The notes under the pieces are model-generated. The model was not told the origin of the DNA. It made no database searches and saw only the letters and a program-made list of their open reading frames with translations. The translations under genes were made by a program, and so were the position numbers. This document shows, piece by piece, positions 1 to 64,000 of a stretch of DNA of 64,000 bases. How positions within the stretch are numbered: the stretch's first letter is position 1; every line of letters starts with the position of its first letter. Source of the DNA: Spirulina sp. (GTDB taxonomy: Bacteria; Cyanobacteriota; Cyanobacteriia; Phormidesmidales; Phormidesmidaceae); NCBI GenBank assembly GCA_044070495.1, contig JBIPSI010000007.1:1-64000 (forward strand), written 5' to 3'.

Positions 1-511
<511 letters not shown>

Positions 512-548
512 TTCCTACGAATTAATCCCTTGATTACTTAGGAAAAAG

Positions 549-576
549 AAGCGCTCCTCGCAAGGGGGGCGCTTTT
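549..576. terminator. Intrinsic terminator hairpin after psbA, probably bidirectional
   Basis: AAGCGCTCCTC-GCAA-GGGGGGCGCTT followed by T tract and preceded by an A-rich run, between convergent genes. Confidence 0.8.
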
Positions 577-781
577 AGCGGGCTTGTATTTGCTTTAATG
601 TATCGATATCAGAGGAAAAGTTAAGCTCACGGTTTTTTTCCTCTGTCTGAGCCATCTCAAAGTTGGAATAAATTTCTTCCCGATGCTCTTCCCGAAGGTA
701 TTGTTGTAGCAATAGCTGAATTTCAAGCTTTTCATCTGTAGACAGACGTTTAATAACTTCAACCACATCACTAAAAACCAT
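575..781 (-). CDS. Small acidic hypothetical protein, antitoxin-like
   Basis: 68-aa ATG ORF (FSDVVEVIKRLSTDEKLEIQLLLQQYLREE) resembling small cyanobacterial putative antitoxins; AT-rich; no toxin gene adjacent. Confidence 0.55.
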   Translation of the reverse strand: MVFSDVVEVIKRLSTDEKLEIQLLLQQYLREEHREEIYSNFEMAQTEEKNRELNFSSDIDTLKQIQAR

Positions 782-1181
782 TGGCTATCACCCTTCTATA
801 GAAAATCTATACATTGCACTTAACCTACGAGATCGATATTTCAGGCAATCAGCGATCTTCCTAATTTGATGGATCGCAATATCTATTGTCATCTTAGGCC
901 ATGTCTAGTCCAGGGTCTCTTGGCGTTATCCTAACCTGGGGCGGTAAGGTCTGGGGGCACAGGTGGCGAAGTCTTTAACGCGACTCTTTCCTAGGTTGAG
1001 TTCGCGATGGTTTCCTCAGAAGCAGACTGAAGGGGGCGATTATGGATGGTGTACTAGTGCTGCTGTTTTGATGGGCGTTATCGTTAGCCTCTCTCCAGGG
1101 TAAGGCGACAGGGCACAGCGTATTATGCTCTGCTGAAGGGATATTGGGTGGTTTGGGGATGTTTCTCAAAGGGCTTGGGCG

Positions 1182-2141
1182 GTGCGGGGATTTTTGATTG
1201 TGGTGGCGGGGTCGTTGGGGTTGGCCCTACAAAACGTGCTTCTGCGGGTGATTTTTTCGGAAAGCAACATCCTAGGACGGGTGGCCTGGGGTGGATTCCT
1301 AACGCCAACGCTGTCCCACTCCCTGCTGGTGTTGCATATGCGGTCTATTTTGATTTTGCCAGCGGTCATTCTGCTGTCCTATCGGTTGTATCCTGCCACC
1401 ACCCAAGCCCTCAAACAACTGCTTCAGCCAGAACAACGCCCGACCCTGAGGCTGTCCATCATCAGCAGTAGTTTTTTGTATTTGGCCATGGCGCTGCTGT
1501 TTGTGGCCATTGCCAGCATTCCCGCCGGGGTAGCCACGGTGCTATTTTTCATGCATCCGGTGATTACGGGGCTGCTGACCTGGGTGGTGTTTGGCAGTCG
1601 GCCCAGTCGATTGCGGCTGGCGGTCACGGTGGGGGTAATGCTGGGCAGTTTGCTGGTGGTGCCCAGCTTTGCCGGGGGCACCGCCAACTCAATGTGGCTG
1701 GGAGTGGGGGCCGCCTTGGGCGCTAGTGTAGCCTACTCCCTACAAGGGGTGCAGGCGCAAATTTGTTTTCGCCACATTCACCCGGTTCCCTTTACGCTGA
1801 TTAACTTTGCAGTGATGGCCCTTTGGTCTACGCTCAGCCTGTTCTTCATCCAAATTGAGGTGTCGCCAGAGCAGTGGGGGGTGCTGTGGGGGCTGAGTAT
1901 CATCGCAGCGGGACTCACCCTGACGGGGCAACTCTGCTACAACATTGGCATCCATCTGGTGCGAGCGGCATCCATGTCCATTGTGGCGGTCAGTAATCCG
2001 GTGCTAACGGTGACCCTGGCCTGGGTGCTGCTGCAAGAAAGCCTCCAGGGACGGCAGATCTTCGGCATCGTGCTGGTAGTGGTCAGCATTGTGGCCCTCA
2101 GCCAAGAGCAGACCCGCAATCAAAAAGCCTCTGCGGCTTAG
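1182..2141 (+). CDS. DMT/EamA-family transporter
   Basis: 319 aa, about 10 hydrophobic helices in two repeats, IPAGVATVLFFMHPVIT and NPVLTVTLAWVLLQESL motifs. Confidence 0.85.
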   Translation: MRGFLIVVAGSLGLALQNVLLRVIFSESNILGRVAWGGFLTPTLSHSLLVLHMRSILILPAVILLSYRLYPATTQALKQLLQPEQRPTLRLSIISSSFLYLAMALLFVAIASIPAGVATVLFFMHPVITGLLTWVVFGSRPSRLRLAVTVGVMLGSLLVVPSFAGGTANSMWLGVGAALGASVAYSLQGVQAQICFRHIHPVPFTLINFAVMALWSTLSLFFIQIEVSPEQWGVLWGLSIIAAGLTLTGQLCYNIGIHLVRAASMSIVAVSNPVLTVTLAWVLLQESLQGRQIFGIVLVVVSIVALSQEQTRNQKASAA

Positions 2142-2152
2142 CTAGTGGATTC

Positions 2153-2321
2153 AGATCCCCGGTTTCTTGGCTGAGTCGGAAGGATTGTGGTTTGTCCGAT
2201 GGTAGAAACCGGGGATCTTGGCTGGTGGGGTCACAGATCCCCGGTTTCTGTATGTAACAGCAAGGATTTTGGGTAGGTCGGTGGCAGAAACCGGGGATCT
2301 CGGCCAAGAAACCGGGGATCT
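2153..2321. repeat. Two 66-bp inverted-repeat units (AGATCCCCGGTTTCT-N36-AGAAACCGGGGATCT) plus one extra half-site
   Basis: 15-mer copies at 2153-2167, 2204-2218, 2235-2249, 2286-2300 and 2307-2321. Confidence 0.9.
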
Positions 2322-2714
2322 TTAGCTCAGGGTATCCCGGTATTCGTTGAGAACGGCCAGCACTTGGGTCAGCTTGTGGCGGTTTTCGTCTGAAGGATCC
2401 GCCAAAAAGCTTAGGAGTGCAAAATCTCGTTCAGCTTCGACTCTAGCTCGGCGAGTCGCGTGTTGTTCTGTTTTAGCTCGGCGGTCTGTCTCTCGGTTTC
2501 GACTGTTCCACTCAACGCCGAAATTAACCAGTGCCACCACGAGGGCTGCCACGGTGAGTCGGTTGCTCCAGTCTCTGGGCTGGGCGATGAGTTGGAGGAA
2601 TTGGAAATCTTGTTCGTCATAGAACCGCAGAAAGGCAACGGCAATGGTGAGGACGGTCAGCGTCGTACCAGGCAACAGAGCCAGAAAATTGAGCCAAACC
2701 TGGCGGTTAACCAT
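2322..2714 (-). CDS. Hypothetical membrane protein (2 TM plus charged helical tail)
   Basis: 130-aa ATG ORF with two hydrophobic segments. Confidence 0.7.
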   Translation of the reverse strand: MVNRQVWLNFLALLPGTTLTVLTIAVAFLRFYDEQDFQFLQLIAQPRDWSNRLTVAALVVALVNFGVEWNSRNRETDRRAKTEQHATRRARVEAERDFALLSFLADPSDENRHKLTQVLAVLNEYRDTLS

Positions 2715-2797
2715 CTCTATTCTAGTCCAGGGTTTCTGGGCACTATCCCATCGCTTAATGCAGCCTTGCTAGGGAAATTTTGGCTTGTGGTGATGGC

Positions 2798-2863
2798 AGA
2801 TCCCCGGTTGCTTGGCAGATCAATCAGGATTTTTGAATACCCGACAGCAGAAACCGGGGATCT
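2798..2863. repeat. Third 66-bp inverted-repeat unit
   Basis: AGATCCCCGGTTGCT at 2798-2812, 36-nt spacer, AGAAACCGGGGATCT at 2849-2863. Confidence 0.9.
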
Positions 2864-2926
2864 TGAGATCGGAGTTCTGCCTAGTCTATGCTAGGCTGCG
2901 CCTAGTGTTGGTCGGTAGTAACCGCT

Positions 2927-3823
2927 ATGGCACCAAAGCGGGTTCGTTATCAATGGTTTCGAGATATTCCCCGCAATGTCTCCTATCGGGACTATGAGCG
3001 ATTTCAATTCCGGGCCTTTGGAGCCTTTAGCTTAGGCGTAACCGCTGCGGCTTTGGCGATTGTTGCCATGACAGGGCAGACCCTACGGCCAGCCGAGGAG
3101 CTGAGCCAGATGGATAGCCTCTCGATTGAAGCCGCGATGACCGTTGGGGCAGATCATCCCAGCCCCGTCAAGCTAGAGGGGTATCTCGTCACGGATGCCC
3201 CCCTGACCATGCCCGATGATGCCGCACGACGAGTGATTCGGGGGCGCTTGCGGCTGATGGCAAGGGGGCCATCGGGTTCCGATGCTGACCGTGATCCGGA
3301 ACCGCAGCGGGAAACCTTGTTGGCCTGGGAAGAGACGGTAGATAGCGTGTTTTTGTCCGATGGCAAGCATCGCATTCCCCTAGCCTTTGACTTAGCTGGG
3401 CTACCCATGCAGGAGGAAACCGCCGGTCGCCTATCACCGCGTATTGTGCGGGCAGGGACCTCATCCCGTACCAGTCGTCCTGTAGCGGTTGAGTATGGCG
3501 ATCAGGTGTTGCCGCTATCGCCCGACGTTTGGGGGCAGGCAAGCAGCGTCTTTGTCGATTTAGAACGTCAGGTTCTACCCTACGGGCAGGCAGTGGTCGT
3601 GGTGGCTAAGGTGGAAGCGACCCCCCAGGGCAATCAGTTGGTGGATCCCCTCGGTGATCGTCTGCAAGTCAGGCTAGGGACGGAAGACGAGATCCGCCAG
3701 CAGGGCCAACGGACACGACGGTGGTTTCTCTTCCTGGCTATCCCTCTGGGATTCGCGAGTTTTGTGGTGGGCCGATCCGCCTATGACCTATGGCAAGAGT
3801 TCGTCGAACGCTCCAACCAGTGA
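2927..3823 (+). CDS. Hypothetical membrane protein (TM - soluble domain - TM, possibly GIDE-like)
   Basis: 298-aa ORF with N- and C-terminal hydrophobic helices; ERQVLPYGQAVVVVA is reminiscent of GIDE domains (weak). Confidence 0.7.
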   Translation: MAPKRVRYQWFRDIPRNVSYRDYERFQFRAFGAFSLGVTAAALAIVAMTGQTLRPAEELSQMDSLSIEAAMTVGADHPSPVKLEGYLVTDAPLTMPDDAARRVIRGRLRLMARGPSGSDADRDPEPQRETLLAWEETVDSVFLSDGKHRIPLAFDLAGLPMQEETAGRLSPRIVRAGTSSRTSRPVAVEYGDQVLPLSPDVWGQASSVFVDLERQVLPYGQAVVVVAKVEATPQGNQLVDPLGDRLQVRLGTEDEIRQQGQRTRRWFLFLAIPLGFASFVVGRSAYDLWQEFVERSNQ

Positions 3824-3949
3824 GACGATTCCCGTTATGGAGTTAAATGGGGGATGGCCAAGGCTGGGCGGTTGTCCGTCGGTTGATGGATAGCTGATCC
3901 TCCCCTTGGTCGGTGACCTTTCTCCGTAGCTCAACCTAGCGCAACCCCC

Positions 3950-5587
3950 GTGGCAGACTCCGACCCTAAACCTTCTTCGGCTGACCGTTCCCCAGCAAAC
4001 CGTTCCCTAGCCAACATTGCTGGCATTGTGGCGGTGGCCACGTTGATTAGCAAACTGGCGGGGCTGTTTCGGCAGCAGGCGATTGGGGCAGCCTTTGCGG
4101 TGGGGCCAGTGGCCGATGCCTACAGCTTTGCCTACATCATTCCTGGCTTTTTGTTGATTTTGCTGGGGGGCATCAACGGCCCCTTCCATAGCGCCATTGT
4201 TAGCGTGGTGGCCAAGCAAGATCGCAAGGATACGGCGGCGTTGCTGGAGGCAATTAACACCCTGGTGGGGCTGGTGCTGGTGGGGATTTCCATCGCCCTG
4301 TTCCTAATGGCGGGGGGTATTATCGACACCATTGCCCCTGGACTGGGCCAAACGGAACCCATCGCCCGCGACATTGCCGTGCTGCAACTGCGGATTATGT
4401 CGCCCATGGCCCTGTTTGCGGGGCTGATTGGCATTGGCTTTGGGGCGCTGAATGCCGACAGCCAGTTTTGGTTGCCGTCCATTAGCCCCATTTTTTCCAG
4501 CGGGGCGGTGCTGCTGGGGTTGGGTATTCTCTACGGGGCAATTGGGGCCAACATCACCAACGCCGACTATTTCCTGCTGGGCGGTGCGGTGCTGGCGGCG
4601 AGCACCCTGGCGGGGGCAGTGTTGCAATGGTTGGCCCAGCTTCCGGCCCTGTGGAAGTCCGGTTTAGGACGGCCTCGGCTGCGGTTTGATTGGAAACTGC
4701 CGGGGGTGCAGGACGTTTTTAAGGTGCTGATTCCGGCCACGCTGTCGTCAGGAATGCTGCAAATTAACCTGTTTACAGACTTGTTTTTTGCCTCGTTTAT
4801 TCCCGGCACGGCGGCGGCTTTGAGCTATGCGAATTTGCTGATCCAAACGCCGTTAGGCATCATTTCCAACGTGATTTTGGTGCCCTTTTTGCCGCTGTTT
4901 GCCCGTCTAGCCGCACCGGAACATTGGCCCGAACTCAAGGATCGCATCCGCCAAAGCCTGCTGTTTACGGCGCTCACTATGCTGCCCCTGGGGGCGCTGT
5001 TTGTAGTGCTGGCGTCGCCCATTGTGCGGGTGATTTATGAACGGGGAGCCTTTGACGAAGAGGCTTCAGCCCTAGTGACCTCGGTACTGATGGTCTACGG
5101 CTTTGGCATGTTTGTCTACCTGGCGCGGGATGTGCTGGTGCGGGTCTTCTACGCCATGGGCGATGGCCAAACCCCCTTTCGCATTAGCTTGTTCAACATC
5201 GTGCTGAACGGGGTGCTAGATTTCTTCTTCATCCGCTGGATTGGCGCACCGGGTCTGGTGTTGGCCACCGTGGGGGTAAACGTGTTTTCCACCCTGGCGT
5301 TGACGGCCATTTTGCACCGTCGCCTACGGGGGCTACCGTTACTGGAATGGGCTGGACTGATTGGGCTGTTAGCGGGACTCAGCGCCCTATCAGGAACAGC
5401 GGCCTGGGGCACACTCCAAGGTCTAGAACGCTGGCTAGGCACCGCAGGCATCGGCCCTCTGCTGCTGCAACTGCTGGTTCCCGGTGGTGTGGGTATCCTG
5501 GTTTTTATCCTGGGGGCCTCGGTGCTGCCCATTCCCGAAGTGCGGCAACTGGGCCAACGCCTCAGCCAGCGCTTCCGCCGCCGTTAG
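3950..5587 (+). CDS. murJ: Lipid II flippase MurJ (MviN)
   Basis: ATLISKLAGLFRQQAIGAAF, ADAYSFAYIIPG, GGINGPFHSA, IYERGAF and VRVFYAMGD motifs; many TM helices. Confidence 0.95.
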   Translation: MADSDPKPSSADRSPANRSLANIAGIVAVATLISKLAGLFRQQAIGAAFAVGPVADAYSFAYIIPGFLLILLGGINGPFHSAIVSVVAKQDRKDTAALLEAINTLVGLVLVGISIALFLMAGGIIDTIAPGLGQTEPIARDIAVLQLRIMSPMALFAGLIGIGFGALNADSQFWLPSISPIFSSGAVLLGLGILYGAIGANITNADYFLLGGAVLAASTLAGAVLQWLAQLPALWKSGLGRPRLRFDWKLPGVQDVFKVLIPATLSSGMLQINLFTDLFFASFIPGTAAALSYANLLIQTPLGIISNVILVPFLPLFARLAAPEHWPELKDRIRQSLLFTALTMLPLGALFVVLASPIVRVIYERGAFDEEASALVTSVLMVYGFGMFVYLARDVLVRVFYAMGDGQTPFRISLFNIVLNGVLDFFFIRWIGAPGLVLATVGVNVFSTLALTAILHRRLRGLPLLEWAGLIGLLAGLSALSGTAAWGTLQGLERWLGTAGIGPLLLQLLVPGGVGILVFILGASVLPIPEVRQLGQRLSQRFRRR

Positions 5588-5616
5588 ATCGGGGATGTCG
5601 TCCATGAGGAAGGCAA

Positions 5617-5645
5617 CGTTGGGGCGCACTGCGGGGTGCCCGTAC
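5617..5645. repeat. REP-like hairpin (CGTTGGGGCGCACTGCGGGGTGCCCGTAC)
   Basis: Near-identical copy at 7194-7222; both lie between convergent genes. Confidence 0.65.
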
Positions 5646-5707
5646 GGGGGGCTTTGTCCTCAATCAGCGGCCCGTTTGCAGAGATGGCTGTGATCGGCAA
5701 AACTTGT

Positions 5708-6610
5708 CTAATTCGGTAAGCGTCCCAGGAGAGTTTGCGCCTTGGCGGCCCAGTCGGGGTTGCCCATCGTGATATAGAGGTTTTTGGCGTACTCCAAGAC
5801 GGCCCGTGCCTCTTCGTAGCGACCGAGTTGGGTAAAGGCTAGCCCTGCACTGTAGTAGGCATCGGCATAACGGCCATTAATTTGGGTAGCCCGCCGAAAG
5901 GATTCCAACGATTCCTCCACCTGCCCTTGGTTAAACCGCGCCAAGCCCAGGTTGTAGTGGGCCTGGGGATACTGGGGCTGAATGACGAGGGCCTGCCCTA
6001 GGGCGGCTTCGGCCTCACCAAATTGCTGCCGTTGCAGGTAAATAATACCCCGCTGAAAGTGAGACTCTGGAGCCTGGGGACTGTACTGTCCGGCTAGGGT
6101 AAAGGCGGCGAGGGCTTCATCCAAACGGCCCTGCCCCTGGAGTACCATGCCGAGGTTGTAGTGGGCGTTGCCCAAATCCGGCTGAATTTGCAGGGCACGG
6201 CGTAGGTAAGACTCCGCCTGATCCAAGTTGCCCCCTTCAATGAGGGCACCGCCCAGGTTGGCATAGGCCATGGCGAACTGAGGATCCGCCCGCACCGCCT
6301 GCCAAAACGCCGAAGCGGCCTCCTGCAACTGGCCCTGCTGGCGCAACAAGAGGCCCAAGTTATAGTGAGCTGCCGCTAGGTTAGGATCCAGGGCAATGGC
6401 CTGCTGAAACTGGGCCTGGGCCTGATCAGCCTGCCCTTGCTGAATCAGCATCAGCCCTTGGTTCAGGGCCGCTTCCGCCGCTGGGTTTGGGGCCGGAGCC
6501 GTCTGAGCCAGGGCCGAACGCCAGCCGCCATCGCCCATTCCGGCGAGAACCATCACCAAACCAGCGGATAGCCCAGCGAAGGTAAGCCGTTGCAACAGAG
6601 AAAGGGCCAT
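5708..6610 (-). CDS. Tetratricopeptide-repeat protein with signal peptide
   Basis: Repeated AHYNLG..L...G...EA...F..A....P units of 34 aa; N-terminal export signal ending ALA-Q. Confidence 0.92.
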   Translation of the reverse strand: MALSLLQRLTFAGLSAGLVMVLAGMGDGGWRSALAQTAPAPNPAAEAALNQGLMLIQQGQADQAQAQFQQAIALDPNLAAAHYNLGLLLRQQGQLQEAASAFWQAVRADPQFAMAYANLGGALIEGGNLDQAESYLRRALQIQPDLGNAHYNLGMVLQGQGRLDEALAAFTLAGQYSPQAPESHFQRGIIYLQRQQFGEAEAALGQALVIQPQYPQAHYNLGLARFNQGQVEESLESFRRATQINGRYADAYYSAGLAFTQLGRYEEARAVLEYAKNLYITMGNPDWAAKAQTLLGRLPN

Positions 6611-6848
6611 GGCAAATCACCGACCAAAGAAGAATAAAACCTGCGCGATTAGACGCCCCTAACAATATAAAGTTGCCCCAGCTTTTGCAACTCATGCTTG
6701 ATCCAGAATCGGTGTTGCGAGGGTATCCACCTTGTAGACGATGGCGCGTCTGTTCAAGCGGCCCAACGCCCTGTTCGTCAACGGTAAAGACGTTGGGGCC
6801 TTTAGCTATCCGTTAAGATTTAGGTGTGTATCGCCTAAACACAGACCC

Positions 6849-7181
6849 ATGCAAGCTCAACCGCCCAGAGAACCGACCATTGCTGATGTTCTGACCGAAC
6901 TTCAGACCTTCAAAGGTGAACTTCAATCCTTTCAGGCCGATGTCGATAAACGGTTCGAGCAGGTTGATAAACGGTTCGAGCAGGTGGATAAACGGCTTGA
7001 CCAGTTTGACCAACGCTTAGAAAAGCTGGACTACAAGTTCGACACCTACGAGAAAGCCTCTGAGAAACTGTCCCGTTTGGCCACCACTATCATCGTGGCG
7101 GCGGCAACGGTGGCGGTGCTGCCAGCAGCGTTACAGGCCTTTGGGCCGTTGATTACGCAGATAGTGCTGTCGGGGCAGTAG
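6849..7181 (+). CDS. Small coiled-coil membrane-anchored hypothetical protein
   Basis: Likely ATG at 6849; VDKRFEQ heptads followed by a C-terminal TM helix. Confidence 0.7.
   Translation: MQAQPPREPTIADVLTELQTFKGELQSFQADVDKRFEQVDKRFEQVDKRLDQFDQRLEKLDYKFDTYEKASEKLSRLATTIIVAAATVAVLPAALQAFGPLITQIVLSGQ
6942..7004 (+). repeat. 21-bp coding tandem repeat x3 (VDKRFEQ, VDKRFEQ, VDKRLDQ)
   Basis: GTnGATAAACGG... repeated at 21-nt period. Confidence 0.85.
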
Positions 7182-7193
7182 GGAATGATGGGG

Positions 7194-7222
7194 CGTTGGG
7201 GCGCACTGCGGTGCGCCCGTAC
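7194..7222. repeat. REP-like hairpin, second copy
   Basis: CGTTGGGGCGCACTGCGGTGCGCCCGTAC; stem GGGCGCAC/GTGCGCCC. Confidence 0.65.
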
Positions 7223-7237
7223 AGATGGATGGTGGTA

Positions 7238-8446
7238 TCAGATCAGCGTGAGGCAGGCTTGGGCGATGGCCCATTCTTCTTGGGTTTGAATGACGAAGAC
7301 GCGGACGCTGGAGTCTGGGGTGCTGATGTCTTGGTCGGCGGCGGATCGTCCGAGGTTGTCCTGAAGCTTAAGACCCAGGAAGGCAAAGGGTTCGCAGGCT
7401 TTTTGCCAGATCAGGGCGCTATTTTCGCCGATGCCAGCGGTAAAAACGAGGGCATCCAACCCGCCGAGGCTGGCTAGCATGGATCCCATCTCGCGGCGCA
7501 GACGGTGAAGGAACATTTCGACGGCGAGTTTGGCCCGGTCGTTACCCTGTTCCATGGCGTCGATCACCAGGCGCAGATCGTTGGATAGGCCGGAAATGCC
7601 CTTGAGGCCAGATTCTTTATTCAGCAGTTGGTCAAGACGGTCGCCGCTGTAGCCTTCCTGGCGGATCAGGTGAATGAGAATACCGGGATCGACGCTGCCG
7701 GAGCGACTGCCCATCATCAGCCCATCCAACGGGGTGAAGCCCATGGTGGTGTCAATGCTGTGGCCGTTTTTGACGGCGGCGAGGGAGCAACCGTTGCCGA
7801 GGTGGCAGGTGATCAGGTTTAACTCGGCCAAGTCTCGCCCCAGCAGATGGGCGGCGCGTTGGGCGACGTAGCGGTGGCTGGTGCCGTGGAAGCCGTAGCG
7901 CTGGATGCCTTGGTTGATCCAGGTGTAGGGGCCGGGGTAGGTGGCGGCAGCGGCGGGCATTCGGGCGTGGAAGGCGGTGTCGAACACGGCCACCTGGGGA
8001 ATATCGCCCAGGATGTTCTCTATGGCTTCAATGCCCTGAAGATTGGCGGGGTTGTGGGCGGGGGCGAGGGGAATCAGCCGTTGAATGGCGGCTTTGACGT
8101 CGTGATCAATCCGCACACTGTCCACATAGTCGCGACCGCCGTGGACGACTCGGTGCCCGACGCCATCGATGTCGCTCAGGTTCTCTAGGACTTGGGTTTC
8201 GCCTTCTACCAAGGTTTTCAGCATGGCGGCGATGCCTTCGGCCTTGTCGGTGATGGGGAGGGACTGTTTGAGGGAGGCTCCCAATTCCGTTTCGGCGGTG
8301 AGTTCCACCTGGCCCTCGGCGTGGGTCCAATCCAGCGCCGCCCGCCAGATGGGGTTGGGAGCAAGGCTAGCGTCGGAGGCTTGGGTAAGGTCAAACAGAC
8401 AGCTTTTGTGGCTGCTAGAGCCAGCGTTGAGAACCAAGATTTTCAT
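7238..8446 (-). CDS. ackA: Acetate kinase
   Basis: MKILVLNAGSSS, GHRVVHGG, FDTAFH, RYGFHGTSH, HLGNGCS and FTAGIGEN motifs. Confidence 0.97.
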   Translation of the reverse strand: MKILVLNAGSSSHKSCLFDLTQASDASLAPNPIWRAALDWTHAEGQVELTAETELGASLKQSLPITDKAEGIAAMLKTLVEGETQVLENLSDIDGVGHRVVHGGRDYVDSVRIDHDVKAAIQRLIPLAPAHNPANLQGIEAIENILGDIPQVAVFDTAFHARMPAAAATYPGPYTWINQGIQRYGFHGTSHRYVAQRAAHLLGRDLAELNLITCHLGNGCSLAAVKNGHSIDTTMGFTPLDGLMMGSRSGSVDPGILIHLIRQEGYSGDRLDQLLNKESGLKGISGLSNDLRLVIDAMEQGNDRAKLAVEMFLHRLRREMGSMLASLGGLDALVFTAGIGENSALIWQKACEPFAFLGLKLQDNLGRSAADQDISTPDSSVRVFVIQTQEEWAIAQACLTLI

Positions 8447-8467
8447 AGTGGCAGCGGCGGAAGGGAG

Positions 8468-9106
8468 CTAGGTGCCGGGACGGGCATCGAGGTCGGTGGG
8501 CAGATGGGATCGATCCCCATGTTTGACTAGCATGGGGCCATACTTGCCAAACTGAATCAGGCTGACAGAGGCCACGGGCATCGTAATCCGATCTCGATAG
8601 CGCCCACTGTCCATCCCTAACAGGCTGCACAGCATGAGGCGAATCGTGGTTTTGTGAGAAATCACCAGCACATTGCCGTCGGTAAACTGGTGCTCAATTT
8701 CGGCGAGCACCGCAGCGGCACGGCTGGCCACCTGCACCCCGGTTTCGCCCCCGGTGGGTGGGTTCCAGGCGGGTTCCGTCATCCAGTTGTAATAGTCTTC
8801 GCTGAACTGGGTCTGCACCGCCTCAAAGGAAAGCCCCTCCCAGTCGCCAAACCGCATTTCCTTCAGGCCATCCCGAATCTGCATCTCCAAACCCGTGGCT
8901 TGGCAGAAGGGGGTGGCGGTGGAAACGGCTCGTTTTAGGGGGCTGCAAAACACGGCCTGCCACGGCAGATGGCGATACTTTTCGGCAAAGGCTTGGGCCA
9001 TAGCCAGCCCTTCGGGCGTTAGGGCCACATCGGTCGATCCGGTGTAGACTCCTAGGCGGCTCGCTTCCGTTTCGCCGTGGCGCATCAGGTAGAGATTGAG
9101 AGCCAT
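8468..9106 (-). CDS. Histidine phosphatase / phosphoglycerate mutase family protein
   Basis: LYLMRHGET, SPLKRA, EMRFGDWEG and VISHK motifs. Confidence 0.92.
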   Translation of the reverse strand: MALNLYLMRHGETEASRLGVYTGSTDVALTPEGLAMAQAFAEKYRHLPWQAVFCSPLKRAVSTATPFCQATGLEMQIRDGLKEMRFGDWEGLSFEAVQTQFSEDYYNWMTEPAWNPPTGGETGVQVASRAAAVLAEIEHQFTDGNVLVISHKTTIRLMLCSLLGMDSGRYRDRITMPVASVSLIQFGKYGPMLVKHGDRSHLPTDLDARPGT

Positions 9107-9108
9107 CG

Positions 9109-11631
9109 CTACACCTGAAGTCCGGCCTGGGCCTGGACGTACTCTTTGAGTTCGATGGGCACAGGCTCAACCTGCCAAATTTTGCGGCAGTAATCGCGGA
9201 TGGAACGGTCGCTGGAGAATTTGCCCATGCGCACAGCGTTGATGATGGACATGCGCGACCAGTTTTCCTGGTCTTGGTAGGCGCTATCGGCCCGATCCTG
9301 GGCATCCACATAGCTCTGGTAGTCGGCCATCAGCAGGTAGGGATCGCCATAGAGCAGGTTGTCCATCAGGGGTTTGAACAGGCCACCATCGCCCTTGGCA
9401 AAGAAGCCGCAGTTGACCAGGTCGATGGTTTCCTTCAGGCGAGGGTTGCCGTGGTAATAGTCCCAGGGGTTGTAGCCGTTGGCCTTGAGATCGTGCACCT
9501 GGTCGGCGGTGAGGCCAAAGAGGAAGAAGTTTTCGTCGCCCACCAGTTCGCGAATTTCCACATTGGCCCCGTCTAGCGTGCCGACGGTGAGGGCACCGTT
9601 CATGGAGAACTTCATGTTGCCCGTACCGGAGGCTTCCTTTCCGGCGGTGGAAATTTGTTCAGACAAATCCGCTGCTGGATAAACCCGTTGGCCAAAGGTG
9701 ACGTTGTAGTCGGGCAAAAACACCACCTTGAGCCGATCCCCGATGGTGGGGTCGTTGTTGATCACATCCCCCACGGCGGTGATGAACTTAATCATCAGCT
9801 TGGCCATGAAGTAGCCCGGAGCCGCCTTGCCGCCAAAGATAAAGGTGCGGGGAGTCACCTCTAGGTTGGGGTTTTGCTTGATGCGTTCGTAGAGGGTGAT
9901 GATGTGGAGGACGTTGAGGTGCTGGCGCTTGTACTCGTGGATGCGCTTCACCTGCACGTCAAACATGGAGTCGGGGTTGACGGTAATGCCCGTGCGCTGG
10001 CCGATGTAGGAGGCGAGATCCTGTTTGATGTCGTGCTTGATCTGCCGCCAATATTCTCGGAATCCGGCATCGTCAGCGTAGCCTTCGACCTGGCGCAGTT
10101 GTTCCATATCTTGCAGCCAACCATCGCCAATTTTTTCGGTATAGAGGGCGGCGAGGCGGGGGTTGGCCAGGGCAATCCAGCGACGGGGGGTAACGCCATT
10201 GGTGACGTTGTGGATTTTGCCGGGGAACAGCTCATGGAAATCCTTGAGGATGGTCTGTTTCACCAGTTCACTGTGCAGCGCCGCCACGCCGTTGATGGCA
10301 TAGCTGCCCAGACTGGCCAAGTTCGCCATCCGCACGTAACGATGCCCCGATTCGTCAATCAACGACAGGCTAGCCAGTTTGGTCGGATCGTTGAGGTAAT
10401 GCACCCGCACCTGATCCATGAAGTTTTGGTTGATTTCGTAGATGATTTCCAAGTGGCGGGGCAGCATTCCACCAAACAGGGAAATCGACCATTTTTCCAG
10501 GGCTTCGGGTAGCAGAGTGTGGTTGGTGTAGGCAAAGGTGCGACGGGTGACGTTCCAGGCTTCCTCCCAGCCCATGCCGTGATCGTCCACCAAGAGGCGC
10601 ATCAGTTCCGCCACGCCCACGGCGGGGTGGGTATCGTTGAGTTGAGCGGTAAATTTCTCGTGGAAGGTGTTGAGTTTGCGACCCGCCCCCAGGTGAATGC
10701 GGATCATGTCTTGCAAGGCGCAGGAGACAAAGAAAAACTGCTGCTCTAGGCGCAATTGCTTGCCTTCAATCTGCTCGTCGTTGGGATAAAGCACCTTGGA
10801 AATGTTTTCCGAGGTGACTTTGCTGTTGACGGCCCCATAGTAGTCGCCCACGTTGAAGGACTGGAAATCGAAGGATTCCACCGCCTCCGCCTTCCACAGC
10901 CGTAGGGTGTTGACGGTGTTGACCCGATAGCCGGGGATGGGGGTGTCGTAGGGAATGCCCTTCACCTGCTTGGCCGGAAGCCAGCGCTTGCGGAAGCGGC
11001 CATCGGAATCCACATAGCCCTCGGTGTGGCCGCCAAAGCCCACGGTAACGGCGGATTCGGGGTGGGCAATTTCCCAGGGATTGCCGTATTGCAGCCATTT
11101 GTCGGTGATTTCCACCTGCCAGCCATCGCGGATTTGCTGGTCAAAAATGCCAAACTCGTAGCGGATGCCGTAGCCAATGGCAGGAATCTGCAAACTAGCC
11201 ATGGACTCCATATAACAGGCCGCCAATCGCCCTAGGCCACCGTTACCCAGCCCCGGCTCCTCTTCCTGGGCAATCATCTCAGCAAAATCCAGGCCCGATT
11301 CCTGCACCGCCTGTTTCACGGGTTCCCAAATACCGAGGTTGATCAAATTTCGCCCCAGGTGTGGCCCCAGCAAAAATTCCGCCGACAGATAGGTCACCAC
11401 CCGCACCTCCGGGCGCAGGTAGTTGCGGGTGGTGTTCAGCCAGCGCTGCATCATCCGATCCCGCACCGTGTAGGCCAGGGCCAGGTAAAAATCGTTTTTG
11501 CTGGCCACCTCCGGCCACTTGCCCTGAATGTAGTACAGGTTATCGGCAAAGGCGCGGCGTAGGGTTTCGACGCTCAACCCCGTGCGATCATCTTCAACAT
11601 CAACCGTGGGGCAATAGGGAGGTAGGCTCAT
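9109..11631 (-). CDS. glgP: Glycogen phosphorylase
   Basis: GLGNGGLGRLAAC, QLNDTHP, YTNHTLLPEALE, KRIHEYKRQ and the PLP-site motif EASGTGNMKF. Confidence 0.98.
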   Translation of the reverse strand: MSLPPYCPTVDVEDDRTGLSVETLRRAFADNLYYIQGKWPEVASKNDFYLALAYTVRDRMMQRWLNTTRNYLRPEVRVVTYLSAEFLLGPHLGRNLINLGIWEPVKQAVQESGLDFAEMIAQEEEPGLGNGGLGRLAACYMESMASLQIPAIGYGIRYEFGIFDQQIRDGWQVEITDKWLQYGNPWEIAHPESAVTVGFGGHTEGYVDSDGRFRKRWLPAKQVKGIPYDTPIPGYRVNTVNTLRLWKAEAVESFDFQSFNVGDYYGAVNSKVTSENISKVLYPNDEQIEGKQLRLEQQFFFVSCALQDMIRIHLGAGRKLNTFHEKFTAQLNDTHPAVGVAELMRLLVDDHGMGWEEAWNVTRRTFAYTNHTLLPEALEKWSISLFGGMLPRHLEIIYEINQNFMDQVRVHYLNDPTKLASLSLIDESGHRYVRMANLASLGSYAINGVAALHSELVKQTILKDFHELFPGKIHNVTNGVTPRRWIALANPRLAALYTEKIGDGWLQDMEQLRQVEGYADDAGFREYWRQIKHDIKQDLASYIGQRTGITVNPDSMFDVQVKRIHEYKRQHLNVLHIITLYERIKQNPNLEVTPRTFIFGGKAAPGYFMAKLMIKFITAVGDVINNDPTIGDRLKVVFLPDYNVTFGQRVYPAADLSEQISTAGKEASGTGNMKFSMNGALTVGTLDGANVEIRELVGDENFFLFGLTADQVHDLKANGYNPWDYYHGNPRLKETIDLVNCGFFAKGDGGLFKPLMDNLLYGDPYLLMADYQSYVDAQDRADSAYQDQENWSRMSIINAVRMGKFSSDRSIRDYCRKIWQVEPVPIELKEYVQAQAGLQV

Positions 11632-11949
11632 GGGGGTCTCCTGAACAGGGCAAAATGTGCGGGTTTCCTAATCTACGATGCCTATTCGCTACTGTAAGGG
11701 AGCTAGGTTATGAAAGGGTTTAGGCTCGGAAAGGTTTAAGGTTTAACGCGATAAAGCGCCTAATCCAGGGGATATAGCTTTTTTCGGTCGTATTAGGGCG
11801 CGTCATCAATTGAGGTAAAGTGGGGCGGTCGTCGTCTATCCCCCTTGCCCTCCAACAACCCGACGCTATGCCCTACGGGATGACCAATGGGGAGGTCGAG
11901 CAAACCTAGGCCCGACAGCGATAGGGGCCATGATGGCCTTGACCTCTCC

Positions 11950-12396
11950 CTACGCTGGAGTCGATAGGGAATCGGCGGATTGGGACGGGACAGCGGGATC
12001 ATGCCCCCGATAAACCTGGACACTTTCTTGCTCGTTGGGGTCATTACGGGCAACGAGAGCAATGGCCGCTTCGGTATTGCTTAGGTTAACGGGCTGGTGG
12101 GGTACCCCCTCAGGGATAAAAATAAAGTCTCCCTGTTGATTGGTCACCGATTTTGCCAGGTTCTCGCCGTAGAAGGTTTGAACGTTGCCTTGAATCAGAT
12201 AAATTGCCGTTTCAAACCCATCATGGAAATGGGGTTCTGCCTTAGCTCCAGGCGGAATCACTACAATATTCATAGAAATTCCCTTAGCCCCAGCGGTTTG
12301 CTCTGAAATACCCACATAGTTGGGCAGTTTTTGAATGGTATCTACCGTTTCTGCAGGCCTGACCGTAACGATATCCTGTTCTAGATTCATGATCAC
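11950..12396 (-). CDS. Cupin-domain protein
   Basis: PHFHDGFETAIY and GDFIFIPEGVPHQP cupin motifs. Confidence 0.88.
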   Translation of the reverse strand: MIMNLEQDIVTVRPAETVDTIQKLPNYVGISEQTAGAKGISMNIVVIPPGAKAEPHFHDGFETAIYLIQGNVQTFYGENLAKSVTNQQGDFIFIPEGVPHQPVNLSNTEAAIALVARNDPNEQESVQVYRGHDPAVPSQSADSLSTPA

Positions 12397-12815
12397 ACCT
12401 CGTGGATACCGCCATCCTAAACCGCCAGACCCTAGATTCGCCGGTTACCAAAGAGCGCCTTGCCGTAGCCTTGCCGCAGATCACTGTCATCGCCATAGAG
12501 AATTCTGGGCAGAAGGTATAGCTAGGACGGCGGCTACCCAGATTAGCCCAAGGTTGCCCGCCCCGATGATTTGATAAGATCAGGCCAACAGATCTCATTA
12601 AACCTCCCTTAACCCTGTGCGCCACGGATGAATTGTTCTCCATGGAGGCCAGGGCCCTTGGTTACCGCTGTTCTAGCTTGCTCCCACGGGTCAGTGTGTC
12701 CTCATATTATGGCCATCCCCCCTTCCCCCGCTGAGGTGCCTGTCTGTCCTCTGGATTCGATAGTCCTCCCTTCCCCTCGCCCCCGCACTACCGACCTCAT
12801 TACCCCACAATCGCA

Positions 12816-14339
12816 ATGACCTTTCCCTCTGATGAAGCCTTGGCCTATCCCGACGAGTTCCCTGCCTGTCAGGACGCTTCGCCAGATCGTCCTGACAAAC
12901 CCGAAGAAGCCTGTGGCGTGTTTGGCCTCTACGGCCCTGGGGAAGATGTGGCGCGGCTGGCCTACTTTGGCCTGTTTGCCCTCCAGCACCGGGGCCAAGA
13001 ATCGGCGGGGATTGCCACCTTTGATGGCACCACCAGCTATTCCCACAAGCACATGGGCCTAGTGTCTCAGGTGTTTGATGACCACATCCTGAAGGAGTTG
13101 CCGGGGCAGATTTCCGTGGGCCACACCCGTTACTCCACCACAGGATCCAGCCACGTCTGCAATGCCCAGCCCGCCATTGTGCCCACCCGCCTAGGGGATT
13201 TGGCCTTGGCCCACAACGGCAACCTGGTCAACGCCGCCGATCTGCGGGTAGAACTGATAGAACGCAACCACGACTTGATCACCACCACCGATTCAGAGAT
13301 GATCGCCTTTGCCCTCGCCGAGGCCGTCAACGATGGTATGGACTGGGTGAGCGCCGCCGAAAAAGCCTTCAACCGCTGTCAAGGGGCCTTTAGCTTGGTG
13401 ATTGCCACCCCCGACGGCATTCTCGGAGCCCGTGACCACCAGGGCATTCGCCCCCTTGTGCTAGGCGTTTTGGGCAACGAAATCCCCCCGGAAGGTAGCC
13501 CTGCCGCCTACGTCCTGGCCTCAGAAACCTGCGCCCTGGATATCATTGGGGCCACCTACGTGCGCGATGTTTTGCCCGGAGAACTGGTGTGGATCACCGA
13601 GCAAGGGATTCGCTCCCTGCAGTGGGCCGAGGCGACCCAGCGCAAACTCTGCGTCTTTGAAATGATCTACTTTTCTCGCCCCGACAGCATCGTCAATGGC
13701 GAAAGTCTCTACAGCTATCGGCGGCGGCTGGGCCACCAATTGGCCAAGGAATCCCCCGCCGACGTGGATTTGATCATGGCGGTGCCCGATTCTGGGGTGC
13801 CTGCGGCCATTGGGTTTTCCCAACAGTCTGGCATACCCTACGCCGAGGGGTTGATCAAAAATCGCTACGTGGGCCGCACCTTCATCCAGCCCACCCAGTC
13901 GATGCGGGAGGTGGGGATTCGCATGAAGCTGAACCCCCTGCGGGATGTGCTGGAGGGTAAGCGGATTTTGATCGTGGATGACTCCATCGTGCGGGGCACC
14001 ACCAGTCGCAAAATTGTGCAAGCCCTCCGCGATGCCGGAGCCACGGAAGTCCACATGCGGATTTCCTCGCCCCCGGTCACCCATCCTTGTTTCTACGGCA
14101 TCGACACCGACAGCCAAGACCAACTGATCGCGGCCACCAAATCCATCGAAGACATTGCCAAGCAAATTGGGGTCGATTCCTTGGCCTACCTCAGTTGGGA
14201 AGGGATGCTAGAGGCCACCTACCAAGAACCCGGCAGTTTTTGTTCCGCCTGCTTCACCGGAAAATATCCCGTGGACATTCCGGAACCCTTCAAGCGATCC
14301 AAGCTGAAGTTTGAAGCTAAGCAACCCGTCGCTCCCTAG
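12816..14339 (+). CDS. purF: Amidophosphoribosyltransferase
   Basis: EACGVFG N-terminal nucleophile, LQHRGQE, GHTRYST, VDDSIVRGTT, CFYGID and CSACF motifs. Confidence 0.98.
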   Translation: MTFPSDEALAYPDEFPACQDASPDRPDKPEEACGVFGLYGPGEDVARLAYFGLFALQHRGQESAGIATFDGTTSYSHKHMGLVSQVFDDHILKELPGQISVGHTRYSTTGSSHVCNAQPAIVPTRLGDLALAHNGNLVNAADLRVELIERNHDLITTTDSEMIAFALAEAVNDGMDWVSAAEKAFNRCQGAFSLVIATPDGILGARDHQGIRPLVLGVLGNEIPPEGSPAAYVLASETCALDIIGATYVRDVLPGELVWITEQGIRSLQWAEATQRKLCVFEMIYFSRPDSIVNGESLYSYRRRLGHQLAKESPADVDLIMAVPDSGVPAAIGFSQQSGIPYAEGLIKNRYVGRTFIQPTQSMREVGIRMKLNPLRDVLEGKRILIVDDSIVRGTTSRKIVQALRDAGATEVHMRISSPPVTHPCFYGIDTDSQDQLIAATKSIEDIAKQIGVDSLAYLSWEGMLEATYQEPGSFCSACFTGKYPVDIPEPFKRSKLKFEAKQPVAP

Positions 14340-14445
14340 CCCAAGCCTCACGGCTGGGGGTAGGAATCGACCATCTCACCGTTTCCTACCCCGCATCGGC
14401 TAATTTTTCTTTACCATAGAACCCATTGCCCCAGCCTCACCTGGG

Positions 14446-15303
14446 ATGCCTATCCTCCGTACATTGCAGTCCTTAATCCATCCCTCAAAACCGACCGTGG
14501 AAGAACAAACTACCTCCCCAGAAGTCATCACCCTCCTCTCCAGCCGTGAACTGGAGAAAATGCGCAAGGCTTGCCAAACAGCGGCTCAATTGCTGGATTA
14601 CTTAACGCCCTACGTGAAGCCGGGAGTCAGCACCCTGGAACTGAACGACCTCGCCGAAGCCTGGACAAGAAAGCGGGGGGCCATCAGTGCGCCCCTGGGC
14701 TATGCCGGGACAGTGATGCCCTTCCCGAAATCCATCTGCACCAGCGTGAACGAGGTGATTTGCCACGGCATTCCCAGCGCCGACCAAATCCTGCGGGATG
14801 GCGACATTATTAATATCGATGTCACTCCCATCGTCGATGGCTACCACGGCGACACCTCCCGCACCTTCCTGGTCGGAGATGTGGCCCCCAAGGTGCGTAA
14901 ACTGGTGGAGGTCACCGAAGAATCGATGTGGCGGGGCATTCGTGAGGTCAAGCCCGGTGCCCGCATTGGCGACATTGGGGCCGCCATTCAGGAATACGCT
15001 GAAGCCGAGGGCTTCTCCGTGGTGCGCGATTTCGTTGGCCATGGCGTCCACCGCATTTTTCACACCGCCCCCCAGGTGCCCCACTACGGCGTGCGCGGCA
15101 AGGGCAAAAAACTGCGTCCCGGCATGGTGTTCACCATTGAACCCATGATTAACATCGGCTCCCACGAAGCGGAGATTCTCGCCGATGGCTGGACGGCTCT
15201 GACGGTGGATCGCCAACTCTCGGCCCAGTTTGAGCACACCGTCGCCGTCACGAAAGCGGGCGTGGAAGTGCTTACCCTCTCCCCTGCCAAGGTGCTGGCC
15301 TAG
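14446..15303 (+). CDS. map: Methionine aminopeptidase type I
   Basis: SVNEVICHGIP, INIDVT, YHGDTSRT, GHGV, FTIEPMIN and SAQFEHT motifs. Confidence 0.97.
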   Translation: MPILRTLQSLIHPSKPTVEEQTTSPEVITLLSSRELEKMRKACQTAAQLLDYLTPYVKPGVSTLELNDLAEAWTRKRGAISAPLGYAGTVMPFPKSICTSVNEVICHGIPSADQILRDGDIINIDVTPIVDGYHGDTSRTFLVGDVAPKVRKLVEVTEESMWRGIREVKPGARIGDIGAAIQEYAEAEGFSVVRDFVGHGVHRIFHTAPQVPHYGVRGKGKKLRPGMVFTIEPMINIGSHEAEILADGWTALTVDRQLSAQFEHTVAVTKAGVEVLTLSPAKVLA

Positions 15304-15576
15304 GCCCTCGATGGGATTCAGTGGGGAGGCTGACCCAAAATCAATCTAGCAATAGCTGCGTTTTAGAACCATCCCGATCTTGGCAATCGGGGTGGTTTTT
15401 GGGCGGAAACATTTGCCCACCCCTACCCACGATCCCCATGGGAGGATCCGCCCATCTGAGCAAGGTAGCAGGAGAACCCAAGGATTTTTCTCCCAGGATC
15501 GATCCAAATCCGTTAAGCGGTTCCCCAAGCGCATAAAATTGAGGTTCAATCGTTTTACACCCATTAATCCGAGTCT

Positions 15577-16389
15577 ATGAGAGCCTATCGGGCAGCCGCC
15601 GTACAAATGACCAGTGTGCCAGACCTGAGCAAAAACCTGGCCCAGGCCGAAGAATTAATCGATCTAGCGGTGCGCCAGGGGGCAGAACTCATCACCCTGC
15701 CAGAGAATTTTTCGTTCCTAGGGGACGAAGACGCCAAAATTGCCCAGGCCGACCAGATTTGTCAAGCCAGCGAGTCCTTTCTAAAAACCATGGCCCAGCG
15801 CTACCAAGTCACCCTGATTGGTGGCGGCTATCCGGTACCGGCCAAGGAAGGTAAGGTCTTCAATACGGCTCTGCTGGTGTCCCCCGATGGCCAAGAACTG
15901 CTGCGCTACGAAAAAGTGCACCTGTTTGATGTCAACCTACCCGATGGCAATACCTACCGGGAATCCAACATCGTCATTTCTGGCCATCTGCTGCCCGACG
16001 TGTTCCCTTCCAAGGATTTCGGGATGATTGGCCTATCGGTGTGCTACGACGTGCGTTTTCCTGAACTCTATCGTCACCTCTCCCAGCAGGGGGCGGAAAT
16101 TCTGGTGGTACCCGCCGCCTTCACCGAGTTCACCGGCAAAGATCACTGGCAGGTGTTGCTCCAGGCCCGCGCCATCGAAAATACCTGTTATGTCATCGCT
16201 CCGGCCCAAACGGGCTTCCACAACAGTCGTCGTCAGTCCCACGGGCACGCCATGATCATCGACCCCTGGGGAATGGTACTAGCCGATGCAGGCACCGCCA
16301 CAGGGGTAGCCATTGCTGAAATCAACCCCAACCGCCTGGCCCAGGTGCGTCGTCAAATGCCCTCCTTGGCCCATCGCATGTTTGTCTAG
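15577..16389 (+). CDS. Carbon-nitrogen hydrolase (Nit1-like deaminated glutathione amidase)
   Basis: Catalytic E-K-C motifs LPENF, YEKVHLFD and VCYDVRFPE; ARAIEN. Confidence 0.92.
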   Translation: MRAYRAAAVQMTSVPDLSKNLAQAEELIDLAVRQGAELITLPENFSFLGDEDAKIAQADQICQASESFLKTMAQRYQVTLIGGGYPVPAKEGKVFNTALLVSPDGQELLRYEKVHLFDVNLPDGNTYRESNIVISGHLLPDVFPSKDFGMIGLSVCYDVRFPELYRHLSQQGAEILVVPAAFTEFTGKDHWQVLLQARAIENTCYVIAPAQTGFHNSRRQSHGHAMIIDPWGMVLADAGTATGVAIAEINPNRLAQVRRQMPSLAHRMFV

Positions 16390-16480
16390 GGGCCGTTTTG
16401 TCGCACGGTGCCGCTTGTAGCGAACTCTTTGCAGACGGAAAACTCATGTAGATTGAAAAGGATGAGTTTTGGCGGCCTGA

Positions 16481-17941
16481 ATGGTGGATTGGATAAGCGG
16501 CCTAACCGACACCGCCCCCCGCTTGGTTTCAGAGGGGTTGGTGACGAACCTTGGTTCTGGATTTCCGTGGTTGGCAGAGATTGCGGAGGCAGAAATTGAG
16601 CCCTTGGTCATGGCCAGCGTTTTGCTGAGCCTAATTGTGGTTTACCTAGCCGCTAAGGTGGGCGGGGAGCTCTGTGCTCGGGTGAACCTGCCCCCGGTGC
16701 TAGGGGAATTACTGGGGGGCGTCCTAGTTGGCGTCTCGGCCCTGCACCTGATTGTATTTCCCGAAGCCGGGGCTAACCCAGACTCGATGCTAATGCAGTT
16801 GGTGAGCTGGGTGACGGGCATTGCCCCCGAAGATGGCCTGTCGCGGGTGTTTGAAAGCGAAAGCGAAGCCCTCTCGGTGCTGGCCGAACTGGGGGTGATT
16901 ATTCTGCTATTTGAGATCGGCCTAGAGTCTGACCTGAAAGAACTGATCCGGGTTGGCCCCCAGGCCGCTGTGGTGGCGGTGATTGGGGTGGTGGTGCCCT
17001 TTGCCGCTGGTACCGCTGGGCTGATTGGCCTATTTGGGGTCGATACCATCCCCGCCGTTTTTGCCGGAGCCGCCCTAACCGCCACTAGCATTGGCATTAC
17101 TGCCAAAGTGTTGGCCGAGTTGCAAAAACTCAGCTCCACCGAGGGGCAGATCATCATTGGGGCCGCCGTGCTGGATGATGTGCTGGGCATTATCGTCTTG
17201 GCGGTGGTAGCCAGCCTCGCCAAGACCGGCGAAATCGAAATTCTCAACGTGGTTTACCTGGTGATTGGGGCGGCTGTGTTTTTAGTCGGCTCCATCTTCC
17301 TGGGTCGGTTGCTCAGTCCCTACTTTGTCGCCCTGGTGGACAAGCTCCGCACCCGTGGCCAGGTGTTGATTAGCTCCCTAATTTTTGCCTTTGTGTTGGC
17401 CTATATCGCAGCGGCCATTCACCTAGAGGCCATTCTAGGGGCCTTTGCCGCTGGCCTAATCTTGGCAGAAACTAGTAAGCACAAGGAACTGGAGGAGCAG
17501 ATCAACCCCATCGCCGATATGCTGGTACCCATTTTCTTCATCACCGTGGGGGCCAGAACCGACATCAGCGTCCTCAATCCCCTCGATCCCAACAACCGCC
17601 CCGGCCTGATCATCGCCTCCTTCTTGGTCGTAGTAGCCTTTGTGGGCAAAGTGGTCACGGGGTTTGCGGTCTTTGGTCAACCGGGCATCAATCGCCTCGC
17701 CGTTGGGGTTGGCATGGTGCCTCGGGGAGAGGTGGGCCTCGTCTTTGCTGGGGTGGGGGCCGCCAGTGGGGTGCTGTCCGAATCCCTGGATGCGGCCATC
17801 ATTGTGATGGTGATCCTAACCACCTTCCTGGCTCCGCCCCTACTGCGCCTCGTTTTTGAAGACAAGGATACGGACGAGCCGCCCCTCCAGGAAACCGAAC
17901 CCCTAGCCACGGTCAGTTCCCCATCCCCTAGCCAAGACTAG
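16481..17941 (+). CDS. CPA2-family Na+/H+ antiporter (NhaS3-like)
   Basis: LFEIGLES, ATSIGIT, GAAVLDD and GMVPRGEVG motifs; start codon uncertain. Confidence 0.92.
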   Translation: MVDWISGLTDTAPRLVSEGLVTNLGSGFPWLAEIAEAEIEPLVMASVLLSLIVVYLAAKVGGELCARVNLPPVLGELLGGVLVGVSALHLIVFPEAGANPDSMLMQLVSWVTGIAPEDGLSRVFESESEALSVLAELGVIILLFEIGLESDLKELIRVGPQAAVVAVIGVVVPFAAGTAGLIGLFGVDTIPAVFAGAALTATSIGITAKVLAELQKLSSTEGQIIIGAAVLDDVLGIIVLAVVASLAKTGEIEILNVVYLVIGAAVFLVGSIFLGRLLSPYFVALVDKLRTRGQVLISSLIFAFVLAYIAAAIHLEAILGAFAAGLILAETSKHKELEEQINPIADMLVPIFFITVGARTDISVLNPLDPNNRPGLIIASFLVVVAFVGKVVTGFAVFGQPGINRLAVGVGMVPRGEVGLVFAGVGAASGVLSESLDAAIIVMVILTTFLAPPLLRLVFEDKDTDEPPLQETEPLATVSSPSPSQD

Positions 17942-17960
17942 ATTTCGGATTAAGTTCCCT

Positions 17961-17999
17961 AGCGCCCTGCCTCCATTTCCCTGGAGGTGGGGCGTTTTT
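17961..17999 (+). terminator. Intrinsic terminator after the antiporter
   Basis: GCGCCCTGCCTCCA-TTTCCC-TGGAGGTGGGGCGT followed by T tract. Confidence 0.8.
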
Positions 18000-18098
18000 A
18001 ACGCTATGGCCCCTAGATTTTTTCGACTAATTTGATTACTCTGTCTAGACCCGCTACACTCATTGAAATCTCCGGTATTCATTTAGGTATAAGTACTT

Positions 18099-18974
18099 AT
18101 GAAGCATGGGTTCCAACGCCGTCGCCTCGCCTCCCCTGGCCCTGCCCGCATTGGTATTTTTGATAGCGGGGTGGGTGGCCTGACGGTGCTGCGGGAGATT
18201 TATCGTCAGCTACCCCACGAGTCGGTGCTGTATTTTGGCGATACGGCTCGCCTACCCTACGGCCCCCGATCCCCTGAGGAGATCCTGTACTTTGTTCGGC
18301 AAATCCTCACCTGGATGGCCAGCCAGAACGTCAAGATGGTGATGATGGCCTGCAACACCAGTTCCGCCCTCGCCCTAGACATCGTGCAGTCTGAGTATGA
18401 CTTTCCCATTCTGGGGTTAATTCGCCCCGGTGCCCAGGCGGCGGCTCAGGTGGGTCAACGCATTGGCATCATTGCCACCCAGGGCACCGTGAACAGCAAA
18501 GCCTATCCCAGCGCTATCCAAGAACTCTCCTCCACCGCCCAGGTGTGGCAGGTAGCTTGCCCCAAATTTGTGCCCATTGTGGAAGGCAACCAAATTCAGC
18601 AGCCCCACGCCCGCCAAACCGCCGAGGACTACCTGCGCCCCCTGATGGCCTCCCAGATTGACACCCTCATCTACGGCTGCACCCACTACCCCCACCTCGC
18701 CCCTCTGCTAAAAACCATTCTGCCCCCCAGCACCCGCTACGTTGACCCCGCCATTTCCATGGTGGCAGCAGCGGCCAAAGAACTCGATGCCCTGGGTCTG
18801 CGTAGCAACACCGCCGCCTGGGCCACCGATTTTTACGTCAGCGGTTCCGCCAAAGACTTTCGCCGCCTAGCGGTGCAGTGGCTGGGCCACCAACCCCAGG
18901 TCAGCCAAATTCAACTGCCTGAACTGCCTGAACTGCTGACCCCCTCGGTTTCCTCGGTAGACCTACGGCCCTAG
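18099..18974 (+). CDS. murI: Glutamate racemase
   Basis: IGIFDSGVGGLTV, DTARLPYG, ACNTSS and GCTHYP motifs. Confidence 0.97.
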   Translation: MKHGFQRRRLASPGPARIGIFDSGVGGLTVLREIYRQLPHESVLYFGDTARLPYGPRSPEEILYFVRQILTWMASQNVKMVMMACNTSSALALDIVQSEYDFPILGLIRPGAQAAAQVGQRIGIIATQGTVNSKAYPSAIQELSSTAQVWQVACPKFVPIVEGNQIQQPHARQTAEDYLRPLMASQIDTLIYGCTHYPHLAPLLKTILPPSTRYVDPAISMVAAAAKELDALGLRSNTAAWATDFYVSGSAKDFRRLAVQWLGHQPQVSQIQLPELPELLTPSVSSVDLRP

Positions 18975-19133
18975 CGCAACGCCTGATTCCCAGGCCCAAT
19001 GACAAGCAGCCCCCATCCCCATCGACCAAGCCTTGGGGCAAGTTTTTTGCGCCCTGTTCAAACTTCACTCAAGGGTCGTATTGCCGAACCCGTCAGGAAA
19101 GGTTATCGAACAAAAAAGAACCAGGCCAAACAG

Positions 19134-19165
19134 AAAAAGAGGTGCCGATTGCTCAGCACCTCTTT
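19134..19165. terminator. Terminator hairpin between convergent murI and rpsU
   Basis: AAAGAGGTGC-N10-GCACCTCTTT with flanking A/T tracts. Confidence 0.75.
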
Positions 19166-19209
19166 ACGGGTCTTCAATTCAGAGATTGATTCATGCCCCT
19201 AGACTGGGT

Positions 19210-19386
19210 TTAGCGGTAACGCTTCTTGCGGCGAGCAACGGCCTTGCGCTTACGCTTCTCCTGAGGAGTTTCAAAGTGGCGGCGACGCTTCACCTCAGAA
19301 AAAATACCCGCCTTAGACACCTGACGCTTAAAACGGCGTAGGGCTGATTCAATCCCTTCGTTTTCACCAACAACAACTTGAGTCAT
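19210..19386 (-). CDS. rpsU: 30S ribosomal protein S21
   Basis: [44 protein letters not shown] at 19386. Confidence 0.97.
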
Positions 19387-19883
19387 ACGAACTTGCCTAT
19401 TTCTCCTGCAATGGTAATGAACACGAAACAACCAATACAAAAATAGCAGCCTAGGACATCGGCGCAGCCAACACTCTAAGGCTAGGCCATGCTAGAGCAT
19501 CAATACCATAGCCTGTCTGAACCTAGTATCGCTAAGCCCAAGCCACTGAGCCCTTTCGAGGCCATGTCTGAACACAGAGCCTCAACCCTATTCTTGATTG
19601 GACAGTAGCGTTTGCCAAAAACTGACCAAGGGGAGCCTTGGCCATCACAAAGGTTTTCAGATATGCCTCAGGACGGTCTGTGCCACCTCCCGCAGTCCTA
19701 GGCGATCCGTGCAGACAGCAAAAAGCAGGACACTTTGCCCCGTTGCTGTACTTACCTAGACTACCATAGGAAAGGCTGTTCATAGATCGGGGCCTTCGGT
19801 GGCGTTGTCTAGATTTGCCTACCTGAAAGTCTTCCCTTCGGCGGAGTCTACCCGTCTGCTCTGAACATTCTCGATAGTTACCT

Positions 19884-20720
19884 ATGACCGTCTGGCAGTT
19901 GGATTTACACCGTCCTCCCCTGAACAATGAGCAGGGCGAATCGCTGTGGGAATTTTTGGCCTGTAGTGCCGATCTGAATTTTCGCTACGAGGCCCACACT
20001 CCACAAGGCTCGGTCAATGCCGCTTGGGTGATGGCCCAACTGCAAACGGCCATCGCCCAGGCGGGATACACCCCAGAAAAAGTACAGGTGTTTCGGCCTC
20101 AGGCCTTGTCGTTGTTGACCTTGGCGGCGGAAAAATTGGGCCTTAGGCTGATGCCCACCCGCCATACGCTAGCCCTACACCAATGGTTGCGCCAAAAGGC
20201 CGAGGACTATCCCACCCTGGCGAATTTTTCTGGTAGCACCTACGACCCGCTGCATATCGATGCGCCGCCACCCCTGCCCCTGGCGGAAAATCGCTGGGGG
20301 GATCGCTGGGGCTTTGTAACCCTGGCGGCGGGGGATTTTGAGCGCACCTTTCCCCACGAACCCATCCCCATTTGCCAGTTGCAACCGGAATGGTTGCCCT
20401 CAGCGTTAGGATTAGCCAGTACCACGCCCCTGCCAGGAATTGTGATCGATGGCGGACGGCAGGCGATGGCCTTGGCCCAGTGGGTGCAGTCTATCACCCC
20501 AGCGGCCCTGCGCTACATGGCGGGGGATCCCGATGGGCTGATTTTGGATGCGGGGTTGTGTGACCGCTGGGTGATGACCACCTTTACGGACAACACCATG
20601 GCCCAGGCGGGTCAACTGTTTGAGCAGCGCAAGGTCGCCAGTCAGGGGCTACATTTTCTATTGGTGCGTCCCGATGATTCGGGCATGACCTACACCGGAC
20701 TGTGGCTGCTGCGGGGTTGA
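19884..20720 (+). CDS. Tab2/Atab2-family RNA-binding protein (DUF1092)
   Basis: WQLDLHRPPL...WEFLAC, VNAAW, and GLHFLLVRPDDSGMTYTGLWLL C-terminus typical of the family. Confidence 0.85.
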   Translation: MTVWQLDLHRPPLNNEQGESLWEFLACSADLNFRYEAHTPQGSVNAAWVMAQLQTAIAQAGYTPEKVQVFRPQALSLLTLAAEKLGLRLMPTRHTLALHQWLRQKAEDYPTLANFSGSTYDPLHIDAPPPLPLAENRWGDRWGFVTLAAGDFERTFPHEPIPICQLQPEWLPSALGLASTTPLPGIVIDGGRQAMALAQWVQSITPAALRYMAGDPDGLILDAGLCDRWVMTTFTDNTMAQAGQLFEQRKVASQGLHFLLVRPDDSGMTYTGLWLLRG

Positions 20721-20849
20721 GGTGCCTTGGATGCGCCTTGGATTGCGTTGCGTCTAGCCCCTTTTCGGTGTTGAATCGATCTGGGTTGAGTCGATATCGT
20801 TCGTCGATATTTTCGATACCGTTGACGAATTGCCTTCGTGCCTTGTTCC

Positions 20850-20890
20850 GCCCTCACCCCCAGCCCCTCTCCCAGGGAGGAGAGGGGAGC
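20850..20890. repeat. CCCTCTCCC/GGAGAGGG-type palindromic intergenic repeat
   Basis: CCCTCACCCCCAGCCCCTCTCCCAGGGAGGAGAGGGGAG upstream of cysS, with another CCCTCTCCC about 20 nt downstream. Confidence 0.6.
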
Positions 20891-20939
20891 CGGAAACCAC
20901 TTTCAAAGTCCCTCTCCCCAGTCGCTAACCCCATATCCC

Positions 20940-22406
20940 ATGAACCCCGTTCTGTACAACACCCTGACCCGCCGCAAGGAACCCCTGCAACCCCTAGAGC
21001 CGGGACGGGTGAAGATGTACTGCTGTGGGGTCACGGTTTACGACTATTCCCACCTGGGCCATGCCCGCTGCTATGTGGTGTGGGATACCCTGCGCCGATA
21101 CCTGCAATGGCGGGGCTACGAGGTTCACTACGTCCAAAATTTCACCGATATTGACGACAAAATCCTCAATCGGGCCAAGGATGAAGGCTCGGACATGAAA
21201 ACCGTGGCCGAGCGCTACACGGCGGCCTATTTTGAGGACATGGCGCGGCTGAATGTCCTGGAAGCCGATGACTACACCTACGCCACCCGCACCCTCGACG
21301 GCATTCAGCGGTTGATTAGCGAACTGGAGCAAAAGGGTTACGCCTATCCCGCCAATGGCGATGTGTACTATGCAGTGCGGAAGTTTGACGGCTACGGCAA
21401 GCTTTCTGGCCGCAAACTGGAGGACATGCAGGCGGGGGCCAGCGGTCGGGTGAGCGCTGAGGAAGCCGTCAAACAAGACCCCTTCGACTTTGCCCTGTGG
21501 AAAAGCGCCAAGGCAGGCGAACCCTTTTGGGAATCCCCCTGGGGGCCGGGGCGTCCCGGCTGGCACATCGAATGTTCCGCCATGATTCGCGACCGCTTCG
21601 GCGACAGCATCGACATCCACATGGGCGGCAGCGACCTGATTTTTCCCCACCACGAAAACGAAATTGCCCAATCCGAAGCGGCCACCGGGCATCCCCTTGC
21701 TAGCGTATGGATGCACAACGGCATGGTGAACGTGGGCGGCGAAAAAATGTCTAAATCCCTGGGCAACTTCACCACCATTCGGGCCTTGCTGGATGCTGAA
21801 AACGCCCCAGACCCCATGGCCCTCCGGCTGTTTCTGTTGCAGGGCAACTACCGCAAACCCGTGGACTTCACAGACGAATCCATCGCCGCCGCCCAAAATA
21901 GCTGGCACACCCTACAAGAGGGGCTGCGGTTTGGCTTCCAATTCGGGGAAAAACTAGGCTGGGAGCTTGCCCCGGAATCCCTTGAATCCGCAAGCATGAT
22001 TGACCGAGAATCCGCCCCCGTCCAAGCCTTTCAATCGGCCATGGATGACGACCTCAACACCGCTGGGGGCCTCGCCGTGCTGTTCGATCTCGCCAAGGAA
22101 TTGCGGCGGGCGGGCAACCTGATCACCCACACGGGCCAAGCCGATACGGATGCCGCCACCCTGCGTCAGCACTGGCACACCCTGGTTAACCTGGCCCAAG
22201 TCCTTGGACTAGAAGCGCGTCCCGAAACCCCCGAAGCGTCTACAGGTGGACTATCTGACGACGAAATCGAAGCCCTGCTAACCCAGCGGAAAGACGCCCG
22301 CGCCGCCAAGAACTTTGCCGAAGGGGATCGCATCCGCGACCTGCTCCAGGCGGAGGGCATTACCCTGATCGACAAACCGGGCGGCGTCACTGAGTGGCAT
22401 CGGTAG
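20940..22406 (+). CDS. cysS: Cysteine--tRNA ligase
   Basis: LYNTLTR, YCCGVTVYDYSHLGHAR, PGWHIECSAM, FPHHENE and KMSKS motifs; ATG at 20940. Confidence 0.98.
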   Translation: MNPVLYNTLTRRKEPLQPLEPGRVKMYCCGVTVYDYSHLGHARCYVVWDTLRRYLQWRGYEVHYVQNFTDIDDKILNRAKDEGSDMKTVAERYTAAYFEDMARLNVLEADDYTYATRTLDGIQRLISELEQKGYAYPANGDVYYAVRKFDGYGKLSGRKLEDMQAGASGRVSAEEAVKQDPFDFALWKSAKAGEPFWESPWGPGRPGWHIECSAMIRDRFGDSIDIHMGGSDLIFPHHENEIAQSEAATGHPLASVWMHNGMVNVGGEKMSKSLGNFTTIRALLDAENAPDPMALRLFLLQGNYRKPVDFTDESIAAAQNSWHTLQEGLRFGFQFGEKLGWELAPESLESASMIDRESAPVQAFQSAMDDDLNTAGGLAVLFDLAKELRRAGNLITHTGQADTDAATLRQHWHTLVNLAQVLGLEARPETPEASTGGLSDDEIEALLTQRKDARAAKNFAEGDRIRDLLQAEGITLIDKPGGVTEWHR

Positions 22407-22418
22407 ACTCCTAAGGTG

Positions 22419-23030
22419 TTAGGATTCTGAGCTGACGGCCTCCTGTAGCGCCTGCTGCACATCGGGGATAAACACCGCATACATGCCGCGCAGGTCGCCT
22501 TCTTTAAAGTCGTAGGCGAGATCTTGGGGATAGTTGGCCTTCACAAAGTCGGGGCGGGAATTTTTCATGCCGTGGCAGGCCAAACAGCTTGCCTCAACGT
22601 TGATGCGCCGATAGTAACGGGTGCCCGGTTGGCCGTTAAGGATATCTTTTTCCCAAAGGCCCATGAGTTCCGGGTTTTGCTCAAACTTGGCTAGGGCCAT
22701 GGTGGCGTGGGGCGTGTCGAGGGCGTGGTCGGGGTTGCGGTATTTCTTGGCCAGTTGCTTCACCTGCCAGCCGTTTTCCTTACTGAGTTCCATCGCCTTC
22801 ATGCCCACGGGCTTGCAGACCTGCTTCATAGTCTCTGCCGTGGGTGGTTCTGGCGCATCTTTTAAATAGGACGCCAAGCCACTCCGCAGGGCATCCAAAT
22901 TTTCCACCGCTTCCACGGCCTTCGCCAGTTCCGTTGGGTTCACCTCAGCCTGGGCTAGGGCCGGTTGCCAGCCCCATGCTAGCGCCATCAAACAGAGTCC
23001 TAAGCCTAAACGCAAAAACCATTTCATCAC
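22419..23030 (-). CDS. Tll0287-like (DUF3365) c-type heme protein with signal peptide
   Basis: Signal peptide, VCKPVG, KYRNP, CLACHG heme motif, YPQDLAYDFKEGDLRG. Confidence 0.88.
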   Translation of the reverse strand: MMKWFLRLGLGLCLMALAWGWQPALAQAEVNPTELAKAVEAVENLDALRSGLASYLKDAPEPPTAETMKQVCKPVGMKAMELSKENGWQVKQLAKKYRNPDHALDTPHATMALAKFEQNPELMGLWEKDILNGQPGTRYYRRINVEASCLACHGMKNSRPDFVKANYPQDLAYDFKEGDLRGMYAVFIPDVQQALQEAVSSES

Positions 23031-23178
23031 GGCAAATCCTTTTGGCTAAACGTTACGTCAATTGTTTCAGTCGTTTTTTAGAGCATGGGCGAGATCGGGG
23101 TAGACCGAAACATTTCTCAACTCCCAATCTACGAACCTCGACACACACAGATCCCGTTTCTGGGGGCAACCTCCTGGG

Positions 23179-23319
23179 AGATCCCCCTAAATCCCCCTTG
23201 CGAAGAGGGACTTTGAATCTGGCTGATTCCCTGGCAGCAGGGGACTTTGAATCCGATTCCCCTCTTTCCAAGGGGGCCTTGAATCCGATTTCCCCTTCCC
23301 AAGGAGGCTAGGGGGGATT
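23179..23319. repeat. GATCCCCCTAAATCCCCCTT-type multi-hairpin repeat (REP/SDR-like)
   Basis: Starts GATCCCCCTAAATCCCCCTT, internal hairpins each followed by TTGAATC, ends GGCTAGGGGGGAT; shorter copy at 28339-28414. Confidence 0.8.
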
Positions 23320-23324
23320 CCATC

Positions 23325-24647
23325 CTAAGCAGGTTGCGAAGGCAAGTGGCTGTCCACCGTCTGGGGTTCCGAGGGCCGATAGTCGCTCAGCAGCTTGAGG
23401 CCAAACAGCGTCCGCAGACCCAGGCGTTCGTACCAGGGCATCCCTACCCCAAAGCGCATTTTGGCCATGAAGTATTCTTCAAAGGCGGCTTTTACCCACA
23501 CCACCCAGGGGCCACGGGCGGCGTAGGACTGCTTGCGCTTGCCCGTAGCGGGATCGGGAATCACCGGGGCGGCGATGTAGGCGATGCCCGTTTCGCCAAA
23601 TTCGGCAAAGCAGAGGGCATCGAGGGTGGGCACTTGCAGCGGGCCGTGGATGGCACCAAGATCCACCGCAATATTGTGGGCGGCGGCGGTGGCCATGGCT
23701 TCGGCCATTTGTCCGCTCTTGGGCAGGCCAATGGGGACTTTGGTTTGGTCGGGCTGGGCCAGTTTAATGCTCACCCCGGCGGCGTAGATCTCAGGAAATT
23801 CCGGGTGGCGCTGGGTGGGCAACACAGGAATAAAGCCCTTTTCGTCGGCCAAACCGGGCACTTCGCGGATGAACTGGGCACCCCGGAAGGAGGGCAAAAT
23901 CATCGAGTAGCGGAAGGGAATTTGACGACCATCGCTGAGGATGACAGCATCGGGGCTGACCTGGGTAATGGCGGCATTGTCGATGAATTCCACCCCTCGT
24001 TTTTCCATCAGGTCGGCGGTGAGTTCACGGGCATTTTTCACCCCAGAAACCCCCAAATGCCCCACGTAGGGTTCCGGCGTGATGTAGGTGATGGGCACTT
24101 GGTCGCGAATGCCCAGGCGGCGTAGCTCCCGCTCGGCCATCAAAATAAATTCGTAGGCGGGGCCAAAACATCCAGCACCGGGGGCCGCACCCACCACCAT
24201 CGGCCCAGGATTTTTCACAAAGTCGCGCCATGCTTCCCGCGCCGCTAGGGCATGGTCGGGGGTGCAGACCGATTGGGTATAGCCGCCGTGGGGGCCAAGG
24301 CCGGGGACGAGATCGAAGGCGAGGGAGGCCCCCGTGGCGATGGTGAGGTAATCATAGGACAGCGTATCGCCGCTGGATAGGGTGATCTTCCGCTGTACCG
24401 GATCTAGCCCCGTCACCCGATCCTGCACCAAGTTGAGCTTGTGGCGTTGGGCCAGGGGAGCCAGATCCAACTGAACATGCTTCATGGATTTGAGATCCAG
24501 CGCCACCTGGATCAGTCCTGGAATGAAGGTGAACTTGTCATGCTCAGAAATCAGCGTCACCTGATGTTCGGCGGGGAGAAAGTGCCGTAGCTCATAGGCC
24601 GCAGGCAACCCACCTAAACCAGCCCCAATCACAACAACGTTAGCCAT
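23325..24647 (-). CDS. sqr: Sulfide:quinone oxidoreductase
   Basis: VVIGAGLGG FAD motif; cysteine motifs QSVCT, GAGCFGPAYE and LCFAEFG; PKSGQMAE. Confidence 0.92.
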   Translation of the reverse strand: MANVVVIGAGLGGLPAAYELRHFLPAEHQVTLISEHDKFTFIPGLIQVALDLKSMKHVQLDLAPLAQRHKLNLVQDRVTGLDPVQRKITLSSGDTLSYDYLTIATGASLAFDLVPGLGPHGGYTQSVCTPDHALAAREAWRDFVKNPGPMVVGAAPGAGCFGPAYEFILMAERELRRLGIRDQVPITYITPEPYVGHLGVSGVKNARELTADLMEKRGVEFIDNAAITQVSPDAVILSDGRQIPFRYSMILPSFRGAQFIREVPGLADEKGFIPVLPTQRHPEFPEIYAAGVSIKLAQPDQTKVPIGLPKSGQMAEAMATAAAHNIAVDLGAIHGPLQVPTLDALCFAEFGETGIAYIAAPVIPDPATGKRKQSYAARGPWVVWVKAAFEEYFMAKMRFGVGMPWYERLGLRTLFGLKLLSDYRPSEPQTVDSHLPSQPA

Positions 24648-24824
24648 AGCGAGATCCTTTATCGATGAAGAGTGATGTTTTGAACGAGCCGTAAATTCCA
24701 GAGAAGGTATCGGCCAGACAGGCTACACCCAAGTCCATTAGGCCATCGGAGCCGATATGCTCCCGTGTCTCCGTAGAACTCAAGTCTGATTATTTGACTA
24801 TTTTACCATCTAGTTATATATTTA

Positions 24825-24837
24825 GAGAATGATTCTC
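24825..24837. promoter_or_regulatory. Palindromic operator candidate (Fur/PerR-like) in the divergent sqr/DUF302 promoter
   Basis: GAGAAT-G-ATTCTC perfect inverted repeat in an AT-rich intergenic region. Confidence 0.4.
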
Positions 24838-24883
24838 ATCGTATTTATTTCGTTTCGTAAACTTAGGTAAGGATTTTTGGCCC

Positions 24884-25291
24884 ATGTATCACTTCAGTAA
24901 AGTTGTCGCCGCCTCCTTTGATGACGCCATTGCTCTAGTCACTGAGGCGCTGCGCCAGCAAGGCTTGGGCATTCTCACCGAGATTGATGTGCAAGCCGCC
25001 TTCAAGAAAAAGCTGGATGTAGACTTCCGCCGCTACAAAATTCTGGGGGCCTGTCATCCCCAGGTGGCCTACGCCATGCTGCAAACCGACGACAAAGCGG
25101 GCGTGCTCTATCCCTGCAATGTTGTTGTGCAAGAACACACCGATGGCCGCGTGGAAGTCTCCGCCGTGGATCCCCTGGCGATGTTTTTGATGATTCACAG
25201 CCCCCGAGCCAAGGAAATTGCCCTAGACGCCAGCCAAAAAATGCAGGCCGTCATGGCCCAACTGCCCGAAGCCGTTTTGGTCGCCGCGTAG
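24884..25291 (+). CDS. DUF302-domain protein
   Basis: GLGILTEIDVQAAFKKKL..YKILGACHP...LYPCNVVV family signature. Confidence 0.9.
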   Translation: MYHFSKVVAASFDDAIALVTEALRQQGLGILTEIDVQAAFKKKLDVDFRRYKILGACHPQVAYAMLQTDDKAGVLYPCNVVVQEHTDGRVEVSAVDPLAMFLMIHSPRAKEIALDASQKMQAVMAQLPEAVLVAA

Positions 25292-25302
25292 AGCATCGGT
25301 TC

Positions 25303-25369
25303 AGAAACCCGGTTTCTATCTTGGTAAACACCAAATCTCGTATACCACTCGATGAGAAACCGGGTTTCT
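25303..25369. repeat. Paired AGAAACC(C/G)GGTTTCT quasi-palindromes with 37-nt spacer
   Basis: AGAAACCCGGTTTCT at 25303-25317 and AGAAACCGGGTTTCT at 25355-25369. Confidence 0.75.
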
Positions 25370-25421
25370 CGTCACCATCAATACCCTGCCCCTCCAACAC
25401 CCCTCACACCGATCAATCGCA

Positions 25422-25958
25422 ATGGACAACACGTTCCCCCTCGACGAAACCCCTTCCCTATCGCGACGGCAACTGCTGAACTTCCTCACCGGAGCTACCG
25501 TTGCCGCCACAGCGGGGTCTGCCCTATATCCCGTCGCCAAGTTTATGGTGCCCCCCACCGCCGCCTCTGCCGGGGGTGGACTGATCGCCAAAGATAAACT
25601 GGGCACCCCCATCCCCGCCAGCCAAATTTTGGCGGAACCCCCAGGCACCCGCGCCTTAGTGGCCGGACTCGCTGGGGAACCAACTTACTTGACCGTGCTC
25701 GACGACAAATCCATCGACCCCATGGGGATTGTGGACAACTGCACCCACCTGGGCTGCACCTTCCCCTGGAACCCGTTGGATCAGCAGTTTCAATGCCCCT
25801 GCCATGGCTCCCGCTATAGCCCCGACGGTGCGGTGGTGCGCGGCCCAGCGGATCGGCCCCTCAAGCTTACCCGTGTCGAGGTGCGTGACAATGCCATCTG
25901 GCTCTACCCCTGGACAGAAACCGACCCCCGCACGGGATCTACCCCCTGGTGGGTCTAG
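25422..25958 (+). CDS. petC: Cytochrome b6f Rieske iron-sulfur subunit, PetC2-like isoform
   Basis: Tat motif SRRQLL, CTHLGC and CPCHGS ligands, DPRTGSTPWW end; IVDNCTHLGCTFPWN resembles the PetC2 type more than PetC1. Confidence 0.93.
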   Translation: MDNTFPLDETPSLSRRQLLNFLTGATVAATAGSALYPVAKFMVPPTAASAGGGLIAKDKLGTPIPASQILAEPPGTRALVAGLAGEPTYLTVLDDKSIDPMGIVDNCTHLGCTFPWNPLDQQFQCPCHGSRYSPDGAVVRGPADRPLKLTRVEVRDNAIWLYPWTETDPRTGSTPWWV

Positions 25959-26053
25959 GGTTTCGCCACTCATCGGCAGAATCTTAAACAAGGGGCTTAA
26001 GCCCCTTGCCAAGCAATTCATATCCACTGATTAACCAAAGGCAGGCGTTTACT

Positions 26054-27052
26054 GTGTGGAAATTTCTAGGATTTATTCAAAAAAATCTAGTTTGGTCGGT
26101 ACCGATTTGCATGATTGCAGGGATTTTAGTGGGGGCCGTTATTAACCCAGCTCCGCTGAAGGCATTGATTATTCCTCTCACCTTTTTGATGGTTTACCCA
26201 ATGATGGTAAACCTGCAAATTCAGGAGGTGCTATCTGGGGGCGATACCAAGGTTCAGGTCGTCACCCAGTTGATTAACTTTGCCATTGTGCCCTTTTTTG
26301 CCTTTGGTATGGGGCAATTGTTCTTTGCCGATCAGCCCCTTGTGGCCCTAGGATTACTGCTCGCTTCCTTGCTGCCCACCAGTGGTATGACGATTTCCTG
26401 GACAGGGTTTGCCAAAGGAAACGTCAGTGCCGCCATTAAAATGACCGTAGTAGGGCTAATCCTAGGTTCCGTCGCAACGCCTTTCTATGCCAAGGGACTG
26501 ATGGGTGCGGTGGTTGAAATTCCCCTGGCAGACATTTTTCGGCAAATTGTTATTATCGTCTTCTTGCCCATGCTGCTGGGTTTAGCCACCCGTGCCGTGC
26601 TCATTCGCACCGTAGGGGCCGATAAGTATCACAAGAATCTTAAACAGAAATTTCCAGCTTTTTCGACCCTGGGCGTATTAGGTGTAGTCTTCGTGGCGAT
26701 GGCTCTCAAGGCTAAGGATATTATTGGGAACCCCATGATTCTGCTGTCGTTTCTAGTACCCTTGGCGATTTTGTATGCGGGAAATTTTCTGCTTAGTACC
26801 ATTGTCGGCAAGCTGTTCTTTAACCGGGGCGATGCCATTGCTCTCGTCTACGGTACGGTGATGCGAAATCTCTCCATTGCCCTGGCCATTGCCATGACCA
26901 GTTTTGGCAAAGAACAAGGTTCAGAAATTGCCCTTATTATCGCCATGGCCTACATCATTCAGGTGCAGGCAGCGGCTTGGTACGTAAGGTTTACTGACCG
27001 CATCTTTGGCCCTATTCCCCAGAAACTACCGACTCCCCAGTCTCAGAATTAG
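26054..27052 (+). CDS. ACR3/bile acid:sodium symporter-family transporter (arsenic-resistance-like)
   Basis: LMVYPMM, INFAIVP, LLPTSGMTISWTGFAKGN and MRNLSIALAIA motifs; probable GTG start at 26054. Confidence 0.85.
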   Translation: MWKFLGFIQKNLVWSVPICMIAGILVGAVINPAPLKALIIPLTFLMVYPMMVNLQIQEVLSGGDTKVQVVTQLINFAIVPFFAFGMGQLFFADQPLVALGLLLASLLPTSGMTISWTGFAKGNVSAAIKMTVVGLILGSVATPFYAKGLMGAVVEIPLADIFRQIVIIVFLPMLLGLATRAVLIRTVGADKYHKNLKQKFPAFSTLGVLGVVFVAMALKAKDIIGNPMILLSFLVPLAILYAGNFLLSTIVGKLFFNRGDAIALVYGTVMRNLSIALAIAMTSFGKEQGSEIALIIAMAYIIQVQAAAWYVRFTDRIFGPIPQKLPTPQSQN

Positions 27053-27338
27053 CCCGTTGGTGCTGAATGACGGCTTGCCGAAAACCCAGTACCACGAAAA
27101 TATTCGACAGGGTTAAAAACGCTTCGGCTCCGCCGTGAAGCCAGTCAATGTTGGCTAGCTCCTCGTTGAGGGTTACTTTGGCATAAAGTCCGGCTGGAAT
27201 GGTTACCGCTACAAAAATCAGCAGCGCATAGAAGCCAAACAATGCCATTTTAGGAGTGGCTTTGGTGCGCGTTAAAAACCACAAAAATCCTAGGTAAGGA
27301 AACAGGGACAGGGCAAAGAGGCTGTTTTTATCGAGCAT
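27012..27338 (-). CDS. DUF3593-family membrane protein
   Basis: LFALSLFPYLGFLWFL...LANIDWLHGGAEAFLTLSN. Confidence 0.85.
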   Translation of the reverse strand: MLDKNSLFALSLFPYLGFLWFLTRTKATPKMALFGFYALLIFVAVTIPAGLYAKVTLNEELANIDWLHGGAEAFLTLSNIFVVLGFRQAVIQHQRANSETGESVVSGE

Positions 27339-27565
27339 GGGGCGAAAAACTAGACCTTAGGGATGTGGGAACCGCCTAGACTTCGGCTAGCGGCTGTGCT
27401 GAAGGAGCGAATCGTTCAGATCGATCAACCTCGATCATAGGCCGCTTTATCTTATCAAGCGGGTGGGCTGATCCATCGAACTGGCCCAGAATCACAGGCT
27501 ATCTAGGGGATGGCTTGGACGGAGGAACCTAGGCGGTAACTCCAGCAACTTTTTTGAATCTGGGT

Positions 27566-27591
27566 GCATCCAAAGGCGGCGGTGCCCCGTA
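27566..27591 (+). promoter_or_regulatory. Candidate ECF (SigK-like) promoter of the CHRD gene
   Basis: GCATCC-N15-CCGTA about 57 nt upstream of the ATG at 27649. Confidence 0.55.
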
Positions 27592-27648
27592 CTACCTAGG
27601 AACCCTGGCTGACAGGGTTGTGTAAATTGGTGTACTCAGATAGAAGCA

Positions 27649-28275
27649 ATGGTTTACAACAAAACGATCTGGCGACGATTGGGCCTAGCCGTATGTGCGG
27701 CGCTGTTAGCGGTGGGGTTGGCTTCCCCAAGTTGGGCGCGGCTGGTGCAGCCCAGGGTGGCCCCGGCGGCTGAAATCAGCCAAACCCTAGGCCAGCAGGT
27801 AGATATGAACCTCTCGGCAGCACGGGCGGCCCTGTTGGCCCAGGGAACCATGACCCAGCCGATGATGACCTATGTGGCCATGCTGAGTCCGCAGAATGTG
27901 GTGCCCAATGCGCCGCGTAGCTATGCCCAAGGGGCTGTGGGTGCGGTGCTATCGGGAGATCGCCTGGTAGTGCGGGCCAGTTTCCGAGAACTCTCCAGCG
28001 GTCTGCGGAATTACCAGATGGATCCGGTTGATCCGCCCAACCCCAACATTACCTCGGCGTTTCACATCCATCGGGGCAGCCCTAGCGAAAATGGGCCGTT
28101 CCAGTATGCGCTGGAGGTCATGCTCAACCCGACCGGGATGGGCGGCGATGCCCAGGGCGACTTTACCCTCACGGCAGAACAACTCCAGGCGTTGAACAAC
28201 GGGATGCTCTACATCGACCTGCACACCACCCAAAATCGGGGCGGTGAACTGCGCGGGATGCTGATGTCAGCCTAG
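27649..28275 (+). CDS. Secreted CHRD-domain protein
   Basis: Signal peptide; AFHIHRG...ENGP and LYIDLHT.QNRGGELRG CHRD motifs. Confidence 0.88.
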   Translation: MVYNKTIWRRLGLAVCAALLAVGLASPSWARLVQPRVAPAAEISQTLGQQVDMNLSAARAALLAQGTMTQPMMTYVAMLSPQNVVPNAPRSYAQGAVGAVLSGDRLVVRASFRELSSGLRNYQMDPVDPPNPNITSAFHIHRGSPSENGPFQYALEVMLNPTGMGGDAQGDFTLTAEQLQALNNGMLYIDLHTTQNRGGELRGMLMSA

Positions 28276-28338
28276 GGGCGGCTCTGTAGCCCACCTACTG
28301 CTTATATACATCTTGTTTCCGTGTCGCAAGTCTTTGGA

Positions 28339-28414
28339 GATCCCCCTAAATCCCCCTTATAAAGGGGGACTTTGAATCCAGTTCCCCCCTTCACAAGGGG
28401 GGCTAGGGGGGATC
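28339..28414. repeat. GATCCCCCTAAATCCCCCTT-type repeat, second copy
   Basis: GATCCCCCTAAATCCCCCTTATAAAGGGGGACTTTGAATC...CCCCCCTTCACAAGGGGGGCTAGGGGGGATC. Confidence 0.8.
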
Positions 28415-28664
28415 AACCCTAAGAACCCAGCGGAATAGAAACTTATATAAACGGTAGGTCACCCAGTGAGGGGATTGTCGTTGCCACGGATCATGAGGCG
28501 GTGGCGATCTCTCCATTGATCGGGTTCAGCCTGGGTGATCTAGCCTGGACAATTCGGACTTTCAGCTTCAGGATGTTGATGCCCCTCTTCCGATCACGAC
28601 TGGCATTGGGCTTCAACATGGGTAGCATCCCGGTAGCAGGTAGGGCAGACTAGGACGGGTAGGT

Positions 28665-29252
28665 ATGGGTCTAGTCGCTATGGATGTTGGGCAACCCCGC
28701 TCAGTCGGTGCGCCGACGGATGAAGCCCTGTGGCTGGCGCTACGGGCGGGGCAGCAAGACGCCTTGGGGCCGTTGTATGATCGCCACGCGGGTTTGGTCT
28801 ATGGCATTGCGCAACGGCTGCTCGGCAACCCCCAGGAGGCGGAGGATCTGACCCAGGATATTTTCATCAAACTGGCCCAAACCAGCACCTACGACCCCCA
28901 AAGGGGATCCCTACGAACCTTTTTGGCGGTAATGACCCGATCCCGCGCCTTGGATCGCCTGCGTAGCCGTGCCGCCGTCCGGGATTCGGTAGCACGCCTG
29001 CAAACCGTTCAGCCCGCCCAGCCCCCCACCCCAACGGACAGCCTGCATCAGTCGGAGCAATCGACCCAGGTGCAGGCGGCCCTCGCCCAGCTTTCCGACC
29101 CCCAGCGTCAGGTTCTACGCATGGCCTATTATGAGGGCATGACCCAGGCCACCATTGCCGAACAACTCAATGCGCCCCTAGGCACCGTGAAGGCCCATGC
29201 GCGACGGGGGTTGCTCCGGCTGCGGCAACTGCTTCACGATTATCGAGATTAA
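28665..29252 (+). CDS. ECF RNA polymerase sigma factor (SigK-like)
   Basis: LYDRH, AEDLTQDIF, YDPQRGS, RSRALDRLR and YYEGMTQATIAEQLNAPLGTVK. Confidence 0.93.
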   Translation: MGLVAMDVGQPRSVGAPTDEALWLALRAGQQDALGPLYDRHAGLVYGIAQRLLGNPQEAEDLTQDIFIKLAQTSTYDPQRGSLRTFLAVMTRSRALDRLRSRAAVRDSVARLQTVQPAQPPTPTDSLHQSEQSTQVQAALAQLSDPQRQVLRMAYYEGMTQATIAEQLNAPLGTVKAHARRGLLRLRQLLHDYRD

Positions 29253-29257
29253 CCGCC

Positions 29258-30094
29258 ATGACTGGTTCGCTATCCCCAGAACAGCGGCAGCTCTTGATGG
29301 CTGGCTACGTCCTCTACGATCTCGGTGCAGAGGAGGCCGCTAGCCTAGAAGCGTTGCTGGCCGAGCATCCTGAGCTACGGGATGAGTTGGCCCACCTACA
29401 AGCCACCTGGGAAACCGCCTGCGAGATGGTGCCCCAAGCTCCGCCCGCCCATCTGCGTGATGCCATCCTCCAGGCGGCGACCTTGGGACAGCAGCCCCAA
29501 GCGGCGGTCGCTAGCCCTGACTTATCCTCGGATTCTCCGCCTTCGGCAAATCTCACCGGGGTAGCTTCTCCCCAGGCCATGGAGGATGGGCAAAGCTGGG
29601 TGGTGGTTGGCCCTGGGCGCTGGTGGTGGAAAGGATTAGGGGCAGCGGCGGCGCTTCTCATTGTGGGATTAAGCGTCAGTAACCTGATGCTGTGGCGTGC
29701 CCTTCAGGCGGTTCAGCCAACCAACCCTGCGGGCGAAACCCTAACCGTGGCCCTCGGCGACCCCGCCGCTACCCCCGCCGCCAAAGTGCAGATCAACCCC
29801 CAAACCCTAGAAGGCTCGCTGACAGTAGAGAACCTGCCGCCCCTAGAACCGGGCCAAGTTTACGTGCTGTGGACGGTGGTTGACCCCAATGCGCCCGTCA
29901 CCGTAGACGATAAAAACGCCATTCTCACCACGGTGTTTACGGTAGATGACCAGGGCCGTCAATCCCAAGCCATCGACTTACCCAGCGTCTACCGCCGCGA
30001 TCCCAGCCTGATTCGCGCTGTGGCCATCACCCAAGAATCCGCCGACGCTCCCCAAGCCCACCGTTCCGCCCCAATTTTGATTCAGCCCCTATGA
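29258..30094 (+). CDS. Anti-sigma factor (RskA-like)
   Basis: LMAGYVLYDL N-terminus, one TM helix, LPPLEPGQVYVLW and AVAITQE; starts 5 nt after the sigma gene. Confidence 0.88.
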   Translation: MTGSLSPEQRQLLMAGYVLYDLGAEEAASLEALLAEHPELRDELAHLQATWETACEMVPQAPPAHLRDAILQAATLGQQPQAAVASPDLSSDSPPSANLTGVASPQAMEDGQSWVVVGPGRWWWKGLGAAAALLIVGLSVSNLMLWRALQAVQPTNPAGETLTVALGDPAATPAAKVQINPQTLEGSLTVENLPPLEPGQVYVLWTVVDPNAPVTVDDKNAILTTVFTVDDQGRQSQAIDLPSVYRRDPSLIRAVAITQESADAPQAHRSAPILIQPL

Positions 30095-30147
30095 TGCCGT
30101 CCCATTGATTCAGCGACTTTATACAGACTGACCAAGGCCCTCCAAGA

Positions 30148-31677
30148 ATGATGAACAGCCGCTACCTTGAAATAAATGATCTGCCGAAAACGAAGACATT
30201 GAAAGCGGTGGGACAGCGGCATCGGTGGTGGCGGGGGCTAGGGGCAGGATTGGGGCTAACGCTGCTAGGCGTGTGGACTCCGGTGCAGGCGGCCCTGTGT
30301 CCGTCCCAGTTGGCGGCGCGACTAGAGGCGGACCTCAACCAAGCGCCCCTTAATTCGGCCCAGGTGGGCATGGTGCTGCAAACCCAGGCGGCAAATCCTC
30401 AGCAGCGGCAGACGATCTACGCCAAGCAACCTAACCATCTGTTTACCCCAGCCTCGAATGTAAAACTGCTAACCACCGCAGCGGCCCTGCATCGACTGGG
30501 GCCAAGCTACCGCCTGCGTACCTCCGTCCATGGGGTGGCCACCCCTGGAGGGCTGACGACGCTGCGGGTGGTAGGGCGGGGCGACCCCACCTTCGGGCCG
30601 GATCAGATGGCGGATCTAGCCGATCAGTTACGGCAGACAGGTGTCACCCAAGTGAGCCGTTTGGTGCTGGATGACAGTTATTTTCCGGGCTGGGCCACCA
30701 ACCCCACCTGGGAATGGGAAGATGCCCAGTTTTACTTTGCGGTGCCCGTGAATGGGCTGATTTTCAATCAAAACGCGGTTCCGGTGCAGGTGGCTCCAAC
30801 CCAGGTGGGGCAGCCGTTGTATCTCACCGGGTTAGACGCCTTGCCCGCTGGCCCCTGGCCCTTGGTGAACCACAGCCTAACCGTGGCGGCGGGGGCGGCA
30901 GCGAATCCGATTTCCCTTCAGCGGCGAGGGGATTCTGCCCAGCTTTTCTTGACCGGGCACATGGCCGTTGATGCCCAACCTGCCACCTATACCCTCGGTG
31001 TACTGAACCCGGCTGAGCAGTTTGGGGCAGCGCTACAAAGCGAGCTAGCCCAGCAGGGGATTCGGACAGCCCAGGTGGATATCGCCCATACCCCCAGCCC
31101 CGTCCTCGGCCCCGAACTGGCGGCGGTGGAGTCGCCCCCCTTAGCCGAGTTGCTAGTACCCACCAACCGAGACAGCGATAATCTCTATGCCGAAGTGCTG
31201 CTGAAAACCTTGGGCGTCGTGGGGGCCGAAGAAGCTCCAGCGGATGCCAGTCGGGCGGGGGCTGAACACGTTAAGGCTGCGTTAACGGATCTAGGCATCA
31301 ACGCCGAACCTCTGCGGATTGCCGATGGTTCGGGCCTGTCGCGCCACAATTTGGTCAGTCCCCAAGCCTTTGTGGATACCCTACAAGCTATGGCCATCCA
31401 TCCCCAAAGCACCGTATTTCGTAATTCCTTGGCGGTGGCAGGGGAAAGCGGCACCCTACGTCATCGTTTGGTCAATACGCCCCTAGCCGGACGGGTACAG
31501 GGTAAATCGGGGGCACTAACGGGCAATGTGGCGCTCTCTGGCTATGTGCAGCCGCCCAACTATGATCCCCTCGTCTTTAGCGTGGTGATCAACCATTCCA
31601 ACCAGCACGCTAGGGTGCTACGGGCTAAAATTGATGAATGGCTTCTCTTAATTGCCCAACTTTCACCGGATTGCTAG
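30148..31677 (+). CDS. dacB: D-alanyl-D-alanine carboxypeptidase/endopeptidase (PBP4, peptidase S13)
   Basis: PASNVKLLT (SxxK), SDN (SxN), DGSGLSR and KSG motifs. Confidence 0.93.
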   Translation: MMNSRYLEINDLPKTKTLKAVGQRHRWWRGLGAGLGLTLLGVWTPVQAALCPSQLAARLEADLNQAPLNSAQVGMVLQTQAANPQQRQTIYAKQPNHLFTPASNVKLLTTAAALHRLGPSYRLRTSVHGVATPGGLTTLRVVGRGDPTFGPDQMADLADQLRQTGVTQVSRLVLDDSYFPGWATNPTWEWEDAQFYFAVPVNGLIFNQNAVPVQVAPTQVGQPLYLTGLDALPAGPWPLVNHSLTVAAGAAANPISLQRRGDSAQLFLTGHMAVDAQPATYTLGVLNPAEQFGAALQSELAQQGIRTAQVDIAHTPSPVLGPELAAVESPPLAELLVPTNRDSDNLYAEVLLKTLGVVGAEEAPADASRAGAEHVKAALTDLGINAEPLRIADGSGLSRHNLVSPQAFVDTLQAMAIHPQSTVFRNSLAVAGESGTLRHRLVNTPLAGRVQGKSGALTGNVALSGYVQPPNYDPLVFSVVINHSNQHARVLRAKIDEWLLLIAQLSPDC

Positions 31678-32279
31678 GATGTTCTCTGCCGTAATCCAGC
31701 CGTCTAGCGTCTTCAAGCCCGGACATATTTTATTAAGCTGGCTACAGCGATATCACCCAGGCTCTGACCTATCAAAGCTGCTTGGCTGTGTATGAGTACA
31801 CGATGTCTTCGTAGAGGGAAAAGGCCAATGACAGCATTTTCTTCACGGGTTCTTCGCGATTTACTAAAGCTAAATTTCCTAGCCTAGGAAAAATTCTGAA
31901 TGTAGGATTTTCCAGGGAAAAAACGTCTCCTTGTGGGAGTCTACGATTATGTATTCCTCCGGGAGGATGTTCCGCAGAGTCACAATTCAATGACCTTCAA
32001 AGACGGTGATGATATGAGGGACAGATGAGTGATTGGAGAACGGCAAATTTGCTGAACTGAGCCTTGCTGCCATGAGTCCTTTTTCCTCGCACTTAACCCA
32101 CTTCAACCCTCCAGACAGCTTCGAGGAGTTAATGATAGAATGAGGGCCTCAGCCCTTTTCTAGGGTAGTCTAGTCCACGAAAGATAAAGGACTTCAGGGC
32201 TTGACAGAAAAAGTGTCCGGATCATGGCCGCTTTAGGGGCTATGTTAAAGAATGGTAGACGCCTCTAGGGAATCGTGAC

Positions 32280-33923
32280 ATGGTTAAAGCATGGGTACAA
32301 TCACTTCAGTCAACGATTGATGTGCCCAACGTGCAGGTCGTCATGGTGGAAGCGGAGCCGATTCAGGTTATCCTCCGCAGCCAAAACTCATCTGCTATCA
32401 GCCAATCTCAACCCTGGGTAGCATGGCTGAAACGCCATTGGCCCGGAGATAGCCGTGAAGTCACCCTTGAAGCCTACTGTGGCAAAGTCTGTTTGTGGCG
32501 CGAAGTCGTTACCGTGACGGCTAGCATGGACCAGTTGCTTGCAGGTCTCACTTCCGACCTAGATACAGACTTTCCTATCGGTCAACCAGCCACTAACGCA
32601 GCCACCGTGACAAGTGGTATCAAGGCGTCCGATTATCAGCTTGCCTGGATTGGGCTAGCCGTTATTTTTTCCTTAAATACGTTATCACAGCGTTTAGGTG
32701 AGGTTGTTTCCATTAGCAATTTCCTAGAAAATGTTGGCGTTGACAGCATTTTTTTGATCTGGTTTTTGGATGCTGTCCTTCTCATTTTAGCAACGTCCTT
32801 TCAGTCTTTATTAGTAGATCGAATTTTTCGGCTAACTCTGACAAAAATTGTGGCTCTTGCGGTGGCTATCTTGTTTGCTCTGTGCTGGTTACTGATGGCC
32901 GTGGGAGCCCCCAGCAGCTTGACATTTACCCTAATGTTTTTGATTGCCCAACAGCAAACGGTCTTTGTCCCCGTCATCCTCTGGACCTTAGCAAATGATG
33001 TGTTCGACGTTGCCACAGGGCGGCGACTCTTTCCTCGCCTAGCGGCGGTTGCCTTCATTGGTAGCCTAGTTGGCAGTGGCATTGCGGCCCTGATGCCCCA
33101 TATTCAAGGTGGACTCGGTGTTGAGACAATTCTCCTCAGCAATGTAGCTATTTATTTAGGCATTATTTTAATCTTACAGCTAGGATTTAAGCCTGAGTGG
33201 ATTCGTAAAACTACCACCACCACGCTCAAGGCCGCAGACGTTCTCCAAGAAGGATTTGGCTTTATTAAAGATGTGCCAGCGTTTAAGTTTCTTATCCTCT
33301 CACTGGTTCTCCTCTACGCTGGCGATGTTTTGATTGAGTACTATTTCTTTGCTGCGACTAATGCCGTCTTTCCCGACCTTGACCAATTTCAGACCTTTTT
33401 CGGCATCTTCTCACTTCTGCGGCAGGTGGCCTATCTAATCATTCAGGTGTGGGTCGTAGAGCGTCTTATCAATGCGTTGGGCCTTCAGTCGATCTGGCTG
33501 GTGGCACCGATTGCAATGGTGCTAGCGGGCACGAGTGCATTGGGGGTGGCGGGACTGGCGGGGGCTGTTTTAAGTGTTACCTTGCTCAAACTTCCCCTCT
33601 ACGGTGTTGACGAGACGGCCCGGAAAAATCTCCAGGGATTAATTCCGGAAGAGCGGCGGGGTCGGGTGAGTCTCTTTATGGATGGTTACGTAATCGCCCT
33701 TGGCTCAATGATTGGTGCCATGATGGGGGCAGGGGCTTTATACCTGGGCACACAATTTGCCTTTCCGAGCCAAACTGGCCTTCGGCTGCTGGTTGTAGGG
33801 CTTGGTTGCGTTGCCATCTATATGGCGTTGCAGGTTCGCCGCACCTATGAGGCTTCGATGCTGAACTGGCGTCTCAAACGTCGTCAGCGCGGACGTTCCT
33901 CTATTCTTGATCAATTTCAGTAG
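32280..33923 (+). CDS. NTT/Tlc (ATP:ADP translocase)-like multi-pass transporter with soluble N-terminal extension
   Basis: About 12 TM helices; LWTLANDVFDVATGRRLFP and IPEERRGRVSLFMDG resemble NTT-family motifs. Confidence 0.7.
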   Translation: MVKAWVQSLQSTIDVPNVQVVMVEAEPIQVILRSQNSSAISQSQPWVAWLKRHWPGDSREVTLEAYCGKVCLWREVVTVTASMDQLLAGLTSDLDTDFPIGQPATNAATVTSGIKASDYQLAWIGLAVIFSLNTLSQRLGEVVSISNFLENVGVDSIFLIWFLDAVLLILATSFQSLLVDRIFRLTLTKIVALAVAILFALCWLLMAVGAPSSLTFTLMFLIAQQQTVFVPVILWTLANDVFDVATGRRLFPRLAAVAFIGSLVGSGIAALMPHIQGGLGVETILLSNVAIYLGIILILQLGFKPEWIRKTTTTTLKAADVLQEGFGFIKDVPAFKFLILSLVLLYAGDVLIEYYFFAATNAVFPDLDQFQTFFGIFSLLRQVAYLIIQVWVVERLINALGLQSIWLVAPIAMVLAGTSALGVAGLAGAVLSVTLLKLPLYGVDETARKNLQGLIPEERRGRVSLFMDGYVIALGSMIGAMMGAGALYLGTQFAFPSQTGLRLLVVGLGCVAIYMALQVRRTYEASMLNWRLKRRQRGRSSILDQFQ

Positions 33924-33955
33924 CCTGCCACCACTCTCTTAAGTAGCAATTCAAT

Positions 33956-35104
33956 ATGACTGTATCCGCCGAAATCCACTCAGATAAATTACGCAGAAAA
34001 CAGCGCTTCATTAGCTTACAGATTCGGTTGCTGGTTGGGTTCACCGTCATCTTCACAGGCGTGTTCTCAGCCGCCTACTACTGGTTCTATACCTTTACAA
34101 TTGAGAGCGCTGTTGCCAGCCTGCGAAGAGATTTGAATAACACGCTGGAGGGCGCTGCATCTGGCATTGACGGTGACGAGCTGCTAGATCTCTATAAAAC
34201 AGGGGAACCCAACGCCGAGGGCTTCTCGGATGATCCTCGCTATCTGAACCAACTTGCCTGGTTTGAGACGATTCAGCAGTTAGAACCTCGTGCCTGGCCC
34301 TACTCGTACACCATGGTCGGTCTAATGGGCCATGAAACGGCTCGAAAGCAGGTGCAGGAGGATGGCAAGGTGCGCGTTGAAACCTTTCAGCCCAGCGATG
34401 ATCGCCAGCTTGTCGGCTTAGTAGACCTGTGGGCCATTCGTGATCCGGCCAAATCCTACCTATTTCTCGACATGGGTGAAGCCAGTGACTATTCTGTGAT
34501 GGCCTGGAAGCAGGATCGGTTAGTAGAACGCCCCGACCTGTATACCGATGAATGGGGCGAGTGGTTTAGTTCCTATATCCCCATCCATAATTCAGATGGT
34601 GAAGTCGTAGCCCTTTTGGGTATCGATTTCGAGGCCAGCTACGTCAACCAACTGAAGCGATCCTTAGTGAATCAGATTATTATTTCGTTCAGTCTGGCCT
34701 ATGGCAGCCTATTTATTCTAGTTTATATAAGTGCTAGATTCTTTACACAACCGCTGAAGCGGTTGAGTTTTGCTGCCCAGAAGATTGCTAATGCAGATTA
34801 TGATGGCACTGAAGAACTAAAGCTTTTGAGCAATCGTAATCTACGTGATGAATTTACCGATCTCTCTGACACCTTCATTATGATGACTGCTAAAATTAGA
34901 GGCCGTGAAGAGGCCCTAAAAACAAGAGTTCAGAAGTTGCAAATAGAAATTGACGAAACCCGTAAACAACGTGAAGTCAATGAAATTGTTGAGTCTGATT
35001 TTTTTCAAGACTTACTACAAAAAGCCGAAAAAATCCGTCGCCGTTCTAGGGATTTTCGTGATGACTCGCCGAACTTAGACGACAATCTACCCAGTGAATC
35101 CTGA
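33956..35104 (+). CDS. Membrane receptor: TM - extracytoplasmic Cache-like domain - TM - HAMP - coiled coil, no output domain
   Basis: YTDEWGEWFSSYIPIHNSDGEVVALLGID Cache-like motif; HAMP PLKRLSFAAQKIA...DEFTDLSDTF; ends IEIDETRKQREVNEIVESDFFQDL. Confidence 0.8.
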   Translation: MTVSAEIHSDKLRRKQRFISLQIRLLVGFTVIFTGVFSAAYYWFYTFTIESAVASLRRDLNNTLEGAASGIDGDELLDLYKTGEPNAEGFSDDPRYLNQLAWFETIQQLEPRAWPYSYTMVGLMGHETARKQVQEDGKVRVETFQPSDDRQLVGLVDLWAIRDPAKSYLFLDMGEASDYSVMAWKQDRLVERPDLYTDEWGEWFSSYIPIHNSDGEVVALLGIDFEASYVNQLKRSLVNQIIISFSLAYGSLFILVYISARFFTQPLKRLSFAAQKIANADYDGTEELKLLSNRNLRDEFTDLSDTFIMMTAKIRGREEALKTRVQKLQIEIDETRKQREVNEIVESDFFQDLLQKAEKIRRRSRDFRDDSPNLDDNLPSES

Positions 35105-35430
35105 CACCTAGAAAAGCCGTCATAACGATGTTTTCTGCCTGCCTAACACAATACCGAAAAGCTTTGCTTTCCCGTAGTAGCGCATCTAGTCTAATGCATA
35201 GGGTGCATAACGCCAAGGCGAGGCTAGCGCCAACGCGAAGCAATGCACTACCCAAAGCCTTGAGAGAAACCAGACCCAATATTTTAGACCTGACGCACCA
35301 GTAGGTTGGCGCGATAGCAGCACCCAACCAGCCTGAAACCTATGGCGGGTATTGGGTTCCGCTCTGCTGTACGTAACCTACTTGAAGATATATCAGGCAA
35401 TCAGCGACCTTTTAGTGAGGATATCCCGTT

Positions 35431-36711
35431 TTGACTGCTCTGGTCATCTGCAATACCTATGAATCCTACGGTTCTTTCCTTCGCGATCTCAAGGGTCCCG
35501 TAGACCATGTTCATAGCGTTGGGGATCGCTCACTTTTTTACCTTTCCTGCCCTAAGATTTTAGTGACGAGTATTAGACCGCCCCATATTGATTATATTCA
35601 GTCCCTAGGCTACACCATTCAGTGCTTGTCACCCCGTCAGCCCAGTCCATCTATCTGTCGCGATTTGATAGATGACCCTGAACTCCGTCAGGCCCTTTTA
35701 GCCGCGATGGAGCATACATCACAGGTGGAGGTGATTCCCTACTGCAATACCCCTGATTTTTTTCAGATGGTGGCCCACTATCAAGCTGAATACCCGCTGG
35801 AAATCACAACACCGGAATCACCATCGGCCCAACTAAGCTGGCTTCGTGACGCCTTGGACCGCAAATCTGTATTTTCAATGTTGGCACCTTCACTTTTGGA
35901 GGGCACGGATTGCAAGCTAACCCCCCGTGTCGTGGCTGACTCGCTAGCCCAAGCGGCGGCAGCGGTTGAATCCTTTCTGATTCAAACCCAGTCCTGTGTT
36001 GTGAAGCCAGATGCCGGCTACCTCAGCTTGGGATTGATGCGATTCGACCCTGAAACAGCATGGACAAGGGAGAAAATCGAGGCACACCTTGGCACCAATG
36101 CAGCCCTTGGCCGTCGAAAACTGTCCGTTGAATCATGGATTCCCAGCGGAACAGACTGCCAATCACCTTCCGTTGAAGTGTTTGTACCGCACGAGGGCAA
36201 TCCCTACATCACCTATATTTGCGACCAGGTTTTCTCGGATTCTAATCTGTTCTCTGGGATTAGCCTGCGGCCTGAATTTTACGAAACAGCCTGGGCACAG
36301 ACCCTCAGCACAGGAGCATTGGCCATCGCACGACGGCTTCAGAGCTTAGGCTACTGTGGCTACTTCGATCTCGATGCAGTGGTTGATCCGGATGGGCAGG
36401 TATATGTCGTGGAGATGAATCCCCGTCGCACCGGTGGCACCCATGTTCATGAAATGGCGGAATTTCTGATTGGGAAAGACTACCGCAATAAGGCTGTGCT
36501 TTTGAGTGGTTCACTAACCCTTAAACGTCATTGTACGTGGCCAGAATTAGAGATGACTCTGCGGGATAATGACTTGCTATATCCCCAAGGACCAGTCGTT
36601 CCAGTACAGACATCGTCGTTGCCTGGAGGAGTTTTAAGCTATGCGGTGATAGCGGCAGATTGGGGCACGGTGAAGTTTTGGCAGGGACGGCTGCTAGCGT
36701 TATTAACGTAG
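35431..36711 (+). CDS. ATP-grasp-domain ligase
   Basis: CVVKPDAG, VESWI, SPSVE, GYFDLDAV and VVEMNPRRTGG (ExN metal site); TTG start uncertain. Confidence 0.8.
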   Translation: MTALVICNTYESYGSFLRDLKGPVDHVHSVGDRSLFYLSCPKILVTSIRPPHIDYIQSLGYTIQCLSPRQPSPSICRDLIDDPELRQALLAAMEHTSQVEVIPYCNTPDFFQMVAHYQAEYPLEITTPESPSAQLSWLRDALDRKSVFSMLAPSLLEGTDCKLTPRVVADSLAQAAAAVESFLIQTQSCVVKPDAGYLSLGLMRFDPETAWTREKIEAHLGTNAALGRRKLSVESWIPSGTDCQSPSVEVFVPHEGNPYITYICDQVFSDSNLFSGISLRPEFYETAWAQTLSTGALAIARRLQSLGYCGYFDLDAVVDPDGQVYVVEMNPRRTGGTHVHEMAEFLIGKDYRNKAVLLSGSLTLKRHCTWPELEMTLRDNDLLYPQGPVVPVQTSSLPGGVLSYAVIAADWGTVKFWQGRLLALLT

Positions 36712-36830
36712 TCATAGCTAACGGATGGGGCGGGCTCGACTGATCAGACTGCATCGTAGGTACTAACCGTCAGATAGAGCGTCCATTTTTGGATATCTCT
36801 GCCCTTCTGCATACGAGATTGGGTATAGGA

Positions 36831-37880
36831 CTAGTCTTCGTCGTAGCGATTCCGGATGATTTTTGACTTTTCAGCTATTCCCTTAAAGAAGTTATTATCG
36901 GCCATATCTTGTACTTCTTTCGCGTGTTTTTTCTCATCGATTTCAGTGTGCAAATCTGATGCCTGTTGCTTCAGCTTAAATTCACGCATTTTTATATGTT
37001 CGAGCATAGCCTTTAAGACCATAGCCAACTGGGTAATTTCATCTTCGATAAACGGCTGGGAGACCTCATTGAGGTCTTGACTATAGTTGCCATCCTCAAT
37101 GTCGTGGACAACTTTAGTAAGATTAATTGTGCAGCGGATGACACGATTAGCCAGAATGTAAATCAGGATAACTAGGATCGCATAACATCCTAAAAATGTG
37201 ATCAATACACGCTGGAAAATACCGCGCTTAATTTCGCCTAGGTACTCAGCAGTAAGATCGGCTCCAATGCCAAAACCCGGAACAATATTGCCCTGGCTAT
37301 CGCGAATAGGGGCATAGGCCGTGATCCATCCTCCCCACTGATCATAGAGGGGTACCTCAGGCCGATGGACAACAACCCCCTTCTCAAGGGTTTCAATCAT
37401 TTGCGGACTGGCGGCGTAGGGCTCTAGAAACTTAACAGACTTAGAAGGATCATAGTCCGACCAAAGATCTACTAAAAAGATGACTTCGTCATTGGTCAGC
37501 ACTGGTTCGCCCACCCGGCGCGTGTCTGGACGATTGCCACGCACGAAGGAATAGGGCCAAACGTCAGGATTGACATTGTGTACTTGCTGAAACCAATCCA
37601 TTTGCTGCCGATAGAGCAGGCTGTCGGAAAATCCTTCACGATTGGGTTGAGCCTCTCGGTAAAGGCGGATCATGTCCTCCCCAGAAACCCCAGCCGCCGC
37701 CGCAAGGAGAGCATCCTCTAGGTTTTTCCGCATTCGCTGAACCGCCACATCCACCGCAAAATTGTAGAGGAGATAAAAGAGGGTGCCAAAGGTCGCCGTG
37801 AAGAGGACAGTAAAAATGATTAACAGCTTAGCCCGAATACTAATAAACTTAACCGGCTTTTTCAAAGATTTTTGAATCAT
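36831..37880 (-). CDS. Second Cache-HAMP receptor without output domain (paralog of 33956-35104)
   Basis: Shares PN.EGFSD, WPYS, LVDLW..DP.KS and W.....PI and EID.K...V....FF segments with the first copy. Confidence 0.8.
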   Translation of the reverse strand: MIQKSLKKPVKFISIRAKLLIIFTVLFTATFGTLFYLLYNFAVDVAVQRMRKNLEDALLAAAAGVSGEDMIRLYREAQPNREGFSDSLLYRQQMDWFQQVHNVNPDVWPYSFVRGNRPDTRRVGEPVLTNDEVIFLVDLWSDYDPSKSVKFLEPYAASPQMIETLEKGVVVHRPEVPLYDQWGGWITAYAPIRDSQGNIVPGFGIGADLTAEYLGEIKRGIFQRVLITFLGCYAILVILIYILANRVIRCTINLTKVVHDIEDGNYSQDLNEVSQPFIEDEITQLAMVLKAMLEHIKMREFKLKQQASDLHTEIDEKKHAKEVQDMADNNFFKGIAEKSKIIRNRYDED

Positions 37881-38433
37881 AGTCTTTCCCCATATCGAAA
37901 TCCCCGAAATCAGTATGATTGATCGTGAGGGCTAGAAGTTGCTGCTGTCTAAGACACTCTCTTTTCGCTTATGCCAAGCCAATCGCCCGACTAACATGCT
38001 GATATTAAAGGTTTGAACCACTTTCAGTTTTGACATCAGGGCAGTGATGGCTGCAACAAAGGCAACGATGCAATGGAGATTACTCCTTAATCAGTCTATT
38101 CGCGTTAGCCAGCCTGTCATGGTGAGCATAGCAATAATTAACGACTCTAAAATACTATCCTAGCCCAATCATATAGCCCTGAGCATCATTATCCAGAGAG
38201 AGGAAATCTCTAGCCACTATATCTAACGACGATGATTTCGGATAACTTTTGTGCGAAGGAATTTCCGAGCAGCAAAAGCCCGAGTAATAGGGTAAGGTTG
38301 GCTTCCGAAGAACGATGCACAGGAAGTTTCGGCATGGCAATCTAGCGGTAACGGCAGGGATGGAGACGACCGGGGGCTAGCTAATCAATACTGACATCGG
38401 CAAGGGATATCAGGGAAATCGGCCCAAAAGGGT

Positions 38434-39531
38434 CTAGTAATCATCAGGTTCTTGGTAAATGGCGGTACCTCCGGTGTAGGTTCGCAGAACGATCTGCTGG
38501 TCAGGGCCTTGGCCGAGGATGGTTGGTGGCGACACCACGACCTTGCCGCCGCCACCGGGGGCATCCACGACGTATTTGGGTACGGCATAGCCGCTGGTAT
38601 AGCCCTGTAGCTGGGAGATGATCTCCAGTCCCTTGGCAATGGAGGTACGAAAATGCCCTGCTCCGGCCACCAAGTCACACTGGTATAGATAGTAGGGGCG
38701 CACCCGGTTTTTGACGAGCCGGTGCAGGAGTTGGCGCTGTACCTCCACCGTGTCGTTAATGCCCGCCAGCAAAACACTTTGGTTGCCGAGGGGAATGCCA
38801 GCATCCGCTAGGCGTGCGAGGGCCAAGGACACCTCGTCCGTGATCTCACGGGGATGGTTGCTGTGGATGTTGATCCAAAGGGGATGGAACTGGCGCAACA
38901 GGTCACACAACTCAGGGGTGATGCGCTGGGGCAAGAATATCGGCACTCGACTGCCAATGCGAATAATCTCGATATGCTGGATGGCCCTCAATTCCTTGAG
39001 CAGGTGCCCTAGGGCCACATCGGAGAGCGTAAGGGGATCCCCGCCGCTGATCAGCACATCGCGAACTTCAGGGTGCTGCCTAAGGTAGTCGATTTGAGCT
39101 TCTAGGTTGTCTAATCCGGGAGTTTGGTGAAAATCCCCTACGATACGACTGCGAGTGCAGTAGCGGCAATAGCTGGCGCAGTGCGTCGTGACAATCATCA
39201 GCACCCGATCCGGATAGCGATGAACCAGTCCCGGCACCGGGCTTTGTTTTTCCTCGCACAGACTATCCACCATCAGTTCGTCCATCGGCTTTAGCTCTCG
39301 CCCCAAGGGGATCACCTGCCGCCGAATGGGACAATTCAGATCCGTCGGGTCAATCAGCTGGGCAAAGTAGGGGGTAATGTCCACCCGAAAATGACCTGGT
39401 GCACTCAGTCCTTCTCGTTCCTCAGGGCTGAGGTGGATCAAATCTTCTAATTCGTCCATTGAATTTAGACGGTGCTTGAGCTGCCAACGCCAGTCCTGCC
39501 AGTCCTTTGTGGGAACATCCGTCCATTTCAT
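38434..39531 (-). CDS. kamA: Lysine 2,3-aminomutase family radical SAM protein
   Basis: W.DWRWQL, GLVHRYPDRVL, CASYCRYC, LISGGD, YYLYQCDL and DAPGGGGK (PLP lysine). Confidence 0.9.
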   Translation of the reverse strand: MKWTDVPTKDWQDWRWQLKHRLNSMDELEDLIHLSPEEREGLSAPGHFRVDITPYFAQLIDPTDLNCPIRRQVIPLGRELKPMDELMVDSLCEEKQSPVPGLVHRYPDRVLMIVTTHCASYCRYCTRSRIVGDFHQTPGLDNLEAQIDYLRQHPEVRDVLISGGDPLTLSDVALGHLLKELRAIQHIEIIRIGSRVPIFLPQRITPELCDLLRQFHPLWINIHSNHPREITDEVSLALARLADAGIPLGNQSVLLAGINDTVEVQRQLLHRLVKNRVRPYYLYQCDLVAGAGHFRTSIAKGLEIISQLQGYTSGYAVPKYVVDAPGGGGKVVVSPPTILGQGPDQQIVLRTYTGGTAIYQEPDDY

Positions 39532-39950
39532 AATGCTGTACTCTAATACATAATGGTGTCATTTCGGGCACCCTGCATAACTCAACCTATGCCTAGCATG
39601 CCCACTTCACCGCTAGTCTTCCACCTTAAAACAGAGGGGAAAACTGCATTGGGCAACAGCGACTAAGCTTCGATGTGCTAGGGACTTTAGGTAAGTTCAC
39701 TCGATTCCAGACTAATTTCGCATCAACTTTGGCCTAAATCATCGGTTTTCATTAAGATAAGCCGCTGTTTTGACCTTGCCATGGATCAAGCTGACAGGAT
39801 GAGGAAGACAGTGAACCCACCCCAGAGACCTTGCAGGCAAGGCGTTTAGGATTATTCTGACTTAGACATTCTGCTCCATCGGCTAACAGCTTATTCGTCA
39901 AGAAATCGCTACATATAATAGTTTTCTAACAGATGACGCGAATCTGACCA

Positions 39951-40151
39951 ATGCTAACCCTGCGAACAATGGACTTAGCTCCTGACGACCTGGCACAGCG
40001 ACTAGGTAGGTTAGGTGCAGCGGAGCGAAACCCAACACTCGCCGAAGATTTGGGGCTTGCTGAGTTCTGCTATCGCGCCACCCAACCTGCGGATATAGAG
40101 GCTTTTCGACGTTATGTTCGGCAGCCAGGCCCTTGGTTTTACTTCATTTAA
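39951..40151 (+). CDS. Small hypothetical ORF, possibly a remnant
   Basis: 66-aa ATG ORF ending just before the MITE; no family recognised. Confidence 0.3.
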   Translation: MLTLRTMDLAPDDLAQRLGRLGAAERNPTLAEDLGLAEFCYRATQPADIEAFRRYVRQPGPWFYFI

Positions 40152-40165
40152 CTGAAGTTTGCCAT

Positions 40166-40295
40166 CTGGTTGACTGACAAAACTTGCGAGAACCCAAATC
40201 CGCCAAAGGGTCAGGAGACCTGACCCCTACATTATCCAAATCCTGTAGGGGCGCGGTTTCCGCGTCCGGCGCAGGATCTTCTGTCAGTCAACCAG
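40166..40295. mobile_element. 130-bp MITE, copy 1
   Basis: 14-bp TIRs CTGGTTGACTGACA/TGTCAGTCAACCAG; flanks GTTTGCCAT/GCTTGCCAT (9-bp TSD, one mismatch); second copy at 54987-55116. Confidence 0.9.
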
Positions 40296-40395
40296 GCTTG
40301 CCATAGAAACCTAGAATAATAAGCATAGAAAAAAATCATCTATCCTGATGCTTCGGATATTTTCGCCAAAAATTTTCATCATGAATCCAAAATGA

Positions 40396-40842
40396 TTATA
40401 CCGAAGCGACTTCAACCAGGGTTAGGTTAACAATACTACGTACTGGCGTACCATCCGGAAGAAACATGGTCAACTTATAGCTGAGAGATTGTACAAAGCA
40501 GCGTAGATACTCTTGACTGCCCCACGTAAATACATAAATTGGTGGTCGATCTTTGCCATCTAAAAATTCAACAGCCTGGCGAAATTTACTGATGTATTCC
40601 GTGTAAACATTGCCACCACTTTCGTAGGTATCAAAGACAATATTACTAATAGTTAATCGCCAAGGTTCTGGAGAGCCAAAGCTAATTTTTGGCAGTCCAG
40701 AGTCTGTCCGAGAACCAGGGGATGAATTGAGATTAACAGTGCGATCAAAGTTTAACTCCGTGGGGTTGAACATAAATTCAATCGTATCAATCGTGCTGTT
40801 TCCCTCTCGTGCAATTAGCTTAGCCTTAACTGGATTTGTCAT
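40396..40842 (-). CDS. CIS tube initiator (Afp7/Pvc7-like, no LysM)
   Basis: IEFMFNPTEL, IVFDTYE, RPPIYVFTWG and LTMFLPDGTPVRSIVNLTLVE. Confidence 0.85.
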   Translation of the reverse strand: MTNPVKAKLIAREGNSTIDTIEFMFNPTELNFDRTVNLNSSPGSRTDSGLPKISFGSPEPWRLTISNIVFDTYESGGNVYTEYISKFRQAVEFLDGKDRPPIYVFTWGSQEYLRCFVQSLSYKLTMFLPDGTPVRSIVNLTLVEVASV

Positions 40843-40852
40843 AGCCTTAGTA

Positions 40853-43800
40853 TCATTTCAAACGTTTGTCGTAAAGTCTTCCGTGGCGTTCTTTCTCAAT
40901 CATCAATCGTTGCCGCATCCTGTAATAAACTTCCTGGGCTAGTTGTTCCAAAGCCCAGGATTTGTCGGCATTATCTTTCGGTGCACGATTCTGATTTGCC
41001 TCAATGGTTGTGAACGGTGTATCCTCCTTAGCTTGAATCAGAAAACTGGGCTGAGACAAATCCGAATGAGCAGTATTTTGGGTTTGAATGGCAGGTGGAT
41101 TACGAAATTTGAGGACAGGCTTAGTACGGGAAATAGAGAGTCTTCGCTGAATTGACGTGGTTGATAATGGCGATGACGTCGTTAGGGGTATAGAAGATAC
41201 GGTTGGCGAGGTCTCTACGATTTCCTGGGATAATTTTGGCTCAGTTCTATCCCAAGTTGTTGGTTGCATTTTTGGAGAACCGTCCTGAACTTGAGATGCT
41301 ACTAAGTCTGCTAAATTTTGCCACTCTGACGGCAACACTGAGTCATTGTCATCCGCTAAACGTTGAATCATTGACGCATCCATCTGAGATGGTTGAGCCA
41401 TTTTAGATAAATCAGATTCAGATTGTTGCCTGAGCCATGACTGTTTTATAGATTCAGGATCTGTATCAGGTATTCGAGAAATTTTGTCTGTCTCAGGATG
41501 GTGGACAACGTCAGATAAATCCGCATGAGGCTGTATAGGTAGCGTTGCAATTGAAGATAACTGAATTCCAGCTATATCTAAATTATGTTGACTTTGTGCA
41601 GCATTAGTGACGACAAAAACGCCTTGATTTTGATCAGAGCTTTGGTCATATTTTAGCGGCAATTCTATCTCTATTTCTCGACGAATTGAAGTATCTTTTT
41701 CCAAGCCATTTTCAATTATTTGCTGATTAACTTCAGGCTTTCTTTGAAGCGATCTAGGTGGAGACTGAAAATCCATCAGAATGGGCAAGTTTTCATGGTC
41801 TTTAGAATTTTTTTGCAAGCCTATATCTTGTGAAGAAGCAAGGTTTTCTGGCCAAGTTGGTAATGGTTTAACGGTCCCATGGATGACTGTATGCTGATCC
41901 AAGTGCTTATTTATGTTTTGTTCTTGGGCAGCACTAGCACCTACAATCATTGGGTTTGTGGCGTTGATTGCTGACACATTACGTTCTAAGGAGTTGTCTA
42001 ATGCCAAGTCCTCCGACTTCAAGAGGCGGCTAGACGGTGACCCTAAAGCTGAATGTGTCGATTCAATGGTTGACGAAAAGCTGGAAATACCTTCACTCAA
42101 TCGCTGAATACTGTTGGCCGACGCATTTGCCGCAGAAAACAGATCCCCAGGGTTTAGTGCATTTACGGCAAATATTGATGTAGCACTGGATGGGATAGTG
42201 CGATCTCCAAAACGAGATATCGAAGTATCTTGAGTAGATGATTGTTCTTGATTAGAACTTTGGAGATTTTCATTTTCTGAAAATTCAGGATTCGTAGTTG
42301 ACAGACTTGTTAAATTATCAAAATGGCTAGCGTGTGTTCTCTGAATATTTTGGAAAGATACGTTCTGAAACTGTGGCAGCCTGTCAGCGGCAATAGAATC
42401 TACTAAAGGCGTTTTTTCTTCGGTTTCACCATCTGTTGAGAAAAAAGGATTGATCTCGTTAACTCGCTGAATTTGACTAGGAAGTACAGCTTTAGTCATC
42501 GAGATCACCATAGGATGGTGATTAACTACTTGAGCATTGACAGCGACAGTTCCTGCGTCAAAGCCTTGAACGTCAGGCGTTTGAATATTGTGGGGCTGAA
42601 CGCTCTCGAAATTGGATAGGGAGTCAGCAGAATATAGCCTAGTTGAAGATATTATATCTGGCTCAACAACATCCTTGTTTTCGCTATTTTTTTGAATGAT
42701 ATCTGGTAGCAAATCTTCGGAGTTAGGTCGGCCAGCAAGATAAGCTTGACTAGATTCTTGAACAGCTTCGGAGGAGTTATCCACAACCGTAGGCCATAAA
42801 TCAGACCTTGGGGTAGATGCCGCTGGTGAGGATATCGAACTGACTGGAGTGCTCGACTTTGTATCGCGTGATAGTTGAATAGTATTAGATGGCGTGTCGT
42901 TATATTTTGGCAGTATTTCAGGACTGAGAAAAGATGTAAGAGACGGAGATAAGTGGTCTAAAGAAAGGTTTGGATCAGGATCTCTGTGGAGTTGGATCCT
43001 CTCTAGAGAAAGAGCTTTATCACTGGAAGAGATTTGCTGACCTCGCTGAATAACAGTATGATTTTGTGAAAGTTTAGACGAGGATCCGAGATCTAGTGAG
43101 GTCAGTTCATTTTCTGATCCGATAACGCTAATTTGCTGATCAACAGGTAGCTTTATCGGGTCAGATATAATAGGTGAAAAAAAAGTAGAATATCTTTCAG
43201 GATACTTTTGAACTTTATCAAAGGTTTTTCCTTCAATACTCGACAGAAATTCAGGTGATAAATCCGCACTCAAAGTGTTAGATTTATTATCTCCAGGGTC
43301 AACATCATTTTCCTCGTTGGTCTTCTGAATCTGTTTTAGGAATGAGCCTTCAATACCAACTAAAGGTTCGGATTCTGATCCCTCAGATACTGAAATTGGT
43401 GCCGAAGATATAGAAGATAAATCTTCTGAGATGGTCGATTCCTCTCCATGGAATTTCTGAACTTTATTAAATAATGGTGATTCAGCGTTTAATGTAGGCT
43501 GACTATCTAAGGATGCGTCCTTAGATATCGTACCAGACAGGAAATCTACATGGTCTGAGGACGTATCGCCAGAATCTTTTTCGTCCTGAGATAATGTTTC
43601 TTGATGATCAGTGAAAGATTTAAATTCTGAAGATGGAGTTGCAGGGATAGATGAATTATCTATTGAGGAAAGGCCGCTTTCTCCATTAACTTTATTAATT
43701 GGATTAGGAGGTGAAATCTGAAGATTAGATACAGCCTTGGGAATGGAATGTGGTGTTGAAGATTCAGGATAGCCATCCAGAGGAGCCGTAGAGTCTTGCT

Positions 43801-46800
43801 CGACAGTTCTCTGTATTGGCTGATCGGATATGTTTCCAATATCTGTTTGAAGCTCAAATCCAAAGTCTAACTTTGAAGATGTGGATAGATTATTTATTAG
43901 GAAGTTAGTATTTTCTTCAAAAGCATTCTGAATTTGCCTGTCTGAACTTGCTTTAAGACGAGCAGGCTCTTGAAAGGTTGACGTTGTTAATTCAGCCTCA
44001 GATAGGGTATCTGCCGAAGAAGGTATATTGTCATCGGCTACTCTCTGAATTGGATAAGATACCTCCCCCTCAATATGATTTCGCAATTGAGGCTCTAGCG
44101 CTTTAGGTTCAGACACGGGAATATTATTGTTCGAGGAGATAATATCATCCTCGGCCATGCTCTGACTCTGACCCGAGGAGATATCTCTAAGATCTCTGGT
44201 TGGTTCAGCACCTAAATTGAGATCAGATACTAAATCAGATTTAGGTGCAAATTCTATATTTGTGAGAGAATGATCTGCTTGACTAGTTCTTTGAGTCTGT
44301 TCAGGGGATGTATTCTCAGGGATAATGACAGGTTTTGCATCTAAGTTTATGGTTGCAGACAAAGATTCTACGATTGTTGGGTTCGGGAAACTTTCTTCGT
44401 TAGACTCCTGAAGGTTATTGGGCGATGATAGTTCAATATCCGTTGGGGTTTCACGAGCTAAGTTGTCTGACTGATATGTAAGGTTTGTGTCCGTTGAGAA
44501 TGTTGAACTACTTTCGCTAGACTTCTGAATTTGCTCAGGTATTGATCCCTCAATAATAGGTTGTGTTTTAGTCGATAAGGTTTCTACCGTTGTCTCAGAT
44601 GCCACATTAGCTAAAAATTCGGGGTAGTTCCCCTCCATTATCGGAATAGACGGGGAGGATAGGTTTTCAGCAGCGCCTAAGGCCTGAGGTTCTAAGGCTG
44701 GGATTGTAGGTATAGGCCCTGAATCTCCTACGGATGCAGTGCTTTCCTCACGCATTGTTTGATTCTGATCGAATGACAGCGCATCAAGATTTATTGGAGG
44801 GTTATTAACAAAATTCTCTAGATTATGTGCAGAGGCTATATCTGTTGAGGATGTGGAAAGGCTTTCATTGGCTTTCTGAATCTGCTTAGGTGCTGCCTCC
44901 TCGATATCTACAGGCGTTTGAGTAAGAGGTGTTGTTGCAGAAGCAGAGACTATCTCCGTTTTTTCAACGGAGATTTCTTCACTGGCCCTTTGCAATTGAT
45001 CAGGCAATGCTTCTTTAATGTGTGGTTGTTCGCTAATAACTAGATTTGTCGTTTGGAACGCAGAATTTATATTTCCGGTAAACGTAGATCTTGCCTCATC
45101 AAATTTCTGAATCTGTTCAGGTATGAGTGTCTCGATGTCAGAATGAGTTTTGGACAATGAAGCTTCTGTAGTTAACTTAATTATGGCATTTGTCGAGGAT
45201 ATAGGATTATCCTCATTAACCTTTTGAATTGGGCTGGATGACACCTCTTCAGCAGCGGCTAGAGGTTGAGATTCTAAGGCCTTGATTTCAGGGATGGGTG
45301 CTGCATTCGTGGGTGGCATAGAGCTTGCTTCACGAATGGTCTGACTCTGCTCGAATGATGATACCTGATCAATATAGACTAGAGGTTCATCAACGAGATT
45401 CTCTGAATTATGTGTAAAGGCTAGATCTGTCGAGGATGTCAAACTATTTTCATCAGCTTTCTGAATCTGCGTAGGTACTACTTTCTCGATATCTAAGGGC
45501 ATTTTAGGCGGTAGATAGGCTGTCGTTGAAGTAGAGGCTGTATCTATTGAGGGTACAGACTCTATATCCCTTGCAGGCACAGAATTTTCCTCACCAGTCC
45601 TCTGCACCTGTCCAGGCAGTGTACTTTGGGCACGAGTCGAAATCTCCGTATCTAAGGATGCGTCTACCAAGGGAGATGCTGTATCGGTGGAGGCAATAGC
45701 ATCGACCTCGATCTCTTGTTGTGGTTGCCCTAGCAAAAAAGATTCAGTATTTTGAGACGTTGCGGTTTTAAGTAGTTGTATCGTAGGCGTGGATAAGGAC
45801 TCTGCTGACAATGTTGAGCCTTCTTCCCTATCTCTCTGGATCGACACAGCCGATGGATCTTCAATATCTATTGAAGATGTAGATGTTAAGACATCTGCTG
45901 CGGAAGAAGAGGTTTTCTCTGTGGAGATGCGAGTATTTCTTTCGCTATGATCCTGGGATTCTTGATAGGATAGTTGCTCTCTCTCAGAGACGTTTTCAGG
46001 ATCTGGCGATTTTTGCGTAGAGGATGATGGGCCGTCTGCAATCAATTCAGCACGACTCTCACTGGATCTTTGAATCTTTTGAGAGACTGAATCACTAGCT
46101 CTCAATGAAATTTCAGGAAATGCCGGATTCTGCGCAGAGAATGGTGTGCCCTCTGACAGCAAAAGACTACTTCTTTTAATAGAGCCTTGACTAAGGTCAG
46201 GAGCCAAGTTTTTAGGGGCCAAGTCTTCGCTCCTGATTAAAGCTTCATCGTTAACGGATTCTATATCCAAGTCTGATGCGTTGACGACAGAAGCCGTTGG
46301 GTTGCTTTCGCTAGCCCTTTGAATAGGCGTAATTTCTGCTAGCACTGTTTCAGGAAAATCGGTAGAGATTGGGGAATTTTCTATATGTTCTAGCCCCATC
46401 TCCGTGGGGAAAGCAGCACTGCTCTCAGTGACACCATGGGAATGTTGTGGGGCTGAAGGTTCTGATTGGATTAGATTAGGCTTAAATAGAATTTCTGATC
46501 GTTGTAAATCGGCATGGATAAATGGTTCAGCTTCTGTTGTTTCCGGTAATAAGTTTGTCACCTCGGCCATGCCACTATCCATCATTTGCTGGGGCTGAAG
46601 TGGCGCAGGCGGTGTAGAGAAATCGACGATGACAGGCAAATTTTCGTGACTTGGCGGAGTATGGGCTGGCATCCCCGGCGTGGGGCTAATTCTAGTTGTC
46701 GGTTGGGATGTGGAAGCCTCTGTTGGAGTAACATTCTTGGCCTGAATAGCCTGGGCAGATGTAACGGTATTTTCAGTAAAGAGATTACGAGAAATTTGAG

Positions 46801-48028
46801 GTTGATTCGCTGTTGATGTATGACTGCCTGAAACTGATGTATGTCTCTCTTCAGTATTTGGAGAAGATTCTAGATTTTGCCCTTCCTTCGGACTGTGGGA
46901 AATATTACCCTGGACATCTTCATTCACCTTGACGTTCGGTCGCTTTACTCCGAGGACGTTATTCTCCTGGTCGCTACTCTCTGGAGAAGAGAGTCTTTGA
47001 ACAGAGAAATTGTCAGGGTTCGATTTAAGAGTGCTCAAATCAGAAAATATGGGCTTAGATTCTACGACAATGGCTTGCTTGTCAACCGAATCCTGAGAGT
47101 CTAACATGGAATTAGGCAGGGATTTTCCTGACCGCAACTCCTGGGATAATACGCCGTTCTCGACAATATTAGCCTGACTGTCTAGCGCTGATTGGATCGC
47201 ATTGCTATCCGGAATAATAGCTTGTGAAAAAGTGCGATTATCTAGGTCAAAAGATGTATTTAAATTGGCAGAAGAAGGCCACGTGTTTTCTGGAATGACG
47301 CGATCTTCTGCACTATTTCTTTGGATTATGTTATTGTCGGAGGTGTTTATTGCTTTGGGCAGACTGCTACCTGATGTAGAACTTCCCAGGAAAGTACGTT
47401 CCTGAGAAATTTCCCCCTCGGGAAATATGGTTTTAGATGTTGTCTCCTCTAAATTAATGTTGAGGGAAAGCTTGTGATTTTGAATAATCTCATCGTCAGG
47501 ATTTATCGCAGCCTTAGGTTGGATAGGTGCCGACGCAGGAGCGTCTATCTCAGGGCGCTTTTGGATAACTAACGGTTCAGAGGTTAAGACAACTTTAGGG
47601 GCAAGGTTTTCTGTCCTAATATCCTCTGAAAAGATATTACTTGGGGGCGATAAATTCTTAGGATTTGAGGTAAAAATAGAGGGTTTATGTTCTGAAGTAC
47701 TATCCTCTGACAAGGATTGTGTTTGAATCGGATAAGGCTTAACGTTAGAGAGATGACTTTGAGGTGACGTGCTCGCCGTTGGGGAAAATCCTTGATGAAA
47801 AAGTGGATCTGAGACAGATGATGATGCAAATTCAGTATTCTCTGGAGAGAATTGTCTGTGAAGCTGAGCAGCCTCGCTAGGTGAAGTAACTTCTTCTTCA
47901 ATGGGGTCAATGTCGGGCAAGCCAGCGGGGAAAAAATAGGCTAGATTTAACACCCCCAAGGAATGTGCCCCTAGGGGCTGGTGGTGTCCTAGGGGTTGGT
48001 TTGCAGAGACCAGGAGAGAATCGACCAT
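40853..48028 (-). CDS. Giant 2391-aa low-complexity CIS-associated protein with IQR/IQK repeats
   Basis: 7.2-kb uninterrupted ORF, rich in S/T/E/P, many (I/V/L)Q(R/K) motifs, C-terminal helix LEQLAQEVYYRMRQRLMIEKERHG. Confidence 0.85.
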   Translation of the reverse strand: MVDSLLVSANQPLGHHQPLGAHSLGVLNLAYFFPAGLPDIDPIEEEVTSPSEAAQLHRQFSPENTEFASSSVSDPLFHQGFSPTASTSPQSHLSNVKPYPIQTQSLSEDSTSEHKPSIFTSNPKNLSPPSNIFSEDIRTENLAPKVVLTSEPLVIQKRPEIDAPASAPIQPKAAINPDDEIIQNHKLSLNINLEETTSKTIFPEGEISQERTFLGSSTSGSSLPKAINTSDNNIIQRNSAEDRVIPENTWPSSANLNTSFDLDNRTFSQAIIPDSNAIQSALDSQANIVENGVLSQELRSGKSLPNSMLDSQDSVDKQAIVVESKPIFSDLSTLKSNPDNFSVQRLSSPESSDQENNVLGVKRPNVKVNEDVQGNISHSPKEGQNLESSPNTEERHTSVSGSHTSTANQPQISRNLFTENTVTSAQAIQAKNVTPTEASTSQPTTRISPTPGMPAHTPPSHENLPVIVDFSTPPAPLQPQQMMDSGMAEVTNLLPETTEAEPFIHADLQRSEILFKPNLIQSEPSAPQHSHGVTESSAAFPTEMGLEHIENSPISTDFPETVLAEITPIQRASESNPTASVVNASDLDIESVNDEALIRSEDLAPKNLAPDLSQGSIKRSSLLLSEGTPFSAQNPAFPEISLRASDSVSQKIQRSSESRAELIADGPSSSTQKSPDPENVSEREQLSYQESQDHSERNTRISTEKTSSSAADVLTSTSSIDIEDPSAVSIQRDREEGSTLSAESLSTPTIQLLKTATSQNTESFLLGQPQQEIEVDAIASTDTASPLVDASLDTEISTRAQSTLPGQVQRTGEENSVPARDIESVPSIDTASTSTTAYLPPKMPLDIEKVVPTQIQKADENSLTSSTDLAFTHNSENLVDEPLVYIDQVSSFEQSQTIREASSMPPTNAAPIPEIKALESQPLAAAEEVSSSPIQKVNEDNPISSTNAIIKLTTEASLSKTHSDIETLIPEQIQKFDEARSTFTGNINSAFQTTNLVISEQPHIKEALPDQLQRASEEISVEKTEIVSASATTPLTQTPVDIEEAAPKQIQKANESLSTSSTDIASAHNLENFVNNPPINLDALSFDQNQTMREESTASVGDSGPIPTIPALEPQALGAAENLSSPSIPIMEGNYPEFLANVASETTVETLSTKTQPIIEGSIPEQIQKSSESSSTFSTDTNLTYQSDNLARETPTDIELSSPNNLQESNEESFPNPTIVESLSATINLDAKPVIIPENTSPEQTQRTSQADHSLTNIEFAPKSDLVSDLNLGAEPTRDLRDISSGQSQSMAEDDIISSNNNIPVSEPKALEPQLRNHIEGEVSYPIQRVADDNIPSSADTLSEAELTTSTFQEPARLKASSDRQIQNAFEENTNFLINNLSTSSKLDFGFELQTDIGNISDQPIQRTVEQDSTAPLDGYPESSTPHSIPKAVSNLQISPPNPINKVNGESGLSSIDNSSIPATPSSEFKSFTDHQETLSQDEKDSGDTSSDHVDFLSGTISKDASLDSQPTLNAESPLFNKVQKFHGEESTISEDLSSISSAPISVSEGSESEPLVGIEGSFLKQIQKTNEENDVDPGDNKSNTLSADLSPEFLSSIEGKTFDKVQKYPERYSTFFSPIISDPIKLPVDQQISVIGSENELTSLDLGSSSKLSQNHTVIQRGQQISSSDKALSLERIQLHRDPDPNLSLDHLSPSLTSFLSPEILPKYNDTPSNTIQLSRDTKSSTPVSSISSPAASTPRSDLWPTVVDNSSEAVQESSQAYLAGRPNSEDLLPDIIQKNSENKDVVEPDIISSTRLYSADSLSNFESVQPHNIQTPDVQGFDAGTVAVNAQVVNHHPMVISMTKAVLPSQIQRVNEINPFFSTDGETEEKTPLVDSIAADRLPQFQNVSFQNIQRTHASHFDNLTSLSTTNPEFSENENLQSSNQEQSSTQDTSISRFGDRTIPSSATSIFAVNALNPGDLFSAANASANSIQRLSEGISSFSSTIESTHSALGSPSSRLLKSEDLALDNSLERNVSAINATNPMIVGASAAQEQNINKHLDQHTVIHGTVKPLPTWPENLASSQDIGLQKNSKDHENLPILMDFQSPPRSLQRKPEVNQQIIENGLEKDTSIRREIEIELPLKYDQSSDQNQGVFVVTNAAQSQHNLDIAGIQLSSIATLPIQPHADLSDVVHHPETDKISRIPDTDPESIKQSWLRQQSESDLSKMAQPSQMDASMIQRLADDNDSVLPSEWQNLADLVASQVQDGSPKMQPTTWDRTEPKLSQEIVETSPTVSSIPLTTSSPLSTTSIQRRLSISRTKPVLKFRNPPAIQTQNTAHSDLSQPSFLIQAKEDTPFTTIEANQNRAPKDNADKSWALEQLAQEVYYRMRQRLMIEKERHGRLYDKRLK

Positions 48029-48135
48029 GGGCGGGCGTGGGACGTCCTGTAGGGGCTGGAATAAGCGGTAACTAGGAAGTTAAAAAATGAAGAAACTGAT
48101 GAACTCATTAACCCTGGGATGCATTGAGAGATGGA

Positions 48136-48693
48136 TTAATGACTAGAGAAGTAACCTGAGGAATCGCGTCGTAGATCGGTGGATGCGCCGCCACTACTTC
48201 CTTTAAAGACAACTTTTAATCCCTCATAGGCAAGGGTAAGTTCTTCGAGGGCTACAGTAGAGGAATCAGCCTGAAGGGTAGGGGCTTTCCAGCTCGTAGG
48301 AATAGCTCCAATCAGAGTCCAACACTGCATTGTTTCCCCGGATTGATTGAACACTAAAATATTGATATTGCGACGATAACTAGAAGGCGCAGTACTTCCA
48401 GATTGTTGGGCGAGAAGAGGAGAAATCCAGTTCCAGAACACGGGATCATCGCTTAGGCCACGTCGTAGTGTAACATCCGAGAATTCTGCTGGCCCCAACA
48501 GAATTCGTTGTTGTTCGTTTACGCCTCCTTCCATTAACGTTTCTTTTTTAATTTGGACACCTAGGCCGCTACACTCACTAAAGGAGGCCGTAATCTGGCT
48601 CTCTATTTCGACATAAAAATGGTTGGCCGTGACATAGTTTAGGCCAAAGGTATCGGCTCCATTTTTTGTGTTTTGGGAAGTGGTAGAGGGCAT
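48136..48693 (-). CDS. Phage tail tube protein (T4 gp19 family, Afp5-like)
   Basis: FYVEIE, FSECSGL, EGGVN, VTLRRG, W.L.GA.P..WKAP and LEELTLAYEG. Confidence 0.9.
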   Translation of the reverse strand: MPSTTSQNTKNGADTFGLNYVTANHFYVEIESQITASFSECSGLGVQIKKETLMEGGVNEQQRILLGPAEFSDVTLRRGLSDDPVFWNWISPLLAQQSGSTAPSSYRRNINILVFNQSGETMQCWTLIGAIPTSWKAPTLQADSSTVALEELTLAYEGLKVVFKGSSGGASTDLRRDSSGYFSSH

Positions 48694-48696
48694 GGC

Positions 48697-48733
48697 TATT
48701 GGTTATTAGTTATTGGTTATTGGTTGTTGGTGA
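48697..48733. repeat. Heptamer tandem repeat (TATTGGT-like, STRR type)
   Basis: TATTGGTTATTAGTTATTGGTTATTGGTTGTTGGT. Confidence 0.75.
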
Positions 48734-48776
48734 CTAGGGATTGGGACTGGGTTAACAGGCGGGATGTTCATGCGGG

Positions 48777-49019
48777 TTAGCGAGATTGTTGACGGGAGAG
48801 GTCTTGTTTGAGGAGGGCATAGACCCGGTCGCAGAGGTGCTGGAGGGCAATGGGGTCATTGAGGAGTTCGGCGGCGATCTGACCGATGGCAGCGAGGTCT
48901 TTGTTCGTGAGGGTGTCGGAGGGGGAGATGGGGGAACCTATGGGGGCGGATCCCTGGGTTGGTTCAGGAACCGCTGGGAATTGACTGGTGAGGGCTGTGG
49001 GATCGTAATGGTTAGGCAT
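48777..49019 (-). CDS. Small CIS-associated protein
   Basis: 80-aa ATG ORF in operon position; C-terminal helix LQHLCDRVYALLKQDL. Confidence 0.7.
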   Translation of the reverse strand: MPNHYDPTALTSQFPAVPEPTQGSAPIGSPISPSDTLTNKDLAAIGQIAAELLNDPIALQHLCDRVYALLKQDLSRQQSR

Positions 49020-49077
49020 GGGGGTTGGGTCTCGCTGGGTTTTGGTGGGGGCGTACCGCTGTATTTTCGTGCGGGGA

Positions 49078-49221
49078 TCATTGGGTGAGGTCGTTAATTT
49101 GGTCGATCCAGCGGTTGCGGTCTCGGTGTTCTAGGCTCAAAATTTCCTCCAGCGTCCAGTGAACCTGCATGGATAAAAAGGCTACCTCCGCTTGCAGGTC
49201 GGCGGCGGGGTAGCTTACCAT
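49078..49221 (-). CDS. DUF6760-like 47-aa ORF, missing from the ORF track; probable -1 frameshift extension of the upstream chaperone
   Basis: MVSYPAADLQAEVAFLSMQVHWTLEEILSLEHRDRNRWIDQINDLTQ; HW...EIL.L....R..W pattern of gpGT/gpE'-type tail chaperone extensions. Confidence 0.8.
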   Translation of the reverse strand: MVSYPAADLQAEVAFLSMQVHWTLEEILSLEHRDRNRWIDQINDLTQ

Positions 49222-49592
49222 TCCCCCGCCAGGGCAAGTTCCAGATTAAAAGCGTGCTGGCATTGGGGGCATTGGGCAGGAATATGGGCCTCGCCAGACT
49301 GGTTGATGCGGTTGTAGAACTCGCGCAGGTAAGACAAATCTACGGTAAATAGTTCTTCGAGCACCGTGGGCGTCAGGGTGACAAGATCGCCGAGCCGGAT
49401 GATCACCTGGGAAAGCATGACTAAATCTCCATAGCCCGGTTGAGCCTGGGCTTGGCGGTTGCGCGACACGGTGAGTTCGTCGCGGGCGGTGGCAAGGCGC
49501 ATGATCCCTTCCCGACGCAATACGCCATCGGATCCCATGAGACCACGGGGGAGTTCAAAGGGGAATTCGGTGGGGGGGAGGGGGAAGGACAT
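49215..49592 (-). CDS. CIS tail assembly chaperone-like protein
   Basis: FELPRG...DG.LRREG.MRLATARDE, LF..DL.YL..FY.RIN, CPQC, ends LAGEW. Confidence 0.8.
   Translation of the reverse strand: MSFPLPPTEFPFELPRGLMGSDGVLRREGIMRLATARDELTVSRNRQAQAQPGYGDLVMLSQVIIRLGDLVTLTPTVLEELFTVDLSYLREFYNRINQSGEAHIPAQCPQCQHAFNLELALAGEW
49221..49227 (-). other. Candidate -1 ribosomal frameshift slippery site G GGG GAA
   Basis: Minus strand reads GCG GGG GAA TGG TAA; the -1 frame continues GGA ATG GTA AGC into the 47-aa ORF. Confidence 0.7.
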
Positions 49593-49597
49593 TGGCA

Positions 49598-49628
49598 AGT
49601 CGGGAGTCGGGAGTCGGGAGTCGGAAGT
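49598..49628. repeat. Heptamer tandem repeat (AGTCGGG)n
   Basis: AGTCGGG x3 then AGTCGGA. Confidence 0.8.
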
Positions 49629-49801
49629 TAAGAGTTGATACGTTGGAGTTGGAGTATGGGAATCGAGGTTAGAAGGCGTTTGAAAAGGGTTGCCTCAGGT
49701 ACGCTTGGTCGCTAGATCGGTGTAAAACCACGGTTTTTTGACGGTTGAGGCTGACCTTGTCGGTATAACTTGGGACAAGCTTCGGCTTTTCAAACGTCCT
49801 C

Positions 49802-50260
49802 TTAGGGGGTGAGGTCGTTGATGTGGCGGTAGAAACGCTGTAGGTAGTCGAGGTCGCAGGCGAACAGGTCTTCTATCACCAGGGGCGAGACTTCGGAGAG
49901 GGTGCCGAGGCGGGTGATGACTCGCGACAGAATGAGTACCGTGGCGTAGGCGGGATTGGCCCGCACCCTAGGATCGCGCATGGGCACAATTTCGTCCATG
50001 GCCTTGGCCAGGCGCATCACCCCCCGCCGATGCCAGTTTCCGGCACTGTCTAGGTAGCCCTTGGGCAGTTCAAAAACATACTCTAGCTGAACCGATCCAG
50101 GTGGTGGCGCAGCGGTCGCGTCCATGACCGGATGGCTCGCTGCCGGATTACCCGACCCCAAATCCCCAGATACCGCAGACCCCGACGCAACCGAGGGCTG
50201 GGCCGGGGCAGACTTGACCACGGGGGGCAAGTTCAGGTTGTTGCTCATTTGCATGGCCAT
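49802..50260 (-). CDS. Second CIS chaperone-like paralog
   Basis: FELPKGYLD..G.WHRRG.MRLA.A.DE...MRDPRV..NPAY and LF.CDL.YLQ.FY..IN; lacks the CxxC and GE tail. Confidence 0.8.
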   Translation of the reverse strand: MAMQMSNNLNLPPVVKSAPAQPSVASGSAVSGDLGSGNPAASHPVMDATAAPPPGSVQLEYVFELPKGYLDSAGNWHRRGVMRLAKAMDEIVPMRDPRVRANPAYATVLILSRVITRLGTLSEVSPLVIEDLFACDLDYLQRFYRHINDLTP

Positions 50261-50309
50261 CGGTCACCTAGCCTTGTGGGGTTTTGCTTTGTGGGGGGTG
50301 GATTGTGTT

Positions 50310-50807
50310 TTAGGTGGGTTTGACTTCGGAGCGTTTGAGGGATTCTACGACAATTTCCATTTCTTCGATGTTAAAGTCGCCACTCTTAACATCTAGATCT
50401 GAGATTTTGTAGCGCATGGGCCAGGCCCGTTCAAAGGTGAACCGAAATTGTTCTTCTCCCGCTTGGTTGTAGATGACTAGGGATCCATCTCGTCGTTGGT
50501 CGGCCCATTGACCAGATTGCACCTTATCCAGCCAGTTCCAAAGGGTCATGGAAGTCGTGAGTCCTCGCCGCAGAGTGACGTTCGTATAGGTGGAATTGCC
50601 CGGCAGTTTAGTACGAACAACTCTTCCCTTAGTGTCGCCATTTTTGCCCCAAAGTTGGGGCGTAACTTCGCTAATTTCGATCACATCTTGGGACGCCTGA
50701 AAGCCACTGCAATCCATAAAAATTCCATCCACGCTGTCGATGCTACCATCGAGCTTAATCTCTAGGTAGAACCGAGCACTGGTGAGAAGTTCTGGAAAGT
50801 TTGGCAT
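50310..50807 (-). CDS. Phage tail tube protein (gp19 family)
   Basis: RFYLEI, FMDCSG, KLPG...YTNVTLRRG, RRDGS, AWP.RY and IEEMEI. Confidence 0.9.
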   Translation of the reverse strand: MPNFPELLTSARFYLEIKLDGSIDSVDGIFMDCSGFQASQDVIEISEVTPQLWGKNGDTKGRVVRTKLPGNSTYTNVTLRRGLTTSMTLWNWLDKVQSGQWADQRRDGSLVIYNQAGEEQFRFTFERAWPMRYKISDLDVKSGDFNIEEMEIVVESLKRSEVKPT

Positions 50808-50819
50808 AACTTAAGTTCC

Positions 50820-51302
50820 CTATACCTTACGAATGACTTGGGTAAAGTAGAGCTCAAGCGTATCTTCTGCTAGCTGACCAGCACTATCTACCGATAGAGA
50901 GCCGATTTGGGTTTTATTGCCAGGAAATAGGTCAATGAAATTGAACCGCATGGCTTCTTTCCCGTCTGGATCATAAATGACTAACGATCCATTTTTTCGA
51001 TTTTTAGTGGCTTCAGATCCGCCTCCAGAGAAGGCGTCAGGGTGACACTTGTCGTACCATTCGTACAACTTCTGCTGATCGGCCTCATTACCACCCACGT
51101 AGGTGAGCGTGATTCGTGAGTCGTACTCTACGCCGCCAATTGTGGATTGGGTTTGGGTTACAGCATCCTTAGAGGAGCCAATGGCAGCATCTCCTCCAGC
51201 CACCTTGAGGGTGATTGAAGGGCCAGTCACCTTTTTCACAAACAAACTCGTGACACTATCAATTTCAAAGTAGAACCGCGAACTGGTTAAGTATTGAACC
51301 AT
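50820..51302 (-). CDS. Divergent tail tube protein (gp19-like)
   Basis: SRFYFEID, LYEWY, RKNGSLVIYDPDGKEAMRFNF..LFP. Confidence 0.8.
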   Translation of the reverse strand: MVQYLTSSRFYFEIDSVTSLFVKKVTGPSITLKVAGGDAAIGSSKDAVTQTQSTIGGVEYDSRITLTYVGGNEADQQKLYEWYDKCHPDAFSGGGSEATKNRKNGSLVIYDPDGKEAMRFNFIDLFPGNKTQIGSLSVDSAGQLAEDTLELYFTQVIRKV

Positions 51303-51428
51303 GATAGTTAATTCCCCAAATTATTTCTGGTATCTACACGCTGGTGCCTACGGAATTTCTAAGAACTAGATTGTAGGACAAACGGCATTGGTTGCAAAAA
51401 TGCTTGATGAGCCATGCCATCTACGCTG

Positions 51429-51926
51429 CTATTTCTTCCGGTTGAATTTTTCGCAGGTAATGGTATAGGTTTCCTCGATGTAACTGTCGGTGGTGACATC
51501 TAGATCGGCACATTTATATTTAGAAGGCCAAGCCGTGAGAAAATCCCATCGAGCAATTTCCTTGCCGTCGGTGTCGTAGGCGGTGATGCTGCCTTCCTTA
51601 ATGTTGTCGCGCCACTTGCTGTTGCCACCGTTGGAACCTGGCAGGCATTCCTGAAACCACTTGTACATCTTGACGCTGGTGCTGGATGCATCACCACTGG
51701 CAATGCAAACACAATCAAAGCTAAACAAGCCTTCATGGCCTGCGGCGTTTACCTGCCAAACGGTTTTGCCACCTTTGGTTGTGCCGATGGCCTGTTGGCC
51801 ACCCTGAATCTTGGGTTGGTAATTGGGAAGACTAACACTCTTGAAAATGGATTCTTCCCCTTCTACAATTCCCTTAATTTCCAAGTAAAAACTACTTGGG
51901 GCAATGGGTTTATTCAGTTCTGCCAT
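51429..51926 (-). CDS. Divergent tail tube protein (gp19-like)
   Basis: FYLEI, MYKWF, GSITAYDTDGKEIARWDF..AWPSKY and IEETYTITCE. Confidence 0.85.
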   Translation of the reverse strand: MAELNKPIAPSSFYLEIKGIVEGEESIFKSVSLPNYQPKIQGGQQAIGTTKGGKTVWQVNAAGHEGLFSFDCVCIASGDASSTSVKMYKWFQECLPGSNGGNSKWRDNIKEGSITAYDTDGKEIARWDFLTAWPSKYKCADLDVTTDSYIEETYTITCEKFNRKK

Positions 51927-52017
51927 AACAACATGTCCTCCTGAGAATCATACAAAATGGGGTATCCTCTCCCTGAGATCTCATACTAAATCTGGCTTTT
52001 TTACCCCTGGTATCAGC

Positions 52018-52040
52018 GGGCGAGGAAACCTCGCCCCTAC
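52018..52040. repeat. GTAG-type REP-like hairpin between sheath and tube genes
   Basis: GGGCGAGG-AAA-CCTCGCCC followed by CTAC; similar hairpins occur inside the MITE. Confidence 0.6.
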
Positions 52041-52118
52041 GATTTATCAGACTGGGAATCGGGGTTTTCTGATACGGATTTGGTATCAAAACAGATTCAG
52101 GAAGAGGAATGCGGAGCT

Positions 52119-53828
52119 TTACTGGTTCGGTGCCCACTGGCTGATGCGGAAGATGACAAATTCCGCCGGACGGACGGGACAAACGCCGACTTCCACGTAG
52201 AGGCGGCCTAGCATCATGGTTTCGTGGGTGTTGAGTTCGCCGTCGCATTTCACGTAGAAGGCTTCGGCGGGGGAAGCGCCAAATAGGGCACCTTCGCGCC
52301 AGAGCCGTTCTAGGAAGTTGCTGACGGTGCGGCTCACCCTAGCCCAGAGGTCTTGGTCGTTGGGTTCAAACACTACCCACTGGGTGCCGATTTCGATGGA
52401 TTTTTCGATGTAGCTGAGCAAGCGCCGCACGCTGATGTAGCGCCACTGCACGTTGTCGGGTTCCACTAGGGTGCGGGCACCCCAAACTTTTAGGCCGCGT
52501 TGGTAGTTGGCAAAGTTGCGGATGCAGTTGATGCCCATGGGGTTGAGCAATTCCTGCTCGCGCATGTTGGTTTCGTAGGAGAGGCCGATGACGCCGCGTG
52601 GGGTTTCGTTGGCGGGGGCCTTAAAGACGCCACGGGATTCGTCGGTGCGGCACCAAATGCCCATCATGTGGCCGCAGGGGGGCACCATAATCGGGCGTCC
52701 GGCGTTGCGGGGGTTGGCCACTTTAATCCAGGGATAGTACAGCGCCCCAAACATGGATCGGCGGTTGAACAGGCTGAGCCACTGGGCCACATCCTGGGGT
52801 TTTTGCTGCTCTGGGGCCACCGGATCCATGCTCTTACCGGGTTTGACCGGGGGCGCATCTAGCACGGCCATGCGGTAGGCGGGGCCGGGGAAGGAGTTTT
52901 CGCACATGCTGAGCATGGATTCCATCACCCCATGCACCTGATCCATATCCATCAGGCCGTTTTGGTAGACCCGCATCAGGTCGGGGAAGGCCACCATGGC
53001 GGCTTCGTCCACCTCAAACATGCCCTGCATCCCGGTGCGGTCGTCCCGTTGGCCCTGGATGTCGCGGGAGAGGCGGCCTTCGGGGGAAATGTAGGGGGGC
53101 GGTGCCACTTCATAGATCCCATTGGCAGGGCGGCGGGAGAGAGCTTGCCCAGACACCGAAATATCCGTCAGGGTGACGTACTCCGAGTCGGCCAGGGCGG
53201 TGACGACGTAATCGGCCACCTCGGCTTCCGGCTCTGGGTTCATGGTCAGGTTGGGATAGCGCTCCAGTTCTTCGCCGTTTTGGGTAACGATGACGGTGAA
53301 AAACTCCCCGGTGTTGAGGGGCGGTTCGGCGTCTTCATCGGCGTCTTCGCCCAGGGGTTTGGGTTCGCCATCGGTAATCACCACCCGCACTCGGCTACCA
53401 CCGGAGGGGGGCAGGGCGGGGGTATCGCTGGCCTCGGCGGCTTGCAGGTTAAACCGCAGGGCGGGCTTGCCGCTGGAGGTCATCAGCTTGTGACCTGTAT
53501 CCTCTGGGGGGGGCACCGGGGAACCGGGCAGGCGGGTGCCAATGCTCGTGACCCAACAGCGACCGCCGCCATTCATAAACCAGCCGTTCACCGCAAAGGG
53601 GAGGTAGGCGTCAAAATCCGTAAAGCCATCGGAACCGGGTTTGGCAAAGGCTTCCAAATACTGGTTCCAGTTGGTCACCAGCATGGGTTTGAAGAGTTCG
53701 GCATCGCCCCGCACATCTTCGGTAAAGCCGATAAAGCCGCCCACGCTGAGGCTAACCCCATCAATGGGGCGACTACCGCGATCCACCTCTTCGACGTATA
53801 CACCGGGAGCAAAATAATCTAGGGCCAT
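52119..53828 (-). CDS. Contractile tail sheath protein (gp18/Afp2-4 family)
   Basis: YFAPGVYVEE, FMNGG.RCW, ALYYPW, VPPCGH, RGVFKAPAN, LNP.GINCIR, VWGARTL, WRYISVRR, VFEPND and PVRPAEFVIFRI. Confidence 0.96.
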   Translation of the reverse strand: MALDYFAPGVYVEEVDRGSRPIDGVSLSVGGFIGFTEDVRGDAELFKPMLVTNWNQYLEAFAKPGSDGFTDFDAYLPFAVNGWFMNGGGRCWVTSIGTRLPGSPVPPPEDTGHKLMTSSGKPALRFNLQAAEASDTPALPPSGGSRVRVVITDGEPKPLGEDADEDAEPPLNTGEFFTVIVTQNGEELERYPNLTMNPEPEAEVADYVVTALADSEYVTLTDISVSGQALSRRPANGIYEVAPPPYISPEGRLSRDIQGQRDDRTGMQGMFEVDEAAMVAFPDLMRVYQNGLMDMDQVHGVMESMLSMCENSFPGPAYRMAVLDAPPVKPGKSMDPVAPEQQKPQDVAQWLSLFNRRSMFGALYYPWIKVANPRNAGRPIMVPPCGHMMGIWCRTDESRGVFKAPANETPRGVIGLSYETNMREQELLNPMGINCIRNFANYQRGLKVWGARTLVEPDNVQWRYISVRRLLSYIEKSIEIGTQWVVFEPNDQDLWARVSRTVSNFLERLWREGALFGASPAEAFYVKCDGELNTHETMMLGRLYVEVGVCPVRPAEFVIFRISQWAPNQ

Positions 53829-53913
53829 GGGCCGCCATCCTTTTCTAAGCTAGGGGTTAAGTCTTGGCACGATGGGTCTCGAATCCAACGGGGAAGGCCC
53901 CGATACGCTAGGC

Positions 53914-54474
53914 TCAAGGCGGCGCATGGGGGAGCGGCAACTCATTCACCCCCATCCGATCCCCGAAGGGAATTTCAAAGGGAGCGGTCACCGAGATTTG
54001 CAGGGCTGGACGCAGGGGGATACCCAGGGTGATCCAGAAGGCGGGTTGGGTGACCAGGGTAATCGGCGTGACCCGCAGGGGCAGGGCTGGATATCGCCGC
54101 AGCGATGGCGACAGAAATCGATGGGGAATGTGGGGCGATTGCAGCAGCAGGCTGAGGCTTTCCGACAACAAGGCTTGCTCCCCGAGGGCGGTGTGGTCGC
54201 AGGCCATCAAGGCAAACACCACGTTGAACCAAATCGGCTGCGATCCGACCCCCAACGCTGGGTCGTGGTTCAGACTGGCCCCAGCGCTGGACGGGACATA
54301 GGGCTGCGGATAAGGACTTTGGGCCGACTGAATTTCGTAGTGGTACAGGTGCAGACAGGGCTTGCTCGAATCGGCGACTTGCCCCGGATAGCCAAAGTCA
54401 ATCTGCTCGGTGCCCGTAAGGGTGGGGCCGGATGCCAGTAGGTTCGCTACCGCCTGGGCAATCGCAGAGATCAT
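53914..54474 (-). CDS. Pvc16/DUF4255 CIS tail terminator (cap) protein
   Basis: IDF.YP, LHLYHYEI, EQALLSE.L..LL and FW..LG.PLRPAL.ISVT.P. Confidence 0.8.
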   Translation of the reverse strand: MISAIAQAVANLLASGPTLTGTEQIDFGYPGQVADSSKPCLHLYHYEIQSAQSPYPQPYVPSSAGASLNHDPALGVGSQPIWFNVVFALMACDHTALGEQALLSESLSLLLQSPHIPHRFLSPSLRRYPALPLRVTPITLVTQPAFWITLGIPLRPALQISVTAPFEIPFGDRMGVNELPLPHAPP

Positions 54475-54986
54475 AGACCTGACCGAATAGGTTCGCAGAT
54501 TTAGCTTAGGCCCGCTCCGCCGTCTCCACGATTAGACTTAGGTCGAAACTTTGATCCCTACTGTGATCCCCACGGTGGGCAAAATCCCTAGGGCTGCATG
54601 GTGTTCTCCCTGAGATTGGCCCTGCCCCAGGGTGGAGGTATAGGGCACCCTGGGTGGGAAACGTTGCTTTAGTCAGATCGGGCGAATCCCTTGAGTGGAG
54701 GTGAAAGCTGGGAGAGATCCTAAATTTTGTTGAAAAAATACAGCCAATTTGCCGAAGAAACGAGACACTAGCTTTAGTGATTGCCTCATTTTTGCTTTCA
54801 ACGTTCGTCTTAAACGTCTTGTCACGAATCTTTTTGAAAGATTTCCTGAGAGAAAAACCTGAAAATCTATCACTGGCTCAATGGTGTCTGCCCTGAAGCC
54901 CGACTTTCCTTTCCTTAGGAGGTAAGCGACCTGCTCGACCGCTATTCCAGATTGTTTTTCTAGGTTCAGTGGCTCAACGTTCAGTG

Positions 54987-55116
54987 CTGGTTGCCTGACA
55001 AAACTTGCTAGAACCCATATCCGCCAAAGGGTCAGGAGACCTGACCCTTACATGAACCCGATGCCGTAGGGACGCGGAAACCGCGTCCGGCGCAGGATCT
55101 TTTGTCAGTCAACCAG
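54987..55116. mobile_element. 130-bp MITE, copy 2
   Basis: TIRs CTGGTTGCCTGACA/TGTCAGTCAACCAG; perfect 9-bp TSD CGTTCAGTG at 54978-54986 and 55117-55125. Confidence 0.92.
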
Positions 55117-55532
55117 CGTTCAGTGACTCGAAAACTCGCACCTTGATCTTACCTTTCTAGGCGCTTTATTAAACCCTCTTTTAGGGTTAGAGCCAGGGTT
55201 TGAGGGATCCGTCTAGCCTGCTTCAGCTCGTTAACAAGGGATTATTTACGATCTTTATGGACAGCGAATATGCTGTTTAGCATAGGCCTGACGGGCTATT
55301 CATTATCTGGATTAAAGAGTCGTTTTTTAATCCCAGAATGGCTGAGTCAGAATTTTAGCTTTGGCCTCAAAAACTTAATCTTTTATTCAGATATGGCTTT
55401 GCGATACCTTCGCTAGGGCCTATGGGTAGACGTTGTTTTTCCCTAATATGGTCAAGGTCGGTCTTTTTTAAGGTGGATTTAGCTTCATCGAGCCAGCATG
55501 AATTCTTAATTTAAGTTTGCCCTTTAGTCCTT

Positions 55533-56753
55533 TTGGAAATTGAACCTATGCTGACGTCAGTGGCTCCACCTTTGTCCCAGGTCGTTCACCGAGAGGATCT
55601 GAATCGGTGGAAGGTGGGCTGGGAAGCCTGTGGTTCGGTGTGTCAGTTGCAAGTCCTGCGGCTAGTGCAGCAGGGCTTGGCGGCGGCAGGGTGGATTATC
55701 TATGACGGGGGTGAGGGCCAATCGGGGTCGCCTAGGGGGCGGGTGGTGGCGGCGGCGGGGGCAACGGCGGCGGTGCCCCATGCACTGTCCTTAACCTCAG
55801 AAACCGCCTTGCAGCGTTTCGCCCACCAAGCTAGGGAGGTGCAGCCGGGGGTGGGGGGCTTCTACCATCGCCTGTCTAGCCCCCAGGGAGGGTGGGTCTA
55901 CGGGCTACGGTTTCCGCTGTCTTCGGGTAGCAGCGAGGCCTATCTACTGCTGTGGCGTCCTGGGGAGGCTGGCCTAGAGAATCACAATGGCTCCATGGTT
56001 GATGCTTCTCCCCTGGAACGGGAGGGGCTAGACCTGGCATTGGAGGTCGCGGCTTTACAGACGGCGATCCGCCTAGATCAAGACCATCGACGGCAACGGC
56101 AACGGGTGGATCGCTATCAAAATATTCTGCGTTGTCTGGAGCATCAACTGCGCCATCCCCTGGCTATGATTCACCTCTATGCGGCGAATCTGCAAAACAG
56201 CTTGACCCAGGATCGGGATCGTCAGCAGGCCCAAACCATCCGCGAGGCCGTCGGGCATCTCAATGACCATCTGACGGATCTGATTGCCGGGTGTCAGCGA
56301 TCCCAGATGCAGGCGGAGGTCTGTTCCATCCCCGACCTGTGGGCAGAGGCGTGGCAGGGTTTGCGTCTTGTGGCCCAAGAGAAAGCGGTCAACTTAGTGC
56401 TGGCGGATCGCCCCCTCACCCTTTGGGGAGATCAATCTCAACTGGTGCAAGCCTTTACCAATCTGCTCCACAATGCCCTCTGCTTTAGCCCACCCCAGGG
56501 CCAAATTTCCGCCCAGTGGCAGGTCTATCACCAGGAGGTCGTGATCACCCTCGCCGATCAGGGGCCGGGGCTTTCCCCCACGGATCTTCAGCATCTCTTT
56601 CGGCCCTACTATTCCAACCGCCCCCAGGGCAGCGGCATTGGCCTCACCGTAGCCCGCCAAATTGTGCAGCAGCACGGCGGCAAACTCTGGGCCGAGAACC
56701 TACCCCAGGGCGGCGCACAGTTTTCGATGGTGTTGCCCTTGGCCCCCTCCTAG
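55533..56753 (+). CDS. Sensor histidine kinase (no clear TM segment)
   Basis: H-box EHQLRHPL, N-box NLLHNA, DQGPG, F-box LFRPY, GSGIGL, HGG; start may be the ATG at 55548. Confidence 0.9.
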   Translation: MEIEPMLTSVAPPLSQVVHREDLNRWKVGWEACGSVCQLQVLRLVQQGLAAAGWIIYDGGEGQSGSPRGRVVAAAGATAAVPHALSLTSETALQRFAHQAREVQPGVGGFYHRLSSPQGGWVYGLRFPLSSGSSEAYLLLWRPGEAGLENHNGSMVDASPLEREGLDLALEVAALQTAIRLDQDHRRQRQRVDRYQNILRCLEHQLRHPLAMIHLYAANLQNSLTQDRDRQQAQTIREAVGHLNDHLTDLIAGCQRSQMQAEVCSIPDLWAEAWQGLRLVAQEKAVNLVLADRPLTLWGDQSQLVQAFTNLLHNALCFSPPQGQISAQWQVYHQEVVITLADQGPGLSPTDLQHLFRPYYSNRPQGSGIGLTVARQIVQQHGGKLWAENLPQGGAQFSMVLPLAPS

Positions 56754-56832
56754 GTGGGCTTGTCTCCCCCAGGGGAAAGGGGACGTGGGACGGTGACCGT
56801 TGGGGCCTTCGGTTGGATGATTAGGCTCGGTA

Positions 56833-56878
56833 CAGGTTTGGGTAACAGGTTTGGGTGACGGGTTTGGGTGACGGGTTT
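56833..56878. repeat. 13-bp tandem repeat x3 between kinase and regulator genes
   Basis: CAGGTTTGGGTAA, CAGGTTTGGGTGA, CGGGTTTGGGTGA, then CGGGTTT. Confidence 0.75.
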
Positions 56879-56918
56879 TTGGATGATTGGGTCGTTTGGT
56901 CGTTGCTTCCGATGGTTT

Positions 56919-57590
56919 ATGGATACCCCCATTTCGCTGCTGTTGGTGGATGATTCCCAGCCCTTCCGCCAGGGCATTCGCACGCTGCTGGAGTTCTACA
57001 ACACCAGCACATCGCCGCCGCTGACGGTGGTGGGGGAGGCGGTAACCGAGGCCCAAGCCCTCAAACTCGCCCAAACCCAACGCCCCAACCTAATGCTGCT
57101 GGATATGGAACTGGCCCAAGGCGATGGTTTAGCCGTGCTGAGCCATTTGCGAGAGATGACCCACCCACCCAAGGTATTGGTGTTGTCGGTGCATCGGGAG
57201 GACGAATGGGTGTTTCGGGCCATGCAGGCCGGAGCCCAGGGCTATGTTTGCAAAGACCGAGTCGCCGACCAACTAGTGGACGCCATCGCCACGGTGCTGC
57301 GGGATGAGGTCTATCTATCGCCGCAACTTGCCGCGAGCTTTTTTCGATTGTTTCGGTTCTATGGCGGCCAAACCCGCCCCTGCAACCACACCGTCCACCT
57401 CACAGATCGCGAACAGGAAGTCCTGCACTGGCTGGTGCAGGGAGCTTCTAACGATGCCATTGCCCGCCATCTCCATGTCACGGTGGCCACGGTGAAGGCC
57501 CACCTCACCGGCATTTTTGAAAAACTCAACGTCACCAGCCGCACCCAAGCCATCGTCAAAGCCCTCAAACTCGGACTAGTCTCCGCATGA
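56919..57590 (+). CDS. NarL/LuxR-family response regulator
   Basis: LLVDD, LLDMEL, GAQGYVCK receiver domain; LTDREQEVL...SNDAIA.HL.VT.ATVKAH HTH. Confidence 0.95.
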   Translation: MDTPISLLLVDDSQPFRQGIRTLLEFYNTSTSPPLTVVGEAVTEAQALKLAQTQRPNLMLLDMELAQGDGLAVLSHLREMTHPPKVLVLSVHREDEWVFRAMQAGAQGYVCKDRVADQLVDAIATVLRDEVYLSPQLAASFFRLFRFYGGQTRPCNHTVHLTDREQEVLHWLVQGASNDAIARHLHVTVATVKAHLTGIFEKLNVTSRTQAIVKALKLGLVSA

Positions 57591-58861
57591 GCAACCATCT
57601 CGCCATCGCCACCGTCACCGCCGTGCTCCAGCGCACCCTCCAGGCCAACGTGCAGCGCCATGTGGAATCGGTGCGGATTTCCACCGTGGCCCCCCACCGC
57701 ATCGGCCAGGGCACCCCCGAAACCGGCATCAACCTGTTTCTGTACTACGTCAGCCGCAACAACGCCCTGAAAAACCCCGATGCCCTAGCCCAACGCGCCC
57801 GCAACAAACGCACCCCCTGGCGGCAGGCCGCCCTCGAACTCCACTACATGCTCAGCTTCTACGGCAACGAGGCCGAACTCGAACCCCAGCGGTTGATGGG
57901 CAGCGTGGTGCGCACCTTCAACGACCGCACCCTCCTCCCCGCCGAGCTCATCCAAGACACCCTCAACGACTCCACCTTTAGCTACCTCGATCAGTCCGAC
58001 CTCGGCCAGCAAGTCCAGGAAATCCAAATCACCCCAGAGGACTTGACCCTGGAGGACTTGTCGAAGGTGTGGTCGGTCTTTTTTCAAACCCCCTACGCCC
58101 TCTCCATTGCCTATAAAGTCATGGCCGTGGTGATCGATGGCGAAGACCCCGCCGAACGAGCCCTGCGGGTGCGGGAACGGCCCATCCAGGGCATTGCCCC
58201 CTTCCCCAGTCGGCCCCAGGTGAACCGCATCCTGGCCCAGGAGGGGCCAAACCACCCCATTCTGCCTACCACCTGCCTCCAGATTCAGGGCCATCACCTG
58301 AAGGGAACCCAAACCCAAGTGCGCCTAGGCGGTCAGGACATCGTCCCCCAAGACCTCACAGACGATCAGCTTCACCTGCCCCTTACCACCGTACCCACCC
58401 TACGAGCGGGCATCCAAAGTTTGCAGGTCGTCCACCGCCAAACCCACTCCCTGAGCCGCTTAGACGACCATGCCCCCACCCTGCGGATTAGCTCCAATCC
58501 GGCCCCCTTCACCCTCAGCCCGGTGCTGCAATCCGTCCAGGTCAGCGAGGTGACCGACCACGATGGCGACACCTGCGCCGCCCGCCTCACCCTCACCGTT
58601 ACCCCCACCGTGGGGGCCAGCCAAGGGGTGATGCTCTCCCTCTACGAATGGTCTACCCAGCAGCCCGCCAGCTACCTGATCGAAGTGCCCCCCCGCAGCG
58701 AAGACAGCGACCAAATCACCGTCGCCGTCCAAGGCATCCAAACGGGCACCTACCTGGTGCGCCTCATCGTAGACGGAGCCGAAAGCCCCCTCGACATCGA
58801 CGAAGACCCCACCAGCCCCACCTACCAGTGGTACGCCCAACCTCGGGTGCAAATTACCTAG
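57587..58861 (+). CDS. Long Pvc16/DUF4255 protein with C-terminal Ig-like (IPT/TIG-like) extension
   Basis: MSNHLAIATVT, INLFLY.V..N, LELHYMLSFYG, LSKVWS.FFQTPY.LS.AY; beta-rich C-terminal half; ATGA overlap with the regulator gene. Confidence 0.85.
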   Translation: MSNHLAIATVTAVLQRTLQANVQRHVESVRISTVAPHRIGQGTPETGINLFLYYVSRNNALKNPDALAQRARNKRTPWRQAALELHYMLSFYGNEAELEPQRLMGSVVRTFNDRTLLPAELIQDTLNDSTFSYLDQSDLGQQVQEIQITPEDLTLEDLSKVWSVFFQTPYALSIAYKVMAVVIDGEDPAERALRVRERPIQGIAPFPSRPQVNRILAQEGPNHPILPTTCLQIQGHHLKGTQTQVRLGGQDIVPQDLTDDQLHLPLTTVPTLRAGIQSLQVVHRQTHSLSRLDDHAPTLRISSNPAPFTLSPVLQSVQVSEVTDHDGDTCAARLTLTVTPTVGASQGVMLSLYEWSTQQPASYLIEVPPRSEDSDQITVAVQGIQTGTYLVRLIVDGAESPLDIDEDPTSPTYQWYAQPRVQIT

Positions 58862-59010
58862 ACATGAACAGTAGTTCGTAGGCTGGCCCCATCATCGTCA
58901 GTCATTGGGGTGGCTTCACCGGAGTCTAATCTTTCAAGAATTAAAGCTTTGAGGTGGTCTTTGTGGGCTTTGTCTTGTTGAATGAGGGCTTGGATGTAAT
59001 CGTCGGCACT
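58858..59010 (-). pseudogene. ParD-like antitoxin remnant
   Basis: SADDYIQALIQQDK...LKALILERLDSGEATPMTDDD resembles a ParD C-terminal region; no intact N-terminus or start; 5' boundary approximate. Confidence 0.55.
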
Positions 59011-59080
59011 GTGACCGTAATGATAATGTTCATTTAAGTGAAGAGTACAATTAATAAATAATGATCTTTCCAAGAAAGAC

Positions 59081-64000: not shown

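What the first reader, a model, noticed from the sequence alone, without database searches (positions are those of the whole stretch)
49078..49592. Probable programmed -1 frameshift (gpG/gpGT-type) in a CIS tail chaperone
Seen: the chaperone-like ORF ends GCG GGG GAA TGG TAA. A -1 slip on G GGG GAA (49227-49221) enters an overlapping 47-codon frame, missing from the ORF track, that encodes YPAADLQAEVAFLSMQVHWTLEEILSLEHRDRNRWIDQIN. Established: long-tailed phages make a chaperone and a frameshift-extended form from the genes between tube and tape measure (lambda G/GT, P2 E/E'), and GGGGGAA is the slippery heptamer used by mycobacteriophages such as L5. Inference: this bacterial injection system keeps the recoding mechanism, so the DUF6760-like ORF would be the frameshift extension, giving products of about 125 aa and about 171 aa. 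I am not aware of this being described for eCIS. Caveat: the second frame has its own ATG straight after the site, so translational coupling is an alternative.
Basis: partly seen in the sequence, partly recalled or inferred. Interest (0 to 1): 0.82.

Follow-up and report, generated by a model that had tools for sequence, protein, structure and literature searches.

The report
Hidden frameshift in injection-system tail chaperone
A small helper gene of this cyanobacterium's phage-tail-like injection machine very probably makes a short and a longer protein because some ribosomes slip back one base at a run of G's in front of an RNA hairpin, and the same unannotated signal is kept almost letter for letter in such machines across many bacterial phyla and in contigs of some archaeal genome bins.

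Summary
ORF1 (49592-49215, minus strand, 125 aa) ends GCG GGG GAA TGG TAA. A 47-codon DUF6760 frame (49221-49078) lies in the -1 frame.

ORF1 is a phage-type tail assembly chaperone: 54 of 56 relatives match PHROG 508, and its fold resembles Mu FS-gp41 and, weakly, the HK97 chaperone.

In 81 of 81 cyanobacterial loci, and in 77 of 80 loci from other phyla, the DUF6760 frame is -1 to the chaperone frame. The junction is a G run in a fixed register (GGGGGAA, GGGGGAG, GGGGGGA or GGGGGGG). A 10-11 bp hairpin follows 6 nt later and shows compensatory changes.

Synonymous sites are frozen in loci of 38-73% G+C. The Gly codon is GGG in 81 of 81 loci, and the rare Val codon GTA is kept.

87 of 158 loci have no ATG, GTG or TTG in the second frame, so the window's ATG is incidental. 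Five relatives encode chaperone and DUF6760 as one in-frame protein.

All 120 hits were true, and three lay on contigs of archaeal genome bins.

None of six key CIS papers mentions a frameshift in its main text, and databases list DUF6760 as a separate gene. No expression data exist. The mechanism is a known kind (lambda G/GT) in a new setting.

The parts
49215..49592 (-). ORF1, a tail-assembly-chaperone-like gene in the 0 frame (125 aa plus stop TAA 49217-49215). Its C-terminal part carries CPxC...F.[VL]EL followed by the slip site.
   Evidence: PHROG 508 'tail assembly chaperone' E 1.5e-5, matched by 54 of 56 relatives. AlphaFold model pLDDT 83.2. Fold hits to T4-like hub assembly proteins and to Mu FS-gp41, and weakly to the HK97 chaperone 2OB9.
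49221..49227 (-). Slippery heptamer G GGG GAA. In the 0 frame it reads GGG-Gly and GAA-Glu; after a -1 slip the tRNAs sit on GGG and GGA.
   Evidence: Fixed register in 81 of 81 loci. The Gly codon is GGG in 81 of 81. The variants GGGGGAG, GGGGGGA and GGGGGGG occur in other phyla. GGGGGAA is a known slip site of actinobacteriophage chaperones (PMC10885494).
49215..49220 (-). 6-nt spacer between the heptamer and the hairpin. In the window it holds the TGG codon's last bases and the 0-frame stop TAA.
   Evidence: Alignments A2 and A4. The 5' arm starts 13 nt after the first G in all but a few loci.
49181..49214 (-). Frameshift-stimulating hairpin. The 5' arm GCUACCCCGC is 49214-49205, the 13-nt loop is 49204-49192, and the 3' arm GCGG-A-GGUAGC is 49191-49181. 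That gives 10 bp with one bulged A.
   Evidence: strand folding gives -18.4 kcal/mol, z -2.55, with 3 of 200 shuffles as good. RNAalifold finds the same helix. 96.5% and 91.5% of cells are paired, against 31-62% when the partner is slid. Compensatory pairs are listed in the full report.
49078..49221 (-). -1 frame extension, a DUF6760 domain (47 codons plus TGA 49080-49078). It is read after the slip, and base 49221 is read twice.
   Evidence: Pfam PF20546 E 2.9e-8. The -1 frame peptide is conserved from the GG of the slip site onward, as GG-[IV]-x-[GS]-Y-P. A profile search found 493 relatives.
49802..50260 (-). Tandem paralogue of ORF1 (152 aa) with no CPxC tail, no G run and no extension. 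It is context, not part of the recoding cassette.
   Evidence: PHROG 508 E 1.8e-3. Present upstream of ORF1 in at least 66 of 80 cyanobacterial loci.
50310..53828 (-). Upstream tail module: sheath (52119-53828) and three gp19-type tube genes (51429-51926, 50820-51302, 50310-50807).
   Evidence: Pfam Phage_sheath_1, Phage_sheath_1C and Phage_T4_gp19.
40396..49019 (-). Downstream genes: an 80-aa ORF (48777-49019), a gp19-type tube-like gene (48136-48693), a 2391-aa low-complexity protein at the position where phages carry the tape measure (40853-48028), and a CIS_tube protein (40396-40842).
   Evidence: The tape-measure role of the 2391-aa protein is inference from gene order only.

Best explanation
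This is a programmed -1 ribosomal frameshift of the lambda G/GT type inside a contractile-injection-system (CIS) tail module. Most ribosomes translating ORF1 stop two codons after the G run and release a 125-aa tail assembly chaperone. A fraction pauses at the hairpin with GGG in the P site and GAA in the A site. On those ribosomes the two tRNAs slip back one base onto GGG and GGA, the middle position of the Glu anticodon forming a G:U pair. Translation then continues in the -1 frame through 47 DUF6760 codons, giving a 171-aa chaperone with a C-terminal extension.

Shown here: the anatomy of the site, its conservation at the nucleotide level, covariation in the hairpin, the lack of start codons in most relatives, natural in-frame fusions, and the chaperone family of ORF1.

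Inferred: that slipping happens and at what rate. Also inferred, by analogy with lambda G/GT, is that the short form coats a tape-measure-like protein while the extension docks it to tube subunits during assembly.
For: 1. Register. In 81 of 81 cyanobacterial loci the G run has the same position relative to both frames. In the second set, 77 of 80 loci drawn from many phyla need the same -1 shift.

2. The site is pinned. The -1 frame opens as late as 3-6 nt before the first G, and the 0 frame stops as early as 7 nt after it.

3. Frozen synonymous sites. The Gly codon is GGG in 81 of 81 loci, against 6, 20 and 7 of 81 at other invariant Gly columns. The exact 19-base pattern holds in 147 of the 163 loci held at that point, of which 160 had been selected by protein. 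These loci range from 38 to 73% G+C. The Val codon in the 3' arm is GTA in 74 of 75 rows of A2 and in 62 of 67 rows of A4 (alignment; pair 19-48). Elsewhere in the same genes GTA makes up 22% (low G+C) and 6% (high G+C) of Val codons.

4. Hairpin. RNAalifold and a named structure agree. 96.5% of cells pair in A2 and 91.5% in A4, against 31-62% in slid controls. The covariation score is 0.124 against 0.075 and 0.148 against 0.081, reached by 0 of 500 shuffles. The closing pair has the types G-C 28, C-G 16 and A-U 9, linking a first codon position to a synonymous third position 35 nt away.

5. Start codons. 87 of 158 loci have no ATG, GTG or TTG in the -1 frame up to +12.

6. Conservation of the -1 peptide begins at the slip site, while the 0-frame tail after it varies in length and sequence.

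7. Five natural single-frame proteins carry the chaperone profile (E 3e-11 to 4e-35) followed by the DUF6760 profile (E 2e-19 to 8e-27).

8. ORF1 belongs to phage tail assembly chaperones, and GGGGGAA is a documented slip site of such genes (PMC10885494).

9. Gene order is sheath, tube, chaperone, extension in 12 of 12 loci sampled from other phyla.
Against: - There is no direct evidence of expression, of the 171-aa product, or of a frameshift rate.
- The window itself has an ATG right after the site.
- If the rare table-11 starts ATT, ATC, ATA and CTG are allowed, 102 of 158 loci have some start at -6..+12 and only 17 of 158 have none up to +12.
- The hairpin arms code for conserved residues (Tyr-Pro and Glu-Glu-Val-Ala), so part of their conservation is protein-level.
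- G runs of 7-8 in some phyla could also allow RNA polymerase slippage.
- Three of 80 loci in the second set read chaperone and DUF6760 in one frame or irregularly (L090, L099, L159). They may be real variants or indel errors.
- No tape measure gene was identified.
- The 120 loci were selected by the pattern itself, so they say nothing about how often the pattern is absent.
Confidence: 0.9

Rival explanations
1. DUF6760 is a separate small gene. It is translated from its own start codon, by coupling or re-initiation after ORF1 terminates, as current database annotation assumes.
For: The window has ATG at 49221-49219 overlapping the ORF1 stop. 20 of 158 loci have ATG, GTG or TTG at -6..+12, and 102 of 158 have one of the seven table-11 starts there. 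NCBI records list 47-50-aa 'DUF6760 family protein' entries.
Against: 87 of 158 loci have no ATG, GTG or TTG at all and 17 of 158 have none of the seven starts. Where a start exists its position varies. The G run would sit 0-1 nt from such starts, too close to act as a Shine-Dalgarno site (established knowledge). This reading does not explain the frozen GGG codon, the hairpin with covariation, the conservation of the two Gly residues upstream of any such start, or the in-frame fusions. One NCBI entry (P0001) begins M-G-G where the DNA of near-identical Nostoc loci reads ATC GGG GGA (L035, L058), which suggests an unlikely start was forced.
Confidence: 0.04
2. The frame change is made at the RNA level. 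RNA polymerase stutters on the G run and adds one G to part of the transcripts, and ordinary translation of these gives the long form.
For: The shift site is a homopolymer of 5-8 G. Adding one base gives the same -1 frame. Nothing here distinguishes RNA-level from ribosome-level slippage directly.
Against: Five G's is short for known bacterial transcriptional slippage, which uses runs of about 7-9 or more A or T (established knowledge). The conserved element is a hairpin 6 nt downstream of a heptamer in a fixed codon register, which is the hallmark of ribosomal frameshifting and has no role in polymerase stuttering. The heptamer's last two bases are constrained to AA, AG, GA or GG, which fits tRNA re-pairing.
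Confidence: 0.05
3. There is no recoding at all. The DUF6760 frame is an untranslated relic or a chance open frame, and the apparent conservation comes from the overlapping or neighbouring coding sequence.
For: No expression data exist. The frame is only 47 codons long.
Against: Only 7-43 nt of the DUF6760 frame overlap ORF1 (0-frame stop 7, 10, 22 or 43 nt after the first G); the rest overlaps no gene. Yet its peptide is conserved in 493 relatives and across phyla, and it is a curated Pfam family. Five relatives encode it fused in frame to the chaperone.
Confidence: 0.01

Closest known systems
Lambda gpG/gpGT and the conserved tail-assembly-chaperone frameshift of long-tailed phages (P2 E/E+E', Mu gp41/FS-gp41)
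   Same: Two overlapping frames lie directly after the tube gene. The upstream protein is a tail assembly chaperone (PHROG 508 in 54 of 56 relatives; fold hit to Mu FS-gp41). A -1 slip a few codons before the 0-frame stop adds a C-terminal extension of about 50 residues.
   Different: The host is a bacterial (and apparently archaeal) chromosomal injection machine, not a virus. No capsid or DNA-packaging gene was seen in the parts of the window that were scanned with Pfam. tblastn of ORF1 finds nothing in 50,697 phage records. The extension is DUF6760, which matched no named phage family and only phrog_10636 of unknown function, in 16 of 52 members. The stimulatory hairpin is conserved almost base for base across phyla, which as I recall is not a feature of G/GT sites. 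A tube-like gene lies between the chaperone and the presumed tape measure.
GGGGGAA ('five-two') slip sites of actinobacteriophage tail chaperones (SEA-PHAGES data, PRFect paper PMC10885494; passages read)
   Same: The heptamer is identical, and the proposed G:U re-pairing of tRNA-Glu on GGA is the same.
   Different: Here the last two bases also occur as AG, GA and GG. The site is found in organisms of 38-73% G+C, not only in high-G+C hosts.
T4 gp26/gp51-type 'baseplate hub assembly' proteins, proposed to be the tail chaperones of T4-like phages (Vladimirov, Gautam and Davidson 2022, Virology 566:9; seen only as a reference in PMC13222765)
   Same: These give the best fold matches to ORF1 in BFVD (E 1.4e-7 to 4.2e-5). 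The cyanobacterial loci also carry two tandem paralogues, which recalls the two T4 genes.
   Different: Going only by its title as cited, that paper proposes a route other than frameshifting for T4-like phages. Here the frameshift cassette is present in addition to the duplicate gene.
eCIS/CIS lineage II loci (Chen et al. 2019, PMC6899500; Streptomyces CIS, PMC10066040 and PMC10020575; Anabaena tCIS, PMC8894136)
   Same: The core genes match: Pvc16_N cap, sheath, gp19-type tubes and CIS_tube. Chen et al. report that lineage II lacks afp14 tape-measure homologues and carries two or three extra lineage-specific genes (passage).
   Different: None of these papers' main texts contains the word 'frameshift', and none mentions a tail assembly chaperone. 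Supplements were not read. Whether the window's locus belongs to a named subtype was not tested.

Membership tests
G/GT-type tail assembly chaperone pair made by -1 programmed frameshift | The upstream ORF is a tail assembly chaperone by sequence or fold. | tested here: met
   PHROG 508 E 1.5e-5 for ORF1, matched by 54 of 56 relatives with best E 5.8e-11. BFVD rank 10 is Mu FS-gp41 (E 7e-3, prob 1.0). The top PDB hit is the HK97 chaperone 2OB9, which is weak (E 0.098, prob 0.93). There was no Pfam hit.
G/GT-type tail assembly chaperone pair made by -1 programmed frameshift | A slippery sequence lies in the 0-frame register a few codons before the stop and is conserved among relatives. | tested here: met
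   G GGG GAR in 81 of 81 loci. A G run of 5-8 in the same register in 77 of 80 loci and in 120 of 120 pattern hits (that set is circular for the run itself). The 0-frame stop lies 7-43 nt after the first G.
G/GT-type tail assembly chaperone pair made by -1 programmed frameshift | The second frame is -1 and lacks its own conserved initiation signal. | tested here: met
   -1 in 81 of 81 loci. No ATG, GTG or TTG in 87 of 158 loci. Rare alternative starts cannot be excluded in 102 of 158.
G/GT-type tail assembly chaperone pair made by -1 programmed frameshift | The pair lies between the tube gene and the tape measure gene. | tested here: inconclusive
   It lies directly after the tube genes in the window and in 12 of 12 sampled loci. 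No tape measure was recognised downstream. The candidates are the 2391-aa protein in the window and proteins of about 400-480 aa with no Pfam hit in other phyla, judged by position only.
G/GT-type tail assembly chaperone pair made by -1 programmed frameshift | Both products are made at a fixed ratio, both are needed for tail assembly, and both are absent from the finished particle. | not testable with these tools
   This needs reporter assays, mass spectrometry and genetics. RNA runs holding the stretch were too sparse to use.
Pfam DUF6760 (PF20546) | A match above the curated gathering score. | tested here: met
   34.1 bits against a cut-off of 27, E 2.9e-8, residues 6-45 on profile positions 7-46 of 89.
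Contractile injection system (eCIS/CIS) locus | Sheath, tube, cap (Pvc16), baseplate (gp25, Baseplate_J) and spike genes, with no capsid or packaging genes. | tested here: inconclusive
   The window has Pvc16_N, sheath, four gp19-type tube genes and a CIS_tube protein, but no baseplate genes. Baseplate_J and gp25 genes lie on other contigs of the same genome (C3, C30, C40). Spike, ATPase and absence of capsid genes were not tested genome-wide.

The most novel reading that the evidence does not exclude
The cassette is an ancient recoding signal that spans both prokaryotic domains. One and the same roughly 47-nt element (G run, 6-nt spacer, GCUACC...GGUAGC hairpin) has been kept in the tail-chaperone gene of a large clade of contractile injection systems. 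It is found in more than ten bacterial phyla and, judging by three contigs of archaeal genome bins, in archaea. If so, it works on very different ribosomes and is among the most widespread and most sequence-conserved -1 frameshift signals in cellular chromosomes. It would also reveal the assembly module (chaperone, extended chaperone and a so far unrecognised tape-measure protein) that lineage II systems were thought to lack, with both chaperone forms needed to build a tube of the right length.
Probability: 0.55. Interest if true: 0.85.

Novelty: new member of a known kind. Interest (0 to 1): 0.72.

Why it matters
- It gives DUF6760 a meaning: it is the frameshift extension of a tail chaperone. 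It also shows that public annotation lists it wrongly as a free-standing 47-50-aa gene, sometimes with forced start codons.
- It identifies a phage-type chaperone pair in injection systems for which six key papers' main texts mention no tail assembly chaperone. That points to the neighbouring unknown proteins as the missing tape measure, which can be tested directly in Anabaena or Streptomyces models.
- Few chromosomal genes of bacteria use -1 frameshifting. This one is found across many phyla, with a hairpin conserved nearly base for base in genomes from 38 to 73% G+C, so it is a useful natural system for studying G-run slippage and G:U re-pairing.
- People who engineer these machines for protein delivery need both products expressed. 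Recoding or codon-optimising the gene would silently destroy the signal.

Tried and rejected
1. Complex prediction of the DUF6760 extension (alignment A1) with the tube protein 50310-50807 (alignment A6) gave no verdict (score 0.00). It says nothing about binding either way.

2. The look-up of sequencing runs for RNA returned only two runs, holding 0.05-0.07 of the sampled words and kept as contigs. They could not show rare indels or reading frames.

3. Searches used a pattern with one N too many (21 instead of 20). They found 3 and 0 unrelated stretches and cost one genome scan and one viral scan. The corrected pattern was checked on the held loci first.

4. The search for homologous proteins for longer DUF6760 proteins found none. 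The index-free profile search then found them.

5. P0013 and P0122 first looked like in-frame fusions, but they switch frame inside (comparison with L081), so they were dropped.

6. L099 first looked like an in-frame locus whose hairpin had decayed. Folding showed that it keeps a G6 run and a different 12-13 bp hairpin, so it is not a natural control. L090, L099 and L159 are left as exceptions of uncertain quality.

7. Folding the 60 nt that include the slip site pairs the G run with CCCC (z -1.09). This was rejected as the relevant fold because a ribosome sitting on the site covers those bases. The downstream 44 nt fold as in the alignment.

8. NCBIfam gave nothing for ORF1 or ORF2. A PDB sequence search with the chaperone profile gave nothing. 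tblastn against phage records gave nothing.

9. Earlier notes of this scan held no look-alike of ORF1.
Full report
**What is in the window**

On the minus strand the window carries a tail module:
- a Pvc16_N cap gene (53914-54474);
- a sheath gene (52119-53828);
- three gp19-type tube genes (51429-51926, 50820-51302, 50310-50807);
- a 152-aa ORF (49802-50260);
- ORF1 (49215-49592, 125 aa);
- a 47-codon ORF in another frame (49078-49221);
- an 80-aa ORF, then a fourth gp19-type gene (48136-48693);
- a 2391-aa low-complexity protein (40853-48028);
- a CIS_tube protein (40396-40842).

ORF1 ends GCG GGG GAA TGG TAA. The 47-codon ORF is in the -1 frame, starts at an ATG that overlaps the end of ORF1, and matches Pfam DUF6760 above the curated cut-off (E 2.9e-8).

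**First comparative test: cyanobacteria**

A protein-based search with ORF1 brought 80 cyanobacterial loci, L001-L080. With the window added, that makes 81 loci. The results were:
- In 81 of 81 loci the DUF6760 homology lies in the -1 frame relative to the ORF1 homologue.
- In 81 of 81 loci the string CGGGGGA sits in the same register: xCG GGG GAR in the 0 frame and GGG GGA in the -1 frame.
- The -1 frame opens between 213 and only 6 nt before the first G. The 0 frame stops 7 nt (11 loci), 10 nt (59 loci) or 22 nt (11 loci) after it. The only stretch where a frame change can occur in all loci is therefore the G run itself.
- 44 of 81 loci have no ATG, GTG or TTG in the -1 frame from its opening to +36. 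Only 9 of 81, the window among them, have one within -6..+12.

The window's ATG arises because GAA is followed by TGG. It is not a conserved start.

The -1 frame peptide is conserved from the two glycines of the slip site onward, as GG-[IV]-x-[GS]-Y-P. The 0-frame tail after the site varies in length and sequence.

**Constraint at the nucleotide level**

At the slip site the Gly codon is GGG in 81 of 81 loci. Three other invariant Gly columns of the same protein use GGG in 6, 20 and 7 of 81 loci and otherwise use all four codons. The codon before it is always NCG, although GCG is the least used Ala codon elsewhere in ORF1.

**A conserved hairpin**

The loci are collinear from the G run onward, with no indels. 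Six nt after the heptamer comes GCUACCCC. After a loop of about 13 nt comes GAGG-A-GGUAGC, its reverse complement with one bulged A.
- RNAalifold predicts this helix on 75 distinct sequences.
- Counting pairs for the 11-bp structure that I named gives 96.5% of cells paired, against 31-62% when the 3' partner is slid by 1-3 columns. The covariation score is 0.124 against 0.075 in shuffles, reached by 0 of 500 shuffles.
- In the window the hairpin has 10 bp (49214-49205 with 49191-49181). It folds at -18.4 kcal/mol, z -2.55, with 3 of 200 shuffles folding as well.

A caveat on the arms: they encode conserved residues, Tyr-Pro and Glu-Glu-Val-Ala, so part of the conservation is protein-level. The synonymous positions are nevertheless fixed in the pairing state, as the next sections show.

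**Beyond cyanobacteria**

A profile of the -1 frame peptides found 493 proteins at E <= 1e-3 in the index-free library. An alignment of hits that looked high-G+C was used to fetch 80 loci, L081-L160. By their record titles these come from:
- Alpha-, Beta- and Deltaproteobacteria;
- Acidobacteriota;
- Actinomycetota (Streptomyces, Nonomuraea, Rugosimonospora, Streptosporangium);
- Chloroflexota and Gemmatimonadota;
- a second cyanobacterial type.

77 of these 80 loci show the same arrangement. A chaperone-like ORF ends ...CPxC...F.VEL..G[GE] plus 0-12 codons. DUF6760 is in the -1 frame. A G run of 5-8 lies at the junction, and the hairpin's 5' arm starts 13 nt after the first G of the heptamer. 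L139 was confirmed by hand.

The heptamers are GGGGGAA, GGGGGAG, GGGGGGA and GGGGGGG. The last two fit the classical X XXY YYZ rule. The first two need a G:U pair in the middle of the Glu codon, as proposed for the identical actinobacteriophage sites (PMC10885494, passages read).

On 67 distinct sequences of this set the helix has 91.5% of cells paired, against 31-57% in slid controls. The covariation score is 0.148 against 0.081, reached by 0 of 500 shuffles.

The closing pair occurs as G-C (28), C-G (16) and A-U (9). The first base of a Gly, Arg or Ser codon thus co-varies with the synonymous third base of an Ala codon 35 nt downstream. Other compensatory cases are:
- GCCACC with GGUGGC (L128);
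- GCUACU with AGUAGC (L097);
- GCUAUC with GAUAGC (L033);
- CCGC with GCGG, in the window and its two closest relatives, against CCUC with GAGG elsewhere.

The Val codon in the 3' arm is GTA in 74 of 75 rows of A2 and in 62 of 67 rows of A4 (alignment; pair 19-48). In the rest of the chaperone genes GTA makes up 22% of Val codons in low-G+C loci and 6% in high-G+C loci. That background comes from 249 cassettes, of which up to 120 had been selected by the pattern itself.

The exact pattern GGGGG-N8-GCTACC-N20-GAGGTAGC, with 19 specified bases, is present in 147 of the 163 loci held at that point. Of those 163, 160 had been selected by protein and not by the pattern.

**How widespread it is**

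The same pattern was scanned over one genome per species. All 120 are true:
- in 120 of 120 the -1 frame matches the DUF6760 profile;
- in 118 of 120 the 0 frame matches the chaperone profile;
- the other two have truncated or short upstream frames.

The record titles add Myxococcota, Bacillota (Paenibacillus), Nitrospirota, Brocadiaceae, Fimbriimonadaceae, Aminicenantes, Lysobacter, Methylococcales, Caballeronia and Undibacterium. They also add three contigs of archaeal bins: Hydrothermarchaeota, ANME-2 and Methanosarcinales. Binning errors were not checked.

In a sample of 401 genomes of the window's phylum, 32 carry the pattern, while the pattern read backwards occurs in none. The window's own genome has it once. 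Eight IMG/VR contigs carry it. I did not check whether these are phages or misfiled CIS loci.

In 12 of 12 loci sampled from other phyla the order is sheath, gp19 tube, chaperone-like ORF with no Pfam hit, DUF6760 in the -1 frame, then a second gp19 tube or an unknown protein. A CIS_tube protein, with a LysM domain in one case, follows in three of the loci where the held stretch reaches that far.

**What the two parts are**

ORF1 and its 152-aa neighbour match PHROG 508 'tail assembly chaperone' (E 1.5e-5 and 1.8e-3). 54 of 56 aligned relatives match it, with best E 5.8e-11.

An AlphaFold model of ORF1 (pLDDT 83.2, pTM 0.72) was compared with two libraries:
- In BFVD it resembles T4-like 'baseplate hub assembly' proteins (E 1.4e-7 to 4.2e-5). 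At rank 10 it matches the frameshift product FS-gp41 of phage Mu (E 7e-3, probability 1.0).
- In the PDB the two best hits are the HK97 tail assembly chaperone 2OB9, which is weak (E 0.098, probability 0.93).

No phage record has a BLAST-level relative of ORF1.

DUF6760 matches no named phage family. 16 of 52 members hit phrog_10636, a family of unknown function.

Five proteins from the profile search (P0018, P0026, P0059, P0119, P0126; 140-159 aa) carry the chaperone profile followed by the DUF6760 profile in one frame, without the CPxC-and-slip segment. This shows that the two parts work as one polypeptide.

**Exceptions and weaknesses**

- Three of the 80 second-set loci do not need the shift or are irregular: L090, L099 and L159. 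L090 and L099 keep a G run and a strong hairpin and differ by what looks like a single base. L159 has four G's and inconsistent frames. They may be true variants or indel errors; I cannot tell.
- If the rare table-11 starts ATT, ATC, ATA and CTG are counted, 102 of 158 loci have some start at -6..+12, and 17 of 158 have none up to +12. A weak contribution of separate initiation in some species is therefore not excluded.
- No data show the long product or its amount.
- RNA runs were too sparse to test polymerase slippage.

**What is in print**

- 'DUF6760' occurs in no paper of the library.
- 'contractile injection system' with 'frameshift' and 'tail assembly chaperone' gives 2 papers. One, PMC13222765, holds the latter two terms only in a cited reference. 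The other, PMC10269795, is by its title about Bordetella avium phages and was not opened.
- 'contractile injection' with 'ribosomal frameshift' gives 3 papers: two phage-tail reviews and a review of protein nanocages.
- 'eCIS' with 'tail assembly chaperone' gives 1 paper, again PMC13222765.
- 'contractile injection system' with 'frameshift' gives 29 papers. None concerns this by title or by the start of its abstract.
- The main texts of six CIS papers contain 'frameshift' zero times, and none mentions a tail assembly chaperone. I searched terms only and did not read their supplements. The six are the Anabaena tCIS paper (PMC8894136), the two Streptomyces papers (PMC10066040; PMC10020575), Geller 2021 (PMC8213781), Chen 2019 (PMC6899500) and the 2026 hot-spring paper (PMC12998442).
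- Chen et al. state that afp14 tape-measure homologues are generally absent from lineage II and that this lineage has two or three extra conserved genes.
- Public records name the second frame 'DUF6760 family protein' or 'hypothetical protein', 47-50 aa long. One such entry begins M-G-G where the DNA of near-identical Nostoc loci reads ATC GGG GGA.
- Earlier notes of this scan describe chaperone frameshifts in phages only. None resembles this sequence.

**Verdict**

It is a G/GT-type programmed -1 frameshift with a textbook cassette of heptamer, 6-nt spacer and hairpin.

What is new is where it sits and how it is kept. It lies in the tail chaperone gene of contractile injection systems across many bacterial phyla and apparently archaea. 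It is conserved at the nucleotide level to an unusual degree. It is unannotated, and as far as the searches above reach, undescribed.

The functional model is inference from lambda and is recalled, not tested here: the short form coats a tape-measure-like protein, and the extension docks it to the tube.

Noticed in passing
window 49802-50260 (-): A 152-aa paralogue of the chaperone lies directly upstream. It lacks the CPxC tail, the G run and the extension. A homologue is found upstream of the frameshifting gene in at least 66 of 80 cyanobacterial loci. The two tandem chaperone genes recall T4 gp26 and gp51.
   Followed up: partly
window 48777-49019 (-) and 40853-41152 (-): The 80-aa ORF after DUF6760 ends with a motif (V-Y-x-L-L-K-Q-D-L...R) that resembles the extreme C-terminus of the 2391-aa protein (V-Y-Y-R-M-R-Q-R-L...R). 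It also resembles the end of the long fused frame in L090. This may be a shared docking or packaging tag.
   Followed up: no
window 40853-48028 (-): A 2391-aa Ser/Thr/Pro/Gln-rich protein with many repeats ending in IQR, IQK or VQK, and no Pfam hit, sits where phages carry the tape measure. Other phyla have a protein of about 400-480 aa with no Pfam hit at that place.
   Followed up: no
own genome, contigs C3 (112-114 kb), C30 (48-50 kb), C40 (29 kb): Baseplate_J and gp25 genes lie on other contigs and not next to the tail module of the window. The injection system therefore seems to be split over at least two loci, or the genome has more than one system but only one frameshift cassette.
   Followed up: partly
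L033, L035, L058 and protein P0001: An NCBI 'DUF6760 family protein' entry begins M-G-G-I-L-G-Y-P, while the DNA of near-identical Nostoc loci (L035, L058; L033 differs in a few residues) reads ATC GGG GGA there. The annotation apparently used a rare ATC start inside the slip site.
   Followed up: partly
L171, L181, L208: The exact cassette, with a chaperone-like 0 frame and a DUF6760 -1 frame, occurs on contigs of archaeal genome bins: Hydrothermarchaeota, ANME-2 and Methanosarcinales. Binning errors were not checked.
   Followed up: partly
L285-L292 (IMG/VR): Eight contigs filed as viral carry the cassette. Whether they are phages with this chaperone or injection-system loci taken for prophages was not examined.
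   Followed up: no
window 55533-58861 (+): A histidine kinase, a LuxR-type response regulator and a second, longer Pvc16_N protein (424 aa) lie divergently next to the tail module. Geller et al. mention GerE-type regulators beside eCIS operons (PMC8213781, passage).
   Followed up: no
ORF1 residues about 108-117 (window 49242-49271, -): Just before the slip site there is a nearly invariant CPxC...F.[VL]E[LV] segment with only two cysteines. It is modelled with low confidence as two short strands. The five in-frame fusion proteins lack it.
   Followed up: no
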